A stretch of 64,000 bases of DNA, from positions 1 to 64,000 of IMG/VR virus record IMGVR_UViG_3300047320_000210; one strand, 5' to 3'. Both the position numbers and the translations under genes were made by a program. Of the stretch, positions 1 through 64,000 are shown piece after piece. The DNA comes from a virus. Position 1 is the stretch's first letter, and each line of letters begins with the position of its first letter. The notes beneath the pieces were generated by a model, which was given only the letters and a program-made list of their open reading frames with translations, did no database searches and was not told where the DNA came from.

Positions 1-100
1 GAAAAACCTGATCGACGTCGGGCTCTTTGGCGAACGCCTGCGTTTGCAGCGCCAAATTTTGCTTCTCCTTGTCGGAGATCCTGCCGTAGCAGAATTTCAT
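1..100 (-). CDS. Serine recombinase (resolvase/invertase family), N-terminus only; gene runs off the window edge
   Basis: Not in the ORF track. Manual translation from ATG at 100 gives MKFCYGRISDKEKQNLALQTQAFAKEPDVDQVF, matching the resolvase Y-x-R-x-S...Q-N-L-x-x-Q catalytic N-terminus; RBS AGGAGG upstream. Confidence 0.85.
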   Translation of the reverse strand, partial: MKFCYGRISDKEKQNLALQTQAFAKEPDVDQVF

Positions 101-127
101 AGCTGTACCTCCTAGGAGAGTGGTGGG

Positions 128-295
128 AATTCTCAAAACTCAAGGCAAACGGAAATTTTCTCACAACTCGCGTTTGGGGGGTGGTTTCGAGAAAAGGTTT
201 TGAGAGAGGTATTTGAGAACGGGAAACGCCCGGTTTTTGGGCCGGGCTATTTCCCTCTCAAAATTTCGCAAATGCGACCGTTATTGAGAACGGCC
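128..295. promoter_or_regulatory. Probable res site / resolvase promoter region
   Basis: About seven copies of TTCTCA(A/C)AA / TTGAGA in both orientations (near 130, 158, 186, 198, 212, 255, 284) directly upstream of the resolvase. Confidence 0.55.
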
Positions 296-306
296 AAACG
301 CGGGGT

Positions 307-645
307 TTAGCGCTTTTTGTCGCGCCGGTGGGATTTGCTCATGGCCTTGGCCAACTCCCGGCCAAACGTGCCACGTTGCGCTTTTTTCTCCGCGCGCTGT
401 TTCGCCTGGAGCAGCCCAGGCGCGCGCGGCTGTTGCGCGTTTTCCTCCAGCGCGTGAATCAGTTGCGCTTGCCGAAGTTGGTAAAGCACGCGCGGGATCA
501 AATCGGCCCGGTCGCGCTCGCGATCTGCAAGGTCGGCAGAAAACAGGCTCGCGGGGGACCGGTCGCCGAAGTCGTCGCCCCACATGGATTCCGTCGTGTG
601 GTGTCGTCGCCAGTCACTGGCGCCTGTCGAATCGTCAAAGGCCAT
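307..645 (-). CDS. Hypothetical protein with basic C-terminus
   Basis: ORF 307..681; AGGAGG spaced correctly for ATG at 645. Confidence 0.6.
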   Translation of the reverse strand: MAFDDSTGASDWRRHHTTESMWGDDFGDRSPASLFSADLADRERDRADLIPRVLYQLRQAQLIHALEENAQQPRAPGLLQAKQRAEKKAQRGTFGRELAKAMSKSHRRDKKR

Positions 646-658
646 GGTCATTCCTCCT

Positions 659-678
659 ACGCGCCACATGTGGCGCGT
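659..678. repeat. Perfect palindrome ACGCGCCACATGTGGCGCGT, copy 1 of a 16-bp core
   Basis: Core GCGCCACATGTGGCGC recurs exactly at 1403-1418 and 1656-1671. Confidence 0.9.
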
Positions 679-709
679 CACATGCGCCGAAAAAATCAGG
701 CGCGCACAC

Positions 710-741
710 GAAAGCCCCCCGACTAGCGGGGGGGCGTTTTC
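710..741 (-). terminator. Intrinsic terminator, possibly bidirectional
   Basis: GCCCCCCG-ACTAG-CGGGGGGGC stem with A/T flanks just past the stop of ORF 754..1941. Confidence 0.65.
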
Positions 742-753
742 ACGTCTGGCGGT

Positions 754-1941
754 TTAGCTGTTTTGCGCGTCCAGCTTTGCCGCTGCGCGCGCTGCGTCGT
801 CAGTGGCTTTAGCTTTAATCGCGTTGGCGATAGACAGCGCGCTCAAACTGACGTTTTGCGCCTCCTGCGCCGTCCGGTCACGTTTCGCTTGCTCAGTGGT
901 CACGAATTCGACCATGGCAGACCATGCTGCGCCATCCAGCGCAGCCAACCCCACAAGAGCGCCTTCGGTTGACTTGCCGAAGGCGCCGACGACAGCTTTA
1001 GTCGCTTTTTCGGCAGTGGTCGCGCCCCCCTCAAGATCAACTTCGGAATAGTTGCCGGTCTGCAAATTGACCTTTACGCCATACTTTTTAAGCTGGCGCT
1101 CTATCCGCATGCCGATGGTATTCCGCGCCCCCTTGCAGGCTGCGCTGCGCTGCTTTGCCGTCGCATCGTCGGGCATGCTCTCAAGAGCTTTTTCTTGCGC
1201 TGCTTTTATGGCGATGTTGGCAAGGCCAACATATTCGACCAACAACGGCGCAGAGTCGGCGCAGAGTGGGAAGTCGGCCGCTGTCGGCTCGCCATCCTTG
1301 CCGAATTCGCACAGCTCAAGGTCCAGCAGCACAGCGACAGGGAGAAACATTTTATCGCCCAGCGTCTGCGCCCACTTAACCGCATCTTTTCTATGGGTTG
1401 ACGCGCCACATGTGGCGCCGTGACTGCGTGCACTTTTCACCAACTTGGCAAAGGCGACGTCGTCGGCGCCCCGTTTTTCCGCTTGCTCAACACCGTAGTC
1501 CGACAGCTCTGCCGCCAGCTTGCTTTCGGCGATAGCTGACAAGTCAGGGATAGCAACATCAGCCGTAGCCTTGTATGCGCGCCCCACTGCCGCTGCTTTA
1601 GCTTTGTCGATGGTCACTTTGCTGACAGGCGACAGCTTGCCACCAACATCGACAGGCGCCACATGTGGCGCCGACAGGGTATCGAACTTAGCGCGCAGTG
1701 CTGGCAGAACATCAGCCTCATCTGCCAGCTCTGCAAACAAGGCTGCACAGCCGGTCTCGCCCAGCTTGCCCAGCAAGGCAGCAAGGGGGAGCGGCTCAAG
1801 GCTGCACAGCACAGCGCCTATCTCGCTGCTGTGCAGGCTGCTGAAAGTGTCTTGCAGGCTAGCCCCGTCTGGGCAAGCGGCAAGGGTGGCGGCAAGGTCT
1901 GACAGGCTAGCTGTCTGAGACCACTTGGCTTGACTGTTCAT
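754..1941 (-). CDS. Hypothetical Ala/Lys-rich protein, 395 aa
   Basis: Long ORF with GGGAG RBS; codon usage looks less GC-biased than core genes. Confidence 0.75.
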   Translation of the reverse strand: MNSQAKWSQTASLSDLAATLAACPDGASLQDTFSSLHSSEIGAVLCSLEPLPLAALLGKLGETGCAALFAELADEADVLPALRAKFDTLSAPHVAPVDVGGKLSPVSKVTIDKAKAAAVGRAYKATADVAIPDLSAIAESKLAAELSDYGVEQAEKRGADDVAFAKLVKSARSHGATCGASTHRKDAVKWAQTLGDKMFLPVAVLLDLELCEFGKDGEPTAADFPLCADSAPLLVEYVGLANIAIKAAQEKALESMPDDATAKQRSAACKGARNTIGMRIERQLKKYGVKVNLQTGNYSEVDLEGGATTAEKATKAVVGAFGKSTEGALVGLAALDGAAWSAMVEFVTTEQAKRDRTAQEAQNVSLSALSIANAIKAKATDDAARAAAKLDAQNS

Positions 1942-2066
1942 CTAGTAGCACTCCCGTTGACAGAGAGCGCCAGCTTGCCAATGACATTGTTAGTTACGCC
2001 ACCAACTGCGCCACCTAGGACGACAGCTAGGGCAACGGCGATAAGCACAACGGCAAAGGCTCTCAT
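1938..2066 (-). CDS. Small single-pass membrane peptide, 42 aa
   Basis: AAGGAG RBS; MRAFAVVLIAVALAVVLGGAVGG hydrophobic helix; ATGA overlap with next gene. Confidence 0.6.
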   Translation of the reverse strand: MRAFAVVLIAVALAVVLGGAVGGVTNNVIGKLALSVNGSATR

Positions 2067-2260
2067 GGCTGGGCTCTCCTTAGTGCTGGCAGTGGCAAGG
2101 CGCCATGGCATCAGCAGAACACGCATACATCTGAGAGCAAGCCTAGTCCACCCCATACCGGCACACAAGCATTTTTTAAAAGAGACGCCACCCCCTGACG
2201 CCTGGGCAACACCTGGACGACAGACGCCTGGGCGCAGCCTGGCTAAAGCATGATAAGCAC

Positions 2261-2277
2261 AGCAACAAACGTGCCAG
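2261..2277 (-). promoter_or_regulatory. Sigma54 (RpoN)-type -24/-12 promoter
   Basis: Minus strand reads CTGGCACGTTTGTTGCT, matching TGGCAC-N5-TTGC, in non-coding DNA upstream of the leftward operon. Confidence 0.55.
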
Positions 2278-2786
2278 TATGCAACAAACAAGCCACCCAC
2301 CCCACACTTTTTTCCGACCGACGGACTTGACACACCTCCCTACAGACCCCCTCGCCACCCAGAACCCCCTCAAAATCCCATGGGTACAAAGTACATGAGG
2401 AAATAATCGTGCCAATTAACGCACCACGTTAAAACAATTGCACACCCATACCGGCACACCAAATCACCCCGAAAAGCCCCCCGCCACCGCCGTTCACCCC
2501 CGCCAACCGTGCTACCGTTACCCCCGCGCAGCCCCGGTCAGGTCCCCACGGACGGGTGCCCGACACTCCCCTCGACCGGGGCCGCGCCCTCCCCTTATTT
2601 GCCCCGAAATACCGGCAACCCGCCGCCCTCTTGGAACCGCCCAACGGCCGTGCTACCGTGCCCTCGCGAGGCTCGCAACTTCACCGAGGCAACACGGTGG
2701 TGGCCCGTCCCGAGTGGTCCCGGTCCCGGTGCTCATCCCGTCGCTGGACCGGGCGCCGCTCACCCTCTTTCCGCACGGAGCGCCGC

Positions 2787-3098
2787 ATGACCCCCAGTGA
2801 CGCCCTCGACCACGACATTCACAGCTTCGGCCGCCCCGACCTGAACACCCCGCGTGGCTGCACCGTGTACCGCTCCCGGGTGCTGCTGGCGATCACCACG
2901 CGCCTGCTGCTCCTGGGCAGGTTCGGCGCCCGCGAGGCGCTGGCGCTGCACACCCGGATCACCCTGCACCTGTATTCCCTGCACGCCTTGGGTGTGCTCA
3001 CCCGCGTCGAGCTGGACCTTGGCCTCGCCGACGTGCGCCGCCACTACGAACGCGACCAGCCCGCGCTGGTGGACCTGCTATTTGAAAAGGAAGAATGA
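2787..3098 (+). CDS. Small helical hypothetical protein, paralogue of 3095..3406
   Basis: GGAG RBS before ATG 2787; shares PDL...YRS.VL.AI...ALH...L.LGLAD...YER with next gene. Confidence 0.75.
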   Translation: MTPSDALDHDIHSFGRPDLNTPRGCTVYRSRVLLAITTRLLLLGRFGAREALALHTRITLHLYSLHALGVLTRVELDLGLADVRRHYERDQPALVDLLFEKEE

Positions 3099-3406
3099 CG
3101 ATGCCGACCATCGAAACCCTCGACGAAGCCATCAACCGCCTGCCCGCGCCCGACCTGACCGACGCGCAGGCCGCCGCCGACTACCGCAGCGGCGTGCTGA
3201 TCGCCATCGTCCGCCAGTTGCAGATCCTCCACCTGCGCCCGGCCGACAGCGCCTTGCACCTGCACACGCAGATCCTCAAACAGCTGTGGGCGCTGCACGC
3301 CATCGGCCTGCTCGATGACGACCGCCTGCAACTCGGCCTCGCCGATCTGGCCCGCGCCTACGAACGCGAGCACCCCGGCCTGCTGGAGCGTGTCAGTCAT
3401 GCCTGA
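3095..3406 (+). CDS. Small helical hypothetical protein, paralogue of 2787..3098
   Basis: Coupled ORF with end-to-end similarity to previous gene. Confidence 0.8.
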   Translation: MTMPTIETLDEAINRLPAPDLTDAQAAADYRSGVLIAIVRQLQILHLRPADSALHLHTQILKQLWALHAIGLLDDDRLQLGLADLARAYEREHPGLLERVSHA

Positions 3407-3707
3407 GCACACCCGCAACCTCGACGCCGCGAAATTTGCCGCGCTGGCCACCTTTGGTGCGCGCTTTAACGCCTTGTGCGACCAGATCGACCCGTTGTTG
3501 GCCCTCGTCGAAGCCACCCACCTCAAGGGCCGCCTCGCCGTGCTGGTGCAGCTCGATGTGATCGTCCCCGCCGACGCCCATAAGGCCCGGCAGATGCTCG
3601 ACCTGCTGCTGGACAGCATCCTCGACACCTTCCTCGACGAGCGTTACGACACCGCCCCGGTGCGCGGCGTGGTGGCGTCCCTGTGCACCCATGTGAAGGG
3701 CCTCTGA
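3399..3707 (+). CDS. Small helical hypothetical protein
   Basis: Coupled ORF with GGAG RBS. Confidence 0.7.
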   Translation: MPEHTRNLDAAKFAALATFGARFNALCDQIDPLLALVEATHLKGRLAVLVQLDVIVPADAHKARQMLDLLLDSILDTFLDERYDTAPVRGVVASLCTHVKGL

Positions 3708-3708
3708 C

Positions 3709-3975
3709 ATGCCCGAATTTACCGAACACGAACGCGCCCGCTTTCACGCCATGGCCCGCCAGCAGATCCGTTTTGTCACCCTTGCCCCCACCGTCGAGGC
3801 CGCGAGCAACCGCCGCTTCCTCGCGCAGGGTTACCTGTTGGCCATGGCCGAGGTCGAAGCCTGGACGCCGGAAATGGCCGAGCTGCTGGAGGATGAACTG
3901 CGCATGGCGGTGAGTGGGCAGATCGACGAACTGATGCAGCAGGTGTTGGCCAACACCCTGCGGCCGACCGAGTAA
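3709..3975 (+). CDS. Small helical hypothetical protein, paralogue of 3983..4273
   Basis: Shares IRFV.LAPT.EAA..R.FLA.GYL with next gene. Confidence 0.8.
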   Translation: MPEFTEHERARFHAMARQQIRFVTLAPTVEAASNRRFLAQGYLLAMAEVEAWTPEMAELLEDELRMAVSGQIDELMQQVLANTLRPTE

Positions 3976-3982
3976 CGCCGCC

Positions 3983-4273
3983 ATGCCCTTCTACACCGAC
4001 CACGACCTCGCCCTGCTGCTCAACAATGCGCGGGGGCGCATCCGCTTTGTCAGCCTCGCGCCGACCGCCGAGGCGGCCAACTGCCGCAGCTTCTTGGCCC
4101 TCGGCTACCTGCAATGTCTGGTCGAGAGCGAAGCCTGCACCAGCGAGCAGTTCGACGTGCTGAGCGCCGAGCTGTACGCCGCCACCCTCGCCCACTTCGA
4201 CACGCTCACCGAGTTCGACGCGCTGGCCGTGCAGATGCAGCGCGGTGCGTTGCTGTCGGAGGCGGTGCAATGA
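3983..4273 (+). CDS. Small helical hypothetical protein, paralogue of 3709..3975
   Basis: Clear similarity to previous gene. Confidence 0.8.
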   Translation: MPFYTDHDLALLLNNARGRIRFVSLAPTAEAANCRSFLALGYLQCLVESEACTSEQFDVLSAELYAATLAHFDTLTEFDALAVQMQRGALLSEAVQ

Positions 4274-5037
4274 CCTATGACGGCAAATGGCAGGACAGTT
4301 TCGACAAGCTGCCGGTCACCGGCAGCTGCGACGGTGGCTGTGGCAAACCCGCCACCACCTGGTTCGGTCGCACCAGCTGCGCCACCTGTGGCGACAGCGC
4401 CTGCGTGAAGGTGCTGCAGGACAGCTACGACCGCGAGGGCGAGGTGCCGGACTTCGGCCACGTCCAACCGCAACCCGCGTGGCCCCGCCCGACCCTGGAA
4501 CACGAACTGCACGAGGCACTGGCGAAGGTCGCCGGGCTGGAAGAATGGGTGGAGAACCTGCAGCTGGACAGGGCGGGGTTTAAAGCCACGGCGGGGGTGC
4601 TGGCCGCCGAGCTGCGCAGAGCCGAGGACCGCATCGCCGTGCTGGAAGCGGCCGTGCGCGCCAACCATGAGTGGCACCGGGCCTACGACGACCACGGCGG
4701 CTACGCCAAGTCGGGGCTGGACCAGACCAACCTCGCGGCGCTGTATGCGCAGGCCGACCCGGAGCGGGACCAGAAGATCGCCGACTGGCACGAAGGCCGC
4801 GCCGGCCTCGATCAGGAACTGCACGAATACCTCGGCCTGAGCTGGGACGAGTATGCGCAGTGGGCCAACCCCCGGCCGCGACCGCACCCCGCGCTGGCCA
4901 TCGTGCTGGAGAAGGTCGACGACCTCTGCGAACGCTTCGAACTGGAGGGGCTGCACAGCCACCCGACCTACAAGCAGTTCAAGCGGCTGTTTGCCGAGCT
5001 GGCGGCGCTGAAAACGGAACCCCGGAGTGAGCCATGA
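4270..5037 (+). CDS. Mosaic hypothetical protein (Cys-rich N-terminus, coiled coil)
   Basis: ATGA coupling; C-x3-C and C-x2-C-x4-C cluster followed by heptad-rich segment. Confidence 0.7.
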   Translation: MTYDGKWQDSFDKLPVTGSCDGGCGKPATTWFGRTSCATCGDSACVKVLQDSYDREGEVPDFGHVQPQPAWPRPTLEHELHEALAKVAGLEEWVENLQLDRAGFKATAGVLAAELRRAEDRIAVLEAAVRANHEWHRAYDDHGGYAKSGLDQTNLAALYAQADPERDQKIADWHEGRAGLDQELHEYLGLSWDEYAQWANPRPRPHPALAIVLEKVDDLCERFELEGLHSHPTYKQFKRLFAELAALKTEPRSEP

Positions 5038-5245
5038 CGCCGACCGCAAGGCCCTGCTGGCCTACCTGTACCGCGCGCTGGACCTGTTGCCCGGGGTCCC
5101 CGAGAGCATGCGCCAGACCCTGCGCACCTCGTGCCTGAAGACGGTCAGGCGCCTGCAGGCGCAGGGCGCGTTGACCGTCGGCGAGGCCAAACACCTGAAC
5201 GACCGCGCCCGTGACCCCACCCCCAAAGGACTGTTCCATGACTGA
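5027..5245 (+). CDS. Small hypothetical protein
   Basis: Coupled ORF within the operon. Confidence 0.6.
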   Translation: MSHDADRKALLAYLYRALDLLPGVPESMRQTLRTSCLKTVRRLQAQGALTVGEAKHLNDRARDPTPKGLFHD

Positions 5246-5654
5246 CGACCCGACCCGCATCCCCGACGACCCGCGCATCCTCAAACTGGTGCCGGGCACG
5301 GTCAGCGTCACCCTGCGCAGCGTGCCGGTGCTGGGCAGCATCAGCGGCGACGACGAGTACACCACCGCCGAGATTGAACAGCTGGCGAAGGCGAAGCAGC
5401 TGCACGACAACCTCAAGCAGCTGACGGAGGTCCGCCAACAGGCCCGCAGCACCAGCGCCATGGGCGCCAATTTCCTGCTCGGCTGCTGCACCGGCACCCT
5501 GATGAACCTGCGCCACCTGCTGCCACACGCGGAAGTCGCGGCGCTGGCCGGGCAGGTCAAGGCCGAGTTCGCCGAACTCTGGCCGGAGATCAACCCGGCC
5601 TTCATCCGCTTGCTGGACCAGATGATCACCCACCCAAAAGGAAGCACCTCATGA
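5238..5654 (+). CDS. Hypothetical protein
   Basis: AAGGA RBS, coupled ORF. Confidence 0.7.
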   Translation: MTDDPTRIPDDPRILKLVPGTVSVTLRSVPVLGSISGDDEYTTAEIEQLAKAKQLHDNLKQLTEVRQQARSTSAMGANFLLGCCTGTLMNLRHLLPHAEVAALAGQVKAEFAELWPEINPAFIRLLDQMITHPKGSTS

Positions 5655-5890
5655 TTGAGTTAGGGAAGGCAGGACGCGACAAGGTCACCGGTTTTGAAGG
5701 GATCATCACCGCGCGGGCGCAGTACCTCACCGGCTGCGACCAATACAACCTGGTGCCGCCGGTGAAGGACGGCAAACTGGACAACGCGCAGTGGTTTGAC
5801 GAGGGGCGGATCGAGATCGTCGGCATCGGCATCAGCGCCGGCGACGTGGCCGGGCCGAGACCCGGCGGGCCACAGCGCGAGGCGCCGTAA
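5651..5890 (+). CDS. Conserved small phage protein
   Basis: LG...RDKVTGFEG.ITA...YLTGC.QY...WFDE.R pattern, familiar from phage hypotheticals. Confidence 0.8.
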   Translation: MIELGKAGRDKVTGFEGIITARAQYLTGCDQYNLVPPVKDGKLDNAQWFDEGRIEIVGIGISAGDVAGPRPGGPQREAP

Positions 5891-5892
5891 AT

Positions 5893-5928
5893 AAAAGAGC
5901 CCCCGGCGAGTGAGGGCGCCGGGGGCTC
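5893..5928. terminator. Intrinsic terminator between convergent operons
   Basis: GAGCCCCCGGCG-AGTGAGGG-CGCCGGGGGCTC 12-bp stem; T-tract on the minus strand. Confidence 0.8.
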
Positions 5929-6014
5929 AGTGCTTCAGGACTCACAACAGCAGCAAGCAGCCAAGGAGGGGCCACGGACTTGAGTGTAGCGCAGGGTTTA
6001 CACTTGGCCAGCGG

Positions 6015-6638
6015 TCAATCGTCGTCGGCGTTGGGGTCGCCGAGCAACAAATCGCCCTGCTTGGCCCTGGCCTGCTCCAGCTCCAGCTGTTTGGCGGCCT
6101 TGGTCCCGGCGCGCACGTAGTCGTTGACGACGCGCAGGCGATCCCCTTTGTAGAACAGGTTCGGGTTGACCCAGTAGAGGTTTTCGCGGCGCTGCACCGG
6201 GGCCAGAAAGCCTTTCACGCACAGCTCGTTGATGCCGTTGTTGTAGCTGGTCCGCGACTTACTGAATTCATAGTCGAGGTGGATCACGTCGTAGCTGATG
6301 TACATCTGATCCGGCTGGTGTTTCTGTTCCAAGTACACACCGAGGACCGCCCGAAACACGTCCTTGGCCGGCTTGGTCAGCTCGAACACCTCCATGATCC
6401 CGGCGCCGAAGAATTTGATGAATTCTTCCTTGTCGACTATCTTCTGCACCCCGATCACCGCCATGTCGCCCGCGATCTCGCCGGTGTTCTGGTTGATCAG
6501 GGCGTGGCTGGCACTGGCGAAGCCGGTCACCCGGCGGCCTTTCTTGATGGTGTGCACCAGCTCACCGGCCCACGGGTTGTCCCTGACCGCGATCACTTCG
6601 GCGCGGGAGGTGTAATAGCCCTTTTTCTCATCAGTCAC
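6015..6638 (-). CDS. repL: RepL-family plasmid/phage replication initiator (winged HTH)
   Basis: C-terminal TSYNNGINELCVKGFL...YWVNPNLFYKGDR and N-terminal IN.NTGEI, typical of RepL-type proteins. Confidence 0.7.
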   Translation of the reverse strand: MTDEKKGYYTSRAEVIAVRDNPWAGELVHTIKKGRRVTGFASASHALINQNTGEIAGDMAVIGVQKIVDKEEFIKFFGAGIMEVFELTKPAKDVFRAVLGVYLEQKHQPDQMYISYDVIHLDYEFSKSRTSYNNGINELCVKGFLAPVQRRENLYWVNPNLFYKGDRLRVVNDYVRAGTKAAKQLELEQARAKQGDLLLGDPNADDD

Positions 6639-6639
6639 G

Positions 6640-6890
6640 TAGAATCTACCCCTTGTTTTCTACTTATTCGGTAAGGCTTTCAACAACTTCGGTGCGAATA
6701 CTATAGTCAAATCCACCAAAACGGTAGAAAAATCAGATACTTTTCTACCGCCCGGCGCAGACTTTCTACGAATTTGTCTGGAACCTGGTGAGGTTTTCTA
6801 TCGGTTTGGTAGAAAATACACATGGTTTTCTACCAAAACAGTCGCAATTTCGCATCGCCACAGTGTGAATTTCACATCGACCCCCCGCGG
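6640..6890. promoter_or_regulatory. Candidate replication origin / RepL operator with TTTTCTAC repeats
   Basis: AT-rich; two inverted pairs GGTAGAAAA-N9-TTTTCTACC (6723-6749, 6808-6834) and half-sites near 6655, 6763, 6793. Confidence 0.7.
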
Positions 6891-7038
6891 AAACAAAGGG
6901 CTGCAGTGATTGCCCTTCTTAATCTTATATATAGGGGTGTTTCAGTGCCCTAACAGCCTGACGCCTCGCTGCGCTCGTTGTCGGGCCTGAAAAGCCCCGG
7001 CGCATGAAGCCGCACCGGACCTTTCCCGACCTGACGTT

Positions 7039-7305
7039 TCACAGCGCCACCACGCTCGGTTCCAACCGCGCCACCCGCAGCACCGAGTGGGCCACCGCGC
7101 CAATGTCGAGGTCCAGCGCCTCGCACAGCTTGGCCACCAGCATGAACGACGGCGCACTCTGCCCGTGCTCGATCTCCCACAGGTAGGACTTCGACGTCCC
7201 GACCAGCTTGGCCACGTCGTCCAGGGTCAGCCGCAGGGCCTTGCGCTGGACGTAGCAGAGTTGCCCCAGGTACTCCATTTCCGGGGTTGCCGGGGTGCCG
7301 CTCAT
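7039..7305 (-). CDS. XRE-family HTH regulator
   Basis: RKALRLTLDDVAKLVGTSKSYLWEIEHGQSAPS. Confidence 0.9.
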   Translation of the reverse strand: MSGTPATPEMEYLGQLCYVQRKALRLTLDDVAKLVGTSKSYLWEIEHGQSAPSFMLVAKLCEALDLDIGAVAHSVLRVARLEPSVVAL

Positions 7306-7326
7306 GGTTGTTGTTCACTCATAGGC

Positions 7327-7569
7327 TCATTCCTTTGAATCTGTTTGTTGTTGTTCGGCATCGCGCAGCGCCCGTCTCAAGTCGCCCTTGGTGCGTTTGC
7401 GGGCAAACGGGCAGCTCGGGGTGTACGAGGCATAGACCGGCCGGGTGTGGGGCCGGCGGAACACCAGGTGGGTGCCGCCGGTGATGTCACAGGTAAAGCC
7501 CAACTCCTTGGCCCAGTCCAGCAGTGCGCGCAGTTCTGGACCGCCGCCCCGCGTGACGGCGGTCATCAC
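7327..7569 (-). CDS. HicA-like dsRBD-fold protein
   Basis: LLDWAKELGF...GGTHLVFRRP...TPS pattern. Confidence 0.65.
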   Translation of the reverse strand: MMTAVTRGGGPELRALLDWAKELGFTCDITGGTHLVFRRPHTRPVYASYTPSCPFARKRTKGDLRRALRDAEQQQTDSKE

Positions 7570-8222
7570 GCACCTTTGCGGCTCTTCGCCGCTTTCTTCG
7601 CCACGGCCTGCTCGACCGCCGCCACCGTCGCGGCCGGTATCGCAGCCGTGGTCGCCGGCCCGGAACGCAAGCTGCGCGTGGCGTTGCTGACACTGGCGTA
7701 GCCTTGCGTCACCCCGGCCCCGCTGGCGGCAAAGGTGTGCGCGTGGGCACCGCTCATGCCGTAGAACTGCGCGGTGGCGAAGGCGTCCTGGTTGGCCGCG
7801 AGGAACACGAAGACCCAGCCCTTGGCCTCGGCCTGCCCCACGAGGTCGCGCACCATCGGCGCGTTGAATTCCTTGCTCTGGTTTTCCCCGCCATCGGTGG
7901 TGATGCAGACGATGACTTTCTCGGCCCAGCCCTCGGCCGCGATCCGTGCCCCTTCCACCTGCAGGGTGCGCCCGATGGCGTCCATCAACGCCGTACCGCC
8001 CCGTGGCACGAAGGTCGCCGAGGTCAGCGGCTCGGCCTCGGCCAGCGGCTTGGCGGCGTACAGCACCTGGTACTGGTCATCGAACAACACGACCGTCAGC
8101 CGCGCTTCGCCCTCGATCGCCTGTTGGTCCTTGAGGAAGGTGTTGAAGCCGCCGATGGCGTCGGCGGCAATCGTGGCCATGGAGCCACTGATGTCGAGTA
8201 CCGCGAGAATTTCAGTATTCAT
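7566..8222 (-). CDS. von Willebrand factor A domain protein
   Basis: MIDAS motif LDISGSM, GGTALMDAIG, ITTDGGEN. Confidence 0.9.
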   Translation of the reverse strand: MNTEILAVLDISGSMATIAADAIGGFNTFLKDQQAIEGEARLTVVLFDDQYQVLYAAKPLAEAEPLTSATFVPRGGTALMDAIGRTLQVEGARIAAEGWAEKVIVCITTDGGENQSKEFNAPMVRDLVGQAEAKGWVFVFLAANQDAFATAQFYGMSGAHAHTFAASGAGVTQGYASVSNATRSLRSGPATTAAIPAATVAAVEQAVAKKAAKSRKGA

Positions 8223-8509
8223 GCTTCATTCCTTTGCTCGGTGGGGAGGTGTGAAACGTCGAACAGGTGCCAAACCAAGGCCCCGGTCTGGAAGGTGGCC
8301 ACGTACTCGCCCGGGTCGTCCGGCATCGGGTTGCCGGTGCCGTGGATCATCAGCCGACGCGATTCCAGGGGGGCGTTGGTGTCACACATGCACCACAGCT
8401 GCGGCTCACCGCCCTGTAGCTGCACGTCGAGGTATTTGGCGCCTTTGGGCAGTTGCAGGTCTTGTTCAGCGGCCATCTTGAGTGGCCATTTCCAGATGCG
8501 TAGAGCCAT
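8219..8509 (-). CDS. Conserved phage hypothetical protein
   Basis: IWKWPL...LP.GA..L.VQ.Q...LW...GTG...VWHLF pattern. Confidence 0.8.
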   Translation of the reverse strand: MALRIWKWPLKMAAEQDLQLPKGAKYLDVQLQGGEPQLWCMCDTNAPLESRRLMIHGTGNPMPDDPGEYVATFQTGALVWHLFDVSHLPTEQRNEA

Positions 8510-8540
8510 GGTTCATTCCTTTGCATGGTTGGTTTGGGTG

Positions 8541-8813
8541 TTACGGGAAAATGCGTTGGTACTGCTTGGTGGGAGCGTAGAGTTTGGTAATCGTGTGGAG
8601 CTTGATCTGGCCCGGGTACAGTTCCTGAAACAGGCTGAAATCGCGGGTCGCAGTGGCCGAGGTCACCCCGAAAAAGTCGATCAGATGGCGGCGCGTAATG
8701 TGGCCGTAGTGGAATATCTGGAAGTCGATGAATCGCATCCGTTGCTCCATGGCGTAGGTCAACTTCGGTCGCCCACACGGGGTCAGGCCTACCACAACCT
8801 TGTCTATCTCCAC
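8541..8813 (-). CDS. Stand-alone CapW/BrxR-type winged-helix domain, no WYL domain
   Basis: EQRMRFIDFQIFHYGHITRRHLIDFFGVTSATATRDFSLFQELYPGQI matches the N-terminal wHTH of WYL-domain repressors; ends at RIFP. Confidence 0.8.
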   Translation of the reverse strand: MEIDKVVVGLTPCGRPKLTYAMEQRMRFIDFQIFHYGHITRRHLIDFFGVTSATATRDFSLFQELYPGQIKLHTITKLYAPTKQYQRIFP

Positions 8814-8845
8814 GAACAGTGCCTTCTATATAGTTGTCTTTGTGG

Positions 8846-9529
8846 TCAGGAAAACTGCGGTTTGAAGCCGTCGCTGCGGGTCCAGCGTTTGCGGGAGGGG
8901 TCGTAGAACGCATTCCCGGGGTTGTCGATGTTGTAGCGGCTGATGTCCGCCGAGGCGCAGGGAATGCTGATGCCGAAGAACGCCACCAGCTCGGGGCGCC
9001 CGACGTAGCCGTAGTGTTGCAGCAGGAAATCAATCATCCGCAGGCGTTGTTCGATGGCGTAAGTCAGGGGCATGGTGGCGTTGGCCTTGATTGCGGCCCA
9101 GGCGGCGTCGTGCATGCCGCCGAGGCTGTTGAGAATGCCCTCGCAGGCGGAACGGGACGCTTCGTTGTGCGGGTGCCAGTGCTGCTCGATGACGTCGATC
9201 ACCCCCGACAGCAGATAGGCGTAACCGTCGCGCTGGCCACGCACCAGGGCGAATTCGCTTTCGTTCTGCAGCAGCTCCAGACGCAGCGCCTCGGTCTGCC
9301 GGTACAAGGGTTCCAGCAGTTCGCCCATCACCCCGGATTTCGGCATCGGGTCGGTCAGGGCCTCCTGCCAACGCTGCGCCGCGCCCTTGCAGCCGTCATC
9401 CTGCCCGGCCCAAAAGTGCGCGTTGGCCTCATCGGAGCGGGCGACCTCCAGATCCAACGTCAGGCGCTCGATCTGGTCCTGCAGGGCCTGCATTTCAGCG
9501 GCCCAGTGCTCCCCAGGAGCCGCTGTCAT
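8846..9529 (-). CDS. Coiled-coil protein with C-terminal CapW/BrxR-type winged-helix domain
   Basis: C-terminus EQRLRMIDFLLQHYGYVGRPELVAFFGISIPCASADISRY...NAFYDPSRKRWTRSDGFKPQF; ATG 9529 overlaps upstream stop. Confidence 0.8.
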   Translation of the reverse strand: MTAAPGEHWAAEMQALQDQIERLTLDLEVARSDEANAHFWAGQDDGCKGAAQRWQEALTDPMPKSGVMGELLEPLYRQTEALRLELLQNESEFALVRGQRDGYAYLLSGVIDVIEQHWHPHNEASRSACEGILNSLGGMHDAAWAAIKANATMPLTYAIEQRLRMIDFLLQHYGYVGRPELVAFFGISIPCASADISRYNIDNPGNAFYDPSRKRWTRSDGFKPQFS

Positions 9530-9975
9530 TGCGGCGGGTTCCGTTGCGCTTGCAGCATCATGTCGTGCGCCCGGCAGTACGGGCAGGCCTTGTGCCAATC
9601 GGGGACGGTCGCCAGATGGCCGCTGATTTGCTCGGCCATTTCCTGCGACTCATAGTCGATCATCAGAGCGAAGATGGCCCGCCACGCCTGCAGCTGCTCG
9701 ACCGGTACCGGCACCCGCTCCCACGGGTTGAAAATCACCGGGGTGTTCACCGCGCGCGGCGCCTCGCGCTCCCACGTCATCATGTCCTCGGTGCCCTCGG
9801 CGATCAGCCGGGTGATTTCGAGGGTCGGCATCGACTTCGGATACGCCTTGTGATGCCAGCCGTAGACAAAATGCGGACAGTCGCCCTCGGCGCGCACAAA
9901 CGCGTAGACGTGGGTGGCTGCGGGGTCGCGCACGTCGAAGCGCAGTTCGTCAAAAAACGTTGAGCAGTTGCCCAT
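9526..9975 (-). CDS. Hypothetical protein with C-terminal CxxC
   Basis: Coupled ORF. Confidence 0.7.
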   Translation of the reverse strand: MGNCSTFFDELRFDVRDPAATHVYAFVRAEGDCPHFVYGWHHKAYPKSMPTLEITRLIAEGTEDMMTWEREAPRAVNTPVIFNPWERVPVPVEQLQAWRAIFALMIDYESQEMAEQISGHLATVPDWHKACPYCRAHDMMLQAQRNPPQ

Positions 9976-9977
9976 GG

Positions 9978-10370
9978 TCAGGATTCCTCGAATTCAGGGG
10001 TTTTCGGCCCGACCAGGTTGGACGGCGGACGCGGGAAAGCCACGCCAATCGGTCGCCACAGGTGCAGGCAGTAGGGGTGGAACGACACATAATCGGAGCG
10101 CGGCGGGTGGTACTGGATGACGCAGTCTTCGGCGTCCCAAAACAGGTCTTTGACGGTGCACATCACGTCCCAGCTTGGGGTTTTGCTCTGGAAACTGACG
10201 CTGACGTGCTCCCAGCCGTCCCCGTCCGAGGCCATCACCCTAGCCTTCAGCACCTTGTTGCTGCGGGGGTCGGTCAGCGGGATGAAAAACGTGCCGTTGT
10301 TGCCATGGTAAGTGGCGGAAGCCATGCGGCCAGCGGTGATACGGAAACGCTCAGGAACCTTGAAAGCCAT
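9978..10370 (-). CDS. Conserved phage hypothetical protein
   Basis: GWEHVSVS...PSW..MC.VKDLFW...QYHP...HPYCLHLW signature. Confidence 0.85.
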   Translation of the reverse strand: MAFKVPERFRITAGRMASATYHGNNGTFFIPLTDPRSNKVLKARVMASDGDGWEHVSVSFQSKTPSWDVMCTVKDLFWDAEDCVIQYHPPRSDYVSFHPYCLHLWRPIGVAFPRPPSNLVGPKTPEFEES

Positions 10371-10392
10371 GGTGATTTCCTTGTCTTTGGGG

Positions 10393-10602
10393 CTACAACC
10401 GATACTTTTCAGTGGCCTTGAGAAGCGCGTTGATCTCAGCGTCGTGCGCCCTGTCTGCCGCGCTGGCCGCCAGACGCAGGCATTCGCCGAGGCCGTCGCA
10501 ACGCGCGTGGGAGAACTCGGCAATCAGCTTGTCGTTGATCTGCAGGCGGTAGTGGTGGCGGCCTTCGGCGTCCCGCTCACCGGTGTTGATGATCGCGATC
10601 AT
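10393..10602 (-). CDS. Small hypothetical protein
   Basis: ATGA coupling; MIAIINTG...YRLQIN. Confidence 0.7.
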   Translation of the reverse strand: MIAIINTGERDAEGRHHYRLQINDKLIAEFSHARCDGLGECLRLAASAADRAHDAEINALLKATEKYRL

Positions 10603-11045
10603 GGGTGCACGACCTTGGCCGTGGCCATGATCTTGCGTTGGCGACGACGGGCCAGCCAACGGCTGGGCGACGGCAGCAGGTCGCGGAATTTCGGTTTGAC
10701 GCGGGGTATGTTGCATTGCTCGACCAGCAACTGGTGCAGGTGCGTCAGCTGATCCACCGCACGGGCGTAGGAGTCGGCCAACGCGAGACGCTTAGCCGGG
10801 GAGAAGCCCTCGTATTCCTCTTGCAGCTCGATGAGTTGCTTGGCCACCAGGCGCTCATGGTCGATGCACCGTTGCTGGATGTCGGCCCAGGCCGCCAAAC
10901 CGCCGAGCTTCCAGGACAACCAAGCACTGAGGATCAAGCCGGTGAACGGCAGGTTGGTGACGTGCATCCACACCTGGACAAACACCTGGGTCGCGATCAG
11001 GGCCAACAGCATGTGGGAAGTCAAAATGGCGCGAAGAATTTTCAA
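10599..11045 (-). CDS. Membrane protein, two N-terminal TM helices
   Basis: Hydrophobic N-terminus, basic C-terminus. Confidence 0.7.
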   Translation of the reverse strand: MKILRAILTSHMLLALIATQVFVQVWMHVTNLPFTGLILSAWLSWKLGGLAAWADIQQRCIDHERLVAKQLIELQEEYEGFSPAKRLALADSYARAVDQLTHLHQLLVEQCNIPRVKPKFRDLLPSPSRWLARRRQRKIMATAKVVHP

Positions 11046-11062
11046 GTGGTAGTCCCTTACGC

Positions 11063-11440
11063 TTATTTGAATTCCCGGTACGGCTCAACACCAAGCCGTT
11101 CGGCCAGCCGGTTCACCAACTTCTGCGCCGGGGTCTGAAACTTCAAACTGGACTCTTGGCGATAGCGCCCGTCGTGCCAGGTGACGTACTCGAAAAGCTC
11201 AAGCGCTTCGCGCAGCAAATCGACGTCCGCGTCGTGCTGGATTTCGACGCGCTCGCCAATCAGCTGCATGCGGTTGACGAAGTCATCCGGCAACCGGCTG
11301 TGCAACTGCCCGGTGTGGATGTTGCGGTAAATCTCGGTGTCGTGACCGCGATCTGTACCGGCGCCGATGCAATGACCCAGCAACTCGTAGGTGCCGTCCT
11401 TACCCTGCGCGATGTACAGCGATTTCGGGGGATTAAGCAT
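11063..11440 (-). CDS. Hypothetical protein
   Basis: ORF within the operon. Confidence 0.7.
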   Translation of the reverse strand: MLNPPKSLYIAQGKDGTYELLGHCIGAGTDRGHDTEIYRNIHTGQLHSRLPDDFVNRMQLIGERVEIQHDADVDLLREALELFEYVTWHDGRYRQESSLKFQTPAQKLVNRLAERLGVEPYREFK

Positions 11441-11711
11441 CCATGGACCCCTTGGCAAGTGATGAGATTTTGTCGAAGTCTTTGTCGTTGAGCAGATCGC
11501 GCACGACCTGCAGGGCGAAGGTCTCATCCAGCATAGAGAATAGCTCGACTGCCTTTTCCCGCCCGAGATCAGTGTCAGGCAAGTCGGATTTCAGGGCGCA
11601 AAGCCCCTCCCCATCGGGGTGCAGGAAACGAATCGTAACGGTGTGGTCGCCCTTGACGATCAGCACTTGGCCGAGGTCTTTGGACCAGAAAAGTTTGGCG
11701 AAATCGCGCAT
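11433..11711 (-). CDS. Hypothetical protein
   Basis: AAGGAG RBS; MRDFAKLF...GQVL. Confidence 0.75.
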   Translation of the reverse strand: MRDFAKLFWSKDLGQVLIVKGDHTVTIRFLHPDGEGLCALKSDLPDTDLGREKAVELFSMLDETFALQVVRDLLNDKDFDKISSLAKGSMDA

Positions 11712-11739
11712 GGCGAACTCCTTGTGATGGACCTGTCCG

Positions 11740-11928
11740 TTACTCAGGCAGCAGGGCTTCGGCCTTCTGCTCCAGGATGCGGTTGTAGATTTCTTCACGA
11801 TGGACTTCGACATGCTTGGGCGCGTCAATGCCGATGCGCACCTGCAGGCCATTGACGCCGAACACCGTCAAGGTGATGTCGTCGCCAATCTTGATGGTTT
11901 CGTTAACGCGGCGAGTCAATATCAACAC
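11740..11928 (-). CDS. csrA: CsrA/RsmA family translational regulator, 62 aa
   Basis: [42 protein letters not shown]; GTG start with GGAGA RBS. Confidence 0.97.
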
Positions 11929-11984
11929 AATCCATTCTCCATGTTTGGGTCTACTGACCCGGGATTCATACTGTAACGTTCGTG

Positions 11985-12582
11985 AGACACATAACCCTAG
12001 CAGGTAAAACAGCGGCTGTCGGGCCGAGGCCCTTGGCACGCCCTATGCTCCCACTGGCGTGGAAGCCCCTAGGTCCGGCCCTTAAAAAAAGGCGTTCCCT
12101 ATGACTCCACGCAGTGGGGATGTTTGGGTAAAAACCCACTCCCACTCCCAGCCGGCGTTCCACACTTTGCGAGGTTATGCGTTACAAGCGCCCTCGGCCC
12201 GTCGCGGCGTGTGGCAGGGGTAGGATTTGAGACAGTCAACGTGCACCTTGTCTGGGTTATGTGCGCGCCCTGCCATTGCCTTATCGACCCTTACGGGTTC
12301 GTACCACCTGGCTTTACCGCCCCCCCTCGACCAATGCCCTTGTGGGGGGTAATACGCGTCGTGGTCCAATAGGCGAACAAACGCCCCATCTTGATCCAAA
12401 CATCACGACGGAAGGCACTTCGGGGAGAGGGGGCGTAGTTGAATACGCGAAGACGATTCGCGTAGAATGGCTAACCCGGTCTCGTATCCCGCCTCTTAAG
12501 CAGAAATCCCCGAGACCTTGGCTGAAGGTACTTGCAATACCCGTCAGTCCGTAAAGCCCTCGCCTAACAGCGGGGGCTTTTT
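11985..12582 (+). ncRNA. Putative large structured non-coding RNA, about 600 nt, family unassigned
   Basis: No credible ORF; at least eight complementary helices including long-range 11988-11997:12254-12263 and 12020-12029:12192-12201; ends in a plus-strand terminator. Confidence 0.65.
12553..12582 (+). terminator. Intrinsic terminator
   Basis: AAAGCCCTCGC-CTAACA-GCGGGGGCTTTTT. Confidence 0.85.
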
Positions 12583-12908
12583 CGTTTCAAGGCAACAGGA
12601 TACGGAGCAATCGCGGCCGAATACAAGACGCGATAAGCGCATCTAACGACTTGACATTTGGCTATATGGCACTTTTATGGCGCCATTGTCCGACAAGATT
12701 TAGCCGCCAACCGCGCAAAATCAAGGGCTGAAACCGTTCCGCACCGTCGGCCGGAGGTGTCCAAATTATTTACAAAAACGTCACTCTTTTTTGCTTGACA
12801 GCGACATCGCCCCCTACCGATTTTCGATCCTTCGCTAGGCTTACTCTCAAGGCCGCGAACATCTGCACCCACCAAGACGGCCGAGGCAACCCCTAGAAAG
12901 GCCTCCCC

Positions 12909-13199
12909 ATGACCGAGTTCAGCCCTGAAGCGCTGGTGGTTTACCAGCTCGATGACATGCGTCAAGACTTAGAGGTGGTGGGGCTTTACACCCACCCGGA
13001 AGACGCAGAAACCCACGTCGCGGTGATCCCCAAAGAACGCAACCCGATCATCATTCCGATGCCCATGGCCAGCGCCCTGGCGGTGTTGCGCGAAGAAGGC
13101 AACATCGTGCACACCCACCTGTTCGAGCAGCGCCTCGATCGTCTGGCCGAGCGTGTCAGCCAGCTGACGGCGGTGCTTGCCGCGAAGAAGGTGGCGTGA
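12909..13199 (+). CDS. Hypothetical protein
   Basis: GAAAGG RBS, coupled to the endolysin. Confidence 0.7.
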   Translation: MTEFSPEALVVYQLDDMRQDLEVVGLYTHPEDAETHVAVIPKERNPIIIPMPMASALAVLREEGNIVHTHLFEQRLDRLAERVSQLTAVLAAKKVA

Positions 13200-13783
13200 T
13201 GGCGCTGATCACACGGACACCGGAAATCGACAAGATCATCAAAGAGCTGATCGGCATCGAAGGAGACGGAAATGGGCGCATCGACAAAAATGACGCCGGG
13301 GGCGCGACCCGCTGGGGCGTGACCGAAGCGGTGGCGCGCGCGGACGGTTACAAGGGCGCGATGAAAGACTACCCCCGCGACAGCGCCGAGATGCTTTACC
13401 TGCGCAACTACTTCGTGGCGCCGCACTTCGACCAGATTCTGCTGCGCAGCCGCGAACTGGCCGCCGAATTGTTCGAGATCGAGGTCAACCTGCCGCCCGG
13501 GCAGGCCGCCGAATTCCTGCAGCGCGCGCTCAACGCCCTGAACGACCCGGACGGCGACGGCAAGGTCAACTACCCGCAGCTGAAAGTGGACGGTGACCTG
13601 GGCGCGCAGAGTTTTATCGCCCTGGATGCGTTCCTGTTCCTGCGCAAGACACCGGGTATTCACTGCCTGCTGGCCCTGATCAACTCCCAGCAGGCCGTGT
13701 ACTACCTCGGGCGCACCGAAGCGCGGCCACAGAACAAGAAATACGTGTACGGCTGGACCATGAACCGCATTCAACTGGCATAA
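13196..13783 (+). CDS. Endolysin, glycoside hydrolase family 108 with C-terminal peptidoglycan-binding domain
   Basis: IEG...D.GG.T.WGVT, LQRALN, VDG.LG, YGW..NR motifs. Confidence 0.9.
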   Translation: MMALITRTPEIDKIIKELIGIEGDGNGRIDKNDAGGATRWGVTEAVARADGYKGAMKDYPRDSAEMLYLRNYFVAPHFDQILLRSRELAAELFEIEVNLPPGQAAEFLQRALNALNDPDGDGKVNYPQLKVDGDLGAQSFIALDAFLFLRKTPGIHCLLALINSQQAVYYLGRTEARPQNKKYVYGWTMNRIQLA

Positions 13784-13794
13784 GGCGACAGTCC

Positions 13795-14148
13795 ATGACC
13801 CCACCCCTTGAAGAAATGCTGCGCACGGTGCAAGAGAACCTGAGCCGTGACCCCGACTTGGCCCGGCGGCAGCAGGACATGCACGCCCTGCTGCAAAATG
13901 CGCAGACCGTGGCCGAAATCGCCACCGCTTACCGGATCGGCTGCATCCCCGACAGCGCCAAGCCGATGCAGATCACCGAGACGGAACAAGCGATGTACGC
14001 CGCCTGCCAGATGCTGCTGCAGGTGTTCATGCGCAAGGTCGACGAAGGCGGGGATGCGGCGCAGCAGTGGGTCGAGGCGGTGCTGAAAGAGTGCGCGGAC
14101 TACGCGGCCCGGCGCTACATGGCCATACAGGCGGCGGGCTGTATCTAG
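13795..14148 (+). CDS. Hypothetical protein
   Basis: ORF within the operon. Confidence 0.7.
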   Translation: MTPPLEEMLRTVQENLSRDPDLARRQQDMHALLQNAQTVAEIATAYRIGCIPDSAKPMQITETEQAMYAACQMLLQVFMRKVDEGGDAAQQWVEAVLKECADYAARRYMAIQAAGCI

Positions 14149-14151
14149 CAT

Positions 14152-14179
14152 TAATTCGTAATTCACAATTCGTAATTGC
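14152..14179. repeat. AT-rich heptad repeat, four copies
   Basis: TAATTCG TAATTCA CAATTCG TAATTGC. Confidence 0.8.
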
Positions 14180-14252
14180 TAGAAGCCGGCACGGGGGCGA
14201 GGGAGTCTACCCCTAGAATTCCCCCACCCCCGTGCCGGGGGAGTAAACTTAC

Positions 14253-14292
14253 AAGCCCCGCACGGTCTGTACAAGCGCCGTGCGGGGCTTTA
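14253..14292 (+). terminator. Long hairpin, probable terminator
   Basis: AAGCCCCGCACGG...CCGTGCGGGGCTT 13-bp stem followed by TATT. Confidence 0.6.
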
Positions 14293-14316
14293 TTCATTCC
14301 ACAGGGGAACCCCACC

Positions 14317-14985
14317 TTGTCCGCACGAATCATCCAATGCAATCCCGATGCCCTGGCACAACTGGCCAGTGAGGCGCTATGCGACGGCGCCCTGAAGGTC
14401 ATGCCCGCAGCGTTCTACCGCCAGTTTGAACAGGTTGACCTGGCAGGCTTCTGCTTAAAACAAGCGGCCTACTGCCTGCCCACGTTCGAGCTACTGGATA
14501 AGATCAACGAGCTGATCTTAGAAGTCAGCCCGACCCGCTCGGCCATCGAGATCGGCAGCGGCAACGGCGTGCTGGGGCAGGCGCTGGGCATCCCCTGCAC
14601 CGACAACTACATGCAAGCAGACGCCGGGATTCAAGCGATGTACGCGAGCGCGATGCAGCCGGTGATCACCTACGGCGCGCACGTCGAAAAGCTCGATGCC
14701 TTCGCCGCCGTCAAGCAATACAAACCTGAAGTCGTGGTCGCGGCATGGGTGACACACAAGTACAACCCCGCCGAGCACTGGCGCGAAGGCAATATGTTTG
14801 GGGTCGATGAAAAGGCGTTGCTGCGTAGGATCAAGCGCTACGTGTTTGTCGGGAACCTCTCCCCGCACGGCAAAAAGCCGCTGCTCGCCGTCCCGCACAA
14901 GCGGATCGAGGTCGACTACGTGTTTTCGAGGTCGCTCGATGCCCACAACAACGCGATCTTGGTGTGGGAATCTCGCAATTGCTAA
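14317..14985 (+). CDS. Putative SAM-dependent methyltransferase-like protein
   Basis: Motif I-like AIEIGSGNG; TTG start with AGGGGA RBS. Confidence 0.6.
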   Translation: MSARIIQCNPDALAQLASEALCDGALKVMPAAFYRQFEQVDLAGFCLKQAAYCLPTFELLDKINELILEVSPTRSAIEIGSGNGVLGQALGIPCTDNYMQADAGIQAMYASAMQPVITYGAHVEKLDAFAAVKQYKPEVVVAAWVTHKYNPAEHWREGNMFGVDEKALLRRIKRYVFVGNLSPHGKKPLLAVPHKRIEVDYVFSRSLDAHNNAILVWESRNC

Positions 14986-15003
14986 TTAGTAATTGCTAAT
15001 TAA
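14976..15003. repeat. AT-rich heptad repeat, four copies, at a convergent gene junction
   Basis: CAATTGC TAATTAG TAATTGC TAATTAA. Confidence 0.8.
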
Positions 15004-15389
15004 TTCTGATGGTTGTCCATGAAGGCGCGCGCCTCGGCCAGTAACTTGGCCCGGCGCCGCTGGCTGCGCCACGCCATGCAGTGCGCCGCTACGCGCATCA
15101 TGACAATGCCCAGCGGTGACACCACTAGGTAGCCCAGCAGCAGCGCGATGGCCAACAGGCTGAACAGCGCTTTCAACGCCCCGAGCACAATCTGCCCCAG
15201 CCCGGCGAACAGCCGGCGCACCTGCCCCCCGCCCATCCCCAGCTCGATGTCCTCGTCCACGTCCTTGACCCGGAACCGCTCGGGCTTGAACAACAGTGCC
15301 CACAGCGCCCAAGCCATTACCCGCCAATCCTTGAACAGGCTGCGGGTGGGGTTCAGCATTTGCGATTCCACGTAGTCGCTGAGCTTCAT
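15000..15389 (-). CDS. Membrane protein
   Basis: Long hydrophobic segment; GAGG RBS. Confidence 0.7.
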   Translation of the reverse strand: MKLSDYVESQMLNPTRSLFKDWRVMAWALWALLFKPERFRVKDVDEDIELGMGGGQVRRLFAGLGQIVLGALKALFSLLAIALLLGYLVVSPLGIVMMRVAAHCMAWRSQRRRAKLLAEARAFMDNHQN

Positions 15390-15643
15390 TCGAACACCGC
15401 CTCTTTGATCAGTTCGTCGCATTCAGTTTTGGACAGAAAACGCTTGACCCCGATCGGGTACCAAACCCCGTCGATGCGCACCCGAAAATACTTGTAGCGC
15501 TGATTCAGGATGATCTCTTCACCCGAGGTGTTATCGAACTCTTTGAGCGGGAATTGCTTGCTCGAAAACAGTTCGATCTTGCGTGTGTGGCCGTCGATTC
15601 GACGCACCCCTACCACAATATCCGCCTTGCGTACTTCGCCCAT
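15386..15643 (-). CDS. Hypothetical protein
   Basis: GGAGG RBS; YRVRIDG.W-like motif. Confidence 0.7.
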   Translation of the reverse strand: MGEVRKADIVVGVRRIDGHTRKIELFSSKQFPLKEFDNTSGEEIILNQRYKYFRVRIDGVWYPIGVKRFLSKTECDELIKEAVFE

Positions 15644-15812
15644 TTCAGCCCTCCCGGGCAGGGTAAAACCGAACCGCACCTATACTGAACTTTACCTTGC
15701 CTCACTTTTGGGGCAAGTCAAGCCGAGTGCAACACGCAGTCAGAGGCCGTCAGGCCCGCCGTCCACAAGGACACTGTAGCACCGGCTTTTGCGCGACTTT
15801 GGGGGCACTACC

Positions 15813-16217
15813 TTGTCTCAATCGAGTGTGATTTCACGCACAGGTCACGGCTCCGGCATGTCCGCCGAAGAAGAGGCCTTTCAGAAGTTGGCCGCCAGCC
15901 TGCTCAAACTGCCGTACAACCCCGTGGTCCTCTGCGGCTGGCGCTCCTACGCGCAATGGCTGGAGATCCTGTCCGGCCTGACCCTGGTGACCGATGGCTA
16001 CAGCGCCAAAGGCCAAGGCCCCGACGACTTCGTCAAGCTGGCCACCGCCTGCGGCTGGGTGCGTTTCGAGCTGTCGCGCGAGACCATCATGGTCCGCTCG
16101 AAAATCGCCTACACCGTCGAGCCGCTGCCCGTGCTGCTGATGCAGTCGAAGTCGATGGACCCGGACGACGTGCGGATCTACGACGCCGCAGTGTTCCAAA
16201 CCAAGCGGCGGCACTGA
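15813..16217 (+). CDS. Hypothetical protein, start uncertain
   Basis: ORF 15789..16217 leading the packaging operon. Confidence 0.6.
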   Translation: MSQSSVISRTGHGSGMSAEEEAFQKLAASLLKLPYNPVVLCGWRSYAQWLEILSGLTLVTDGYSAKGQGPDDFVKLATACGWVRFELSRETIMVRSKIAYTVEPLPVLLMQSKSMDPDDVRIYDAAVFQTKRRH

Positions 16218-16218
16218 C

Positions 16219-16794
16219 ATGGCCGAACTCTCTGATTTCGACGCCCCGGCCGTGTTGAAGAAACCGCCTGAGCCCAAAACCGAAGGCATCCAGCCCCTGC
16301 CGCCGGCCATTGAACCGGTGCTGGGCATCAGTCCGCGCGCCGTGGTCTTTGCCGAAACCGACATGGGCCGTGTGGACCATGGCCTGCAGGTGTTCATCCA
16401 CGACTTCCTGCCCAAGCTCAGCAAGGAGCAGTTGCACAAGCTGGTGTCGGCCTTGCCGGCCGGCACCCTGGAAGTGACCGGGCAGGGTTACGGCGCCGAT
16501 TTCTCGTTGGCCGACGAGATTGGCCTGCAGATCGTGGCGGTGCAGAACCTGCGTCAGCACGTTTTCCCCAACGGCCACCTGCGCGAAAGCTGCAACATTC
16601 GCGAGGCCAAAGAGGTGCTGACCACCTGCAACGTCATGATCAAAACCATGATCGACAACCACGACCGCATCATGTCGATGGAGCGCATGCGCGCCGTCGA
16701 AGCGGCCACCATCGACACCCTGGTGGAGCTGGACGACGACCTTAAAGAGCAGTTTCTGGACCGCCTGCGCGTGCGACTGGAGACCCAGTCATGA
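16219..16794 (+). CDS. Probable terminase small subunit
   Basis: Directly upstream of and coupled to the large subunit; helical, 191 aa. Confidence 0.5.
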   Translation: MAELSDFDAPAVLKKPPEPKTEGIQPLPPAIEPVLGISPRAVVFAETDMGRVDHGLQVFIHDFLPKLSKEQLHKLVSALPAGTLEVTGQGYGADFSLADEIGLQIVAVQNLRQHVFPNGHLRESCNIREAKEVLTTCNVMIKTMIDNHDRIMSMERMRAVEAATIDTLVELDDDLKEQFLDRLRVRLETQS

Positions 16795-18599
16795 CGCAGT
16801 CGTTGCGCCCCGAACTGGAGGTCTACCTCGAACGCTTGCGCATGCAAGCCTTCGACGCCCGCGACTTCAGCGGCATTCCCAAGTGGCTGACCAACCACAC
16901 CACCGACCCGATGGACCCCAGCCGCTCCTGGTCGTTTAACGAGCACGAGTATCAGCCGGACATTCTGGCCGACACCTGCCCCGACATCGCCATGCAGAAA
17001 TGTTCGCAGGTCGGCGCCTCGGAAATTTGGGTGCGCATGATGTTGGCCATGATGGCGATCAGCAAGAAGATCACCATCATTTACATCATGCCGACCTCGG
17101 CGCTGTCCAAGCGCTTCGCGCAGGGCCGGATCAACCCCGTGCTCGATGACTCGAAAACCTTGAAGGCGATGATCGACAAGGACCTGAACAACAACGAGCA
17201 AAAGCGCATCGGCCGCTCCCTGCTGTACATCAGCGGCACCTTCGGCAAGGTCTCGGCCATTTCGGTACCGGCCCAGGCGTTATTCAGGGACGAAGTCGAT
17301 TTCTGTAACCAGCGGGTTTTGACCACGTTCGATTCCCGACTGGGCCACAGCAAAGAAGGCGACGGGCTCAAACGAAGCTTTTCGACCCCGACGGTGTTCC
17401 GCTACGGGATCAACCTGATGTTCGAGGAAGGCAGCCAAGCCCACTACGCCACCCTCTGCCCGCACTGCGGCGAATGGATGATCCTCGACTACTTCCGCGA
17501 CGTGGTGATCCCCGGGTTCGAGGGCACGCTGCGGGATTTCGAGAAGTCCGACCTGTCCAACCCCGAGGTCAAGATCCTCGACGCGTTCTTTCTCTGCCCG
17601 TGCTGCCGGCACAGCCTGAAGCACAAAGACTTCACCAACCCGGAACGCCGGCAGTGGATTCACACCTACCCCGACCGCGTCGACAAGCACTCCTACCAGG
17701 TGATCCCGATTGACGTGCCGGCGATCAACCCGCTGTCGCGCACCCTGCTGCAGATCAACGACTACGACAGCAAAAAGGACTGGGTCAACTTCAAGTTGGG
17801 CTTGCCGTCCGAGGACGCGCAGTCGTCCTTCCTCGACGAGGAAATGACCAAACACGCCACCACCATCCACGTCCCGCGCCCGGAAGACGCCGACTTCAAG
17901 GGCGTGCGCCTGATGTCCGGCACCTACCTCGGGCTCGACGTGGGCAAGACCTGCTGGCTGACCATCACCCAGCCGAATGACCGTGGTGGCGAGGATGTGC
18001 TGTACCAGGAGCGCGTGCGGCAGGACGGTGACAACTACGTGGCCAAGCGCACCATGCAGCTGTTCCAGCTGTTTGGGTGTGTGTGCGGGGTGGTCGACTC
18101 CGGGCCGGACTCGACCCTCGCGCAGATGCTGGTCAAGGCCGGCGCCGGGCGATTCTACGCCTGCCGCTACTACACCGGCCCGGCCAAAAGCCTCAAGACC
18201 CTGGACGTGCTGATCGCCCGCGACGAAGAAGAGGGGCTGGTCACGGTCAACCGCACCGCCCTTTACGACAACCTGGTGCGCCGGGTGAACAAGGGCAACA
18301 CCCGCCTGACCAAGAGCTGCGGCGAGTACGACTTGGCCCGGGCGCACCTGCGCTCGTTCAAGCGGATCGAGACCCGCGACGTCGAAACCGGCGAAAGCCT
18401 GGTGCAGTGGGTGGCCACCGCCGACGACCACTACACCCACTCGCTGGGCTACGCCGACGTGGCCCGGCGGATCATCGCCGTACCACCGAAAGAGGTGGTC
18501 ATCCCCTACATTCCCACCCTCGGCCGGGTCACGTTGAAGAGCAGCGACAGCCTCGGTGACCGCTCGGACCTCTGGTTGCCGCCCGGTTTTAAACGCTAA
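16791..18599 (+). CDS. terL: Terminase large subunit, lambda GpA-like
   Basis: Deviant Walker A KCSQVGASE, Walker B FRDEVD, STPT, CPHC/CPCC, nuclease GLDVG and DDHY.H. Confidence 0.9.
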   Translation: MTQSLRPELEVYLERLRMQAFDARDFSGIPKWLTNHTTDPMDPSRSWSFNEHEYQPDILADTCPDIAMQKCSQVGASEIWVRMMLAMMAISKKITIIYIMPTSALSKRFAQGRINPVLDDSKTLKAMIDKDLNNNEQKRIGRSLLYISGTFGKVSAISVPAQALFRDEVDFCNQRVLTTFDSRLGHSKEGDGLKRSFSTPTVFRYGINLMFEEGSQAHYATLCPHCGEWMILDYFRDVVIPGFEGTLRDFEKSDLSNPEVKILDAFFLCPCCRHSLKHKDFTNPERRQWIHTYPDRVDKHSYQVIPIDVPAINPLSRTLLQINDYDSKKDWVNFKLGLPSEDAQSSFLDEEMTKHATTIHVPRPEDADFKGVRLMSGTYLGLDVGKTCWLTITQPNDRGGEDVLYQERVRQDGDNYVAKRTMQLFQLFGCVCGVVDSGPDSTLAQMLVKAGAGRFYACRYYTGPAKSLKTLDVLIARDEEEGLVTVNRTALYDNLVRRVNKGNTRLTKSCGEYDLARAHLRSFKRIETRDVETGESLVQWVATADDHYTHSLGYADVARRIIAVPPKEVVIPYIPTLGRVTLKSSDSLGDRSDLWLPPGFKR

Positions 18600-18680
18600 A
18601 CCCCTGAGTATTGCGGCTTTTTTCGACTTCGCAACCACCGTTTGGAAAACCACGTCTACGCTAGTTCTAAGAGCGGATAA

Positions 18681-18722
18681 CAATTAGTAATTGCCGATTG
18701 GTAATTGCTAATTGCTAACTAA
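18681..18722. repeat. AT-rich heptad repeat, six copies, upstream of the portal gene
   Basis: CAATTAG TAATTGC CGATTGG TAATTGC TAATTGC TAACTAA. Confidence 0.8.
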
Positions 18723-18750
18723 GCCGCCGGGCCTTTGGGGGGCCAACTAC

Positions 18751-20202
18751 GTGCCTGGAGTCATTTCGCAGCCGATCATTCTGCCCAAGTCGTTGGTGAA
18801 CAAGGCCGTCACCGAGACGGTGTTTCAGCGCGCCGGTGCAAATCAGGTCGTGGCCCGCGACAACCGCACAACGGTCAACGAATCGATCACGGCCAGTCGG
18901 GCGCGCAACAACCTGATCGCCTCGATCCGTGACCTGTATTCGCGCGAAGGCACGTTCAGTTCGGCGGCGTTCAGCTTTGTCGAGGTGGCCATCGCCGGCT
19001 ACAGCGCCAAGGCGTACAACACGCAGACCGGGCAATTCGATCTCGCCGGCAGCCTGATGGCACGCCAGATCATCGCCAGTTTCGACACCCTGTTCGACTA
19101 CAGCCAAGGCTATGGCGACAAGACCAGCTTCGACAGCCTGCTGGAGCAATCGCTGCTGGAAGTGGTGCTGACCAGCGCCCTCGCCCAGGAACTGGTGCTG
19201 GATAAGGCGCGGTTTCCCAGCAAAATCAACGTCATCCCGTTTGAAACGTTGGATTGGAAGAACGTCGGCAGCGGCGCCAAGGCGAAGAAGATTCCGCAGC
19301 AGAACCGCAGCGAAGGCGATCCGATCCAGCTGGACTACCCGACCATCTTCATTTGCGAGCTGCACCGTCAGGCTAACCGCGCCTACTCCGACTCGATGCT
19401 CGCCGCCGGCGTCAACAACACCTACACCTACGGCGAGTTCCTGCAGGAAATGCGCCGCGCGGTGCGCCATCAGGGCCACGGGCGCCTGGTGCTGAAAATC
19501 AGCATCGAGCAGGTGATGGCAGCCCTGCCCGAGGACATCAAGGCCGACAAGGACAAGTTGCAGACGGCGCTGGATGCGGTGAAATCCAACATCGAGACCG
19601 CGCTCAAGGACATCAACCCGGAAGACGCCCTGGTGATGTACGACACCGTGACCCCGGACATGCTCAAGGGGAACGGCGAGAAGTCCGACTACGTGCCGCT
19701 GATCGAGACTTTGTCCGGCCTGCTGGCCACCTCGCTCAAGTCCAACCCGTCAATGCTCGGCCTGCGCATGCAGGGCTCGCAATCGCTGAGCAACACCGAA
19801 TCGCTGGTGTTCCTGAAGATTGCCAACGCCGCCCGCCGCCCGGTCGAAACCAACCTCTCGCGCATCCTCACCTTGGCCGCCCGCCTGTACGGCGCCGACG
19901 TCTACGTCAAGTTCAAGTTCGACCCGATCAACCTGCGCCCGGATCTGGAACTCGAAGCGTTCAAGACCATGCAGCAGGCCCGCACCCTCGAATTGCTTTC
20001 CGAAGGGTTCCTCACCGACGACGAAGCCGCTTGGGATCTGGGCACCGGCCCCCGTGCGCCGGCCGCCCCGCCGCTGTCCGGCACCGGCTTTCGCCGGGGC
20101 AGCAAGGGCATCGACGCCACCAACGCCAGTCCGAATGCCGATCCGCAGGGCCGCGCCCTGCAATCCAACGAACCGAAAAAAGCCGGGGGAGCCAGCCAAT
20201 GA
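18751..20202 (+). CDS. Portal protein
   Basis: About 480 aa between terminase and protease; GTG start chosen for its G-rich RBS (ORF opens at 18712). Confidence 0.75.
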   Translation: MPGVISQPIILPKSLVNKAVTETVFQRAGANQVVARDNRTTVNESITASRARNNLIASIRDLYSREGTFSSAAFSFVEVAIAGYSAKAYNTQTGQFDLAGSLMARQIIASFDTLFDYSQGYGDKTSFDSLLEQSLLEVVLTSALAQELVLDKARFPSKINVIPFETLDWKNVGSGAKAKKIPQQNRSEGDPIQLDYPTIFICELHRQANRAYSDSMLAAGVNNTYTYGEFLQEMRRAVRHQGHGRLVLKISIEQVMAALPEDIKADKDKLQTALDAVKSNIETALKDINPEDALVMYDTVTPDMLKGNGEKSDYVPLIETLSGLLATSLKSNPSMLGLRMQGSQSLSNTESLVFLKIANAARRPVETNLSRILTLAARLYGADVYVKFKFDPINLRPDLELEAFKTMQQARTLELLSEGFLTDDEAAWDLGTGPRAPAAPPLSGTGFRRGSKGIDATNASPNADPQGRALQSNEPKKAGGASQ

Positions 20203-21695
20203 GCAAGCCGCGCCAGCGCAGCCAAATGCCTCGTGGCCAGATCCTGCAGCTTGGGGATTTCTGGTACGGCGACGACCAAAGCATGCTCAGCGCCCGTCAG
20301 GCGCTGGTGCAGCTGGCCGCCATCGATCCAAAGCTTTACGTCGGGGACGACAGCGAAGAACCGGAAGACTTCCCCGATTACGCGTACATGCTGACCCGCC
20401 ACTCGGATGTGGCCGTGCTCTCGCTCAGCGGGAGCATGGTTAGCAAGGAAACCTTCTGGAATCGCTACGTCGGCCTGGTCTCGTATCAGGAAGCGCGTAA
20501 CGCCGCGATTGTCGCCGCCGAGGCCGGGTGCCGCGGGCTGTTGCTCGACATCGACACCAATGGCGGCAGCGCCGAAGGCATCGGCGAATTGAGCGACTTC
20601 CTGTCCGAGTTCGACCGCACCGTCATGCCGGTCTTCACCTACACCGGCACCAAGATGCTCTCGGCCGGCTACTGGGTCGGCTGCGTCGGCCGCAGGGTTT
20701 TCAGTTCGTCGATGGCCAACAGCGGCTCGATCGGCGTGGTGAGCGCACACATCAGTTACGCCCGGATGCTCAAGGAACAGGGCATCGACGTGACCATGTT
20801 CCGCCAAGGCGAATTCAAGGCACTTGGTTCGCCCTATGAAACGTTGGATGACAAAGCAAAGGCTGACATCGAAGCGCGGATGAAGAATTTCTACGAACCA
20901 TTCCTCAGTCACGTTTCCGCCAACCGGGGCATCGCCATTCCAGCGCTGATCGAAACCGCAGCGGAAGGCAGGGTCTTCATGGGCTCTGACGCCGTGAAAG
21001 CGGGGCTAGTAGATGAGATCACCACATTCGACAAGGCGGTTTCCGCCGTGATCAGCCTGGTGGGCGCTCGACAGCCAACGGTCTCTGTACCCCTCCCATC
21101 GACCTCCAACGTAGGTATGGATTCTATGAAACGGCATCTGAACGACGCAGGCCTTGCGGCCGTGCAGTCGGGGCTGGCTGAAAAAACCGCCCTGGCTGAC
21201 CCGAAGCTTTCCGAAGAAGTGAAGGACAAAACCCCTGAAGAACTGGCGACCGAAGAAGCGGCAGCCGCCGCCGCTTTGGCCGAGAAAGATCCGAAGGTCG
21301 AGCCCGAAGCCACTCCGGCACCGGCGGCAAAAGCTGAGCAGCTGACGGACCAAACCTTGGACAAGATCATCGCCCTGTCGGGCGAATTGGCCGAGACCAA
21401 GTCCGAGCTGAAGCGCCTGCAAGCCAGTGAGCACGAACGTGCGGCCAGCATGGGCACCCTTATGAAAATTTGCGGTGACGCCATCAACAAAATGGAACTG
21501 CCACTGAGCCGCAGCCCGACCAGCACTGCGGGCATGTCCGCCGAGACCCTGATCTCCACCTACCACCGAACCCTCTCCGACTTTAACGGGCGGATGAAGA
21601 TCGGCGCGCAGGCGGAAGTGCCGGGTGACAGCGACCTCGGGGGTGCACCCAAGGCGACAGCCTACGTGCCCGGCGCGGACTGCGTGAAGCTTTAA
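20199..21695 (+). CDS. S49-family capsid maturation protease with C-terminal scaffold region
   Basis: LLLDIDTNGGS, SAGYW, GSIGVV, GLVDEI motifs; charged coiled-coil C-terminus. Confidence 0.9.
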   Translation: MSKPRQRSQMPRGQILQLGDFWYGDDQSMLSARQALVQLAAIDPKLYVGDDSEEPEDFPDYAYMLTRHSDVAVLSLSGSMVSKETFWNRYVGLVSYQEARNAAIVAAEAGCRGLLLDIDTNGGSAEGIGELSDFLSEFDRTVMPVFTYTGTKMLSAGYWVGCVGRRVFSSSMANSGSIGVVSAHISYARMLKEQGIDVTMFRQGEFKALGSPYETLDDKAKADIEARMKNFYEPFLSHVSANRGIAIPALIETAAEGRVFMGSDAVKAGLVDEITTFDKAVSAVISLVGARQPTVSVPLPSTSNVGMDSMKRHLNDAGLAAVQSGLAEKTALADPKLSEEVKDKTPEELATEEAAAAAALAEKDPKVEPEATPAPAAKAEQLTDQTLDKIIALSGELAETKSELKRLQASEHERAASMGTLMKICGDAINKMELPLSRSPTSTAGMSAETLISTYHRTLSDFNGRMKIGAQAEVPGDSDLGGAPKATAYVPGADCVKL

Positions 21696-21721
21696 ACCAT
21701 CTTTCTTTGGGGGATTGATCC

Positions 21722-22219
21722 ATGACCACTTTTGCCTACAACGAGAGCGTTACCGACGCCATCAAGGACACGATTTCGGTAGCCCTCGGCGCCAGTTCGT
21801 CCGCGACCTTCGGTAACAACGACCTCGGCAAAGCCGTGAAACGCGGCACCGCACAGAACTATGTGCTGTGCGCCGACAACGACCCGATCGAGGGCTTCGT
21901 CACCGCGATCGAGCCGTGGACGGTGAACGCCGGCTTCAGCTTCGGTTCGGTGCAGCGCCGTGGCCGCATGACGGTGCAAGTCGGGACCGGCGAGACCGTG
22001 ACCTTGAACGGTTACGTCGTTGCCTACACCCAGACCGCGTTGGGCACCGCCGGCTACGCACAGGTCGCTCCGCGCCCTGTCGTGGTGGTTCAGGTTGATG
22101 CGACCCCTGCACCGGACGAGGCGACCATTCCGATGGCCAGCCCCTACGTCTGGCAGGTGATCCGCATCGTTTCGGGTACTGGAGTAGCGGGCGACCTCGT
22201 CCTGGTTGAGCGCGTTTAA
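21722..22219 (+). CDS. Head decoration / capsid-associated protein
   Basis: Between protease and major capsid gene; beta-rich. Confidence 0.6.
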   Translation: MTTFAYNESVTDAIKDTISVALGASSSATFGNNDLGKAVKRGTAQNYVLCADNDPIEGFVTAIEPWTVNAGFSFGSVQRRGRMTVQVGTGETVTLNGYVVAYTQTALGTAGYAQVAPRPVVVVQVDATPAPDEATIPMASPYVWQVIRIVSGTGVAGDLVLVERV

Positions 22220-22255
22220 GCGCAGCTCAGCACACACATTTTGGGGGAATAAGAA

Positions 22256-23461
22256 ATGAGCGATCTCCAGACCACGCTGAAGCTGCGCAACGCGCAAGGT
22301 GACCTCCACGAGGTGCCCTTCCACGTTCAGATGTACGCCGAAGCCGCATTGAAGGGCCTGTCCCTGTCGCAGCACCTGAACCAGTTGTACGGCGAAGGTA
22401 CCGACCTGGTGAAGTACGGCGACGTGCTGCAGCAGGCCATGCTGCACTCCGGCATGCTCACCAGTACCGACCACCGCATGGGCATGCGTCCGCCGACCAT
22501 GAAGGAGATGCTGGAAACTGGCATCAACATGGGCTCGATCACCCGCGGCGACGGTTCCGACCGCCACACCGTGGCCGGGCGGATGCTCTATCCAGAGATC
22601 CTGATGCGGGCCATCGAGTCGAAACTGCGTGATGACTACGGTGACCTGTTGGGCACCTGGTCGAGCTTCATCGCGCAGACCCAGACCGTGACGGGGCCGA
22701 AGTTCGATCAGCCCATCATCAACATCACCCGCCCGGAATCGGCGACCTCGAATCCGATCGCTCAGCTCGCTGAGCCGGATGTGATGCTGTCGATCACCAC
22801 CAGTGATCGCTCGAACGCCATTCCAACCAAGTCCATCGGCTTGATCATTTCGGACCAGGCGGCGCAAGCGTCGACGCTGGACCTGGTGAACCTCGCGATG
22901 ACTGCACAAGCCCGTCAAGAGCGTGTGCGCATGGTGGAAGGTGACATCGCGGCCATCGTGGCTGGTGACGTCGACCGTGGCGAGACCGCCAAGGCCAGCT
23001 TCACTGCGGACTCCCTCGACCCTGTCGGGATCACTGCCGCAGGGCAGATGACCCACAAGGCGTGGGTCAAGTACATGCACAAATACCGTCGCCGCATGAT
23101 GACCATCGGCGGGATTTGTGACCTGGACACCGCCATGGCCATCGAGGCGCGCACCGGCAAGCCGACCCGCGACACCGTGTTCATCAAGGAAGCCGAAGCC
23201 TTTAACCAGGGCATCACCGTCGACAACCTGACCGGCCCGGACCCTCGCATCCTGATCGTCGATGACGGCGTGATCGCGACCAACACGTTTGTTGGTATCG
23301 ACACCCGCTTCGCCCTGCGCCGGGTGATCAACATTTCCGCACAGTATTCCGCGATCGAGCAGTTCGTCCTGCGCCGTGCGACCGCGTTCCGTGTGGACTA
23401 TGGCGAAATCACCCACACGCTCTACACCGATGCTTTCAAGGTGATGACCCTCACCCTGTAA
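22256..23461 (+). CDS. Major capsid protein
   Basis: 401 aa, synteny, strongly biased codons, followed by a hairpin. Confidence 0.8.
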   Translation: MSDLQTTLKLRNAQGDLHEVPFHVQMYAEAALKGLSLSQHLNQLYGEGTDLVKYGDVLQQAMLHSGMLTSTDHRMGMRPPTMKEMLETGINMGSITRGDGSDRHTVAGRMLYPEILMRAIESKLRDDYGDLLGTWSSFIAQTQTVTGPKFDQPIINITRPESATSNPIAQLAEPDVMLSITTSDRSNAIPTKSIGLIISDQAAQASTLDLVNLAMTAQARQERVRMVEGDIAAIVAGDVDRGETAKASFTADSLDPVGITAAGQMTHKAWVKYMHKYRRRMMTIGGICDLDTAMAIEARTGKPTRDTVFIKEAEAFNQGITVDNLTGPDPRILIVDDGVIATNTFVGIDTRFALRRVINISAQYSAIEQFVLRRATAFRVDYGEITHTLYTDAFKVMTLTL

Positions 23462-23470
23462 TCGGAATCG

Positions 23471-23490
23471 AGGGGGCCGCAAGGTCCCCT
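23471..23490 (+). terminator. Hairpin after major capsid gene
   Basis: AGGGGGCC-GCAA-GGTCCCCT with GNRA loop; no T-tract. Confidence 0.5.
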
Positions 23491-23511
23491 CAACCACTTC
23501 GGAGCAGAGAC

Positions 23512-23781
23512 ATGACACGCCCAAAAGACAAGACCCCAGAGTTGATTCCAGAAGCCGGCGCTACAGAAGTGGCCGCCGACCCTGCGCCTGAAGTCGCACC
23601 GGCCCCTGCGGCCAAGAGTGACTGGCCCAAATTCCTCAAGTCGATGACGCCGTTCGGGTACACCGACCCGGAAAGCAACATCCACTACGGCCCGGTCGTG
23701 TTTGTACGGATCGAGGCAGCACCAAAAGACGGCAGCTGGCTGCACAGCCAGATGAAAGCCCAGTTGATCGGCGAAGCGTAA
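23512..23781 (+). CDS. Hypothetical head-region protein
   Basis: GGAG RBS. Confidence 0.7.
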   Translation: MTRPKDKTPELIPEAGATEVAADPAPEVAPAPAAKSDWPKFLKSMTPFGYTDPESNIHYGPVVFVRIEAAPKDGSWLHSQMKAQLIGEA

Positions 23782-23794
23782 GGAGAACGATGCC

Positions 23795-24274
23795 ATGACT
23801 GCCCTCGGCAATTACACCACCACCCAAGCGGTGCGCGGCTGCCTGGGCATCGACGTGAACGATTGCCCGGACACGTACATGGTGGATTCGCAGGTCGCCC
23901 TGGAACTGAAACTCGACCTCGACGGCTGGCTGCCGACGCACGCCGCGCTGTACACCGCCGGCACCACCGGCTCGCCGACGGCGCCACAGACCGCGATCTC
24001 TGACCGGATCAAGCTGTATGCACAGTGGTTCGTCGCGCTGGAATTCGCCAACCGGCCGTTGACCGTGCCGCAGATCAACACCGACGGCAAGGCGCAGATC
24101 GACCGATTCAAAGTCGACTTGGCCAAGGTGGCGGAACTGGCGGCGGCCAAGGTGGCCAAGTACAAGGCCGAACTCGTCAGCGTGATCGGTGGCGGCGCCG
24201 TCACGGCGCCGTATGCCAACTACGTCAGCGTGGCCACCCCGGGTTCCGATCCGGTGACCGAGGTGATCCAGTAA
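23795..24274 (+). CDS. Probable head-tail connector
   Basis: Synteny, size. Confidence 0.55.
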   Translation: MTALGNYTTTQAVRGCLGIDVNDCPDTYMVDSQVALELKLDLDGWLPTHAALYTAGTTGSPTAPQTAISDRIKLYAQWFVALEFANRPLTVPQINTDGKAQIDRFKVDLAKVAELAAAKVAKYKAELVSVIGGGAVTAPYANYVSVATPGSDPVTEVIQ

Positions 24275-24879
24275 TGGCCGACCTCGCCCGCGCCTTCGGC
24301 CGTCACGCCCAAACCCCAATTTTCGGGTGGAACGCCACGACCAGCGTTTGGGTGGACACCGGCCTGCGTGGTCGGCTGCAGGCCTACGACCGGTTTATCA
24401 CCGAGCGCGACTTCGGGCAGCGCAAACGCATCCTGACCTTGGCCGGCGACCAGACGCTGCCAGCGCCTTATGCGGTGGTCCGTCTGGGCAACAGCACCAC
24501 CGTCTACCTGCTGGAAAGCCTGAACAAGGACATCGAAGGTGACACGGTGTACGGCACCACCTTCGCCCTGCACCAGGCGCCGTTCCGTGTGCAGATTTGC
24601 AAGGAAGTCACCACCGTCCTGCAGTCCGGGGTCAAGCACAAGACCGGCGCGGAAACGGTGCTGTTTGACACCTGGGTCAACATGTCCCGCTACTCGGCCG
24701 TTGACTCGCGGGAGTTCCCGCTCAGCGATTACACGATCTACACCGTGTACTTCCCGAGCAACGTGGTGCCCACCACCGACATGTACGTGCGCCGATTGGA
24801 CAACGGCGATCTGCTGGACATCACCGAGGTGTTTCAGTCCCTGGAGATTCCTGCAGGGAGGTGCCAACGCCGTGGCTGA
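24274..24879 (+). CDS. Probable head closure / adaptor protein
   Basis: TAATG coupling, synteny. Confidence 0.5.
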   Translation: MADLARAFGRHAQTPIFGWNATTSVWVDTGLRGRLQAYDRFITERDFGQRKRILTLAGDQTLPAPYAVVRLGNSTTVYLLESLNKDIEGDTVYGTTFALHQAPFRVQICKEVTTVLQSGVKHKTGAETVLFDTWVNMSRYSAVDSREFPLSDYTIYTVYFPSNVVPTTDMYVRRLDNGDLLDITEVFQSLEIPAGRCQRRG

Positions 24880-25345
24880 TGACTTCCCGCTGATTATCAA
24901 AGGCACCATCGACCGACTTGTCAGCGACAAGTGTACCGCCCTGCAAGGCCAGTTTCCCGGCCTGCGCTGGGCCGAAGTCGACGACATGCTGCAGACCGAC
25001 GAGGTGTTCAAGGGTGAGGCCCCGGCCCTGCTCTGGCAGTTCGGCGCGTACTCCCCGGACCCCCGGGCGCCGCTGTACGAGATCGAGTTCTCGGTGGGCG
25101 CGCGCACGGTGGCCGACCCGGGCAACTACTCCTTGATCGACCTGGTGTCGCAGCTCCGCGACGTGTTCAAGGCGGACCAGGAATTCCAGCTGTTCAACTA
25201 CATCCTGGCCACCACCGCCCCCGTCGACACCGTGAGCAAGGGCTTTGTGCGGGTGGTTTCCAACGAAATCTCGCCACAGATGTTTGATCGCATGTCAGGC
25301 ATTCGCTACGCGGTGATCCGTGGCAAGGCGGTGAAATATGGCTAA
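24872..25345 (+). CDS. Probable tail terminator / completion protein
   Basis: GGAGG RBS with GTG start, synteny. Confidence 0.5.
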   Translation: MADDFPLIIKGTIDRLVSDKCTALQGQFPGLRWAEVDDMLQTDEVFKGEAPALLWQFGAYSPDPRAPLYEIEFSVGARTVADPGNYSLIDLVSQLRDVFKADQEFQLFNYILATTAPVDTVSKGFVRVVSNEISPQMFDRMSGIRYAVIRGKAVKYG

Positions 25346-26066
25346 GGCCAACGTCATCCGCCTGCAGATTGACAAGGAAAAGTTGCTGGGCGTCGTGCTG
25401 CGCGACAAGGGCATGTTGGCCGCCGTGACCGCGCGGGCCGTGGCGCGCCAGAAGGAACTGGAAGCCATCGGCGCCTCCTTTTATTCGGCCACCTTGAAGG
25501 CCACCGGCGGGTTGCTTGAGAGCGGGGTGCAAGGGGCTGACAAACCCCGCCAACAGATCCGCGTGCCCCTGCCCAACGGCGCGAGCGCCCAAGTCAACGT
25601 GGCGTGGAACCCGCTGACCGCCCGCTGGCTGAAGGACAAGGCGCGCCGCGGGCGCAAGAAATACGCCGGGCCGCACAAGAGCTACGGCCCCGGCATGTTC
25701 TGGCTGGACACCGGCCAGTTGCGCACCGCGTTCGCGGGTTGGTTGCCCGGCAAAGGCAAGGTGACCCCCTCGAAACCGCGCATTCGATTAGCAAGTGGTC
25801 GGGATGGCTTCCTGGTCAGCCACCCGATTGCGTTCAAAAAACTTTCGCCAGGCTTCCTCGACCAAGCGCTTCGTAGGGCGCTGATCGCGGGGGCTGTTGC
25901 GGGAAGGCGCGGCGCCGCGCTGGAAGCTCTACGCCGGTCGAGCAAGCGGGGTGGTTTGTACCGCGCGATCGTGCCCGAGGGTTACCGACCGACGATGCGA
26001 CCACTGGCCATGCGGCTGGGCAGAGCAATGCAAGAACAAATTCTTAAAACCCTTCGCAGGAGATAA
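25338..26066 (+). CDS. Basic neck / tail completion protein
   Basis: Arg/Lys-rich, W.PL...W and LDTGQLR motifs, synteny. Confidence 0.55.
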   Translation: MAKANVIRLQIDKEKLLGVVLRDKGMLAAVTARAVARQKELEAIGASFYSATLKATGGLLESGVQGADKPRQQIRVPLPNGASAQVNVAWNPLTARWLKDKARRGRKKYAGPHKSYGPGMFWLDTGQLRTAFAGWLPGKGKVTPSKPRIRLASGRDGFLVSHPIAFKKLSPGFLDQALRRALIAGAVAGRRGAALEALRRSSKRGGLYRAIVPEGYRPTMRPLAMRLGRAMQEQILKTLRRR

Positions 26067-26070
26067 CGCC

Positions 26071-26874
26071 ATGTCCCTCGGCGCACCCGTCACAAACAAG
26101 TTCCAGATCGGCACTGCCGAACTGCGCGTCGGGCCGATGACCTCGGCCATGAAACTGCTGCAAGCCAACTCCGTGGGGCTGGTCGACAGCTGCTCGGTGA
26201 CCATCGGCCAAGAGTCGGTCGATTTGGAAGGCGGCTTCCCGAAACAACTGATGGACTCTGCGGTGGTGCGTCAAACCGCCGAGGTGTCGACGGTGCTGCG
26301 TGAGTACAGCCGTCGCAACCTGAAGATGGCCATCGGCGACGGCGTGACCACGGCGGTTGCCGACGTGGCCACCACTGTCGGTACTGCGGCCTCGGCGGCA
26401 GCCACCTCGCTGATCGTTGCCAGCGGCACCGGCATTTCGGCCAGTGACCTGGTGGTGGCCTACCCGGTCAACACCCCGGAAACCGTGCAGATCGTGCGCG
26501 TGGCCTCGATCGCTACCAACACCCTGACCCTGGACACCGCCACCCCGCTGTTGTTCGACCTAGCGGTGGGTGCGGTGGTGTTCGTGGCCAAGCAGGTAGC
26601 CATCGGTGCGGTGTCGCAGACCAACTACATGTCGGCCTCGATTGTCCAGAAAGAGAACTCCAGCGGCCGTCCTCTGGTGTGGAACTTCTGGAAGGCGTCG
26701 ATCTCCGGCAACTTGGAATACGCCACCAACGCCAGCGATTTCGCCAGCACCACCATGACCCTCAAGTGCCTGCAGCCTGCAGCCTCTGAGTACGGCGTGG
26801 GCGCCAACTTGGCGCACCTGTCGAACATCATCCCCACACACCCCACTGGCTTCCTCGCCATCGGCGGCAGCTAA
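26071..26874 (+). CDS. Major tail tube protein
   Basis: AGGAG RBS, Thr/Ala/Ser-rich, upstream of chaperone and tape measure, followed by a terminator. Confidence 0.75.
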   Translation: MSLGAPVTNKFQIGTAELRVGPMTSAMKLLQANSVGLVDSCSVTIGQESVDLEGGFPKQLMDSAVVRQTAEVSTVLREYSRRNLKMAIGDGVTTAVADVATTVGTAASAAATSLIVASGTGISASDLVVAYPVNTPETVQIVRVASIATNTLTLDTATPLLFDLAVGAVVFVAKQVAIGAVSQTNYMSASIVQKENSSGRPLVWNFWKASISGNLEYATNASDFASTTMTLKCLQPAASEYGVGANLAHLSNIIPTHPTGFLAIGGS

Positions 26875-26892
26875 TCCCGGGTGCGCAACAGA

Positions 26893-26916
26893 GGCCGGGC
26901 GCTGCCCGGCCTTTTT
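26893..26916 (+). terminator. Intrinsic terminator
   Basis: GGCCGGGC-GCT-GCCCGGCC-TTTTT. Confidence 0.8.
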
Positions 26917-26936
26917 CCAAGTGACGGAGGTGCGCG

Positions 26937-27473
26937 ATGTCGTTGTTCCGCCAAAGCAAGCCGAAGGTCACGCTGCTGTTCAAGGAAGTCCTTGGCGAAA
27001 TCATCGAAACCCAGCCCGACCTGCCCCTTGGGGTGGCCATCGAACTGGCGGCCGAACAAGCCAAGCTCCCCTGCCCCGATTTGGAGGCGATGGCCCGGCG
27101 CCTGATGGAAGACGCCGCACCGCCGCCCGAGGAAAAGCCGTCCCAGCCCGGCCCGAAAGGCAATGGCTACGGCGCGAACTGGAGCACCTGGTTAAACGGC
27201 CTGAAGACCGACCAGCTGTGCTTGTGGCTGTCCGACTACGACGCGCAACGGGCGCAGCACTTGTACTGCGAGGTCGAGATGGACCTCGTCAAGGCAATGA
27301 TCGAACTGAAGACCGCCCACATCTGGCAAGACCTGCGCACCCGCTTTGAAGCCTGTCTGCTCGGCTTCGGCGGCAAGTTGGGCAGTCAGGACACCACCGT
27401 CCATGACATCGACATGACCGACAAGCAGTCGGTGGACTCGATGATCGACATCATGAAAAAACTGGGGTTCTAA
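26937..27473 (+). CDS. Probable tail assembly chaperone
   Basis: GGAGG RBS, between tube and tape measure genes. Confidence 0.55.
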   Translation: MSLFRQSKPKVTLLFKEVLGEIIETQPDLPLGVAIELAAEQAKLPCPDLEAMARRLMEDAAPPPEEKPSQPGPKGNGYGANWSTWLNGLKTDQLCLWLSDYDAQRAQHLYCEVEMDLVKAMIELKTAHIWQDLRTRFEACLLGFGGKLGSQDTTVHDIDMTDKQSVDSMIDIMKKLGF

Positions 27474-27476
27474 GCC

Positions 27477-30400
27477 ATGGCCGCCGAGTTCATCATTGAG
27501 ACGCTGTTGCAGGTGGGCCTCGACCTCAAGGGCGATGACCTAGCCGCCCTGAAGAAAAAGCTGTCCGCTATAGAAGTCACCGTCGACGTCGACATGAAAA
27601 AGGTCAAGGCGCAGACCGACGAGCTGACGAAGACGTTCAAGAAGCTGCAGGGTGACCGCAGCCTGCTCGAACGCGCGGCGACCAAAGGCCCTCTGACCAA
27701 GGCGGATAAGGAGAACCTGCCGGCGGCGTTCAACAACCTGAAGGCGTTTCAGGGCCAGTTGAACAAGGTGGTGAACACCCTCAAAAACCTCGGGGACAGT
27801 GAAGGCAAGCCGGTGTCCACGGACTTGGCCTCGCTGCACCGGGTGATCACCGAGCTGGGCGCGACGTCCCGCAACATCGCCCCGCTGATCGACAACGTCA
27901 GCCAGGCGTTCAAGGAAAACTCGAAAGCCATCAGCAAGGCGCAGGCCGATACCGCCAAGTATCAGCGCACCGTGCTGTCCCAGCAGCGCACCGCCGAGAT
28001 CCTTGAACGTGCCCGCCGCACGCGGGCCACGCAAACCCCGGAAGGCCGCAAGGTGTTTCTCAGCGCCGCCCGGGGCAATGCCGAAGCGATCAGCACGGCG
28101 GACAAGGCCAAGCAGGGGCGCAGCTTCGCCGCCTCGGCGGTGACCGCCAGTGAACGTGCCCTGCAGCTGGAACGTGACCGCCCGGTACCCAACCCGCTGG
28201 CCATCCAGCGCGCCGAACGCAAGCTGAATCTGGCGGCGCGGACCTTCAACGACCTCAACGTGCGCGCCAATGATCTGGCAGCGAGTGAGGCGGAAACCAA
28301 GCGCATCGACCGCGAGCAGAAACAGGCGGCGGACAAAGCGGCGCGCCGGGCGCAGACCCGCGAGGCCAAGCAGCAGACCCTCGAACGCAACGTGCGCGCC
28401 GAGGTGGCGAAAAGCCCCGAAGGGCAGAAAGCCTATTTCGCGGCCGAGCGTGGCAAAACCTCGTCGGTCCTCACCGCCAAGGACGCCAGCGCGGGGGTCG
28501 CGTTTGCCAACAAGGAGCTGGTAGCGCGCAAGGAAGTCCACCGCCTGACCCAGGAAATCTTCGACAAGGACTCGGAGGAAGTCCGCCGCGCGCTGCGCGA
28601 CGTGGAAGCCGCCGGCACGGCCTACCACCGCCTGACCCAGCGGGTCCAGGAACTGGCGGAAGTCGAGAACCTGCGCAAAACCAACAAACGCAAGGCCGAC
28701 AAACTGGAGCGTGACGAAGCCTCGATCGCCCTTGACCGGACCAACCGGGGCCGCCAGCAGCGGGTCGGGCGCAGCGCGCTGGAACGCGCCGGCGGGGTCG
28801 ATGCCGACGCCTCGGCCTTCGGCGACGTCGAGGCGGCGAAGAAAGCCCAGACCTTCGTCAAAGGTGAACTGGGCGACCTGGTCAAGCTGCAGAAGGCCTA
28901 CGGCAATACCTTCGGCTTTACCAGCGATCAGGCCAAACGCGCAACCGTCGAGGTCGAGCGCTACCAGGAGTTCCTGCGCAAGCTGGAAGGTCGTATCCAG
29001 TCGCTGGGCGCGACCGCGCAGACCCAAGAGCAGATCAACAAGCACGCCGAAGCGGTGCGCACCTCGGAAGAACGCCGCCGCAACAACGCCCTGAAGCTGG
29101 CCAACGGCAAACAGTTGCTGGAGGAAGCCAACGGGGATTTCAGCGGCCACACCGACCGCCGCGCCCTGCAGCGCGCCAGAACCTTTGCCAACGCCGAGCT
29201 GAACCAGCTGCGCGCGCAACAAGAGTCGGCGGCGCGCACCGTAGGGGTTAGCACTGGCGAGTTCGACACGGCGCGCAAGGCAGGTGACGAGTACGCCAAG
29301 ACCATCGCCCTGATCGACCAGCGCCTCGACCACCTGGCGACCACCGTGCGCGGCATGCCGAGGCTGAACACCTTCGGCAGCTCGCAGGCGCATGCCGAAG
29401 GCAAGCGGATTTATGAAACCGCCTCGCTGAGCGGCGGCGGGGTGGCGAGCCTTGAAGGGTCTGAAGCGAAAAAGGCGCTGGGGTACTTGCGAGCCCGGCA
29501 GGCCGAGCAGGTCACGTATGGCAAGCAGCTGGAAAAACTGGGCGGTAACAACAAGGAAGCGTTGAACGCGGCCGGTGACGCCTCGCGCAAGTTCGCCGCT
29601 GATCTGGACATCCTGACCGCCGCAGCCAAACCCGCCGGTGCCGGCCTCAACCTGCTGCAACAAACCCTGCGCTCGTTCCTCAAGTACGCCATTGGCTACG
29701 GCTCGCTGTACGGGCTGGTCGCCGTCTTCACCGCGCTGGGGAAATCGCTGATCGACCTGCAAACCGAGCTGCTGGATATTCAGGCGGTCACGGGGTCGAC
29801 CGATGCGCAGATGGGCAAGCTGACCAGTACCATTTCGGACGTGGCCCGCACCAGTAAGTTCTCCTTGCTGGACCTGACCAAGGCGACCAAGGTCCTCGCG
29901 CAGGCCGGTATCTCGGTCGAGGAACTGAACACCTCGCTGCAGGCCACCGCCAACTTTGCGGCGGCCACTGGGGCCAACCTTGAGGTGGCGGCGGATCTGC
30001 TGTCGACCACGCGCTCGGTGTTCAAGGATCTGTCGGACGACACGATCAGCAACCAGCTGGCCAAAGCGATCAACATTTCCAAGCTGACCGCCGAGGATCT
30101 GAAGACCATCCTGTCCTTGGGCGCGCAGACCGCCAAGAGCTTTAACCTGACCTCAGAGCAGTTCCTGGCCGCCGTGGCCACGCTGAGAAATGCCGGCTTG
30201 AAACAAAGCACGGCGGCGACGGGACTTCGGCAAGGCATGCTGGAAATCTTCAGCCCTGACGCCAAGCTGATCAAGGCGCTGCAAGCGCGCTACCGCGACC
30301 TCGGTGAGAACATGGGCGCCGAAGCGGTGCGCGCCCGCTTCTTCGCGTTCAGCCGTGGCCGGTCGCCGCTGATTGCCGCCCTGACCGAACTGAAACGCCT

Positions 30401-33400
30401 GGGCTTCAACGATGAGGGGGCGATGGACCTCTCGCGCGCCTTCGACATCCGTTCGACGAACGCCATCAAGGCGATGATTTCGAACCTGGAGGAACTGGCC
30501 GCCAACGAAGGCAAGATCACCTTCGGCCGCGCTGCGGCAGAAGGCGCCGCCACCACCATCGAAGGGTTGAACGCCAGTTTTACCCGCCTGATCTCGACCA
30601 TTACCAGCTTCACCTACAACCGCAGTGAAGGCCTGCTGGGCTACTTCGCCGATGTGTTCCAGGGCCTCGACAACGCCATCCAGAAGCTGGATGAGTGGGA
30701 CCTCAAGCGCCGCTCGATGGGCGAGGTGTCGCTGTCGGGACCCAACAGCCTTTTCGGTTCGATTGACTCGGCGGTTAACCCGTTCGCCGCGCCGCGCAAC
30801 TACTTCAAAAACAAGATCGGGGAAATGTTCTCCAGCGGGCCAACCCCCGAAGAAGCGGTGGATCAGGCCAACTCCGGCGCCCAAGGCTTGTCGCGGAAAC
30901 GGTTGGAATTCCAACAATTCGAAGACTCGGCGCGCAACACGGACATCCGCCTGGCCAAACTCGGCGAGACCGTAGGCAGCGCAGGCGACGGGCTGGTCAA
31001 GATCGAGAAGGTGTCCGACGACCTGAACCTGACCATTGCCCGGGTGTTCGGCCCGGGGCTGGAGGACCAGCGCCAGCAGCTGGTGAAGCTGGCGCAGAGC
31101 TACAGCAACCTGACCATCAGCGAACGTGAAGTTCGCATCGACGAGCTGATTAAGAAGTACCCGAAACTAAAAGAGATCGACCCTGTCCAGCTGGACCGCA
31201 GCTTGGCCTCCATCGCCGGCATGGGCACGGCGGTGGACGGCTACCTCAAAGGGCAGGCCGACAGCCTGTCGAACGAACTGGCGAAAGCCCACGAAACGCT
31301 GGAAAAGCTGGCACTAAAGGACAAGAAACCCACATCCCCGAAAGAGATCGAGGCGGTGGTCACTGAAGAAGTGGCCCTTCGATTCCCTGAACTGATGGAC
31401 ATCATGCGCGGCGACAGCAAGCTCGTGGCTGGCCAGCAGATCACCATCATGCAAATGGCCTCGCAGGCGTTCTCCGACCTGATGCGGTCCAAGGGTGGCG
31501 GCGGGTTCCTAGAGAATGAGGCCAAGCTACAGGCCGAAGCCCTGCTGCAGAAAATCAAGGCGATCTCGCTGACCCGCCCCCCGGCCACTGCCGGGGTGGA
31601 CATCCGGCAGGCGGTGCAGTCGCTGGAAAAGGAAAACGAAAAGCTCGGCAAAAACGCCGTCAGCCGCATGCAGCAGATCAAGGAATTCCTGATCCAGGCG
31701 GCGGACAAGCTGGACCCGGGGGCCAACAAGACCCTCGTGGGAGCTGGGGTCCAGGAGATCACCAAAGGGCAGGAAATCACCGGCGCCAAGTCGGTGGCCG
31801 AGATTGACGCACGGGTCGCGGTCAACAACGAACTGTTTGAGAAGGTTCGCACCAACCCGGATTTCCGCACCAACCTGTTGCAGATGCCGGACACCACGGT
31901 GGGCCGGGAGAAGGCGCTGTCCTACACGGCGCCGGGTAGCCAAGGCATCCCGATGGAGGATGTGCTGAATGGCACGGATGCCTACAAGGATTTCTTGGCG
32001 CTGGCCAAGACGTTTAACGACACCTACCTGAAACAGGCCGAAGTCCGCAAGGCCTATAAAAAGGAGCTGGATCAAGGCCGGGCGCTGGGCGATGCGGTGG
32101 AAAAAGCCACCACCCAGTACAACGACGACCGCACCAACAAGCAGTTCCCCGCCGCCCGCGACTCGCTGAACGCCAAGATCAACGCGCAGATCGCGGTGGA
32201 GAATGAAAACCTCGCCGAGGCGGAACGCCAGCGCGTGGCCAACTTGTCGAACACCGACATCGACAAAGACAAGACCATTCTCAAGAACGAGCTGGACGCC
32301 AAAGCACGGGTTGCCAAGCTGGAGATCGAGCGCGCCAAAGAACTGGAGCAGATCAACCGCGAAGAGAAGAAGGTCAACCTCAAACGCACCGAGGGTGAAC
32401 TGCAGGGCCGCGAGAAACGCCTGCTGGGCGTGCTGGACAACGCCACCAACGCGACCCCACAGGGGGTCATCGACGACACCATTGCCGAGCTGAATGATGT
32501 CCGCGAACAGTTGAAGGTGGCGTTCCGTGAGCGCATCAAGCTGCAAGGGACGGAGAACGACCTCTCGGAAGCCGAGATCGCCGAGCGGGAGAAGGCGCTC
32601 GACCAGTACCAGAAACAGGTCGGCTTCCTCGAACTGAATTACCGTCGCGAGAAAGGTGCACGCGAAGACCTCGCCTCCCTGCTCGACATCACCATGACCA
32701 CCGGCAATCCGGTGCGGGACGCCGAACTGGAAGACCGTGGGCTGATCCCCGGGAATCGCGGCCGGCGCACCGAGTTCCTGCAGGGACGCATGGGCATCCT
32801 GCAGGAACTCGTCAAATCCAGCAGCAGCGACCTGGGCAAGGCGTCCGCCGACGTAACCCGGCTGCAGGCCGCCTCGGATGCCGACACCGGCAATGCCGAA
32901 CTGAGCAAGTCGTTGCGCTTGGCGAAGGAGTACGAGCGCGACCTGGTGCACGAGACCGCCAACTGGAACCGCGAGCTGGGGCAAACCGGGCTCGCGCTGG
33001 AACGCGTCAGCGGCACCTGGAAAAGCGGGTTCACCAAAGCCTTCGACCCGAACGTCATTTCCCGCGCACTGGAGCAGTCGGAATCCTCCCTGGAGCATTT
33101 CGGCGAGGTCATCAACAGCGAGGTGGTGACCGCGCTGGAAAGTGTCGGGGATGCGTTCGCCGATGCCGCGCTGGAAGGCGAGAGCCTGTCCGGCTCCATC
33201 GAGAAGGTGTTCTCCCAGCTGAAGAAGGAGACTCTGCGCACCCTGATCAAAACCCTGAGCAACGAGACGATCAGCACCCTGACCGGCACGTTGTTTGGTG
33301 CTCAGAACGGCAAAGGCCAGGGGTTCTTCCCGGCGCTGCTGCAGAAATTCGGCCTTGGCGGGGCAGGCACGCCTGCGTCCAAAGCACCGGCCAGTGGCAC

Positions 33401-34190
33401 CACCGCGACCGAGGCGCCCGTCCAGGCCGGCGGCTTCATGGACAGCGTCGTCAGCACGCTGTTTGGCAGCGGCCCCAAGGAAAGCGACACCAAAGACGGC
33501 AGCTGCCTGCCGAAAGAAACCGCCGAGGCGCTGAAGAAAGTCGCCGAAAGCCCGGGCCTCGCCGACACGGCGGCCATCGAAGGCAAGGTGTTTTTCACCT
33601 CGCTCGGCAGCGGGTTCGCCAACCTGCTCGACAACGTCACCAACGGCTTCGGCAAAGTCTTCGGCAACATCGGCGGGCTGTTGGGGCTGGGCAGTTCCAA
33701 GGGCGACGATCAGGCGATTGGCCTGTTCAGTCTGGCCACCAACCTGATGGGTGCGTTCGCCGGGGGTGGCGGCGGGTCGGCCACCTACAAGGGCGCCTAT
33801 GGCTTCGCCGGCGGCGGGATCATCCACGGCCCCGGCTCGGGCACCTCCGACTCGATTCCCACCTATGTCACCGGCGCCGGCGGTCAGGTGTCCGGGCTGC
33901 GGGTTTCCAACGGCGAAGGGATTCTCAACGCCAAGGCCACCGCCGCGCTGGGGCCGGACTTCATCCACGCGGTCAACAGCGGGCGGATGCTCAACGCGCG
34001 TTCCGGGGCCATCGTCACCGACCAGGCCAACCTGTCGCGGTCGACCCCTGCGGCGCCTGCGGCCAGCCAGTCCGGCAACGTGGCCGGCGGTACCAGCGTG
34101 TACCAGGTGCGGGTCGAACCGGCGCAAATGCGCATGCGCATGGGTGATTGGCTGGATCAACAGATCCTCAACGAGAGGGCACGCCGATGA
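27477..34190 (+). CDS. Tail tape measure protein, 2237 aa
   Basis: Long helical Ala-rich ORF, TP901-like central domain, C-terminal GGIIHGPGSGTSDSIP...SNGE motif. Confidence 0.95.
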   Translation: MAAEFIIETLLQVGLDLKGDDLAALKKKLSAIEVTVDVDMKKVKAQTDELTKTFKKLQGDRSLLERAATKGPLTKADKENLPAAFNNLKAFQGQLNKVVNTLKNLGDSEGKPVSTDLASLHRVITELGATSRNIAPLIDNVSQAFKENSKAISKAQADTAKYQRTVLSQQRTAEILERARRTRATQTPEGRKVFLSAARGNAEAISTADKAKQGRSFAASAVTASERALQLERDRPVPNPLAIQRAERKLNLAARTFNDLNVRANDLAASEAETKRIDREQKQAADKAARRAQTREAKQQTLERNVRAEVAKSPEGQKAYFAAERGKTSSVLTAKDASAGVAFANKELVARKEVHRLTQEIFDKDSEEVRRALRDVEAAGTAYHRLTQRVQELAEVENLRKTNKRKADKLERDEASIALDRTNRGRQQRVGRSALERAGGVDADASAFGDVEAAKKAQTFVKGELGDLVKLQKAYGNTFGFTSDQAKRATVEVERYQEFLRKLEGRIQSLGATAQTQEQINKHAEAVRTSEERRRNNALKLANGKQLLEEANGDFSGHTDRRALQRARTFANAELNQLRAQQESAARTVGVSTGEFDTARKAGDEYAKTIALIDQRLDHLATTVRGMPRLNTFGSSQAHAEGKRIYETASLSGGGVASLEGSEAKKALGYLRARQAEQVTYGKQLEKLGGNNKEALNAAGDASRKFAADLDILTAAAKPAGAGLNLLQQTLRSFLKYAIGYGSLYGLVAVFTALGKSLIDLQTELLDIQAVTGSTDAQMGKLTSTISDVARTSKFSLLDLTKATKVLAQAGISVEELNTSLQATANFAAATGANLEVAADLLSTTRSVFKDLSDDTISNQLAKAINISKLTAEDLKTILSLGAQTAKSFNLTSEQFLAAVATLRNAGLKQSTAATGLRQGMLEIFSPDAKLIKALQARYRDLGENMGAEAVRARFFAFSRGRSPLIAALTELKRLGFNDEGAMDLSRAFDIRSTNAIKAMISNLEELAANEGKITFGRAAAEGAATTIEGLNASFTRLISTITSFTYNRSEGLLGYFADVFQGLDNAIQKLDEWDLKRRSMGEVSLSGPNSLFGSIDSAVNPFAAPRNYFKNKIGEMFSSGPTPEEAVDQANSGAQGLSRKRLEFQQFEDSARNTDIRLAKLGETVGSAGDGLVKIEKVSDDLNLTIARVFGPGLEDQRQQLVKLAQSYSNLTISEREVRIDELIKKYPKLKEIDPVQLDRSLASIAGMGTAVDGYLKGQADSLSNELAKAHETLEKLALKDKKPTSPKEIEAVVTEEVALRFPELMDIMRGDSKLVAGQQITIMQMASQAFSDLMRSKGGGGFLENEAKLQAEALLQKIKAISLTRPPATAGVDIRQAVQSLEKENEKLGKNAVSRMQQIKEFLIQAADKLDPGANKTLVGAGVQEITKGQEITGAKSVAEIDARVAVNNELFEKVRTNPDFRTNLLQMPDTTVGREKALSYTAPGSQGIPMEDVLNGTDAYKDFLALAKTFNDTYLKQAEVRKAYKKELDQGRALGDAVEKATTQYNDDRTNKQFPAARDSLNAKINAQIAVENENLAEAERQRVANLSNTDIDKDKTILKNELDAKARVAKLEIERAKELEQINREEKKVNLKRTEGELQGREKRLLGVLDNATNATPQGVIDDTIAELNDVREQLKVAFRERIKLQGTENDLSEAEIAEREKALDQYQKQVGFLELNYRREKGAREDLASLLDITMTTGNPVRDAELEDRGLIPGNRGRRTEFLQGRMGILQELVKSSSSDLGKASADVTRLQAASDADTGNAELSKSLRLAKEYERDLVHETANWNRELGQTGLALERVSGTWKSGFTKAFDPNVISRALEQSESSLEHFGEVINSEVVTALESVGDAFADAALEGESLSGSIEKVFSQLKKETLRTLIKTLSNETISTLTGTLFGAQNGKGQGFFPALLQKFGLGGAGTPASKAPASGTTATEAPVQAGGFMDSVVSTLFGSGPKESDTKDGSCLPKETAEALKKVAESPGLADTAAIEGKVFFTSLGSGFANLLDNVTNGFGKVFGNIGGLLGLGSSKGDDQAIGLFSLATNLMGAFAGGGGGSATYKGAYGFAGGGIIHGPGSGTSDSIPTYVTGAGGQVSGLRVSNGEGILNAKATAALGPDFIHAVNSGRMLNARSGAIVTDQANLSRSTPAAPAASQSGNVAGGTSVYQVRVEPAQMRMRMGDWLDQQILNERARR

Positions 34191-34408
34191 CCCTTCGCGC
34201 CTTGACCGGCACTCAGGTGCCCGTGGACGGCCACTGCTTGCTGGTGTTCACCGGCCCGGCCTACCGCGCGGTGCAGTGGACCCTGAGCGGCCCCGGCACC
34301 CTGACCCTGATCAGCGAGGTCACCGACGCCCAAGGCGTGGCGCTGGCCCGCTACAACCCTGGCAGCGCCGGCGACACGCCGACCGTCAGCGTTCACTACG
34401 TCCCGTGA
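34187..34408 (+). CDS. Small Ig-like tail protein
   Basis: VQWTL...TDAQGVA Big_1-like pattern. Confidence 0.6.
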   Translation: MTLRALTGTQVPVDGHCLLVFTGPAYRAVQWTLSGPGTLTLISEVTDAQGVALARYNPGSAGDTPTVSVHYVP

Positions 34409-34415
34409 GGTGGTT

Positions 34416-34958
34416 ATGGCCCTACTGACTGCAACGACCAACTTCACCATCCTCGACGCCAGCCCGGTGATCGAGAGCATCGCCTTATCGGTGGTCGCGG
34501 CGGCGGCGCCCGGCACCGGCAGGGGCCGGATGATCCACCCGACGCTGGGCTCGTTGGAGTACACGCTGGCCCCTCACGAGTGGACCAACATGGCCGAGGA
34601 CGCGGTGATCGCGCCGATCTGGACCTCGCAGATGACCTTGGCGTCGACGGCCAACACCCTGTGGCCCGGGGTCTTGCGCGACGTGGCCCCCGAGGAACGC
34701 TGGCTGCCCAGCGCTGGCCTGTCGATGCCCTTGGACATGCTCAAGGCCTTGGCCGCGTTCTGGATGAACCCGCCGGACCCGGCGGTGGGCTACATCGAGT
34801 GGCACCCATCTTACGTCACCAGCCTGAAGTTCCAGGTGATCATCACCGCGATCGAGGTCGGCGGTGCGCCCATGACCATGTCACCGCAGACGGTCGGCAC
34901 CGACCTGGTGGAGTACCCGGTGACGGTCAAGCTGCGCATTGTCGGCAGGGTGGCCTGA
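34416..34958 (+). CDS. Probable distal tail protein
   Basis: Synteny after tape measure. Confidence 0.5.
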   Translation: MALLTATTNFTILDASPVIESIALSVVAAAAPGTGRGRMIHPTLGSLEYTLAPHEWTNMAEDAVIAPIWTSQMTLASTANTLWPGVLRDVAPEERWLPSAGLSMPLDMLKALAAFWMNPPDPAVGYIEWHPSYVTSLKFQVIITAIEVGGAPMTMSPQTVGTDLVEYPVTVKLRIVGRVA

Positions 34959-34959
34959 T

Positions 34960-35922
34960 ATGGCCCTGCGTCTGCTGGCTGGGCCGTTCCCGATGAAGGA
35001 CATCGACGGCAACTATGCGCGGATCACCAGTAAGCCAATGTGGTTCGATTCGCTGATGGCCTTGGTCTGCGGGACTAATGTTCACAAGTCTACGGGCGAC
35101 GTGTATAGCTCCGGCACGCTGGTGCAGATTGACGGCTTCACGGGGGTGCGCAACCCCTCGCTGTCGGCCTATGACATCTTTGTCCACGACACGCAGTACA
35201 CCGGTATCGCCCGAGTTTCCAACGGGGGTTTCGTGGTTTCCGCCAATCGCTCGGTCCACCCGGTGACCCTATACCCCGAAGGGGCTGATGTTCCGGACTC
35301 CATCTGGCTGAGCAGCGGCGCCTATTTTCTGGCGGATCGGGTGCTGTTCGGGGCGCTGCGCAGTCGCCTGCACAGCGAGACCGGCTCCGGCACCATCGAG
35401 GCCACGCTGCCGGTCATGGACTACGGCGGCATCGGGGTCAGCTTCAGCCCCGGCCCTGCCGCCGGGACCGTGTTCATCGCGGCGAGGGACGGCGCCGTAC
35501 TGTACGACCACGTCAATCGGGAGGTCGTCGGCTGGCACCGCAAGCTCGGTTTTAGTGCCCAACTTCCGCCGGTCTACTCACCCGCCCTTGGGGTGTGGCT
35601 TGTGGTGCGCACGGAGTACAGCCCCGAGGCCCACGACACCATCAGCGTTTATGCCGATGAGCCCGTGCCCACTTCCCTCTCCGCGCCCGTGGCGCTCGGC
35701 ACCGTGGGCCAAGGCGGTTCGGTCGAGTACCGCGCCCGCCTGCTCGGCGCCAATGGCGAGCCCTGTGCCGGCGTGCTGGTGGATTGGTCCTGCACCACGC
35801 CGGCCGTGGTGCAGATCGCGCAGTCGACCACCGACGCGGACGGCTATGCACGCACCCGGGTGTCCTTGCCGATCGGCAGCACTGGGGCCAACTTCAACCT
35901 CACCGCAGGGGTGCTGCTCTAA
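34960..35922 (+). CDS. Tail protein with C-terminal Ig-like domain
   Basis: VLVDW...STTDADGYA. Confidence 0.65.
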   Translation: MALRLLAGPFPMKDIDGNYARITSKPMWFDSLMALVCGTNVHKSTGDVYSSGTLVQIDGFTGVRNPSLSAYDIFVHDTQYTGIARVSNGGFVVSANRSVHPVTLYPEGADVPDSIWLSSGAYFLADRVLFGALRSRLHSETGSGTIEATLPVMDYGGIGVSFSPGPAAGTVFIAARDGAVLYDHVNREVVGWHRKLGFSAQLPPVYSPALGVWLVVRTEYSPEAHDTISVYADEPVPTSLSAPVALGTVGQGGSVEYRARLLGANGEPCAGVLVDWSCTTPAVVQIAQSTTDADGYARTRVSLPIGSTGANFNLTAGVLL

Positions 35923-37067
35923 TGCCGATCAAACAGGTTTTCGAGTCTGCGAAGGCAACCTACCCGCTGACCACTCGCGACGTACCCCGCACGAGTTTGT
36001 TTCCGCCCGGCGGGGGCATCAGCTACTTCTACGGGCTGAGTCCTACGGTCGACGCCTACCGGATCTACACCATGTACATGGGCTTTTTCCGCGGGCTGTT
36101 CACGATCAAGGACCCCACCTATCCCGGGGAATTCGAAATCCACCTGGTAATGGTGGTGAACCAAGACGAGTGGCCAAGCTGGAGCGTGCAAACCTTCGTG
36201 TGGAATGGTCGCACGGGGGCATTTAAGGGCATGCGTCAGACCGTCACCAGCTTCTTGATCGGCTTCATGTTTTCCGCCCCGGACGGCAGCATTTGGGCCA
36301 CCAGCCTCTACACCGCTGCGCTGATGAAGTTCAACCCGGTGACCTGGTTGAGCACGGATCACCCGGTGCTGCTGACCGACATGGGGGCCAACATCGGCAG
36401 CGGTGGCGCGTTTCCCGGGACCAGTACCTTTGCTGTTGACCCGACCCGAGACGTGGTGATCACCCGTCTGCACAACAATACGTCTTCGCAACTGTCGGTC
36501 TGCCAACTGTCCACCGGCGACTGGCTGCGCACGATCAACGTGGCCGGCAACATCGAGTTCATTTTCATCGCGGAACCGCCAATGGCTTACGCCGTGGAAA
36601 CCACCGGCAACCTGACCGCCTTCAACTACGAAACCGGTGAAGTGACAGGCGTGCTGCACACCGGGTTGGTCAGCGGCGGCTTCAGTTGGGGCGATACCGC
36701 GTTCACTTGGGACCCGTTCATGCGCCGGGTGCTGTTCTGCCACAGAGCCCCCGACACCTTGCCCGATGGCGACTGCAACACGGTGATCAAGGGTTTCTAC
36801 CCGGTGGCGTTGCCGGTTGGTATGACCCCGCCGATCCCCCTGCGCTACCCGCAGAAGGACAAAGTCGTGCCGGTGTTCAACCGGGTGTACGGCGGTGCGG
36901 CGGAAGGGATCGTAGGTCAGGAGCTGACCTACACTCTAGGAGATGAAGCAGCGGCAACCGTGAGCCCGTCCAGGAAGTCGACGGAAAACAACGGAACCGT
37001 GCAAGTCCAACTGGCTGGCGTACTTGCCGGCGCAAATTCCATCACTAGTGAAGTGACGGTACCCTAA
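35922..37067 (+). CDS. Tail protein, beta-propeller-like with Ig-like C-terminus
   Basis: APDGSIW, FAVDP, FTWDP blade-like repeats; STENNGTV. Confidence 0.6.
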   Translation: MPIKQVFESAKATYPLTTRDVPRTSLFPPGGGISYFYGLSPTVDAYRIYTMYMGFFRGLFTIKDPTYPGEFEIHLVMVVNQDEWPSWSVQTFVWNGRTGAFKGMRQTVTSFLIGFMFSAPDGSIWATSLYTAALMKFNPVTWLSTDHPVLLTDMGANIGSGGAFPGTSTFAVDPTRDVVITRLHNNTSSQLSVCQLSTGDWLRTINVAGNIEFIFIAEPPMAYAVETTGNLTAFNYETGEVTGVLHTGLVSGGFSWGDTAFTWDPFMRRVLFCHRAPDTLPDGDCNTVIKGFYPVALPVGMTPPIPLRYPQKDKVVPVFNRVYGGAAEGIVGQELTYTLGDEAAATVSPSRKSTENNGTVQVQLAGVLAGANSITSEVTVP

Positions 37068-38542
37068 TGGTCACGGATTACCCTTACGCGCGCTACCCCA
37101 GTGAGGACGTACTGCGGAACGTCCAATTGCTGCATTTCCAGGCAGCGACCACCTCATGGGCACAGCTGATCGCCGGCACCGCAACGGCGTATCAGGACCT
37201 GAGCCCCTACGCCGACAACGTCAGCCACAACGAAACCGGCCTCACCGTGGGCCTAGTGTTCCATACGGAACTCTACGGCGTGGCGCAGCCGAAGATCGGC
37301 GACCTGATTCAGGTCAAGCTGGACGGCTACCCGCTGGTCAACGGGCAGATCGAGGACCTGTCGAACTACACCGAGGCGCGCGGCGAGCGGGCGATGGGCC
37401 TGACCGTGCGCAGTCGCGACAGCAACCCGTTGTGGCGCAACACCAACTGGGTCGGCAACATCTACCCGGCCGGCAGTGAGCTGGGCATTATTGCCCGCGA
37501 CGTGCTCTTGGCCGTCGGCCTGACCACCTCGGAAATTCGGGGCTCCCTGACCCTTGGCGTCAGCACCGTGCACGGCGACACCCAGCTGGCCGACCTGCCG
37601 GCGTGGGACATGCTGACGCAGATCCTGCAGGTCGCCGGACAGGAACCCCGGGTCGATGCCCTCGGCAAATTCAAGCCGATCTCGCGCGACATCGTGCGCG
37701 CCCCTGACCTGATCCTGACCTCTGAACGGCTGCTGAAAATCAGCGGCTCGCGCAACAAGTTGCCGGTGACCAGCGTCGTCCTCAAGTGGCTCGACCCCAA
37801 CCTGAGCAAGAGCTTGCAGCAGTCGCAAGTGCTGGCCCGCGAGAGCATCACCGCCGGGTTCTTCAAGCTGAAGCAGGAACGCGAGCTGTACTGGTCCGAG
37901 GACCGCCGACAGCGCGCCGAAAACACCTGGATGAAAGTGGTCGCCTCCGTCAACGACAGCCTGCTGCCGGTGGGGGACGAGGACTACGAACAGAGAAGCG
38001 AATTCAGCGGGAAGATCACCGTCACCACCGATGCCTGGGTGCCAACCTTGGCCACCGCCGCGATGGCGGCGATGTTGTACGCGGCGACCGAACCGGACGG
38101 TGTGGCCGCCCTCGGCGGCGGCGTGACCATCCCGATTGGCCGGATCTACGAAGCCATCGGGCAGGTGGCGTTCTTTCTGATCATCATGTCGCTGGGTACC
38201 GGCGTGTATGAAATCTGGGGCGAGCCGTTCGACTACGTCCACGAATCCAACACCACTGAGGCCTACAACGACAGCACCCCGGAGTGGCTGCGCCTCGAAG
38301 AAACGATGGACAGCGACTTCGTGATGAACGAAGGCCACGCCCAGCAGATCACCGTGCGTGAACTGCTGTACCGCTCCCTCGCGGCGATCAGCTGGAACGT
38401 CGAGATCATCGACCACCCGGCCATCGAACCCGGCGACATCCTGCAGCTGCCGGACAATTCGCGCCTGTACGTCACCGGCTTCAACCGTGACCTGAGCCGC
38501 GGCGCGCCGGCCTCCCTCGCCGTGAACGGGTTCCGCGTCTGA
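37067..38542 (+). CDS. Tail tip hub protein
   Basis: C-terminal HPAIEPGDILQL hub-type motif, synteny. Confidence 0.65.
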   Translation: MVTDYPYARYPSEDVLRNVQLLHFQAATTSWAQLIAGTATAYQDLSPYADNVSHNETGLTVGLVFHTELYGVAQPKIGDLIQVKLDGYPLVNGQIEDLSNYTEARGERAMGLTVRSRDSNPLWRNTNWVGNIYPAGSELGIIARDVLLAVGLTTSEIRGSLTLGVSTVHGDTQLADLPAWDMLTQILQVAGQEPRVDALGKFKPISRDIVRAPDLILTSERLLKISGSRNKLPVTSVVLKWLDPNLSKSLQQSQVLARESITAGFFKLKQERELYWSEDRRQRAENTWMKVVASVNDSLLPVGDEDYEQRSEFSGKITVTTDAWVPTLATAAMAAMLYAATEPDGVAALGGGVTIPIGRIYEAIGQVAFFLIIMSLGTGVYEIWGEPFDYVHESNTTEAYNDSTPEWLRLEETMDSDFVMNEGHAQQITVRELLYRSLAAISWNVEIIDHPAIEPGDILQLPDNSRLYVTGFNRDLSRGAPASLAVNGFRV

Positions 38543-39054
38543 TGGCCGGGTTACTGACGTACCTCATCCGGGGCGAGATCGACCAGTCGATCCGCGAGAT
38601 CGACGGCACCATCCTGACGCGCCCGACCCTGCTGGTGACCGATGGCCTGGCCCTGACCTACGGCTGCGACGTTGACGTGGGCATCAAGACCCTCGACAGC
38701 AACACCGGCGACGAGGTGGTGACGCCGCTGCGCAACGTGCCGATCGCCGCCAACAGCCGCAACTTGATCTATTCCGATGCCGGCACCGCCGTGCGCCTGC
38801 GCCGTTCCGAGACCGGGCGCTGGGAAGTCATCGGCCTGTCGAAGCGCCGCCCGGGCACCTACACCCGCGTGCCGGTGCACATCCCCGACCCGAGCTTCGG
38901 CCCGATCCCCTACGACCTTGGCCCGACGGCCGAGATCGGCCTGGTGGCGCGTGCCCTGACCTATGACGAACTGGCCACCTTCGGTGGTTATGGCGTGGTG
39001 CCGTATGGCGCCACCGGGATTTTCCGCGACGGCGTTCTGATCGAGTTGAGGTAA
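38542..39054 (+). CDS. Tail tip protein
   Basis: Coupled ORF, LRNVPI motif. Confidence 0.55.
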   Translation: MAGLLTYLIRGEIDQSIREIDGTILTRPTLLVTDGLALTYGCDVDVGIKTLDSNTGDEVVTPLRNVPIAANSRNLIYSDAGTAVRLRRSETGRWEVIGLSKRRPGTYTRVPVHIPDPSFGPIPYDLGPTAEIGLVARALTYDELATFGGYGVVPYGATGIFRDGVLIELR

Positions 39055-39058
39055 AGGA

Positions 39059-41488
39059 ATGACAATCACACTGCAGCGCCTAGCGACGACCGGTGAAACG
39101 GCCTACATCGCCAAGCACAACGCGAACTACGACACCCTCGAATCCTCGGTCAACACCCTGCAGGGCACGGTCTACACCTTGCAGCAAGCGTCGGCCAGTC
39201 CGGGGAACCTGTTCAACATCGGCAAGGCGATGTTCGGCCCGACCGCCGTGGCGGTGATCGGCGAGACCTCGTTCGCCAGCAGCACCTCGGGCACCAACCT
39301 GACGCTGCAGCCCGGCTTCTATTGGAACGCCAGCAGCGCGCTGATGGCGTACAAGGCCACCACCACGGTGATTCCGTTCAGTGGCGCCACCGCCGGCACC
39401 TACTACGTGCGCATGGGGATTGACGGCATCCCCTACCGGGACACCAGCAGCGCGGCGGCGCTGTACTCGGTGGTCTGGACCGGCTCGGCGTTCGGCACGG
39501 TGGCCAAGCTGGCCAGCTACGCTCCGGGCTACCAGGACCTGCTCGATCTGCTCAGCAGCAGCTACTCCGGCCTGAGTTACGCCAGCCCGGACAAGCGCAT
39601 CGAAGCCACGGAAAAGGCCTTCAGCGCTTTGCTCAGCAAGGCGATCACCACCGCCGACGTCACCCTGACCGCCACCGAAGCCCTGGAACAGGGGGTGATC
39701 CGCCTGACCGGGACCCCAACAGCGGCGCGCAACCTGATCGTGCCGGCCAAGGCCAAGGTCTACTTCATCGACAACGACACCGCCGGCGCCTTCGCCGTGA
39801 CTGTGAAGACCGCCAGCGGCACCGGCGTGGCACTGGCCAGCGGCACCAACGGCGCGTTGTTCTGCGACGGTACCAACGTGGTGTCGATTGCGACCGCCGC
39901 CGGCAGCGGCGGCGCCTCGGTGTTCACCGACTTGACCGACGTGCCGGCGAGCTATGCCGGGCAGGCGAACAAAGTAGTCAAGGTCAAGGCCGACGAGAGC
40001 GGGCTGGAGTATTCCAGCGCCGCCGCTCCCACTGTGTTTACCGGCCTCACCGACGCCCCAGCGAGCTACACCGGGCAGGCGGGCAAGGTGCCGATCGTCA
40101 ACGTCGGCGAAACCGCACTGGTGTTTGGCGACCCGGTGTCCACCTATCTGGCCCTGACCGACACCCCGGCGAGTTACGCCGGTCAGGCCTACCGCGTTGT
40201 GTCGGTCAAGGGGGACGAGAGCGGGCTGGAGTTTACGGCGGCAGCGGCCCCATCGACCCTACTCGCCTTGACCGACACGCCTGACAGCTACGCCGCCAGC
40301 GCCCTGATGGTGCTGCGGGTCAATGCCGCCGGCACCGCCGTCGAGTTCGCCGCCGGCACCGGCCCGCAGAATTTTCTGGAGTTGCCGGACACCCCGGCCA
40401 ACTACACCTCCAGCGCCTTGAAATTCGTCCGGGTCAACGCGGCGATGACGGCGCTGGAGTTCGCCCCGCTGACCATGACAACCCTGCTCGGTCTGACCGA
40501 CACGCCGGACTCCTATGCGGGTTCCGCGTTCAAGGTGGTCACCGTCAAGGGCGATGAGAGTGGTATCGAGTTTTCGGCCGGCGCCACCCCCACCAGTTTC
40601 ATCGGGCTCACGGATGCGCCCACCAGTTACACCGGGCAAGGCAGCAAGACGGTCAAAGTCAAGTCCGACGCCTCGGGGTTGGAGTTTGTCACGGTGCCGG
40701 CGGGCATCACCGCCTTCACCGGCCTGAGTGACGCACCGGCCAACTACACTGGCGCGGCGAACATGAAGGTCAAGGTCAACTCTGCGGGTACAGGGCTGGA
40801 GTTTGTCACCGACACTGCCGGGGTCACTGCTTTCACAGGCCTCAGTGATGCCCCAGCCAACTACACCGGCGCGGCCACCTACAAAGTGCGCGTCAACTCG
40901 GCCGGCACGGCATTGGAGTTTGTGGCAGACACACGCGCCTTTACCAGCCTCACAGACGTGCCGGCGAACTACACCGGCGCCGCCAACAAAAAGGTTCGGG
41001 TCAACTCGGCAGGGACTGGCTTGGAGTTCGTTACCGACACCACTGGGGCCACGGCGTTTACCGGCCTGTCCGATGTGCCGGCCAACTACACCGGCGCGGC
41101 ACTCAAGAAAGTACGGGTCAACAGCGGCGCCACGGCGCTGGAGTTTGTCGACGAACCCTTTGCTGCCAACTGCACCTGGAACGGCGTAACCACCGCGAGC
41201 CTGGTGCTGATCCACCTGCCCATGCCGGTCGCCGTGACCTTCGCCGCCGCATTCGCCGGGTCGTATGGGGTTGCCACTACGGCCGCCACCGCGCAGACCG
41301 ACTTCGACATCAAGAAAAATGGCACCTCGGTGGGCACCCTGCGCTTCGCTGCGGCAGCCACCACCGCCACTTTTATCGCCGCTTCGCCCGTGAGTTTCGC
41401 TGCGGGCGACGTGTTGAAACTGGTCGGACCGGCCACGCCGGATGCCACCTTGGCCACGCTTGGCCTCACCCTCAAAGGAGTACGCTGA
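39059..41488 (+). CDS. Tail fibre with 11 tandem repeats of about 36-39 aa
   Basis: Repeat F/L-x-x-L-T/S-D-x-P-x-x-Y-x-G...V-x-V...LEF counted 11 times. Confidence 0.85.
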   Translation: MTITLQRLATTGETAYIAKHNANYDTLESSVNTLQGTVYTLQQASASPGNLFNIGKAMFGPTAVAVIGETSFASSTSGTNLTLQPGFYWNASSALMAYKATTTVIPFSGATAGTYYVRMGIDGIPYRDTSSAAALYSVVWTGSAFGTVAKLASYAPGYQDLLDLLSSSYSGLSYASPDKRIEATEKAFSALLSKAITTADVTLTATEALEQGVIRLTGTPTAARNLIVPAKAKVYFIDNDTAGAFAVTVKTASGTGVALASGTNGALFCDGTNVVSIATAAGSGGASVFTDLTDVPASYAGQANKVVKVKADESGLEYSSAAAPTVFTGLTDAPASYTGQAGKVPIVNVGETALVFGDPVSTYLALTDTPASYAGQAYRVVSVKGDESGLEFTAAAAPSTLLALTDTPDSYAASALMVLRVNAAGTAVEFAAGTGPQNFLELPDTPANYTSSALKFVRVNAAMTALEFAPLTMTTLLGLTDTPDSYAGSAFKVVTVKGDESGIEFSAGATPTSFIGLTDAPTSYTGQGSKTVKVKSDASGLEFVTVPAGITAFTGLSDAPANYTGAANMKVKVNSAGTGLEFVTDTAGVTAFTGLSDAPANYTGAATYKVRVNSAGTALEFVADTRAFTSLTDVPANYTGAANKKVRVNSAGTGLEFVTDTTGATAFTGLSDVPANYTGAALKKVRVNSGATALEFVDEPFAANCTWNGVTTASLVLIHLPMPVAVTFAAAFAGSYGVATTAATAQTDFDIKKNGTSVGTLRFAAAATTATFIAASPVSFAAGDVLKLVGPATPDATLATLGLTLKGVR

Positions 41489-41489
41489 T

Positions 41490-42557
41490 ATGGCCTGGGA
41501 CTACACCTTTCTCGATGGGTTTGACCACTACGCCTCTGCGGACATTGACAAAAAGTGGGACTACTCCCCCGACGGCGCCTCCATCCAGAGCACCACTGCG
41601 CGCAATGGGGGGAAAGCAAACAATATCGGTACAAGCACCAGATTGACCAAGATCACCCCCACGAGTCGAAACTTCTGCATGGGGTTGGCGTTTCATATGT
41701 ACGGTGTTCCTGGCGCTACGGTGGGCTCAAACGGCACCGTAGTTTGGTCCGTGGGCAACGACCTAGCCGGCAACACCGGGACTACGCAGATTTCTCTCAA
41801 CTTGCTGAGCGACGGCAAGTTCAGGATTGTGCGATCTACTAGCGCCGGGATCACCGGGGCAAGTGGTTCGGCGGCTACCCTCGCCACGGGCAGCTTTACC
41901 ATGCCTATGAGCACCTTCGTCTACATCGAGTTCAAGGTCTTCCTGGATGACACAGTGGGCACCGCCGAACTCAAGATCAATGGCGTGGTCGATGCCACCT
42001 TCACGGGCGATACCGTGTCACAGAGCTACAACACGGCGAACCGGGTGATTCTGATTTCCCCTGCATCCGGGTACTGGGATGATGTGTACATCCGCAGCAG
42101 CACCAGCAGCAGCGCGGAGTCCGGGGGCTACTTGGGCGACGTGAGTGTCAAGGCGTACTACACGAACGCAGACGGCACTTACACCGGCATGACGTGCAGC
42201 ACCGGCTCCACACACTACACCCTGGTCGACGAAACCACTCCGAACACCTCCGACTATGTGTCGTCGGCCGTTGCATTGACCAAGGATTCCTTCGGGTTCC
42301 AGGACGTGTCGGGGTCAGGGACCATCCAGGCAGTGCAGCTCAACGCCTACACCAGCAAAAACGACTCGGGGTTCCGTGGGGCTGACCTGTTCTGCAAGTC
42401 CGGCGCGACGGAGAACTTCGCGGCGTCCGCGCCGCTGTCGACCACTTGGAAGTACCTGATGCAGGGGTGGCAAACGGACCCTAACACCGGGGCGGCCTGG
42501 ACAATTGCGAACTTCAACGCGGCCGAGTTCGGCGTGCGCGTGTCCGCTGACCTGTAA
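41490..42557 (+). CDS. Tail fibre-associated / receptor-binding protein, lectin-like
   Basis: FLDGFDHY start, beta-rich, DPNTGAAWT C-terminal motif. Confidence 0.65.
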   Translation: MAWDYTFLDGFDHYASADIDKKWDYSPDGASIQSTTARNGGKANNIGTSTRLTKITPTSRNFCMGLAFHMYGVPGATVGSNGTVVWSVGNDLAGNTGTTQISLNLLSDGKFRIVRSTSAGITGASGSAATLATGSFTMPMSTFVYIEFKVFLDDTVGTAELKINGVVDATFTGDTVSQSYNTANRVILISPASGYWDDVYIRSSTSSSAESGGYLGDVSVKAYYTNADGTYTGMTCSTGSTHYTLVDETTPNTSDYVSSAVALTKDSFGFQDVSGSGTIQAVQLNAYTSKNDSGFRGADLFCKSGATENFAASAPLSTTWKYLMQGWQTDPNTGAAWTIANFNAAEFGVRVSADL

Positions 42558-42566
42558 GGGACTCCA

Positions 42567-43406
42567 ATGACCACCTACAGCACGAACTTCGGCAGCTACA
42601 CTGCCGCCGCACAGCCATCGGACTGGACGGCGCGCTGGGTCACCAGCAACGTCACTTGGTTGGCCACGACGCTGGCCAACACCGAAGGCGGGAAGGTACT
42701 GCGCAAGGCCTCCACGGCCGATGCACGCCGGTTGCTGTCGTGGGACGCCGTATCAGCCCACGCGGACAGCGAGGGGCTGATTCGTTTCAAAGCCAGTGTG
42801 GTGGGATTTGGCGCGTTCCTCCAAACCTACCTCCATCTGCGCGGGTCTGGGGCTTCAGGCGCGGAAACTTCGTACTGGGTAACCTTCTCGACCACGAACC
42901 AGGGCACGCTGCAACTCGGCAAGTGGGTGGCGGGGACAGCTACCAACCTCGGCACGGCCTATGACAACGGCAGTTTCAAGTCGGCTACTTGGTATTACCT
43001 ACGGTTCCGGGTTAACGGGACCTCGCTACAGGCCCGCATATGGGAGGACGGCACGGTCGAGCCCAGTGCTTGGCAGGTCAGCGCCACCGACAGTGCTATC
43101 ACTGCCGCAGGCTGGGCCGGGGTGGGCAACTTTGAGTCGACCGGCGACATCGACATCGACTTCGCAGCGTTTGGCACCGCAGGGGATACCGCGCCGCTAA
43201 CCAGTGGCACAGGGACCGTGGCCCTCTCCCAAGCCGTGATGGAGGTGGCGAACTCGGGGACCCCGAGCACGACCGTTTCACAGCTGGCTATCGAGGTGGC
43301 GAACACCGGCACCCCGAGCACAGTCGTTTCACAGTTGGTTATCGAAGTGGCGTATTCCAGTGTCGTGGCCACCGTGCAGCAGCCTATTGTCACCGTCGTT
43401 TGTTGA
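42567..43406 (+). CDS. Tail-associated lectin-like protein
   Basis: WYYLRFRVNGT...ARIW.DG..EP..W; three C-terminal SQ...EVA repeats. Confidence 0.65.
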   Translation: MTTYSTNFGSYTAAAQPSDWTARWVTSNVTWLATTLANTEGGKVLRKASTADARRLLSWDAVSAHADSEGLIRFKASVVGFGAFLQTYLHLRGSGASGAETSYWVTFSTTNQGTLQLGKWVAGTATNLGTAYDNGSFKSATWYYLRFRVNGTSLQARIWEDGTVEPSAWQVSATDSAITAAGWAGVGNFESTGDIDIDFAAFGTAGDTAPLTSGTGTVALSQAVMEVANSGTPSTTVSQLAIEVANTGTPSTVVSQLVIEVAYSSVVATVQQPIVTVVC

Positions 43407-43428
43407 CCTAACCGAAGGAGAGCCAACA

Positions 43429-43815
43429 ATGCCTACGACCATCGAAGAACGCCGGGCCGGGTATTCGCGGCTTGCCCGCATTGTCACCGCCGTGAGTGCC
43501 ACGCTGGCCACCGCGATCCTGTTTGGTTTCCTGTCCAGCGTGCAGGACCTGGTGAAACAAGGCCCCGTCCTGGCCGCCCACATGGCGGCCACCAACCAGA
43601 AACTCAGCGCGATTGAGAACGAACAGGCCTCGGCCAAGATGGCCATCGCCTCCCTGTTGAAGGACTACACCTCGCGCGAGCAACTGCAGGGTGAGTTGGA
43701 AAAGCTCAACGAGAAGATCCGCGCGCTGCAGGTGCAGCAGGCCGTGATCGAGATGATTTTGAAGTCGGGGAAGACCGGAACAATCCGGCAGGGGGGGAAT
43801 TATGGGCAGTCCTGA
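43429..43815 (+). CDS. Single-TM coiled-coil protein, probably lysis-associated
   Basis: AAGGAG RBS; N-terminal TM helix then coiled coil; next to holin. Confidence 0.6.
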   Translation: MPTTIEERRAGYSRLARIVTAVSATLATAILFGFLSSVQDLVKQGPVLAAHMAATNQKLSAIENEQASAKMAIASLLKDYTSREQLQGELEKLNEKIRALQVQQAVIEMILKSGKTGTIRQGGNYGQS

Positions 43816-44086
43816 AAGTCGTAAGCGGTTGTTGGATCTCTTGCTGCGCTACCTGCAGCAGCCGTCAACGTGGCAGGGGCTGACCCTTGGGTTGGGGGCG
43901 GTTTCGGCCAAGTTCGGGGTGCCCATCGAGCAGGCGGCGGCCGGGGTCGCACTGGTGCTGTCGCTGATCCTGATCTTCCGTGACGAGCGCAAGCCGACCG
44001 AAGTGATCGAGGACGCGGTGGCCAAGGCGCTGGAAGACAACGTCGACCGGTTGGACAAGGTCATCGACAAGGTTGACCGGTTATGA
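43802..44086 (+). CDS. Probable holin
   Basis: 94 aa, L.QPSTW.GL motif, two TM helices, charged tail. Confidence 0.65.
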   Translation: MGSPESRKRLLDLLLRYLQQPSTWQGLTLGLGAVSAKFGVPIEQAAAGVALVLSLILIFRDERKPTEVIEDAVAKALEDNVDRLDKVIDKVDRL

Positions 44087-44529
44087 GCGCCTTCCAGTTC
44101 ATCAGCACCCTAGACCTGCAGGAGTTCATGCTCAACGGCTTGTCCGTGCCGAATGAGTGGGTGGTGGATCAGCCGCTGATTGCCCTGCACAACGATGACA
44201 AACTGATCGTGCCCCGGGGCTACATCACCGACCTGGCCTCGATCCCGCGCGTGTTCCGCAACGTGTTCAACGTCAACGGCCCGCTGCGGGCGCCGGCGGT
44301 GCTGCACGACTGGCTGTACAGTTCGCAGCGCTTCACCCGGGCGCAGTCCGATGCGATCTTTCTGGCGGCCATGGAAGCCCGGGGCATCGACAAAGCCGAG
44401 CGCTACGCCATCTACTCAGCGGTGCGCAGCTTCGGCTGGGCCTACTGGAACAAGCGCAAGGCGGGCCTGGGCCTGAACGCCCAGGACTTCGTGCCGCCCG
44501 GTTACTTCACCGGCGTCTCGACGCGCTGA
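44083..44529 (+). CDS. DUF1353-family protein
   Basis: VP.GY.TDLASIPR, A.VLHDWLY, Y.AVR.FG. Confidence 0.85.
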   Translation: MSAFQFISTLDLQEFMLNGLSVPNEWVVDQPLIALHNDDKLIVPRGYITDLASIPRVFRNVFNVNGPLRAPAVLHDWLYSSQRFTRAQSDAIFLAAMEARGIDKAERYAIYSAVRSFGWAYWNKRKAGLGLNAQDFVPPGYFTGVSTR

Positions 44530-44725
44530 CCCGCTTTTCGTGGTCGACGCGGCAGTTCTCATCGCAATAGCGCCCCGTTTCTAGGGGCGCGTCACAGTTC
44601 AGGCATTCGCCGGTGAACGCATTCAGCGCCTCTCGGTGTTTGGCCGCCGCCTCCTGATGCTGCCGCAGCAGCAAGGCCTCGACCAACTCCTGTTCGTCCC
44701 CCGCAGCATCGGCCGCATCGCTCAT
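44507..44725 (-). CDS. TraR/DksA-family zinc-finger protein
   Basis: N-terminal MSDAADAA (DxxDxA) plus CLNC...CDENC. Confidence 0.75.
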   Translation of the reverse strand: MSDAADAAGDEQELVEALLLRQHQEAAAKHREALNAFTGECLNCDAPLETGRYCDENCRVDHEKRVSASRRR

Positions 44726-44727
44726 GA

Positions 44728-46941
44728 TCAAATCTCCAAGGTGTTATCAAAGACCGTGGCGTCCATTTCGCGGTGGGACACCATCACCACCTGCTTGCCG
44801 CTGCCGACCAGCAGGGTGCTGAAGGCCAGCGCCCGCTCCGGGTCCATGTCGGCGGTGGGTTCGTCCAGCAGCACCAGGTTCAGCGGCGACAGCGCGGCGG
44901 CGTCCAGTGCCAGTTGCACGGCAGTGCCGATGATCGCCAGCTGCGCGCCCGAGGCTTCGGCCTGCTCCATCTCGAACCCGTCCTCGACGAAGGTGAAGGC
45001 CCCGTCCTCGCCGCGACTGATCGACTCGATCACGCCGCCGGTGGCGTTGTTGGCGAACATCGAGGCCGAGGCCATGAACACGTCCCACACCTGCTTGCTG
45101 TAGCGGTCGCGGTTGTTGCGGATGTGTCCGAGCAGTTCGGTCAGCTGGATGACCTTGAGGGCCGCCTGCTCGTGCTGGCGGTTGCGCTCGGCGGCGGCCA
45201 TCAGGCTGCGCTCTAGGGCGATGCGCTGCTCATGCACCGCGTGTTGCTGGTTGCCCAGCCCGGTGACCTGCTCGTTCAGGCGGCGGATCTGGATGTCGAG
45301 GCGGTCGGCTTCCAGCCGGTGGTGTTGCAGCGCGACCGGCAGGTCCACCCCCACCACCATGTGCTCGACCTGGATCTGCTGCAGCGCGGAGCGCGCCGCT
45401 TCTAGGGCCATGTTGCGGCGCAACAGGTCGCTCTGCCCCGTGGTCAGGTTCTGCTGCAGCGTTGCCTGACGCAGGGCGTCCTGCCGCCCGGTGGTGATTT
45501 GCCCCTGCAGCTGCTCGATCTGCGGGCTGATCGATTCCATCGGGGGCAGGCCCAGCACCGCGACGGTGGCCGCCTGCAGCTGGGTGGTGAGGCGGCTGCC
45601 GGCCTGCTGCAGGGCGTGCACCTGGTTGCCGGCCTGGCTCAACCGGCTTTCGGCCAGCGCCAGATCCGTGCGGTAGGAGATCCCGCCGTCGAGCGCGGCC
45701 TTGGCGGCGTCGGCCTCCCGCATCTTCAGGTGCAGTTCTTCCTGCAGGCGCTCGACGTGCTCGGCATGCGCCTGCGGGTCGAAGGCCTCGAACGGACGCT
45801 GACAGCCTTCGCAGACCCCGTCCTTGCCGGCCTCGATCAGCCCCTGCAACTTGACGCTGCAGGTCTGGACTGCGGCCTTGGTGTCCGCCGCCGCCTCGTG
45901 CAGGGTGTCCAGATCGACCCCGGTGCCGGCGTTGCGCAGGCGTTCGGCCGCCTCGCGCAGCGGCGTGGTCTTGTCCGTGGCGCGCTGCAGGTCGGCCTGC
46001 ACGTCCTGCAGGTCGGCTTCGATCTGCTTGGCTTGGGCGCGCACCTGCTTGTCGGCCTGCAGCTGCTCGCGCAGCGCGGTCAGACGCTGTTCCAGTTCGG
46101 CCAGCGTCTGCTCGTCCAGGGGCGCCCCCCGGAACTCGTCGACCTTGCGCTCGGCCTCGTCCAGGTGGGCGCGGGCGCTGGTGACTTCGTGTTCCGCCTG
46201 GCGCACGGTGGTGGTGGCGCTGTACACCGCCGTTTGTGCAGTGGCCAGCCGCCGTTCATGGTCACCGGCTTTGGTGCGGTTGACCTTCAGCGTGGTCAGC
46301 TCCTTGTGCAGTTCAGCCAGCTCGGTGTCGCACCCGGTTTCCTCGGTCAGCCAGCGCAACACCTGCCCCTGTTGCTCGCTGATGTCGGTCAGCGGGGTTT
46401 CGTCCTGCACCAGACGCCAGGCCTTGAGCTGGCCGCTGACCCGGTCCATCACCAGGCTGACGCGCTCCAGCCCGGTCAGCTCGGTGATGATCTTGAACAA
46501 CTCGGTGCTGCCGGCCTCCAGCAGGGCGGCGGCCTTGCGCTGCTTGGCGTACTTGATCTGCGCGAAGCGCTTGAGCGGCATGCCCAGCAGCCGCGAGATC
46601 GCCTGATTGACCGGGTTGGTGCCGGTGGCCACCGGTTGCTCGGTGTTGTCGGGGCACAGCTCGGTCAGGCTGGCGCCGTTCTTCGTGCGCTCGATGCGGT
46701 AGCGCCCCTTGCCGCTGAAGGACAGCGTCAGCACTTGCCGGAAGCCGCTGTTGGTGCCCCGGGTGTGCAGGCGCGTGCCCGGCACCAGCCGCGCACCGCC
46801 GAGGCAATAGAGGATGCCGTAGAGCACCGTGGTCTTGCCGCAGTAGTTCGGCGCCATCAGTCCGTTGAGCCCGGCGGTGAAGTTCAGCACCAGGTGTTCG
46901 TGTTTCTTGAAGAAGTTGAGTTCCAGGCGCTCCAGCATCAC
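44728..46941 (-). CDS. SbcC/Rad50-like ATPase
   Basis: Walker A PNYCGKTT, coiled coil with CEGC hook, ASGAQ signature, LLDEPT. Confidence 0.92.
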   Translation of the reverse strand: MMLERLELNFFKKHEHLVLNFTAGLNGLMAPNYCGKTTVLYGILYCLGGARLVPGTRLHTRGTNSGFRQVLTLSFSGKGRYRIERTKNGASLTELCPDNTEQPVATGTNPVNQAISRLLGMPLKRFAQIKYAKQRKAAALLEAGSTELFKIITELTGLERVSLVMDRVSGQLKAWRLVQDETPLTDISEQQGQVLRWLTEETGCDTELAELHKELTTLKVNRTKAGDHERRLATAQTAVYSATTTVRQAEHEVTSARAHLDEAERKVDEFRGAPLDEQTLAELEQRLTALREQLQADKQVRAQAKQIEADLQDVQADLQRATDKTTPLREAAERLRNAGTGVDLDTLHEAAADTKAAVQTCSVKLQGLIEAGKDGVCEGCQRPFEAFDPQAHAEHVERLQEELHLKMREADAAKAALDGGISYRTDLALAESRLSQAGNQVHALQQAGSRLTTQLQAATVAVLGLPPMESISPQIEQLQGQITTGRQDALRQATLQQNLTTGQSDLLRRNMALEAARSALQQIQVEHMVVGVDLPVALQHHRLEADRLDIQIRRLNEQVTGLGNQQHAVHEQRIALERSLMAAAERNRQHEQAALKVIQLTELLGHIRNNRDRYSKQVWDVFMASASMFANNATGGVIESISRGEDGAFTFVEDGFEMEQAEASGAQLAIIGTAVQLALDAAALSPLNLVLLDEPTADMDPERALAFSTLLVGSGKQVVMVSHREMDATVFDNTLEI

Positions 46942-47225
46942 GCAGCCTCCACGATGTAGAGTTTCAGGTCGCAGTCCATGCGTTCCTCGATCTCTTTCTG
47001 TGCCCGCAACAGCTTCTTCAGTTTGTCTTTCGAGCAGTCGTCGAGCATCACCGCCGCGTAGCCCTGCAAGCCAGCGAGGATCAGGCGCCGGCGGATGCCA
47101 GCGAGGGTGAACTCCGAGTGGATGTGCAGCACCGCCTTGCCGGCGTTCTGGTACTCCTGTTCGTACTGACGCAGCTTGGTGGTTTTGCCGCTGGCTGGTG
47201 GACCGCTGATGATTTCGATTTCCAT
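46938..47225 (-). CDS. Small P-loop protein
   Basis: IISGPPASGKTT and VMLDD in only 95 aa. Confidence 0.7.
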   Translation of the reverse strand: MEIEIISGPPASGKTTKLRQYEQEYQNAGKAVLHIHSEFTLAGIRRRLILAGLQGYAAVMLDDCSKDKLKKLLRAQKEIEERMDCDLKLYIVEAA

Positions 47226-47226
47226 G

Positions 47227-48321
47227 TCACGCTTCCTCTTCTTGCATAGCGGGCGCGGTGTCGGCCCAAAAGGCGTCGAACAGTTCGACCAGATCGGCGC
47301 GCTTGATCAGCTCGGCGCGGATCACCATGTCCAACTGGTGAAAGTCGTGGTCGGCCAGCGTCTCGCAGGTGCCGGCCTTGGTCACCTCGACACGGTTGCG
47401 CACGGCATACGGCTGGCAGACCTGCCAGAGCTTGCGCACCGCCCGGGCCAGATCCATCACCTGGCTGGCCGCCAGTTCACCGATGATTTCCACGAACTGG
47501 GCAAACCCCAGTACGTCAAAGTCAAAGTCCGGGGCGAGCAGGTCGTTGACATCGAGCAGCCGGAAGCCGGCCGCCTGCAGCCACACGGGGTGGAATTCGT
47601 GGCGGCCATCCGGGCGGATCAGCAACACGCGCTTGTCGGTGATGTCGCCGAAGCCGGTGGGGTGCGTGTTGCCGAGGATGATCACCCGCCCTTCCCAGTC
47701 TTCCCGGGGGTGGTGGTCGTGGCCGATCAGCAGGTAGTCGAAGCCGTCATCGAGCAGGTCCTTGGCCTGCTTGCGCGTCAACGACAGCGCGGTGTCGTCG
47801 GTGGCAAAGCCGGAGTCGTAGTTGCAGTGCAGGCACAAGTAGGCCTTGGTCAGCGACGGTTTGCTGCCGCGCACCCAGTCGCTGGCGGCCTTCAGCGATT
47901 CATGGAAAAGCTCATCGGTGCTGTGGTGCGGCACGAACAGGAACGCCACCCCCGGCAGCACGTAATGCACGAACCCCTGCGCCTCGCCGAACGGCGTCAG
48001 CTGAATCGGCCCGGCCTCCCCCTTGTGCAACAGTTGCAGGGTGCCGATACGGTCGCGGTCGTTGAGCAGGTCGTGGTTGCCCGCCATCAGGTAGTCCAGC
48101 CGCTTGGTGATTTTCATCCCCTGCCAGATCACGTCCTCCTGGTTCTGGTAGCGGTCGAACAGGTCGCCGAGGCAGACCTTCTTGGCCCGCGGGAAGCGAT
48201 CGAGGACGCCGAACACCTGTTCATACAGGCTGTCACGCAGGCGCCGGCGGCTGTCCGGGGTGGTGTGCGACACGAGGTTCTTGCCCAGGTGCGGGTCCGT
48301 GAACACGAGAATGTCCGTCAT
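47227..48321 (-). CDS. SbcD/Mre11-like nuclease
   Basis: DPHLG, GDLFD, GNHD, GHDH metallophosphoesterase motifs. Confidence 0.92.
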   Translation of the reverse strand: MTDILVFTDPHLGKNLVSHTTPDSRRRLRDSLYEQVFGVLDRFPRAKKVCLGDLFDRYQNQEDVIWQGMKITKRLDYLMAGNHDLLNDRDRIGTLQLLHKGEAGPIQLTPFGEAQGFVHYVLPGVAFLFVPHHSTDELFHESLKAASDWVRGSKPSLTKAYLCLHCNYDSGFATDDTALSLTRKQAKDLLDDGFDYLLIGHDHHPREDWEGRVIILGNTHPTGFGDITDKRVLLIRPDGRHEFHPVWLQAAGFRLLDVNDLLAPDFDFDVLGFAQFVEIIGELAASQVMDLARAVRKLWQVCQPYAVRNRVEVTKAGTCETLADHDFHQLDMVIRAELIKRADLVELFDAFWADTAPAMQEEEA

Positions 48322-48815
48322 CTGTATACCTTCTTCGCGGTGTACCGCGGGTTGTTCAATAGGGCTGCGGTGAAGCCGGTCTTGAAGGCTTCAAAGTCGG
48401 GGTAGATGTCGCAGACGCCGTCGGCCTTGAGGCGCATGTGCGGTTCGTTGCGGACGATGGCCACCGCCTCGCCGTCCCACAGTTCAACCGCCCCGGTGTG
48501 CTGCTGCCAGAACACGACGTGGGTGCTGGCCCCGGCGCGTGCCCAAATCTTCAGGTGCGAGGCCTGGTGATGGGCCAGCAGCTTGGACAGGCCGGCGGTC
48601 AGGCTGCTGTGCACCTCGCTGGACTTGAGTTCGAACAGGTGGCAGATCCCGCGCACGCAGGCGATGGTGTCGCCGGGTTGGTCCGGCAGGTAGGTGCCGG
48701 CCGAGTGGGTGTCGTAGAAGCGTGCGCTGGCCACCGGGTGCTTGTGCATCAAGTCCTTGAGGAACAAGCGGAATTGTTCCTCGAACTCCTTGCCCTTCTC
48801 TTGAGGTGTCTTCAT
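48318..48815 (-). CDS. PD-(D/E)XK nuclease, probable Holliday junction resolvase
   Basis: GKEFE...PGD...FELK. Confidence 0.7.
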   Translation of the reverse strand: MKTPQEKGKEFEEQFRLFLKDLMHKHPVASARFYDTHSAGTYLPDQPGDTIACVRGICHLFELKSSEVHSSLTAGLSKLLAHHQASHLKIWARAGASTHVVFWQQHTGAVELWDGEAVAIVRNEPHMRLKADGVCDIYPDFEAFKTGFTAALLNNPRYTAKKVYR

Positions 48816-50092
48816 TTGCTGATCGCCAGGATGCGTCGCGGCCGGGTGCAGGCCACGTTCAGGCATTGCAGGGATTCCAGGTAGTTTTTGTTCAGCAGGA
48901 TGTCAGCGGAGTCGACGAACACGGACTCGTAGGTCGAGCCCTGCGCGCGGTGGGCGGTGATCGCGTGGCTGGGGCGCACGTCGTGGATGGCTTCCTTGGC
49001 CTTCCAGAACGCCGGCCAGCCGCCGCCCGCCTTGGCGTTGTTGGACAGGTCGATGAGCAGGCGCTTGTGGGCGCGTTCCGAGCTTTCATGGATGACCCAG
49101 CAGGTCACCAGCATGTGGGCTTCCAGTTCCGGCTGGACCTCGACGCGGTAGCAGGTCAGTTCGGAGAACACCGGGTGCTGCTGGACATCGATCGAGAACA
49201 CCGTGCCCTCTTCGTCCGTGGTCATGAGTGTCTCTTTGCCGTCCGGGGACATGATCGGCTGGCAGACCACCACCCGCTCGCCCGGCTGGAACGGGGCCTC
49301 GGCGGCGAGCTTGGCGCCATACATGGCCTCGCGGATCATGCCGTTGTACATGGCCACGGTGTCGTTGCGCCAGGCGATCACCTTGATCGAGCCGGGGTCC
49401 TTCGCGTAGCTGTCGCTGGTGAAGGCGTCGACCGCCTTGGCCCGCAGCTTCTTGTAGTTGAGCAGGTAGACCCCACCCTTCTCGTCGTTTGCGCTGAACA
49501 GGTTCAAGGACACCCCGTGCAGGATGCACTCACGCATGTGCGTGGCCATGGCCAGAATCTGGTTGTCGTGGCGCTCGACCTTGGTCAGCTCACGGCGGTA
49601 GCCGATGTCGAACACCGGCGACTGTTCCTCCCCCACCGGTGGCAACTGGGTGCGGTCGGCCATGAACAGGAACTTCACCCCTTCGGTGCGGGCGGTGCGC
49701 TCGATGTGGTACATCAGCCCGTTGTTGGCCATCGAGCCTTCGTCGACGATCACCACGTTGTAGGCGCTGGCCTGGTTGAAACCCTCGGCTGCGCGCACCT
49801 GCTTGACCTCGCCGCTGTTGTCCATGCGCAACCCGAGCAGGGAGTAGATCGTGCGGGTCGGCACCATCCCCTGCAGCTCGGTCTCGCACATCTGCTTGAG
49901 GACCTTGGTCGCCTTGTTGGTCGGCGCGGTCATCACTACGCTCTGGCGCGTCTCGCGGCAGAAGGTCTGCGCGCTGGTACTTTTGCCCGTGCCGGCGCGG
50001 CCTTCAAGCATGAAATACGACTCTTCGCTCTCGGCGAAGGTGAGCATTTCATCCACGGCATCGCGCTGCTGGTCGTTCAGTTGAATAGTCAT
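48812..50092 (-). CDS. SF1B helicase, Dda/RecD-like
   Basis: GRAGTGKS, APTNKA, VDEGSM, QLPPV, AITAHRAQGSTY. Confidence 0.92.
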   Translation of the reverse strand: MTIQLNDQQRDAVDEMLTFAESEESYFMLEGRAGTGKSTSAQTFCRETRQSVVMTAPTNKATKVLKQMCETELQGMVPTRTIYSLLGLRMDNSGEVKQVRAAEGFNQASAYNVVIVDEGSMANNGLMYHIERTARTEGVKFLFMADRTQLPPVGEEQSPVFDIGYRRELTKVERHDNQILAMATHMRECILHGVSLNLFSANDEKGGVYLLNYKKLRAKAVDAFTSDSYAKDPGSIKVIAWRNDTVAMYNGMIREAMYGAKLAAEAPFQPGERVVVCQPIMSPDGKETLMTTDEEGTVFSIDVQQHPVFSELTCYRVEVQPELEAHMLVTCWVIHESSERAHKRLLIDLSNNAKAGGGWPAFWKAKEAIHDVRPSHAITAHRAQGSTYESVFVDSADILLNKNYLESLQCLNVACTRPRRILAISK

Positions 50093-53000
50093 GCGACCCA
50101 CCCCTCTTTGGCCCACTGGTCGAACAGCGCTTCAACCTTGCGCTGCGACGGTCGATCCCCCAGTTCGTTCTGGCTGGCGTCGTACCAGTTGCGCCCCACC
50201 GACACCTCGGCCAGCATCGGGATGACGTGGCCCGGCGGGGTGAGGTTCATCAGGTCCTGAGCGCGGGATGCGAACTCGAACACGTTGTCGATCGGCACCG
50301 AGTTGACCAGTTCGTCGTACACCGGCGCGATCAGGTGCGAGCGGGTCTCTTCGTAGAGCTGGGTGTGGTGGGCCTTGGTCAGCACCACCTTGAGGATGTC
50401 GGCGGCGCAGCCCTGGATCTGGTGGTTGTTGGTCTGGCGTTCTGCGCGGGCGCGCAGCGAACCGTCGCGGCTGAGAATGTTCGGGTCGCAATGTTTGCGG
50501 GTGCCGAAGGCGGTGGTGATGTACCCCTGCCGCTTGGCCACGGCGATGTTTTCCTGCTGCCACGGCGCGAGGCGCGGGTAGCCGGCGAACACGCCGTCGA
50601 TGATCTGCTGGGCGAACACCTGCGGGACGCCCAGTTTCATGCCCATGCTGAAGGCCTGACCGCCGTAGATGATCAGGAAGTTGACGGTCTTGGCCATCTT
50701 GCGGATCTTGACGATGACCTTGCCCAGCGGCAGCGCGAGGTCGCCGACCATTTCATAGACGTGGTCGCCGCCGTGCAGCAGGCTGACGAACTGCTCGTAG
50801 TCCATGCTGCCGGTTTCATCGAACGCCAGGCGCTTCAGGATCTCGCTACCCAGCGCCTTCTCCAGCACCTTGCCGGCAAACGTACAGCCGGTGACGGAGT
50901 GGATGTCCTTGAAGATCGCCCGGGTCATGCCGTCGTCGTCGACGTAGGTGCCGCCGCCGGTGTAGGCCTCGATCAGCACCGGGTCGCGCGACTCGCTGCC
51001 GGTAATGCGCAGTTCCTGCCCGCTGAAGTCGAGGGCGACGATGACGTGCCCCTTGAACCGCGGCAGGAAGATCGAGCGCAACGGCCCCTTGCTCACCGCG
51101 AGGATGTTCAGGCTGCTGCCGGCCGGGCGCCGCGTCTTGGTCCCGCAGTTGCGCGTGCCGGGGTGCCACACGCCGGTGGCTGGGTGCCGCCAGTGCGGGT
51201 ACTTGGCGTAATACAGCGACTGCCGGGTCATGCACTCCTTGGTTTCCAGCAGCAGCTGGAGCACTTCGCGGCGCCAGTCGCCCTCGGGGCAGTCCTCGGC
51301 GATGGCCGCCTGCATGGCGTCCTTGTCCGTTCCGGGGTTGCCTTCCAGGCCGAGTTCGTCGCGCCGGCTGCCCTTCTGCGGCAGGGTGCGCAGGCGCACC
51401 GGCAGCTGCAGTTTGCAATACAGCAGTTCCTGCATCTGCTTGGGCGAGTTCAGATTGAGTTCGTCGCCGGAGATTTCGCGCACACCGTCCTGGTGAATCA
51501 CCTCGCTCTCGATGAACGCCTTCAGCGCAAGGAACGCCTCGCCTTTGCGGGTGCGGATCTCGCCGGCGGCGGCCTGCACCAGCTCGACCAGCCGCGCCGC
51601 GCGGGGGTCGGTGCTGCCGCGTTGCTTGAGGTAGTTCTGGCTGGCCACCAGCCACGCGGTGATGCCCTTGGCACTGACGCCGGCCATGGCCACCGGCAGC
51701 CCGACCAGATCCGCCACGCGGGTGAAGCCCTTGTCGGTGGCGGTGAACTCGGCCGGGCAGAAGGTTTCGCAATACGGCCGGTACACCGAGCCCTGCCGCC
51801 AGCGCTCATAGGTCTCGGCGACCTTGGCCTGGGCCTGCGCCCGGTTCAGTTTGTCGTGCAGGTGCAGCTGCAGCAGGTTGTTGCCCTCGGCCAGCCGCAG
51901 GCCCTCGGCCCCGGTCTCGTCGATGTCCTTGCAGTGCTCGGCCAGCAGGCTGTGCATGCGTTCGTTGTTGTTCTTCACCACCTTCGCATCGGCGTCGGCC
52001 AGCTCGGTCATGCCCGGGCTGTCGAGCTGGACCCCGGTCTCAAAGCTGCGGTTGAACGGGTGGACGGTGAACCGGTCTTCTTCGTAGGCGAACTTCCATT
52101 GCTGTTCGAGTTTGAGGATGAAGAAGAACAGCACCGCCAGCCGCGCGGCGACAAAGGCGTCATCGCAGGCGTAGTGCAGCACCTGGGCGCCGGTCAGGTC
52201 GCGCATGTCGCGCGCGCCGAACTGGGCCATCAGGCTCGCGTACTCGACCTGGTCGTACTTCAGCCACTGGCGCGCGTGCGCCTTCAGGCCCTGCTCCATG
52301 TTCTCGTCGACGTAGGTGCCGAGCATCTGCGTGCACACCGGGCCGTCGAGCTGGAAATCGAGGTCCTGTTTGGTCAGCTGCTCTTCGAAGCGGGTGTTGT
52401 GCGCGACGAAGTCGAGGCCTGCGTCTTCGATGTCGAGCAGCAGGTCGACCAGCCGCACCTTGTCCAGGTTGGCCGTGTCGCGGTGCTGCACCGGCAGGTA
52501 AAAGGTGTGCTGCAGGTTCGACCCGTAGGTGAACGAGCCGCCGGTGAGGCGGGCCGACAGCACGTCGACGTAGCTCTTGACCGTGTCGGGCAAGGCCGGG
52601 CGCCAGTCATGGCCGAGCGAGTCATAGGTCTCGTAGTCAAAGCTGGCCAGCGGCGTGTCGCGCAGGCCCTCGGCATACGCGGCGTGCACTTCTTCCCAGT
52701 TGTCCGGGGTGACCAGGGTCATGGTCGGCATGTGCGGCGCGAAGTGCTCGAACAGGTCCGCATCGCCGGCGATCTTCAGCAGGTCCTGCACTTTGGTCGC
52801 GTCCGGTAAGCGCACGTACCATTCCGGGCGGATGATCTTGCGGCCCAGCGTGCCGTACAACAGTTCCGGGTGCAGCCCGGCCAGCGTGTACATCAGGCGC
52901 CAGGTGGTGCGGTGCTCGTAGATTTTGCGCAGCACCTTGCAGCCGGTGGCCTCGACCGCTTCCAGCAGAAAGGTGTAGTCGTTGCTGGCCACGCAGGCTT

Positions 53001-53655
53001 CCAGCTGCTCGATGCCGTCCCAGCCATAGGTGTCGACGAGGAACTTAAAGGCCGCCACCCCGACCTGCGGCACGCCGCCGTATTCGTCGGTCTTGTCCCC
53101 CACCAGCGACTTGTAGATGCGCACGTAGCGGACGGGGTAGCCTTCGAAGTCGTCGGCGGGCAGGGCCTTGACCAGCACCAGGGTGTTGTCGTCGGCCAGC
53201 TGCAGCAGGTCGCGGTCGACCGTGTGCACCAGCTTCTGGAGTTCGGGGAAGTAGCGGCAGAAGGCACCGATCACGTCGTCCGCCTCGACCCCTTCCACGC
53301 GCACGTTGAACGCGCCGCAGTAGGCGAGCAAGGCCTTGGCCATGTCGAGCATCTTGGTGAGCTGCGCCTCAACGGCGGGGTCTTTCTCTTCGGCGTGGCG
53401 CTTGGCTTTGTAGCCGGCGAACAGGCCTTCGCGGTAGTTGTTGCCGCCATCCCACACCGCGACGATGTTGAGCGGGGAGAAATCGTGAAGCAGGGGAATG
53501 AGATATGTGTCGAGGAAGCCGCGCAGACCATAGCCGGCCGAGTTCACCGGCTTGTCAGTCAACGGGCTCAATTTGGCGTCGGGGTCGATGCCCCGGTGGT
53601 AGGCGTGCATGAGCAAACCACGCACGTCGAGCAATGCAAGTCCTTGAATTTTCAC
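50089..53655 (-). CDS. polA: Family A DNA polymerase with 5'-3' nuclease and 3'-5' exonuclease domains
   Basis: EADDVI and DRDLLQL (5' nuclease); FDYET, AHN, YACDD (exonuclease); DFSGQELR, KTVNFLIIYG, VYDE (motifs A, B, C). Confidence 0.95.
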   Translation of the reverse strand: MKIQGLALLDVRGLLMHAYHRGIDPDAKLSPLTDKPVNSAGYGLRGFLDTYLIPLLHDFSPLNIVAVWDGGNNYREGLFAGYKAKRHAEEKDPAVEAQLTKMLDMAKALLAYCGAFNVRVEGVEADDVIGAFCRYFPELQKLVHTVDRDLLQLADDNTLVLVKALPADDFEGYPVRYVRIYKSLVGDKTDEYGGVPQVGVAAFKFLVDTYGWDGIEQLEACVASNDYTFLLEAVEATGCKVLRKIYEHRTTWRLMYTLAGLHPELLYGTLGRKIIRPEWYVRLPDATKVQDLLKIAGDADLFEHFAPHMPTMTLVTPDNWEEVHAAYAEGLRDTPLASFDYETYDSLGHDWRPALPDTVKSYVDVLSARLTGGSFTYGSNLQHTFYLPVQHRDTANLDKVRLVDLLLDIEDAGLDFVAHNTRFEEQLTKQDLDFQLDGPVCTQMLGTYVDENMEQGLKAHARQWLKYDQVEYASLMAQFGARDMRDLTGAQVLHYACDDAFVAARLAVLFFFILKLEQQWKFAYEEDRFTVHPFNRSFETGVQLDSPGMTELADADAKVVKNNNERMHSLLAEHCKDIDETGAEGLRLAEGNNLLQLHLHDKLNRAQAQAKVAETYERWRQGSVYRPYCETFCPAEFTATDKGFTRVADLVGLPVAMAGVSAKGITAWLVASQNYLKQRGSTDPRAARLVELVQAAAGEIRTRKGEAFLALKAFIESEVIHQDGVREISGDELNLNSPKQMQELLYCKLQLPVRLRTLPQKGSRRDELGLEGNPGTDKDAMQAAIAEDCPEGDWRREVLQLLLETKECMTRQSLYYAKYPHWRHPATGVWHPGTRNCGTKTRRPAGSSLNILAVSKGPLRSIFLPRFKGHVIVALDFSGQELRITGSESRDPVLIEAYTGGGTYVDDDGMTRAIFKDIHSVTGCTFAGKVLEKALGSEILKRLAFDETGSMDYEQFVSLLHGGDHVYEMVGDLALPLGKVIVKIRKMAKTVNFLIIYGGQAFSMGMKLGVPQVFAQQIIDGVFAGYPRLAPWQQENIAVAKRQGYITTAFGTRKHCDPNILSRDGSLRARAERQTNNHQIQGCAADILKVVLTKAHHTQLYEETRSHLIAPVYDELVNSVPIDNVFEFASRAQDLMNLTPPGHVIPMLAEVSVGRNWYDASQNELGDRPSQRKVEALFDQWAKEGWVA

Positions 53656-53736
53656 GGTCCACCCCTTTCCTTAGACGACAAGAGAGCATGCCGGCGGGCG
53701 TCGTGCCCGCCGGCAAACCACAGCTAGCCGTGAGGC

Positions 53737-54522
53737 TTAGGGGATCAGCGCGACAAATTTAAAGTCCCATGGGTAGAAGGGGAATTTCGCGGCGGTGACT
53801 TTCTCGCCACGGAAGAAGTGCGTCAGGTAGCCGTTAGGGTTGCGGCCGGTGCGGCTGCGCAGCTTGAACTTATAGCCAGCCCATCGGCCAATCGACATCG
53901 GCGACACCTGGACCACCACCGCATCGCCTTCCAGCTCCTTGCAATCGGCGGATTTCACGGTCTCGACCATCACGAACAGCTCGGCGTATTCCTTCAGCTC
54001 AGGCTTCAAGCCTTCGGCGCGCCACTCCGCGACGTGGGCACCGGCCTCGGTTTCCACGTTGTTGAAGTCTGCCTTGTCGTAGGCGAACACCACGTCGGCC
54101 TCGTCGTCGTTGCCGCAGCGCATGGCAAATTTCGCCTTCGACTGCAGGACGGTGCCGATGAAACCTTCCGTGGCCGAGAACGACTTGGTGGTCCCTACCA
54201 GCTGGAACTCCCCGTCTTTCAGGACGATGTTGGTGAAACTGGTGAAGTCGATGTGTCCCCCACCGAACCCCGCGTCTTCCATTTCCTGCATGGTTGCGGA
54301 CTGTCCGCCGACGCGCGCCACTTGACCTTCAGCGCGCGGGGCGACGTCGGTGCGGGTGGATTGCGGTGGCGGTTCGGCTGAGAGTTCAGTTTCCAGGACC
54401 GCCGGTCCCTCCAACACGGAGGCCTCGTCCTGCAAGGTGGTGTCGTTGTCCTGCGCCGCGTTGGCCTCGGCGGTCTGGACAGCTTCCTTGCTTACAGCAT
54501 TACCATCTTTGATGAGTGGCAT
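53737..54522 (-). CDS. Probable single-stranded DNA-binding protein
   Basis: Acidic N-terminus, AGGAG RBS, adjacent to the polymerase. Confidence 0.45.
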   Translation of the reverse strand: MPLIKDGNAVSKEAVQTAEANAAQDNDTTLQDEASVLEGPAVLETELSAEPPPQSTRTDVAPRAEGQVARVGGQSATMQEMEDAGFGGGHIDFTSFTNIVLKDGEFQLVGTTKSFSATEGFIGTVLQSKAKFAMRCGNDDEADVVFAYDKADFNNVETEAGAHVAEWRAEGLKPELKEYAELFVMVETVKSADCKELEGDAVVVQVSPMSIGRWAGYKFKLRSRTGRNPNGYLTHFFRGEKVTAAKFPFYPWDFKFVALIP

Positions 54523-54623
54523 TTTTGATACTCCTAGGTCTTCAGCTTCAACTTCAGCTTGTCGTTCTCAGTGCGGCTGTTCTCGCCGCTTGTTGTTCCG
54601 GCATGCCGGAATCCTGCACGGGC

Positions 54624-56156
54624 TTACGCCACGTTATAAAAGTGCCGCAGGGTGCGAGGATCGAGCGTGACCTGCCCGATGTCCTGATCCCTTCTGAGCA
54701 TGTTCTTGATCGCATTCGGCGCGAGGGTTTCCAGCGCCTTGAGCACGTAGATGTTGCACTGCCAGAGCTGGCCCGGCCGGACGACCCGGTCCATCGCCTG
54801 TTTGAATTCGCCCGGCGAGCCGGTCGGTTCGGCGAAAATTACCGTGTGGCTGACCGACTGGAAGTTGAAGCCGGCGCCGGCGGATCGCGGGTTGGCCACC
54901 AGCAGGCGGCAGGTCGGGTCGTTGAGGAACTTGTCGGTGTTGGCCTGACGCTGGGTCGGCGACAGGTCGCCGTTCATGGTCGCCGGGTTCAGGTCGGCGA
55001 AGAAGGTGGCGTAGCGCGCCACGGTCTCGCGGAAGTTGACGAACAGGATCACCTTCGATTCCGCGCCCACGCCCTCGACCAGCTCGCGGCAGGTGGCCAA
55101 CACCTGGTTGTCGATTTTCTGCCCGTCCTGCAGGAACAGTTCGGGGCAGGTCACGACCTGCAGGGACTTCTGTCGCAGGTCCTGTTCCTGCAACGCGGTG
55201 AGGATGGTGCCGTCACCCATGTCGAGGAAACGTTCCACGGTCAACTTGCGGTACAGCTCGCGGTGCGCCGGGCTCAACTTGATCGGCACTTCGGTGATGA
55301 TCGGTTCCTTCAGGTCACGCAGCTCGGGGATCGCGCTTTTCAGCACACGGCGGGCCTTGGCGTACAGGTTGGCCGACAGTTCGGCGTGGCGCTGGTAGCC
55401 GGCCAGCGTGCGTACCTTGCTGATGCGCTTGCCCCCCTTGGTGATCTTCGGCACCTTCAGGCGGATCAGGCGGAAGCGGCAGTGCCGGCGCAGGAACTGG
55501 TCGTAGGAGTCATACGCCCCGGGACTGAGGAAGGTCATCAGGGTGTAGCAATCGGTCAGGTAGGTGTGCATGGGCGTCCCCGTCATCGGGAAAAACGCCG
55601 TGTCCGGGGCCAGCGGGTCGCCGACGTACTCGCCGATGCGCTTGGCCAGCGTGCACTCCGGGGCCTTCCACTTCTGGCTCTCGTCGGTGATCAGCACGTC
55701 GTAGCCCTGCGCCTTTAGGGTCTGGAACAGTTTCTGGTGGGCGAACAGCTCATAGCTGAGCACCATCATTTCAGGCCAGCCGTCGACGTCCCACTGGGCG
55801 AACAGCTTGGCGCGCTTGGCCGGGGCTTCGTCCAGCACATGCACCTTCACGTACTTGTCGATGCCGTGGAACTCTTCGACCACGGACTCGGCGAACTGGT
55901 AGATCAGGGTGGCCAGCGTCAGCACCACGACCTTGTTGCCCATGCCGATGTAGTGCAGCGCGGCACCGACCACCGGAATGGTCTTGCCGGCGCCGGTCTC
56001 ATCGAGCAGGCCGTACCACTGGTGGTGCACGCACAGGCTCAGGCCGTCGACCTGGGTCTGGAACGGCGGGTGCTTCAGTTGCACGAACGGCGCGAACGCG
56101 GGATAGCGGTCGATGCCGGCGCGCTGGAAGTATTCAGCTAAAGTGGGACCCTGCAT
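54624..56156 (-). CDS. SNF2-like SF2 helicase
   Basis: DETGAGKT, DESQ, MTGTP, GAGFNFQ, QAMDRVVRPGQ. Confidence 0.92.
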   Translation of the reverse strand: MQGPTLAEYFQRAGIDRYPAFAPFVQLKHPPFQTQVDGLSLCVHHQWYGLLDETGAGKTIPVVGAALHYIGMGNKVVVLTLATLIYQFAESVVEEFHGIDKYVKVHVLDEAPAKRAKLFAQWDVDGWPEMMVLSYELFAHQKLFQTLKAQGYDVLITDESQKWKAPECTLAKRIGEYVGDPLAPDTAFFPMTGTPMHTYLTDCYTLMTFLSPGAYDSYDQFLRRHCRFRLIRLKVPKITKGGKRISKVRTLAGYQRHAELSANLYAKARRVLKSAIPELRDLKEPIITEVPIKLSPAHRELYRKLTVERFLDMGDGTILTALQEQDLRQKSLQVVTCPELFLQDGQKIDNQVLATCRELVEGVGAESKVILFVNFRETVARYATFFADLNPATMNGDLSPTQRQANTDKFLNDPTCRLLVANPRSAGAGFNFQSVSHTVIFAEPTGSPGEFKQAMDRVVRPGQLWQCNIYVLKALETLAPNAIKNMLRRDQDIGQVTLDPRTLRHFYNVA

Positions 56157-58959
56157 GGTTACCTCCCATGCCCAGCAAACTGGTGTCGATGTCCTTCGCC
56201 TGCAATTCCTGCAGCGATAGGAACAGCATAGGTCGACCGCCGCCCATCCCGGCGAACGGGGCGTATTTGACGAAGTACGGTTCTTCGTTGATCAGCTTGA
56301 CGAACTGCGCGCCGCTGTTGATCACCGGCGTGCTGCGTTCGTCGACGTTGCAATAGCGGGTGTAACTGGCGTGGGCCAGCACCGGGTCGAGCACCAGATA
56401 CTCGGGCGTGACCGCGTAGTGCAGACCATCGGTGAGGTACACGTTGCCCTTGGTGGCTTCCTCGGCGCTGCGCGAAATGGCCACGATGACCGCGATCTTC
56501 TGCATCACCAGGTCGATCTCGCTCTGCACGTAGCCGTCGCCGTTGCTGGTGAAGCGGGTGACCACCATCTTGATGATCGGTTCGAGGGTCTTCAGCGCGT
56601 TGAACAGGTGCAGTTCCTCGCAGACCTGCTGCAGTTTCCACAGGCCGACGAGGATCACCTGCAAGGAGTAGCGCGGGCGGTCGTCCATTTGCTCGGGCAG
56701 CAGCAGGTCGGCCTTGTCCATCAGCGCCTCGATCTCTTCGGGCGGGGTGGTCAGGGCCACGGCCATGATCGCCTTGCCCAGCTTGCGCAGTTCCTCGCGG
56801 TTCTTGTTGGCATGGTAGAAGTGCTCGCGGCAGTGGGCGCGCTTGAGTTTGGTCAGGTGGATCTGCACGCTGCGTTCCTGAATCGCCGGCACCTCGATTT
56901 CCTGTTCGGAAATCACAATCAGCGGTGAGGACAGCGGGATGGCAATCGCTTCGGCGCTGGAGCGGCCCATGTGGCCACGGCCGATGCGGCCCTTGAGGGT
57001 CGACTCGCCGTTCCACGCCTGCTTGATCCGTTCGCCGACGTCCTTGTAGGCCATGGTGGTCATCTTCGACTTGTTGAATTCCTCGATCACCCGGGGGATG
57101 GTCGTGGTGCTCGACAGGTATTCGAGCATCCCGTAGTGCGAGGTCGACGGGGCGCTGACCCCGCTGTCCTTGAGCATGTAGTCGGTGCCGTTGAGCCAAG
57201 TGATCAGCCCGGCGGTCTTGGACTTGCCGGAGCCGGCGCTACCCCACAGGCAGAGGACCGGGAACTGGCTGTACAGGTGCATGAAGTGGGTCTTGAAGTG
57301 CGCCGCGATGGTCCAGCCGACCATCAGCCCGATCTCGTGCTTCTGGTTGATCTTCAGCAACCGGTGCAGGGCCTGGTCCACCGCCTCGTCAGCGCGTTCC
57401 GCCATGGCGGTGTGCGCGAAGTACGGCCGGGCCAGCAGGTTGCCAAGGAACTGGTGGGTGCCGCGCACCTTGACCGAGTTGACGCTCATGTCCGGTTCCA
57501 CGTAAGTGAACACCGGGCTGTTGTCGACGAAATCCAGGTGGACCCCGGCGGTGTAGACCTGAAAAATCTCGCCCACGTCCTGGTCCTCCCGAAACACAGC
57601 AATCTTGATTTTCTGGATGTCGAGGTCCGTGCCCTGAAACGTCAGGTCGGTGATGCCTTCGAGTTCTCGCAGAAAGGCCGAGCGGCTAGAGAACGCCGGC
57701 TCTTTGAAAATGATCTTGCCCAGGTCCACGCCGTCCTTCATCACCGACATGCGGGTGCCGACCCGGCGCGGCCGGGTGCCGTCCTGCGGCACGTCGATGA
57801 ACACGTCCACCGGCTGCAGGATGAAGTTGCTGATGCGCCGCTTGCCGTCACCCTGACGGATGTAATAGCCGTCCGGTTCCGCCACCGCGCACAGGCCGGC
57901 GTCCGGGTTGCCGTCCTTGTTGGTACCGGTCTCGATCGCGCAGCCTTCACACGGGCGCTTGCTCAGCAGCGAGCGGATCGCGTTGCAGCCGAAGCTGAAG
58001 GTCGGGGTGTGTTCGACGTAGCGGATCTGCGCTTCGATGTGGTCGCGGCGCAACTTCGGCGTGTTGTACTTGCTCGACTTGGCGCTGCTGGCCAGCCGCG
58101 CGGCGAGGCTTTCGGCCACGCTCTGCGACACCCGGGCGCGCACGATGTAGGTGGCCAGCTGGGTCGCGGCCTGGTTGTAGGAGGCGTCCGCCTTCAGCGA
58201 GTCGTTGTCGCACAGCATCTGGATGCACGCCGGCACCGGTTCGCGGATGGCTTCCATGTCCGCCGACGAGGCGATGATCACCAGCTTCGGCTTGGCGTTG
58301 ACGCGCTTCTTGGCCTCTTCAAACAGGGCCTTGAGTTCGTGTATCACCAGCCCCTGCGGGTCGTCGACTTCGACCACGCGCGGCGCCTGGACCAGTTCGC
58401 GGTAGCGGTCGACGGTCAGCTCGGCCAGTTCCTCGGCGGTCACCGGCACCCGGTACTTGCCGTCATGCCGCTGCAGGTTGACGATGCGGAAACTGTTGCC
58501 CCGGCCGCTGCTGTACACCGAGAAGTCGAGGCCGATGACGAACAGGTCGCGGGCCATTTCCTTGTAGATTTCCGGCAGCCGCAGGGTGAAGCGGCGCGCG
58601 GCGAACAGCGCTTCATTGACGAGGATGTGCAGGCCCTTGCTGCCCGACAGGTAGATTTCGATGCAGCCCTTCGGCACGCCCATGCGGGTCAGCTTGCCAA
58701 GCAGTTCCTGGCCGCTGCTGATCGCCTGACCGAGGTCGTCCTTGCAGTCGATGTCAAAATACAACGGCCCGCGGTAGCCGATCTTGTCGCGGTTGCGCGG
58801 GATCTCGGGGTCAGTGCCGTCGCTGACCATCTGGTTCAAGGCAAGGATCGTCAGCTTTTTCGCGCCCTGCGCCTTGGCCAGTTCGACCGGGTCTTCTTCA
58901 CCCTGACTGGAAAGCAGGAACCAGGCGTCGTGCTCCGACCGCTGATAGTAGTGATACAT
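56134..58959 (-). CDS. AEP-type primase fused to a P-loop helicase
   Basis: YFDID and SGSKGLH (AEP), Cys cluster, GSAGSGKS Walker A. Confidence 0.88.
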   Translation of the reverse strand: MYHYYQRSEHDAWFLLSSQGEEDPVELAKAQGAKKLTILALNQMVSDGTDPEIPRNRDKIGYRGPLYFDIDCKDDLGQAISSGQELLGKLTRMGVPKGCIEIYLSGSKGLHILVNEALFAARRFTLRLPEIYKEMARDLFVIGLDFSVYSSGRGNSFRIVNLQRHDGKYRVPVTAEELAELTVDRYRELVQAPRVVEVDDPQGLVIHELKALFEEAKKRVNAKPKLVIIASSADMEAIREPVPACIQMLCDNDSLKADASYNQAATQLATYIVRARVSQSVAESLAARLASSAKSSKYNTPKLRRDHIEAQIRYVEHTPTFSFGCNAIRSLLSKRPCEGCAIETGTNKDGNPDAGLCAVAEPDGYYIRQGDGKRRISNFILQPVDVFIDVPQDGTRPRRVGTRMSVMKDGVDLGKIIFKEPAFSSRSAFLRELEGITDLTFQGTDLDIQKIKIAVFREDQDVGEIFQVYTAGVHLDFVDNSPVFTYVEPDMSVNSVKVRGTHQFLGNLLARPYFAHTAMAERADEAVDQALHRLLKINQKHEIGLMVGWTIAAHFKTHFMHLYSQFPVLCLWGSAGSGKSKTAGLITWLNGTDYMLKDSGVSAPSTSHYGMLEYLSSTTTIPRVIEEFNKSKMTTMAYKDVGERIKQAWNGESTLKGRIGRGHMGRSSAEAIAIPLSSPLIVISEQEIEVPAIQERSVQIHLTKLKRAHCREHFYHANKNREELRKLGKAIMAVALTTPPEEIEALMDKADLLLPEQMDDRPRYSLQVILVGLWKLQQVCEELHLFNALKTLEPIIKMVVTRFTSNGDGYVQSEIDLVMQKIAVIVAISRSAEEATKGNVYLTDGLHYAVTPEYLVLDPVLAHASYTRYCNVDERSTPVINSGAQFVKLINEEPYFVKYAPFAGMGGGRPMLFLSLQELQAKDIDTSLLGMGGNHAGSHFS

Positions 58960-58967
58960 GCCGACCC

Positions 58968-59219
58968 CTATTTGCTGCCTTTTACGAGACCTGAACGCAG
59001 TTCGTGCATCAGACGGTCGACAGCGCGGGCGGGTACGATGCGGTGGCGCGGGGAGTCGGTGTCAGACAGCCAGCCGCCGACGCTGTCCTGGGAATACCCA
59101 GTGAAAAAGGCGAGGTCCTTGTGGGACAGGCTGTGCTTTTCAGCGGTGGTGCGGATGAACGCCAGGCGTTCAGATTCGGGCATGCGATCCCCGACAGTGG
59201 TCCGGTCGTTCTTGTCCAT
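58968..59219 (-). CDS. Small HTH protein
   Basis: LSHKDLAFFTGYSQDSVGGWLS. Confidence 0.7.
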   Translation of the reverse strand: MDKNDRTTVGDRMPESERLAFIRTTAEKHSLSHKDLAFFTGYSQDSVGGWLSDTDSPRHRIVPARAVDRLMHELRSGLVKGSK

Positions 59220-59282
59220 TTTGCCCCCGGGTGAATCCCCCCAAACCGGAGGGTGGCTGTACCTAGTACAGAAGCTCTGAGG

Positions 59283-59308
59283 AAAAAAAGGCCCGGTTGC
59301 CCGGGCTC
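59283..59308 (-). terminator. Intrinsic terminator
   Basis: Minus strand GCCCGG-GCAA-CCGGGC followed by C and seven T. Confidence 0.8.
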
Positions 59309-59366
59309 TAAACTTTGTGTGCCGTCCTTTCGCGCGGGAGCGGTCACACCAACTTACCCTCAAGAT

Positions 59367-59894
59367 TCAAGTATGAATCACGTTCTCGATTCCTGCCGAA
59401 ATCTCCTCTGCAGGCCACGGGTTTACTGGAATTTCACTCGTCTGGAACTCCGGCGAAGTGCCGCGCTGCTCGGCCAGTTTTGCCAGCTTGGCGGCATGCG
59501 CCGGGAACGGTTGGATGGTGGTCATCAGCTTCTTCGTCAGCCGCTGCAACACCAGCGGGCGCTGGTTGATGTGGTAGGGCCGACCGCTTTCATCGTGGGA
59601 CGGACGGAACAGGCGATAGTCGCCGTCGCCCATGCCGCGCGCCTTCAGATTCTTGCGCAGGTTGCTGATGCTGGGCTTGTTGGGCAGCGAGAGGATGAAC
59701 AGATCCCCGGGCTCGCACTGGTTGTACCGCAGGGCGACCGAGTCATACAGCACGGTGGTCGGTTGGCCCGGGGTGCCCCGCCCCCGGAACTCCTGCGTCA
59801 TCTGGTCGTAGCCGACCGCGCCCTGTTTGATCACCTTGAACGTTGCGTCTTCCGGTGACCACTTCGTTGGTTTCTTGACCTTGTCGTCGTTCAT
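59367..59894 (-). CDS. Hypothetical protein
   Basis: ORF with G-rich RBS. Confidence 0.7.
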   Translation of the reverse strand: MNDDKVKKPTKWSPEDATFKVIKQGAVGYDQMTQEFRGRGTPGQPTTVLYDSVALRYNQCEPGDLFILSLPNKPSISNLRKNLKARGMGDGDYRLFRPSHDESGRPYHINQRPLVLQRLTKKLMTTIQPFPAHAAKLAKLAEQRGTSPEFQTSEIPVNPWPAEEISAGIENVIHT

Positions 59895-59947
59895 GAACTA
59901 CCCCCAGCTCTGGTTCGGATAGCGGTCGAATACCCGCCGCCTACCTG

Positions 59948-60385
59948 TCAGCTTAGACGGTAGAAATCCGACATCGGCAGGGTCATCAACGGTTTGAACG
60001 CGCCTTTGCTGCGCGGCAGCCGTGCCAGCGGCTGCGGTTCGAGGGTGGTGCGGACCATCTGAAATACCTGTGCGTTCCATGGGCCACCCGCCGGGCCGAT
60101 GCGGTTGACCCTGACCTGCAGCAGCTCGCCATCGGCGAAGAACTGGAAGCGCGCCGCGCCGTCGACCATGCGCCCCTGCTGCACGGCCCACAGCACGATC
60201 GAGGTCGCGCAGGAACTGGCCAGCAGGCGCATGGCGTTCTCCGGCTGGACCTTGCGGGTCAGGCACATGTCGAATTTTCCGTAGTGCCTGAGCACCCGTT
60301 CCAGCGGGCCACACTCGACCGGGATCACGGCCGGGGGCATGCCGCGTTTGGCGCGGAAGTCCGCGAGACTGGCAATTTTGTTCAT
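59948..60385 (-). CDS. Hypothetical protein
   Basis: AAGGAG RBS. Confidence 0.7.
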   Translation of the reverse strand: MNKIASLADFRAKRGMPPAVIPVECGPLERVLRHYGKFDMCLTRKVQPENAMRLLASSCATSIVLWAVQQGRMVDGAARFQFFADGELLQVRVNRIGPAGGPWNAQVFQMVRTTLEPQPLARLPRSKGAFKPLMTLPMSDFYRLS

Positions 60386-60389
60386 GGTG

Positions 60390-61118
60390 TCACTCCTTCT
60401 CAGGTGGGTTCAGCAGACGCAAGATCCAGTGCTCCTTGAACAGCCGGTCGCTCGGGTCTTTGTCAGGGTCTACATCGATGTCGGGGCGCGCCGGCAGGAA
60501 CTGGATGCGTTCCAGTGGCGCGGCCTTGGGGAATTCCAGTTTGAACACTGGGCGTGGCAGGCGCGTCAGCGGGCTGGGTTCCTGCAGGTAGGCGGCGAGC
60601 TGAAACTCGTCGCCGAGCAAGCGCTCGCCGAGGCCCAGGATTTCGTAGGACGGGTACTCGTTGGCGAGGAACACCAGCACCAGCCAGTCCTCGCCCGGCA
60701 GCACGAGGCCGAACAGGTCGGTGAGGATGGTCAGGGTGAATTCGGCTTCGTCCGGTTCCAGCACCACGCCCTCGGGCCAATCCCTGCGCAGGTCGGCCAG
60801 CGGGAACGTGACACGCGACCAGCTGCTGCGGGCCACGGCCTTGAGGGTGTAGGCCGCCCACAGGTCGCCGGCGAAACCAAGGGCCAGGGTCCATTGCCCT
60901 GGTGCCAGTTCCGACAGGCCGACCGACTTCAACCGGCGGCGCGCTTCGGCGTGCAGGATGTAGGTCAGGAAGCCTTCACCGTCGCGGCCGGTGAGCAGTT
61001 CGATCCACTCGTCCGGCTCGGCGGCCTGCGGAAACAGATGGAACGCCCGGCACGGCGACTGCTCGTAGGTGAGCGCCGCGAGGCGGCGCTCTTGTTCGCG
61101 GATCTGTTCAGGTTTCAT
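60390..61118 (-). CDS. Hypothetical protein
   Basis: ATGA-coupled ORF. Confidence 0.7.
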   Translation of the reverse strand: MKPEQIREQERRLAALTYEQSPCRAFHLFPQAAEPDEWIELLTGRDGEGFLTYILHAEARRRLKSVGLSELAPGQWTLALGFAGDLWAAYTLKAVARSSWSRVTFPLADLRRDWPEGVVLEPDEAEFTLTILTDLFGLVLPGEDWLVLVFLANEYPSYEILGLGERLLGDEFQLAAYLQEPSPLTRLPRPVFKLEFPKAAPLERIQFLPARPDIDVDPDKDPSDRLFKEHWILRLLNPPEKE

Positions 61119-61378
61119 AGGCTCTCCAGCAAAACGGGCGCTTCCAACAAGCGCCCGACGTTAAAACTGCGCAGCGCCTTCGCCTCCATGTCCCACACCA
61201 GCAGGTGATCGTCGGGCATGGGGCGACCGGGGCGTCCTCCCGGGGAGGACGGCGGTGGCGGTGGCATGTGAGTGGGGTGCAGCGTGGCCAGCATGGTGCG
61301 CTCGGTGTTGTCGGCTTTGAGGAACACGAGTCGAATGACGCCTTTTTCCAGCAGCGCTCTGAGGTCTTGGGTGTGCAT
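61115..61378 (-). CDS. Stand-alone WYL_2 / Sm-like SH3 beta-barrel protein
   Basis: L..G...L.F.KAD...R.M.ATL...VWD.E....RSF signature. Confidence 0.8.
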   Translation of the reverse strand: MHTQDLRALLEKGVIRLVFLKADNTERTMLATLHPTHMPPPPPSSPGGRPGRPMPDDHLLVWDMEAKALRSFNVGRLLEAPVLLESL

Positions 61379-61530
61379 CGCGGAGGTCTCGCCTACGTTC
61401 CGACTCGGGCGGTCGGATTCATTTGAGCGTAGTCAGCGGTCAGCGATTTCGGATTCGATGCCACACTGTAGGTGGGGCTAGCGCCCTTCCCTCTTTTCAG
61501 CCGCCGCCCACTGCGGGCATGGAGAACGAC

Positions 61531-61755
61531 GTGAGCAACGCACCCACCCCAACCCCTGCCCAACCCCCTGCCCCAGTCAAGAAGACCAAGCCATGGCCGG
61601 AGGCGCACGCCACGAACGGTGCGTGGGAGGCCAACTCCAACACCGGGCGGGCGCACACCTGCATCCAGTTCCTGCAGGCCCACGGCTTCCTCACCGAGGG
61701 CCAGGCCGAAACGCTGCGCACCCAGGTGGTGGAGCGCAGCGCCGACGCCGGCTAG
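61531..61755 (+). CDS. Small hypothetical protein, opposite to its neighbours
   Basis: GGAG RBS with GTG start; FLQAHGFLTEGQA motif. Confidence 0.55.
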   Translation: MSNAPTPTPAQPPAPVKKTKPWPEAHATNGAWEANSNTGRAHTCIQFLQAHGFLTEGQAETLRTQVVERSADAG

Positions 61756-61991
61756 GGTTTGCCATCGCGCTGGGCGGTCCCGCCCAGCGCATACCACGTC
61801 ATCAGGTTACCGCTGGCGTCCGTGGGCCACTCGGGGTGTTCCTCGTGGCCGCTGGGGGCCGTGAACTCCATGCAGTCTTCGTCCGGGCAGTGTTCGCCCG
61901 AGGGCGAGTGACAGTCGCGGGTCGGTTCCTGCCACGCGTTACCGCACGCCTCGCACAGGAACATCCGATAGCCCGGGGTCAGGCGTCTCAT
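61752..61991 (-). CDS. Small zinc-ribbon protein
   Basis: CEAC...C...CPDEDC. Confidence 0.6.
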   Translation of the reverse strand: MRRLTPGYRMFLCEACGNAWQEPTRDCHSPSGEHCPDEDCMEFTAPSGHEEHPEWPTDASGNLMTWYALGGTAQRDGKP

Positions 61992-62004
61992 GACCCGCAC
62001 TTCG

Positions 62005-62451
62005 TCAGGTAGCTGTCCGTTTCCATTTGCGTCGGGGCTCCTTGAAGATGGTGCTCGGGCACCAAAACGGCGCCCGCTTGGGTTTAGGGAAGCGCAGGTA
62101 ACGATCATGCTCGCGCAGCGCGTCGTAGCGCTGCAGGCGGTCGGCATACGCCTGCACCGTTTCGACCACGTCCTTGTGCCCGGCTTCCGCTTCGGCCCAG
62201 GTGCAGTAGCGCACCATTTCTTCGTTGAGAAACCCGCCGCCGAAGACCATGGTTTCAAACAACACCGGCGGATGGTTGGGGCCGTACCAGTTGTGGTCCA
62301 TGCTGAGAAAGACCGTACTGATTTCCGCCCTGCCGACGAAGTCCTTGGCCACACGGCGGTCGGCCTTCTGATACCAGTTGGCCCACTCCATCAAGTCGAA
62401 GACCTGCACCGGCGTCTGCCCGTCGAGGATGTATTTATCTTCAACGCGCAT
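62005..62451 (-). CDS. Conserved phage hypothetical protein
   Basis: ISTVFL..DH...P..FETMVFGG...RY.TW.EA..GH. Confidence 0.8.
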   Translation of the reverse strand: MRVEDKYILDGQTPVQVFDLMEWANWYQKADRRVAKDFVGRAEISTVFLSMDHNWYGPNHPPVLFETMVFGGGFLNEEMVRYCTWAEAEAGHKDVVETVQAYADRLQRYDALREHDRYLRFPKPKRAPFWCPSTIFKEPRRKWKRTAT

Positions 62452-62455
62452 GGGG

Positions 62456-62830
62456 TTAGATCGGCTTCGCCCAAGTCAGGACGGTCTTCAAACCGAACTG
62501 CTCGATCCAGCCCTTGATGGTGAGGTGATCGCGGCGGCCGGAGTCAACCACGTCGCCGCTGTGCGGGTTGGTCCAGCGTTTCATCTTGCCCACATGCGCC
62601 TTGCCTTTAGGCGCGCTCGACTTCTCGGCGGCCTTGATCGCCATCTGCTGCCCGTGCATGAAGGCGTACAGCTTGTCCTTGGACATCGAGTATTTAGACA
62701 GCAGGTCTTCCAGCTCGGCGTCGAATTCCAGTTCGCGTTTCAGCTCAGGATCATTCCTGAGTTCTTCGACGGCGGTAACTTGTTTGGCCAGCGCCAATTG
62801 CGCGGCTTTAAACTCGGCGATCTTGAACAT
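62456..62830 (-). CDS. MvaT-family (H-NS-like) nucleoid protein
   Basis: L.ND.EL..ELEF...L..LL.KY and NPHSG.V...H...K.W...G...V..W. Confidence 0.9.
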   Translation of the reverse strand: MFKIAEFKAAQLALAKQVTAVEELRNDPELKRELEFDAELEDLLSKYSMSKDKLYAFMHGQQMAIKAAEKSSAPKGKAHVGKMKRWTNPHSGDVVDSGRRDHLTIKGWIEQFGLKTVLTWAKPI

Positions 62831-62876
62831 CTGTACTTCCTTAGTGGGGTAATTTCAACGGTTCAGCAGGTGGAAC

Positions 62877-63263
62877 TTAGGCCTGTAGCCACGACTGCAC
62901 GACGTCTTCGCCGTAGGTCTCGACCCACAGTTTGTAGGTGCCGTGGCTCAGGCGTTTGATCGTCAGCACGTCGCCGGTGTGGGGGTTGAGGAACGTCTTT
63001 GCGTCCTCGGGACCAGTCGCGCGAGTCGCCTTAGTCTTGCTGGCGACCGGCTTCTTGTAGAAGTCCGAGGTGATGTCCGCTTTCAAGAACAGCTGCAGCT
63101 TGACCTTGTTCATCGAGTGCTGCGCAAGGAAGTCGTCCAGGGCCACGTCGAAGGCTATCTCTTTCTGCAGTTGCGGGTCTTGCTTGAGGGCTTCGAGGTA
63201 GGTGTACTTCTGAGCAAGTTGCAGTTCGAGTTCGCGGTACTGTTCAATAGCTAACATAGGCAT
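62877..63263 (-). CDS. MvaT-family nucleoid protein, second paralogue
   Basis: YRELE.QL...LK.D..L.KEI.F and NPHTG.V...YG..VV.SW. Confidence 0.9.
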   Translation of the reverse strand: MPMLAIEQYRELELQLAQKYTYLEALKQDPQLQKEIAFDVALDDFLAQHSMNKVKLQLFLKADITSDFYKKPVASKTKATRATGPEDAKTFLNPHTGDVLTIKRLSHGTYKLWVETYGEDVVQSWLQA

Positions 63264-63325
63264 GTCCTTATTATTAAAAGAATATGGGCAGCTAAGAAGC
63301 TGCCCGGCACGCAGACTACACGAAG

Positions 63326-63940
63326 TTAAATCTCGCGAGCATATTCTTTGCGGGTGATGGCGATGGTTTCGATAACACGTAAGCCGTACTCGCGGGCCTT
63401 ACGGCCTGCCGCTAGTTCGGCTTCTAAGGTATTGATACCGGGGTCACAGTGATAGAACGGAATTAGCGTGCCATCAGCACGCGCCACCTGTAGCACCACT
63501 TCGATCTGCCGCTTGATTAGCGTGGCGTGGTGTTTGGTTTTAGGGCGCGTGAAGGCCGCTTCGGCTGTTTCTAACGGCGGCTTGGCTTTAAGCGGGGTTT
63601 TCTTCTTAACGACAACGGGAGCAGGTTCAGCGGGGGTTGTATCTAAGCCCCAGTCGCGCCGCAGTTGCGCTGCGAGGTCGTCTAACTCGGCCCGCTGTTG
63701 GGCGGCGGCGGTTAGCGGGGACGGGTCTGAACTGTTGAACGTTATCTGATCTAGGGTAGACGCTTGAAGCAAGGCCAGCTGGGCTTGTTGTTCAGCTAAT
63801 TTGCGCTTGGCTTCTTTCTTCTTGGATACAAAGGGGCGGTGCTTGGGCTCGGGCTCTACGATGATTGACGCTAACACACTGCGTATGCCGGCCTCTGTGT
63901 TAGCCAGTCTGCTAAATCCTGATGATGTATTCAAAGCCAT
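63326..63940 (-). CDS. Hypothetical protein
   Basis: AAGGA RBS; visibly lower-GC codon usage. Confidence 0.7.
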   Translation of the reverse strand: MALNTSSGFSRLANTEAGIRSVLASIIVEPEPKHRPFVSKKKEAKRKLAEQQAQLALLQASTLDQITFNSSDPSPLTAAAQQRAELDDLAAQLRRDWGLDTTPAEPAPVVVKKKTPLKAKPPLETAEAAFTRPKTKHHATLIKRQIEVVLQVARADGTLIPFYHCDPGINTLEAELAAGRKAREYGLRVIETIAITRKEYAREI

Positions 63941-64000
63941 TCGTCTAGTCCTTTTCTTCTTCGAGTGTTAGGGCGTCCTGCAGCGCATAAACTGCCAACA

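What the first reader, a model, noticed from the sequence alone, without database searches (positions are those of the whole stretch)
11985..12582. Probable large pseudoknotted non-coding RNA of about 600 nt, divergent from the phage csrA
Seen: an ORF-poor stretch ending in a plus-strand intrinsic terminator (12553-12582). It has nested long-range helices: CACATAACCC 11988-11997 with GGGTTATGTG 12254-12263; CGGGCCGAGG 12020-12029 with 12192-12201; 12050-12063 with 12106-12118 (one bulge). A crossing helix TGGCAGGG 12212-12219 with CCCTGCCA 12268-12275 would form a pseudoknot with the first. A 3' domain adds TGCCTT:AAGGCA (12277:12412), CGTCGTG 12357:12404, TACGCGAA 12444:12457 and GGTCTCG 12478:12511. 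Most helix extensions are G-U pairs on the plus strand and loops are A-rich, favouring plus-strand transcription (one GUAA-capped hairpin reads better on minus). Known: phages carry large ornate RNAs of unclear function (GOLLD, ROOL). I see no hallmark of tmRNA, RNase P or group I/II introns. Inference: an unclassified large phage RNA, possibly working with the adjacent CsrA or other phage RNA-binding proteins.
Basis: partly seen in the sequence, partly recalled or inferred. Interest (0 to 1): 0.9.

Follow-up and report, generated by a model that had tools for sequence, protein, structure and literature searches.

The report
Plasmid-type RNA replication origin in phage
The gene-free, heavily folded stretch is not one new 600-nt plus-strand RNA; it is a copy of the known PAGEV RNA on the opposite strand with a short antisense RNA, the layout of a protein-free ColE1-like plasmid replication origin, here conserved in a family of about 84-kb Pseudomonas-type phages.

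Summary
A sensitive Rfam scan places the known PAGEV motif (RF03037, 69.5 bits, cut-off 61.1) on the MINUS strand at 12405-12153. The plus-strand terminator at 12553-12585 closes a short RNA of about 110 nt. This RNA starts from the only sigma-70-like promoter in the gap (12439-12468) and folds into three stem-loops.

The whole 564-nt block (12046-12609) is homologous to the only large non-coding region of small, high-coverage Pseudomonas plasmids in which no Rep domain was found. It also occurs at the same place in eight related phage contigs, and in an unrelated complete 17.5-kb phage. A 14-sequence alignment gives 115 pairs, 96% paired, with 35 pairs showing compensatory changes against 17 in shuffles. 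G-U patterns favour the minus strand for the long RNA.

The best reading is a ColE1/MRB-like replicon: a long pre-primer "RNA II" held in check by an antisense "RNA I". ParA and resolvase genes elsewhere in the genome fit plasmid-like maintenance.

No expression data exist, so function in the phage is inferred. This scan reached the same reading earlier on another phage genome (e1-5797006).

The parts
12046..12609 (-). Conserved replicon-like block. It is homologous in 8 related phage contigs, a 17.5-kb phage and small Pseudomonas plasmids.
   Evidence: blastn/nhmmer; alignments A2/A3
12597..12626 (-). Weak candidate promoter of the long RNA (RNA II-like): -35 TTGTAT 12626-12621, 18-nt spacer, -10 TATCCT 12602-12597. 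The predicted start is near 12590.
   Evidence: Positionally conserved weak hexamers in every lineage. Not found by the strict scan. Inferred only.
12046..12590 (-). RNA II-like long structured RNA (proposed pre-primer). Its 5' 110 nt are complementary to RNA I, followed by the PAGEV domain and then the terminal hairpin.
   Evidence: 115 pairs, 96.1% paired, 35 compensatory pairs against 17.3 +/- 2.1 in shuffles. Alifold energy -301 on minus against -271 on plus. MFE z -3.83.
12153..12405 (-). PAGEV RNA motif (Rfam RF03037), full length, with insertions.
   Evidence: cmscan 69.5 bits (gathering 61.1), E 1.9e-16. Homologues score 66-115 bits.
12439..12468 (+). RNA I promoter: TTGAAT, 18-nt spacer, TAGAAT. 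The spacer forms the covarying hairpin 12444-12464.
   Evidence: The only sigma-70-like site in 11700-13000. The hexamers are conserved in all 14 aligned sequences and, by eye, in L176, while the spacer covaries.
12475..12585 (+). RNA I-like antisense RNA of about 108-110 nt with three stem-loops: SL1 12478-12517, SL2 12520-12549, SL3/terminator 12553-12580 plus U-run.
   Evidence: The same three-stem-loop fold of 107-111 nt in all 14 homologues, with a covarying SL2 stem. Weak hit to Rfam RNAI, 25.5 bits, below the cut-off of 47.
12553..12585 (+). Intrinsic terminator of RNA I.
   Evidence: The stem varies between lineages while the hairpin is kept, and the T-run is present only on the plus strand.
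12405..12422 (-). C/U-rich strand that pairs with the invariant G-rich GCUGGGAGUGGGAGUGGG (12135-12152) and closes the PAGEV domain.
   Evidence: Helices 4 and 5. C to U changes at 5 positions give G-U only in the minus sense.
12135..12152 (-). Invariant G-rich strand, partner of 12405-12422. Candidate R-loop-forming segment (inference).
12050..12118 (-). Conserved terminal hairpin of about 70 nt with an apical GCCUUUUUUUAAGGGC mini-hairpin. The conserved block ends here. Candidate primer 3' end or origin region (inference).
   Evidence: Helices 16-18, 96-98% paired. G-U cells 13 in the minus sense against 0 in the plus sense in a strand-neutral fold.
11988..12029 (-). 12020-12031 can also form a local GC hairpin.
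   Evidence: Weakly or not conserved in relatives.
11740..11931 (-). csrA, the first gene downstream in the same orientation.
   Evidence: Pfam PF02599, 87 bits. Same synteny in all 8 related phage contigs.

Best explanation
The region is a self-contained, protein-independent replication and copy-control module of the ColE1/MRB kind.

Proposed mechanism:
- Host RNA polymerase starts a long RNA (RNA II-like, about 545 nt) near 12590 on the minus strand.
- Its 5' 110 nt form stem-loops. The middle folds into the PAGEV domain, closed by a C/U-rich:G-rich helix. It ends in a conserved 70-nt hairpin at 12118-12050.
- By analogy with ColE1, this RNA stays hybridised to the template (R-loop), is processed, and primes leading-strand DNA synthesis near the end of the block. 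The polymerase could be host Pol I or the phage's own Pol I-like enzyme.
- A strong promoter at 12439-12468 on the plus strand makes RNA I, about 110 nt with three stem-loops. RNA I is fully complementary to the 5' end of RNA II. Loop-loop 'kissing' would misfold RNA II and limit initiation, setting copy number and incompatibility.
- In this 84-kb phage the module would serve as an origin for plasmid-like maintenance, early theta replication, or both.

What is shown: homology, structure, covariation, the strand of each part, the RNA I promoter and terminator, and synteny.

What is inferred: transcription itself, priming, the R-loop, the RNA II start, and the role in the phage life cycle.
For: 1. 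PAGEV lies on the minus strand above the Rfam cut-off. Weinberg et al. 2017 (PMC5737381) describe PAGEV as plasmid-associated and lying in a predicted replication origin.
2. The whole 564-nt block is homologous to the single large non-coding region of small Pseudomonas plasmids of 4.4-16 kb. The regions under the matches are unannotated. No Rep domain was found among the 8 CDS of the 4.4-kb plasmid, whose largest CDS is 142 aa. Draft-genome contigs carrying the block have k-mer coverage up to 4565x.
3. No plasmid protein is shared with the phages. Only the RNA block is common to the plasmids and both phage lineages.
4. The architecture matches that shown by experiment for MRB plasmids: an ori of about 500 bp without ORFs, a short RNA I with consensus promoter and terminator, a long RNA II of at least 465 nt antisense to all of RNA I, and no consensus RNA II promoter (PMC3035462). 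It also matches ColE1 in having an RNA I of about 108 nt with three stem-loops.
5. Structure is conserved with covariation: 96.1% paired against 89.6% in shuffles, 35 compensatory pairs against 17.3, and 37-49% paired in slid controls.
6. Strand evidence: alifold energy -301 against -271; the C to U pattern against the invariant G-rich strand; the terminal hairpin has G-U cells 13 against 0; a U-G pair in the RNA I terminator stem (read by eye from A3) and its T-run fit the plus strand only.
7. The block sits at the same divergent junction (lysis/virion genes on one side, block then csrA on the other) in 8 related phage contigs at 77-96% identity, with compensatory changes inside the phage clade.
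8. An unrelated complete 17.5-kb phage (L176) carries the same module. No replication protein was recognised among the 14 ORFs of L176 that were scanned.
9. The genome encodes a Pol I-like polymerase with a 5'-3' exonuclease domain, a ParA-like ATPase and a serine resolvase. No integrase was seen among the ORFs scanned.
Against: - There is no transcript evidence of any kind. No RNA run holding the region was listed.
- The RNA II promoter is only a weak match of 7-8 of 12 positions.
- Replication by this block has not, to my knowledge, been tested for any Pseudomonas PAGEV plasmid. I could not test whether Vibrio MRB origins contain PAGEV, because the record was not in the collection.
- The RNA I hit to Rfam RNAI is below threshold (25.5 against 47), so kinship with ColE1 is not shown.
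- The phage has its own primase, helicases and polymerase, so it may not need such an origin.
- GC skew follows transcription direction and says nothing about an origin here.
- The plasmids share an 82-aa protein of unknown role that could be a required factor.
Confidence: 0.6

Rival explanations
1. Leader or regulator of the csrA operon. The long minus-strand RNA would be the 5' untranslated leader of the leftward early operon (csrA and downstream genes), with RNA I acting as an antisense attenuator. Alternatively the RNA would bind or titrate CsrA, as a CsrB/RsmY-like sponge does.
For: The block is always directly upstream of csrA and co-oriented with it in the 8 related phage contigs. No terminator stands between the block and csrA, and the strict scan found no separate csrA promoter on the minus strand. 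The PAGEV loops carry GGA (UGGAUCAAGAUG, CAAGGG...).
Against: The same complete block, including the RNA I promoter and terminator, stands in plasmids and in phage L176 with no csrA next to it. 48 other csrA-bearing viral loci have no block within 3 kb. GGA count is 12 against 11.4 expected, so there is no enrichment. No Rfam CsrB/RsmY/RsmZ hit was found in the window.
Confidence: 0.13
2. Incompatibility or exclusion device. The phage keeps the module mainly to make RNA I, which would shut down replication of resident PAGEV plasmids or of co-infecting sister phages. RNA II would be retained only as the complementary strand.
For: The RNA I promoter is the strongest promoter-like site in the gap and is conserved. 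The inner part of SL1 and the SL2 stem are the fastest-changing parts between close relatives, as expected of specificity determinants (PMC3035462).
Against: The 450 nt downstream of the overlap (PAGEV, the closing helix, the terminal hairpin) are as conserved as RNA I and show minus-strand-specific covariation. That is not expected if only RNA I mattered. The phage RNA I sequences differ strongly from the plasmid ones in SL2.
Confidence: 0.1
3. One reading: a single large plus-strand structured RNA of about 600 nt (11985-12582), of the GOLLD/ROOL kind, ending at the plus-strand terminator.
For: The plus-strand terminator is real. The listed pairings exist in the sequence, and the two outer 10-mers are unlikely by chance in this window. 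The plus-strand MFE z is -2.08.
Against: - PAGEV is on the minus strand.
- Conservation stops at 12046.
- The outer helices are not kept in relatives.
- The only plus-strand promoter lies 110 nt before the terminator.
- Conserved helices contain many G-U pairs that would be A-C mismatches on the plus strand.
- The minus strand folds better.
- No hit to any large-RNA family was found.
Confidence: 0.04
4. An inert relic of a captured plasmid origin with no present function in the phage.
For: The phage encodes its own replication proteins. Function in the phage is untested.
Against: The full-length block is kept at the same site in at least 8 contigs whose flanking small proteins have diverged to 54-60% identity. 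The block stays at 77-96% identity and shows compensatory changes within the phage clade. The promoter and terminator are intact in all.
Confidence: 0.05

Closest known systems
PAGEV RNA motif (Rfam RF03037; Weinberg et al. 2017, PMC5737381)
   Same: Full-length match above the gathering score, on the strand and with the helices of the family. The homologues are plasmid-borne in Gammaproteobacteria and lie in a presumed origin region.
   Different: This copy is in a tailed-phage genome. It carries insertions, including an extra small hairpin in the P1 loop that both phage lineages share and the plasmids lack. Rfam models only about 185-250 nt, whereas the conserved unit here is 564 nt and includes an antisense RNA gene. 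The family is filed as an sRNA of unknown function.
ColE1-type replicons (RNA II pre-primer and RNA I antisense)
   Same: No initiator protein recognised. A long RNA of about 550 nt reads toward the presumed origin. RNA I is about 108 nt with three stem-loops, is complementary to the 5' end of the long RNA, and has its own strong promoter and terminator. The plasmid relatives are small and of high coverage.
   Different: No significant sequence or CM match (RNAI 25.5 bits against a cut-off of 47). No rop. Priming, RNase H and Pol I dependence are untested. The hosts are Pseudomonas and its phages rather than Enterobacterales.
Marine RNA-based (MRB) plasmids of Vibrionaceae (Le Roux, Davis and Waldor 2011, PMC3035462)
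   Same: An ORF-free minimal ori of about 500 bp. RNA I has a consensus promoter and terminator. RNA II is antisense to all of RNA I and lacks a consensus promoter. Nothing but the ori is shared among carriers.
   Different: MRB RNA I is about 68 nt with two stem-loops, whereas here it is about 108 nt with three. MRB is reported as restricted to Vibrionaceae. I could not test whether MRB RNA II contains PAGEV.
R-loop origins of phage T4 (oriF/oriG) and transcript-primed origins of T7 (from my own knowledge of the literature, not tested here)
   Same: A phage origin in which a transcript that stays hybridised to the template serves as the leading-strand primer.
   Different: Those origins have no dedicated antisense copy-control RNA and no plasmid homologues.

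Membership tests
PAGEV (Rfam RF03037) | Covariance-model score at or above the gathering threshold (61.1 bits) over the full model | tested here: met
   69.5 bits, model positions 1-185, E 1.9e-16, minus strand 12405-12153. Relatives score 66.6-115.4 bits.
PAGEV (Rfam RF03037) | Consensus helices kept with compensatory changes | tested here: met
   P1, P2 and the 3' hairpins covary. Helices 7, 13 and 15 have 6/7, 4/6 and 3/4 pairs with double changes. P1 has 4 compensatory pairs within the phages.
PAGEV (Rfam RF03037) | Plasmid-associated, in Gammaproteobacteria | tested here: met
   The homologues lie on 11 Pseudomonas plasmids and on small high-coverage contigs. The window itself is a phage, which is new for the family.
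ColE1-type replicon | RNA I of about 108 nt with three stem-loops, antisense to the 5' end of the pre-primer, with its own promoter and terminator | tested here: met
   Predicted only: 107-111 nt and three stem-loops in the 14 aligned sequences (L176 read by eye), with promoter and terminator conserved.
ColE1-type replicon | Sequence/structure homology of RNA I to Rfam RNAI (RF00106, gathering 47 bits) | tested here: not met
   25.5 bits in the window and 31.5 bits in one plasmid. The others gave no hit at E <= 0.1.
ColE1-type replicon | Replication without a plasmid-encoded initiator; primer made by RNase H cleavage of an R-loop and extended by Pol I | not testable with these tools
   Only indirect evidence: no Rep domain in the 4.4-kb plasmid, and no protein shared between the plasmids and the phages.
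MRB plasmid family | RNA I of about 68 nt with two stem-loops, within a conserved 110-bp core | tested here: not met
   RNA I here is about 108 nt with three stem-loops. The description of MRB is from PMC3035462.
MRB plasmid family | ORF-free ori of about 500 bp encoding RNA I and an overlapping long RNA II | tested here: met
   The 564-nt block has no conserved ORF and the same layout. Transcripts are not shown.
Large ornate phage RNAs (GOLLD, ROOL and the like) | Match to the family model | tested here: not met
   No such hit at gathering or at E <= 10 in 11800-13000.
CsrA/RsmA-titrating sRNAs (CsrB, RsmY, RsmZ) | Many GGA motifs in loops; match to the family model | tested here: not met
   GGA 12 against 11.4 expected. 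No hit in the window.

The most novel reading that the evidence does not exclude
A family of about 82-89-kb tailed phages, and independently a 17.5-kb mini-phage, would replicate or maintain themselves as plasmids through a protein-free, RNA-primed, antisense-controlled origin. PAGEV would be the core of the primer RNA of a Pseudomonas-wide branch of ColE1-like replicons. That would be the first RNA-only replicon described in phages or phage-plasmids. It would also give the orphan PAGEV motif a function.
Probability: 0.5. Interest if true: 0.7.

Novelty: new variant of a known kind. Interest (0 to 1): 0.6.

Why it matters
If the reading holds, it matters in four ways:
1. It assigns a concrete role (pre-primer RNA) to PAGEV, an Rfam motif of unknown function.
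2. It shows that Rep-less, RNA I/RNA II replicons are common in Pseudomonas small plasmids. Ares-Arroyo et al. 2021 (PMC8683028) left open whether ColE1-like replicons circulate in Pseudomonadales.
3. It shows that tailed phages have taken up such a module and kept it under selection. That bears on how phage-plasmids arise and how phages and plasmids compete through incompatibility.
4. It offers compact 0.6-kb origins for Pseudomonas vectors.

I found no paper in the held library that links phage-plasmids with ColE1-type origins.

Tried and rejected
- The whole-window Rfam gathering scan found nothing. The hit appeared only with permissive filters on a short stretch. The genome search with RF03037 on the window's own genome also missed it, with 0 first-look candidates.
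- blastn of the gap against the INPHARED phage collection gave no match.
- The look-up of sequencing runs listed no RNA holder. The only holders of more than half the words were two rhizosphere DNA metagenomes, one of them possibly the source.
- GC skew follows transcription direction and is uninformative about an origin.
- CsrA-sponge idea: GGA is not enriched.
- Coding alternative: no stop-free frame is conserved, and the indels are not multiples of three.
- Link between PAGEV and MRB: pB1067 (NC_010733) is not in the plasmid collection. A sample of 151 Gammaproteobacteria genomes gave PAGEV only in the centre genome. The supplementary text of Weinberg 2017 is not held. The link stays untested.
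- The RepL claimed by another first-stage note at about 6.9 kb got no Pfam support in the ORFs I tried. A serine resolvase and a ParA do exist, but outside the window.
- Host or isolate context of related phages: TerL relatives of at least 63% identity come only from metagenome or SRA assemblies.
- The strand-neutral (no-GU) fold gave only a modest overall excess of minus-sense G-U (45 against 31). The signal is clear for the terminal hairpin and the closing helix, and reversed in the RNA I overlap.

Full report
**What is in the window**

The window is the first 64 kb of an 83,921-bp IMG/VR virus record with 62.9% G+C. It is a tailed phage with:
- a GpA-type large terminase and an S49 prohead protease;
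- a Pol I-like polymerase carrying a 5'-3' exonuclease domain;
- a primase, SNF2-type and RecD-type helicases, and an endolysin.

Its terminase is only about 32% identical to those of Pseudomonas phages Lana and PMBT3.

The finding lies in a 980-nt gap between csrA (minus strand, 11740-11931; Pfam CsrA 87 bits) and a plus-strand ORF at 12909 that is followed by the endolysin. This is the divergent junction between a leftward operon of small genes and the rightward lysis and virion genes.

**Checking the observation**

- The only terminator-like site in 11700-13000 is the plus-strand hairpin at 12553-12580 with its T-run.
- The only sigma-70-like promoter is also on the plus strand, at 12439-12468 (TTGAAT, 18-nt spacer, TAGAAT). 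It lies just 110 nt upstream of that terminator.
- Folding of 11985-12582 is better than shuffles on both strands, and more so on the minus strand (z -2.08 plus, -3.83 minus).

Their standing differs, as set out under structure below.

**Identity of the RNA**

A whole-window Rfam scan at gathering thresholds found nothing. A permissive scan of 11800-13000 found PAGEV (RF03037) on the minus strand at 12405-12153, full length, at 69.5 bits against a gathering score of 61.1 (E 1.9e-16). It also found a sub-threshold match to ColE1 RNAI on the plus strand at 12471-12585 (25.5 bits against 47).

[quoted passage not shown] Weinberg et al. 2017 noted that one copy lies in a predicted replication origin similar to an experimentally defined replicon of unknown mechanism (PMC5737381).

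**Relatives**

*Phages.* The minus-strand stretch 12609-12046 (564 nt) is a discrete conserved block. Eight IMG/VR contigs carry it at 77-81% identity to the window and 82-100% to one another. Two are complete at 81.7 and 84.4 kb with terminal repeats, and their terminase is 83-85% identical to the window's. The order is always the same: terminase, endolysin and the orf12909 homologue on one side, then the block, then csrA. The flanking small proteins have diverged to 54-60% identity. Forty-eight other csrA-bearing viral loci have no such block.

*Plasmids.* The same block, end to end, is also found at 62-69% identity on 11 Pseudomonas plasmids. These include P. fragi plasmids of 4.4-16 kb, pA22J2 and a P. 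saxonica plasmid; pPMA4326D is more distant, at 53-57%. The block also lies on small contigs of P. helleri (coverage 4565x), P. kulmbachensis (438x), P. lundensis and others. It always falls in unannotated DNA, and PAGEV there scores 105-115 bits.

- The 4.4-kb plasmid has eight CDS, the largest of 142 aa. These comprise a ParE/CopG pair and hypothetical proteins, with no Rep domain.
- None of its proteins has a homologue in the phage.
- An 82-aa protein is shared among the plasmids only.

*A second phage lineage.* A 17,462-bp record (L176) with terminal repeats, rated complete, encodes an SU10-like portal and capsid protein, a terminase and a RusA-like resolvase. No replication protein was recognised among the 14 ORFs scanned. 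It carries its own PAGEV (82 bits), preceded by the same promoter, three stem-loops and terminator on the opposite strand.

*Tree.* In a tree of the blocks, the plasmid copies are split from the phage copies by a supported branch (95/91). Both phage lineages share an extra small hairpin in the PAGEV P1 loop that the plasmids lack.

**Structure and strand**

I aligned 14 non-redundant blocks in the minus sense (A3).

- RNAalifold predicts 121 pairs, 34 of them with compensatory changes.
- A block-wise consensus of 115 pairs is 96.1% paired against 89.6 +/- 0.4% in shuffles (0 of 500 reach it).
- It has 35 pairs with changes on both sides against 17.3 +/- 2.1 (0 of 500).
- With partners slid by 1-3 columns, pairing drops to 37-49%.

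Strand-specific signals:
- The C/U-rich strand 12422-12405 pairs with the invariant G-rich GCUGGGAGUGGGAGUGGG (12152-12135). C to U changes at five positions give G-U in the minus sense and would be A-C in the plus sense.
- In a fold that forbids G-U, the terminal hairpin 12118-12050 shows 13 minus-sense G-U cells and no plus-sense ones.
- The alifold energy is -301 in the minus sense and -271 in the plus sense.
- The terminator hairpin has a U-G pair in its stem (read by eye from A3) and a T-run, and both fit only the plus strand.

So the long RNA is on the minus strand and the short RNA is on the plus strand.

**The short RNA**

From about 12475 to 12585 the plus strand gives an RNA of about 108 nt. 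It folds into three stem-loops in all 14 homologues, at 107-111 nt each. The SL2 stem covaries, the terminator stem differs between lineages while the hairpin is kept, and the inner part of SL1 varies fastest between close relatives. The -35 and -10 hexamers are kept in every lineage (TTGAAY or TGGACA; TAGAAT, TATACT, CAGAAT or CAAAAT). The 17-18-nt spacer between them is a covarying hairpin.

- 12050-12063:12106-12118, CGTCGTG 12357:12404 (PAGEV P1, four compensatory pairs between the window and the L001 group), TACGCGAA 12444:12457 and GGTCTCG 12478:12511 are conserved.
- TGCCTT:AAGGCA is not kept.
- The proposed pseudoknot helix 12212-12219:12268-12275 is mostly kept, but only by sequence conservation. 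It overlaps helices 12 and 13, of which helix 13 covaries strongly, so at best it is an alternative conformer.
- The two outer helices reach to 11988 and 12020, beyond the end of the conserved block at 12046. Relatives do not keep them: L058 has an 8-mer at the equivalent place and L087 none. Two or more such exact 10-mers occur in only 0.3% of shuffles, so they may matter in this one phage. 12020-12031 can also fold locally.

**How it most likely works**

The layout matches the MRB plasmids of Vibrio, where it was shown by experiment. Those have a minimal ori of about 500 bp without ORFs and an abundant RNA I with a consensus promoter and terminator that represses replication and sets incompatibility. 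They also have a longer RNA II from the other strand that covers all of RNA I and lacks a consensus promoter (PMC3035462). The layout also matches ColE1, down to an RNA I of about 108 nt with three stem-loops.

I therefore read the block as a Rep-independent replicon:
- RNA II starts near 12590. A weak but positionally conserved promoter (TTGTAT, 18-nt spacer, TATCCT at 12626-12597) is the best candidate.
- RNA II folds through the PAGEV domain and primes DNA synthesis near the terminal hairpin.
- RNA I controls this through loop-loop pairing.

Priming, the R-loop and RNA processing are inferred by analogy. None of them is shown here.

**Role in the phage**

- The module has been kept at one site under purifying selection, with compensatory changes inside the phage clade.
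- The genome also encodes a ParA-like ATPase (genome 68194-68940) and a serine resolvase (80345-81079). No integrase appeared among the ORFs I scanned.
- Relatives assemble as stand-alone contigs of 81-89 kb.

This fits a plasmid-like carrier state with copy control. It does not exclude use of the module as an early R-loop origin for the phage's own replisome.

I rate this reading at 0.6. The csrA-leader or CsrA-sponge idea is weaker because the block occurs without csrA elsewhere and GGA is not enriched. An RNA I-only 'incompatibility weapon' does not explain the conserved 450 nt of RNA II.

**Limits**

- No RNA data hold this sequence.
- Replication by a Pseudomonas PAGEV block has not, to my knowledge, been tested.
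- The PAGEV-MRB link could not be tested.

An earlier follow-up in this scan (e1-5797006) reached the same reading on a related 82-kb phage. I had arrived at it before reading that note. What is added here:
- the 14-sequence covariation statistics;
- the strand assignment part by part;
- the second phage lineage, L176;
- the phage-specific P1-loop hairpin;
- the ParA and resolvase genes;

Noticed in passing
window 1-2438 and genome 81485-83921: The first 2438 nt and the last 2437 nt of the 83,921-nt record are direct repeats at only 89.6% identity. Each holds a 395-aa ORF with no Pfam or PHROG hit (tested for the window copy). This could be a diverged terminal duplication or an assembly of two variants.
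   Followed up: partly
L176 (IMGVR_UViG_3300046665_000366) 1-17462; PAGEV at 2290-2053 minus: A complete 17.5-kb phage-like genome with terminal repeats. It has an SU10-like portal and capsid protein, a terminase and a RusA-like resolvase, and no replication protein was recognised among the 14 ORFs scanned. It carries its own PAGEV plus RNA I module, so it may be a mini-phage or satellite that depends on an RNA-only origin.
   Followed up: partly
window 12371-12385 (minus); L176 about 2258-2271: Both phage lineages have an extra 14-15-nt hairpin inserted in the PAGEV P1 loop right after CAAGAUG (GGCG-UUUGUU-CGCC; AGCGC-ACAC-GCGCU). The Pseudomonas plasmids and the Rfam consensus lack it.
   Followed up: partly
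genome 68194-68940 (minus) and 80345-81079 (minus), outside the window (L175 4194-4940, 16345-17079): A ParA/MipZ-type ATPase and a serine resolvase with an HTH_7 domain. These are plasmid-maintenance-type genes in a phage with no integrase among the ORFs scanned.
   Followed up: partly
L052 2587-2835 (plus) and homologues in L054, L057, L162, L165, L170: An 82-aa protein of unknown family is shared by all PAGEV plasmids examined (46% identity even in pPMA4326D) and is absent from the phages. It may be an accessory copy-control factor.
   Followed up: no
window 11988-12029: Two exact 10-mers complementary to PAGEV-internal segments, nested and just downstream of the conserved block. This is unlikely by chance (0.3% of shuffles) but barely conserved. 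It may be an alternative pairing specific to this phage.
   Followed up: partly
window 11929-11950 (minus): The csrA start is GTG at 11931-11929. Its GGAG Shine-Dalgarno sequence lies within AUGGAGAAUGGAUUGUG, which holds two GGA motifs, as expected if CsrA represses its own translation.
   Followed up: no
window 12640-12700: A conserved TTGACAT on the plus strand next to a conserved TGTCCGACAA motif, upstream of the rightward genes in all related phages. This may be the rightward promoter and its operator.
   Followed up: no
L170 (contig labelled Pedobacter sp.): A PAGEV plasmid block 94% identical to the P. fragi plasmid block sits on a 6.2-kb contig of an assembly labelled Pedobacter (Bacteroidota). 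This is probably contamination or a mislabelled contig.
   Followed up: no

Follow-up and report, generated by a model that had tools for sequence, protein, structure and literature searches.

What becomes of a silencer when a phage carries it with its DNA-contacting residues exchanged is the question raised by two adjacent genes in the 64,000-nt stretch of viral DNA analyzed here (the window). Their products resemble MvaT, and may be decayed copies, poisons of the host protein, or DNA-binding proteins with a preference of their own. According to the accessible part of PMC8476142, no xenogeneic silencer other than MvaT has had its complex with DNA solved experimentally, and the residues by which MvaT makes contact are highly conserved among homologues; a natural, conserved lineage in which exactly those residues have been swapped while the fold was kept would allow a direct test of how DNA preference depends on the reading head. 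The two genes are the following:

62456..62830, minus strand: gene A, encoding a 124-aa MvaT/MvaU-family protein with the loop GRRDH, located 46 nt downstream of gene B
62877..63257, minus strand: gene B, encoding a 126-aa MvaT/MvaU-family protein with the loop KRLSH, in an open frame that reaches 63263

That the two open reading frames encode MvaT paralogues had been proposed in an earlier, sequence-only reading, and the profile searches agree with it. Scores against NCBIfam NF041859 (MvaT/MvaU family, curated cut-off of 75 bits) were 86.0 bits for A (E 2e-24) and 75.2 bits for B (E 5e-21), and PHROG 34034 was matched by each protein. B is borderline for NF041859, since its scores as the 128-aa frame (75.2 bits) and in a six-frame search (74.3 bits) straddle the cut-off. 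In Pfam MvaT_DBD (PF22055, gathering score of 27) B was above the threshold with 30.6 bits, while A was below it with 25.6 bits (E 1.2e-5). Among solved structures, the MvaT C-terminal domain (PDB 2mxe) was matched by both proteins, each with E of about 1e-5 (3.3e-5 for the C-terminal domain of B), and TurB (8h8h) by A with E 2e-7; a profile built from the A family matched the TurB N-terminal domain (E 4e-11) and 2mxe (E 9e-11). Membership of A and B in the MvaT/MvaU family is thus far beyond chance, and by sequence both display the two-domain layout of MvaT, namely an acidic N-terminal coiled coil, a basic linker and an MvaT-type C-terminal domain. The extension of the locus to 63263 in the earlier reading is right for the open frame (128 aa) and not for the start of gene B, which is most likely the ATG at 63257 (126 aa), as an AAGGA motif lies 7 nt upstream of it with identical spacing in the relatives, and the recorded gene call is also of 126 aa.

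Of 6 related viral loci, 5 have retained B and A in tandem, and 2 family matches were present in each of the 4 records grouped in the same capsid clade. In the phylogenetic tree, the A and B lineages were placed together in a 23-row clade with only moderate support (SH-aLRT 76), within a 30-row set supported at 99. The pair comes from an old duplication and has been retained in tandem under purifying selection.

For the comparison of contact residues, both proteins were aligned with MAFFT to a P. aeruginosa-type MvaT (P0067, which shares 96% identity with the MvaT of P. paraeruginosa), whose numbering is used below unless stated otherwise. The aligned positions are:

62525..62539, minus strand: A residues G98-R99-R100-D101-H102, aligned with MvaT K97-G98-G99-N100-H101 (AT-pincer loop 2)
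62943..62957, minus strand: B residues K101-R102-L103-S104-H105, aligned with MvaT K97-H101
62588..62590, minus strand: A residue G81, which takes the place of MvaT R80 (the Arg that the AT-pincer inserts into the groove)
63006..63008, minus strand: B residue E84, likewise aligned with MvaT R80

The alignment bore out the replacement of the MvaT loop KGGNH by GRRDH in A and by KRLSH in B. A second observation of the earlier reading, that the basic stretch before NPH is replaced, applies to B (PEDAKTFL, against ARKVKQYK in MvaT) but only in part to A (VGKMKRWT), where R80 alone is lost and K81, K83 and a further Arg stay. The AT-pincer (R80 plus G99-N100) is absent from both proteins, these positions being G, R and D in A and E, L and S in B, and MvaT R80, G98, G99, N100 and K108 are all replaced in the two of them. 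Both proteins carry an Arg at position 98, and A has another one at position 99. The lysine network formed by K81, K83, K97, K102, K105 and K108 is half kept (3/6) in each protein, reading K K G L K I in A and D K K G K V in B, with K108 missing from both. The Asp that A carries at the N100 position is an odd residue for a minor groove. The fold-defining residues N87, P88, W107, G112, V116 and W119 are kept, and so are F36, D27 and E33. Net charge is +3 in the linker and +4 in the C-terminal domain of A, compared with +4 and +4 in P0067; B has a linker of +4 and a C-terminal domain of -2 in this phage, and of 0 to +2 in its orthologues. In the accessible part of PMC4466236, Ala substitutions at MvaT R80, N100, K105 or K108 are reported to reduce DNA binding and to eliminate cupA repression, K108 being one of the two most damaging changes. 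A and B are without three of these four residues, so that weak or no DNA binding would be a fair expectation.

The loops had been described as degenerate, a term that their conservation does not support. In A-type proteins (n=37), S97, R99, R100, D101 and H102 (A numbering) each show conservation of 90% or more; KRLSH is present in 6/6 B-type database proteins and KRL[S/T][H/N] in the B genes of 5/5 viral loci, so that the latter pattern holds in all 11 B-type proteins seen. Values of dN/dS were 0.13-0.32 in 10/10 pairwise comparisons, and the C-terminal domain is the best conserved part of B, with pN of 0.15-0.25 versus 0.43-0.50 in the N-terminal domain (L004-L007). The basic linker is kept, and a search for truncated, H-NST-like relatives of 30-67 aa found none. 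Given that the replacement residues are conserved across the relatives of this phage, A and B look like working variants and not broken copies. Decay to pseudogenes was rejected, as both frames are open, the dN/dS values are those given above and the loops are conserved. An assembly artefact was likewise discarded: a 13.9-kb contig from sequencing run X1, which may be the source sample, covers 61500-64000 with 4 differences. Near-identical pieces of the locus were found in run X2, and diverged relatives in runs X3 and X9.

The reading that we favor, to which we give about an even chance of being right, is that A and B represent a phage-specific MvaT subfamily that would still oligomerize and bind DNA through a changed reading head with Arg in loop 2. 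Of the two functions suggested in the sequence-only reading, altered specificity is preferred to a less probable dominant-negative action, because the loops are conserved, selection is purifying, the C-terminal domain of B is conserved, the linker and charge are kept and truncated forms were not found. A and B would constitute a co-inherited, full-length pair of H-NS-family proteins, MvaT type, of tailed phages of about 82 kb. Oligomers would still form, by a near-canonical interface in A and with a remodelled first helix in B; A-B heteromers are probable, and mixing with host MvaT-type proteins may perhaps occur. The minor groove would still be bound, by arginines located in the loop in place of the R80/GGN pincer, and consequently affinity or sequence preference would change. 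The likely job of such proteins would be to organize or repress selected DNA, either the AT-rich control regions of the element itself or AT-rich islands of the host, in a role resembling that of plasmid-borne MvaT/H-NS homologues with a different reading head.

A bolder version, which we regard as unlikely, is that A and B make up a two-subunit phage chromatin system with a new mode of DNA reading, where the role of R80 would have moved to loop 2 (R98, plus R99 in A), with a different preference for sequence or shape. If so, the phage, or phage-plasmid, could label either its control regions or defense islands of the host independently of host MvaT, and A/B could also enter host MvaT filaments, with redirection, or capping via the first helix of B. 

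With regard to the favored reading, the replacements were also compared with the wider family. Two of the alignments were limited to 150 proteins, the first ones among 181 with lengths of 105-160 aa. The residue counts come from a separate set of 150 representatives, of which 130 were used after removal of 20 (length outside 105-160 aa or no NPx...W frame). G99-N100 was present in 50/130 representatives, 47 of these 50 also having R80, and R80 occurred with G98 in 63/71 and with R98 in 1/16. Despite these striking raw counts, co-evolution of R80 loss with R98 gain was not demonstrated, since supported branches yielded just 5 usable independent pairs (sign-test p 0.5-1).

The oligomerization domains had been called intact, which stands for A and less so for B. 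At the TurB terminal-dimerization positions scored (L4, A5, F7, A10, A13, L14, M18, L21, L24, G29, L30 and I34, together with R3, R8, D27, E33 and E37), A has the same or a similar residue at 11/12 hydrophobic positions and keeps charge at 5/5, whereas B reaches 7/12 and 4/5, has a first helix altered by A5E, A10L, A13Q and M18Y, and its N-terminal match to TurB had E 0.1. The N-terminal halves are family-like and the C-terminal domains deviant, as had been noticed: identity to canonical members is 0.26-0.33 for the N-terminal domain, inside the canonical-to-canonical range (0.21-0.47), and 0.34-0.39 for the C-terminal domain, outside the canonical range for that domain (0.44-0.68, 0.44 being the 5th percentile).

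A tentative alternative, less probable than a changed reading head, is that A and/or B act as dominant-negative counter-silencers, co-polymerizing with host MvaT/MvaU filaments via their N-terminal domains and loosening host silencing of AT-rich DNA, whether that of the phage or other, either because their C-terminal domains would grip DNA poorly or differently, or because the remodelled first helix of B would cap the filament. The near-canonical dimerization residues of A and the changed first helix of B are in keeping with this, as is the N-terminal domain being the most conserved part of A (pN of 0.16, versus 0.27-0.37). The N-terminal identities point the same way, and the equally divergent paralogues TurA, TurB and Pmr do form heteromers (PMC13141940). 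Moreover, single Ala changes at R80, N100 and K108, which are absent from both proteins, inactivate MvaT (PMC4466236), and phages are known to target MvaT, as LUZ24 does with Mip (PMC4635203). However, a pure poison needs no C-terminal domain, yet A and B are full length with lineage-invariant loops, this domain is the best-conserved part of B and truncated relatives did not appear; also, the phage has 62.9% GC and only 13 short AT-rich islands, and is no obvious target of xenogeneic silencing.

The element that carries the pair is an uncultured tailed phage of about 82 kb (~81.5) from rhizosphere metagenomes, of a family found in soil and rhizosphere, and whose host is most likely Pseudomonas. 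Terminase, portal and capsid genes are present, together with plasmid-like genes coding for ParA, a serine resolvase and a PF03230 antirestriction protein, which suggests that the element may be a phage-plasmid; ParA is 62-64% identical in 3/4 clade records, the fourth of which is only 58% complete. No integrase was found among 49 ORFs scanned, from about 118 in a crude ORF list, and a Pfam scan of 6015-6638, a candidate RepL gene, returned no family. The immediate surroundings of the pair are:

63326..63940, minus strand: orf204, the upstream neighbor, kept beside the MvaT-like gene(s)
63286..63305, minus strand: hairpin resembling a terminator, T-rich in its tail, that separates orf204 from gene B and has the ribosome-binding site of B directly after it
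62005..62451, minus strand: orf148, the downstream gene, starting 4 nt past the stop codon of gene A

Homologues of orf204 lie directly upstream in related loci L003-L007, and one was found in an unrelated 37.7-kb phage record (L008; 30% identity, E 4e-15); orf204 had no match in Pfam, PHROG, PADLOC or PDB, and the Atlas gave only unnamed viral clusters. A homologue of orf148, for which no family match was obtained, follows A in 2/5 related loci (L004 and L006). The hairpin stem is preserved in L003-L007 with changes on both arms, and no sigma-70-like promoter was detected in 61000-64000. The PADLOC search for defense systems gave no match for A, B and four neighbors.

A second alternative, which we consider quite improbable, is that A and B are back-up "stealth" homologues that, in spite of their changed residues, would share the AT-rich targets of host MvaT and top up the silencer pool of the cell whenever the element is present, as proposed for Pmr and Sfh (PMC7074111). 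ParA, the resolvase and the antirestriction protein in the same genome agree with such a role, as do the MvaT homologues found on 98 PLSDB plasmids, 94 of them from Pseudomonas, the best plasmid match being 38% identical. Against it, the two plasmid homologues whose sequences were compared both keep the canonical R80, KGGNH and K108, which A and B do not, and the best 150 of 177 chromosomal NF041859 matches in 61 Pseudomonas genomes all scored at least 166.7 bits, compared with 86 and 75 bits for A and B; the best-scoring chromosomal loci keep R80, KGGNH and K108 as well, in a selection that leans towards canonical copies. Furthermore, the C-terminal identities fall below the canonical 5th percentile, and one back-up protein would suffice, yet the pair is conserved. 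Finally, re-purposing of the C-terminal domain for protein, RNA or modified DNA instead of duplex DNA, with an N-terminal domain that multimerizes, would account for the loss of DNA-contact residues, the new invariant surfaces S-x-R-R-D-H (A) and K-R-L-S-H-G-x-Y (B), the near-neutral C-terminal domain of B and the maintenance of orf204 beside the gene in two unrelated phage types, but is very unlikely given that the fold-defining residues and basic linker are retained, that no candidate ligand emerged from the analysis, and that Arg-rich loops are a usual feature of proteins binding the minor groove (RGR/QGR in Lsr2 and H-NS; PMC8476142).

Regarding distribution, blastn of the A-B pair gave no match in 50,697 GenBank phage records, and tblastn of A and of B against GenBank phages returned the same 2 UNVERIFIED fecal scaffolds only, both encoding proteins with the canonical KGGNH, one of which is interrupted by an in-frame stop; the A/B clade was absent from the cultured phages of GenBank. 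When 185,579 species genomes were scanned by pattern for A-type prophage copies, 66 pattern matches arose, none of them confirmed, and distant copies could escape a scan that used two peptide patterns only. We found no description of a phage-encoded MvaT-family protein in the open-access and bioRxiv literature, and this may be the first case of MvaT-type proteins carried by phages. The pair offers a handle on how a large phage of Pseudomonas type, perhaps a phage-plasmid, copes with or exploits host gene silencing, and, should A and B enter the filaments of the host, they would serve as natural tools for perturbing MvaT/MvaU silencing.

Among known systems, H-NST, LUZ24 Mip and T7 gp5.5 are mobile-element proteins able to interfere with host silencer filaments, as A and B could. 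Mip and gp5.5 are not known to be related to them in sequence. The difference with H-NST is one of architecture, A and B being full length with no relative in the size range searched. H-NST itself is described in the accessible part of PMC7074111 as having no DNA-binding domain.

Phage EPV1 H-NS, mycobacteriophage Lsr2 and CgpS of prophage CGP3 are comparable in that a phage carries a full-length silencer of the host type, and the roles proposed for such homologues are the silencing of host defense loci or of the phage's own genes (PMC7074111; PMC3097231). In contrast, A and B are of a different silencer family and comprise two paralogues with changed contact residues; the phage homologues listed in the accessible part of a 2020 review are those of H-NS and Lsr2 only (PMC7074111).

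With Pmr of pCAR1 and the plasmid homologues, the phage shares an MvaT-family gene on a large mobile element of Pseudomonas-type hosts, here with partition and resolution genes. Pmr acts by hetero-oligomerization with host paralogues (PMC13141940; PMC7074111). The present pair differs in its best identity of 38%, non-canonical contact residues and accompanying virion genes (terminase, portal, capsid), and a DNA-binding domain equal to that of the host silencer, the mark of plasmid "stealth" proteins, is not what was found, as contact residues and C-terminal identity both differ.

A and B also resemble P. aeruginosa MvaT/MvaU and P. putida TurA/TurB (PDB 2MXE/2MXF, 5B52, 8H8H) in length (about 120-126 aa), layout and basic linker, in matching both solved domains (weakly for the N-terminal one in B) and in having F36, D27, E33, N87, P88, W107 and W119 in common; those proteins are chromosomal, whereas A and B are a phage-encoded tandem pair with R80, G98, G99, N100 and K108 replaced. 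A precedent for one silencer fold split by its minor-groove contact motif exists in the H-NS and Bv3F subgroups (QGR versus RGR), for which differing DNA preferences are expected (PMC8476142); that split concerns chromosomal H-NS of enterobacterial type, while the one described here concerns MvaT-type proteins and goes together with phages.

Genes A and B, two adjacent genes for proteins of the MvaT/MvaU family, and the features directly upstream of them are located as follows.

62456-62830, minus strand: gene A, open reading frame of 124 aa
62877-63263, minus strand: gene B, adjoining A; open frame with likely start ATG at 63257, 126 aa
63286-63305, minus strand: terminator-like hairpin with a T-rich tail, between orf204 and B, just before the ribosome-binding site of B
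63326-63940, minus strand: orf204, directly upstream of B, with no assigned function

The ATG at 63257 is the most likely start of B, since AAGGA lies 7 nt upstream at a spacing common to all relatives, and the gene call on the record is of 126 aa. Both products matched the MvaT/MvaU family model NF041859 of NCBIfam (A 86.0 bits, B 75.2 bits; cut-off 75) and PHROG 34034, a family without assigned function, and scored 25.6 (A) and 30.6 bits (B) with Pfam MvaT_DBD (cut-off 27). Against solved structures, A matched the N-domain of TurB (8h8h; E 2e-7) and the MvaT DNA-binding domain (2mxe; E 1.6e-5), and B matched 2mxe (E 3.3e-5) and, weakly, the TurB N-domain (E 0.1).

As reported by Ding et al. 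(2015; PMC4466236), the AT-pincer of MvaT consists of R80 and G99-N100, and the lysine network of K81, K83, K97, K102, K105 and K108; R80A and K108A weaken DNA binding more than 10-fold, N100A and K105A more than 3-fold, and cupA repression fails in R80A, K83A, N100A, K105A and K108A. AT-pincer and lysine residues are described as highly conserved among MvaT homologues (Duan et al., 2021; PMC8476142). In alignments with P0067, a P. aeruginosa-type MvaT with 96% identity to P. paraeruginosa MvaT, the loop K97-G98-G99-N100-H101 corresponds to GRRDH in A and KRLSH in B, confirming the altered loops noted in the sequence-only reading. The R80 position is occupied by G in A and E in B, and the K108 position by I and V, respectively, R80, N100 and K108 being absent from both proteins; three of the six lysine-network positions, including K83 and K105, are kept in each. 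The basic stretch before NPH had also been described as replaced in A, which holds for R80 but not for K81 and K83, both still present together with an extra Arg.

Searched exhaustively with a profile, 1.84 billion representatives yielded 575 proteins at E<=1e-3, and 130 of the best 150 could be placed in register. G99-N100 was found in 50 of these 130, with R80 in 47 and K/R108 in 48 of the 50, and other loops in the remaining 80, with R80 in 33 and K/R108 in 35. R80 co-occurs with G98 in 63/71 representatives and with R98 in 1/16; on phylogenetically independent pairs, of which five were usable, the R80/R98 association was not significant, and the idea of a 'moved arginine' is thus kept as a hypothesis. 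In a quick maximum-likelihood tree, the A and B lineages form one 23-row clade (SH-aLRT 76) within a 30-row set at 99, with loops xRRDH and neighbouring KR[K/V/I]DH in the A lineage, and KRL[S/T]H and KLVTH in the B lineage; metagenomes are the source of all ten of the closest non-canonical representatives, which are annotated at most as 'hypothetical protein'. Identity among 41 canonical representatives has a median of 0.31 in the N-domain (5th-95th percentile 0.21-0.47) and 0.56 in the C-domain (0.44-0.68), and A-type and B-type proteins (the relatives of A and B) share 0.26-0.33 with canonical members in the N-domain and 0.34-0.39 in the C-domain; therefore, their N-domains are typical of the family and their C-domains lie outside the canonical range. 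Separately, proteins P0036 and P0045, with loops KAHNH and KRLTH, seem to share one 64,558-bp metagenome contig and may represent the pair in an intermediate form.

The motifs had been called degenerate, a description not supported in view of the conservation of the variant loops, the selection on both genes, the maintained charge layout and the lack of short relatives. From 5.8 billion proteins, a word-indexed search yielded 37 A-type proteins (A included) among 48 candidates and 6 B-type proteins (B included) among 21, all database members being of metagenomic source and several lying on 81-83 kb contigs. S97, R99, R100, D101 and H102 of A are each kept in 90% or more of the 37 aligned proteins, at identities to A down to ~36%; KRLSH is present in 6/6 B-type database proteins, at identities down to 40%, and KRL[S/T][H/N] in the B genes of 5/5 viral loci. 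Pairwise Nei-Gojobori comparisons with five related loci gave dN/dS of 0.13-0.32 for A and B. The C-domain of B is better kept than its N-domain (pN 0.15-0.25 vs 0.43-0.50, four distant comparisons), whereas A displays the opposite trend (N-domain pN 0.16 vs C-domain 0.27-0.37, three of four distant comparisons). Net charges of N-domain, linker and C-domain are -3, +3 and +4 in A and -2, +4 and +4 in P0067; B has +4 in the linker and -2 in the C-domain, the latter being 0 to +2 in its orthologues. A search for relatives of 30-67 aa returned none.

Residues of the terminal dimerisation site of TurB, as listed by Vasileva et al. (2026; PMC13141940), were compared on gap-free alignments of A and B to the TurB N-domain. 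In A, 11/12 hydrophobic positions are the same or similar (the exception being G29 to E) and charge is kept at 5/5 salt-bridge positions; in B, 7/12 hydrophobic positions are the same or similar (changes A5E, A10L, A13Q, M18Y and G29Q), and R3 is lost while R8, D27, E33 and D37 are retained. The first helix looks canonical in the distant B orthologues of related loci L004-L007, so its remodelling in B is specific to the subgroup of this phage, and conserved within it; against the B N-domain of related locus L003, pN is 0.12 and pS 0.51.

The best explanation, to which we give about even credence, is that A and B are a phage-specific MvaT subfamily pair, whose members would keep oligomerising and would bind DNA through loop arginines in place of the R80/GGN pincer. 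That they act as dominant-negative proteins is possible and rather unlikely: this would fit the loss of contact residues in both and the canonical dimerisation interface of A, but would leave the good conservation of the C-domain, above all that of B, unexplained.

Scanning IMG/VR with a pattern from the A alignment returned six loci, five of which (L003-L007) carry B then A in tandem, ~40 bp apart, in the common order orf185, orf103, orf204, B, A, then WYL_2 and orf242; the sixth (L008) has a single gene with loop RMATN. The WYL_2 gene (61115-61378, minus strand) codes for an 87-aa protein consisting of this Sm-like SH3 domain alone (Pfam, 34.8 bits), and each of the five related loci has it with 68-72% identity. 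The four larger records (G001-G004) have two MvaT-family matches each, with identities of 82-93% for the capsid protein, 53-61% for A and 36-44% for B, and thus the pair, though under purifying selection, diverges far more quickly than the capsid. In five related loci the stem of the hairpin is maintained, both of its arms carrying changes, and the hairpin may reduce read-through into B and A. The region 63155-63390, from the 5' end of B into the 3' end of orf204, is one of the 13 AT-rich islands of the genome. A homologue of orf204 precedes the single MvaT-like gene of L008 (L008 482-1111; 30% identity, E 4e-15), whose 37.7-kb record is of an unrelated phage and had no match to the capsid of this phage; orf204 may be a functional partner of the MvaT-like genes.

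The IMG/VR record is of 83,921 bp (CheckV, 100% complete), the window being its first 64 kb, and is that of a tailed phage, with genes for large terminase, portal, major head protein, tail protein, DNA polymerase, primase and helicases. Its ends are direct repeats with 89.7% identity, the first 2,438 bases (window 1-2438) against the last 2,437 (record 81485-83921; 17485-19921 of L009, the rest of the record), giving a unit genome of ~81.5 kb; they are probably two strain variants of a circular or terminally redundant genome, joined by the assembler. Other genes in L009 are as follows.

Record 64993-65907 (L009 993-1907), minus strand: DNA methyltransferase
Record 67965-68201 (L009 3965-4201), minus strand: 78-aa ORF following ParA
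Record 68194-68940 (L009 4194-4940), minus strand: ParA-type ATPase
Record 75882-76400 (L009 11882-12400), minus strand: PF03230 antirestriction protein
Record 80345-81079 (L009 16345-17079), minus strand: serine resolvase with HTH

ParA is kept in 3/4 clade records (62-64% identity), and no integrase was seen among 49 ORFs scanned, of ~118. The ParA, resolvase, antirestriction and methyltransferase genes in a virion-building genome make a phage-plasmid lifestyle plausible. Of the AT-rich islands in the genome, the deepest (record 79941-80353, L009 15941-16353; GC 0.28 in 120 bp) adjoins the resolvase gene and could be a res site, origin or centromere. A GC content of 62.9%, nearest terminases in Pseudomonas phages Lana and PMBT3 (32% identity), and two rhizosphere metagenome runs containing most of the stretch suggest a soil Pseudomonas as host. 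The plasmid-like genes would suit A and B as plain back-up copies of MvaT, an improbable role with which the changed reading head does not fit. A re-purposed C-domain is a less probable possibility still.

The MvaT family was present in 61/61 Pseudomonas genomes (177 matches), and all of the 150 matches listed score at least 166.7 bits, vs 86 for A and 75 for B. KGGNH, R80 and K108 occur together in 29/30 best-scoring chromosomal loci of this search and in 78/80 loci found with P0067, both sets being biased towards canonical copies. Relatives of A were found in 98 plasmid records, 94 of them from Pseudomonas, the closest at 38% identity. Many of these are 41-56-kb records similar to L010 (NZ_CP129996.1 13262-21612), from a 51-kb P. 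aeruginosa 'non-mobilizable plasmid' that encodes a canonical MvaT homologue next to genes for HigA, RelE/ParE-CopG and AcrF1. L013 (MT835634.1), an UNVERIFIED 'Bacteriophage sp.' faecal scaffold, contains at 201-575 an MvaT-like frame that has the canonical KGGNH and is interrupted by a stop at codon 17; this could be either DNA of bacterial origin or a defective copy.

No account of MvaT homologues in phages came up in full-text literature searches. Where a 2020 review (PMC7074111) treats horizontally acquired silencer homologues, the phage copies are of H-NS and Lsr2 only, and MvaT copies are placed on plasmid pCAR1 and genomic islands. Two plasmid-borne MvaT homologues that were examined are canonical, with R80, KGGNH and K108, unlike A and B.
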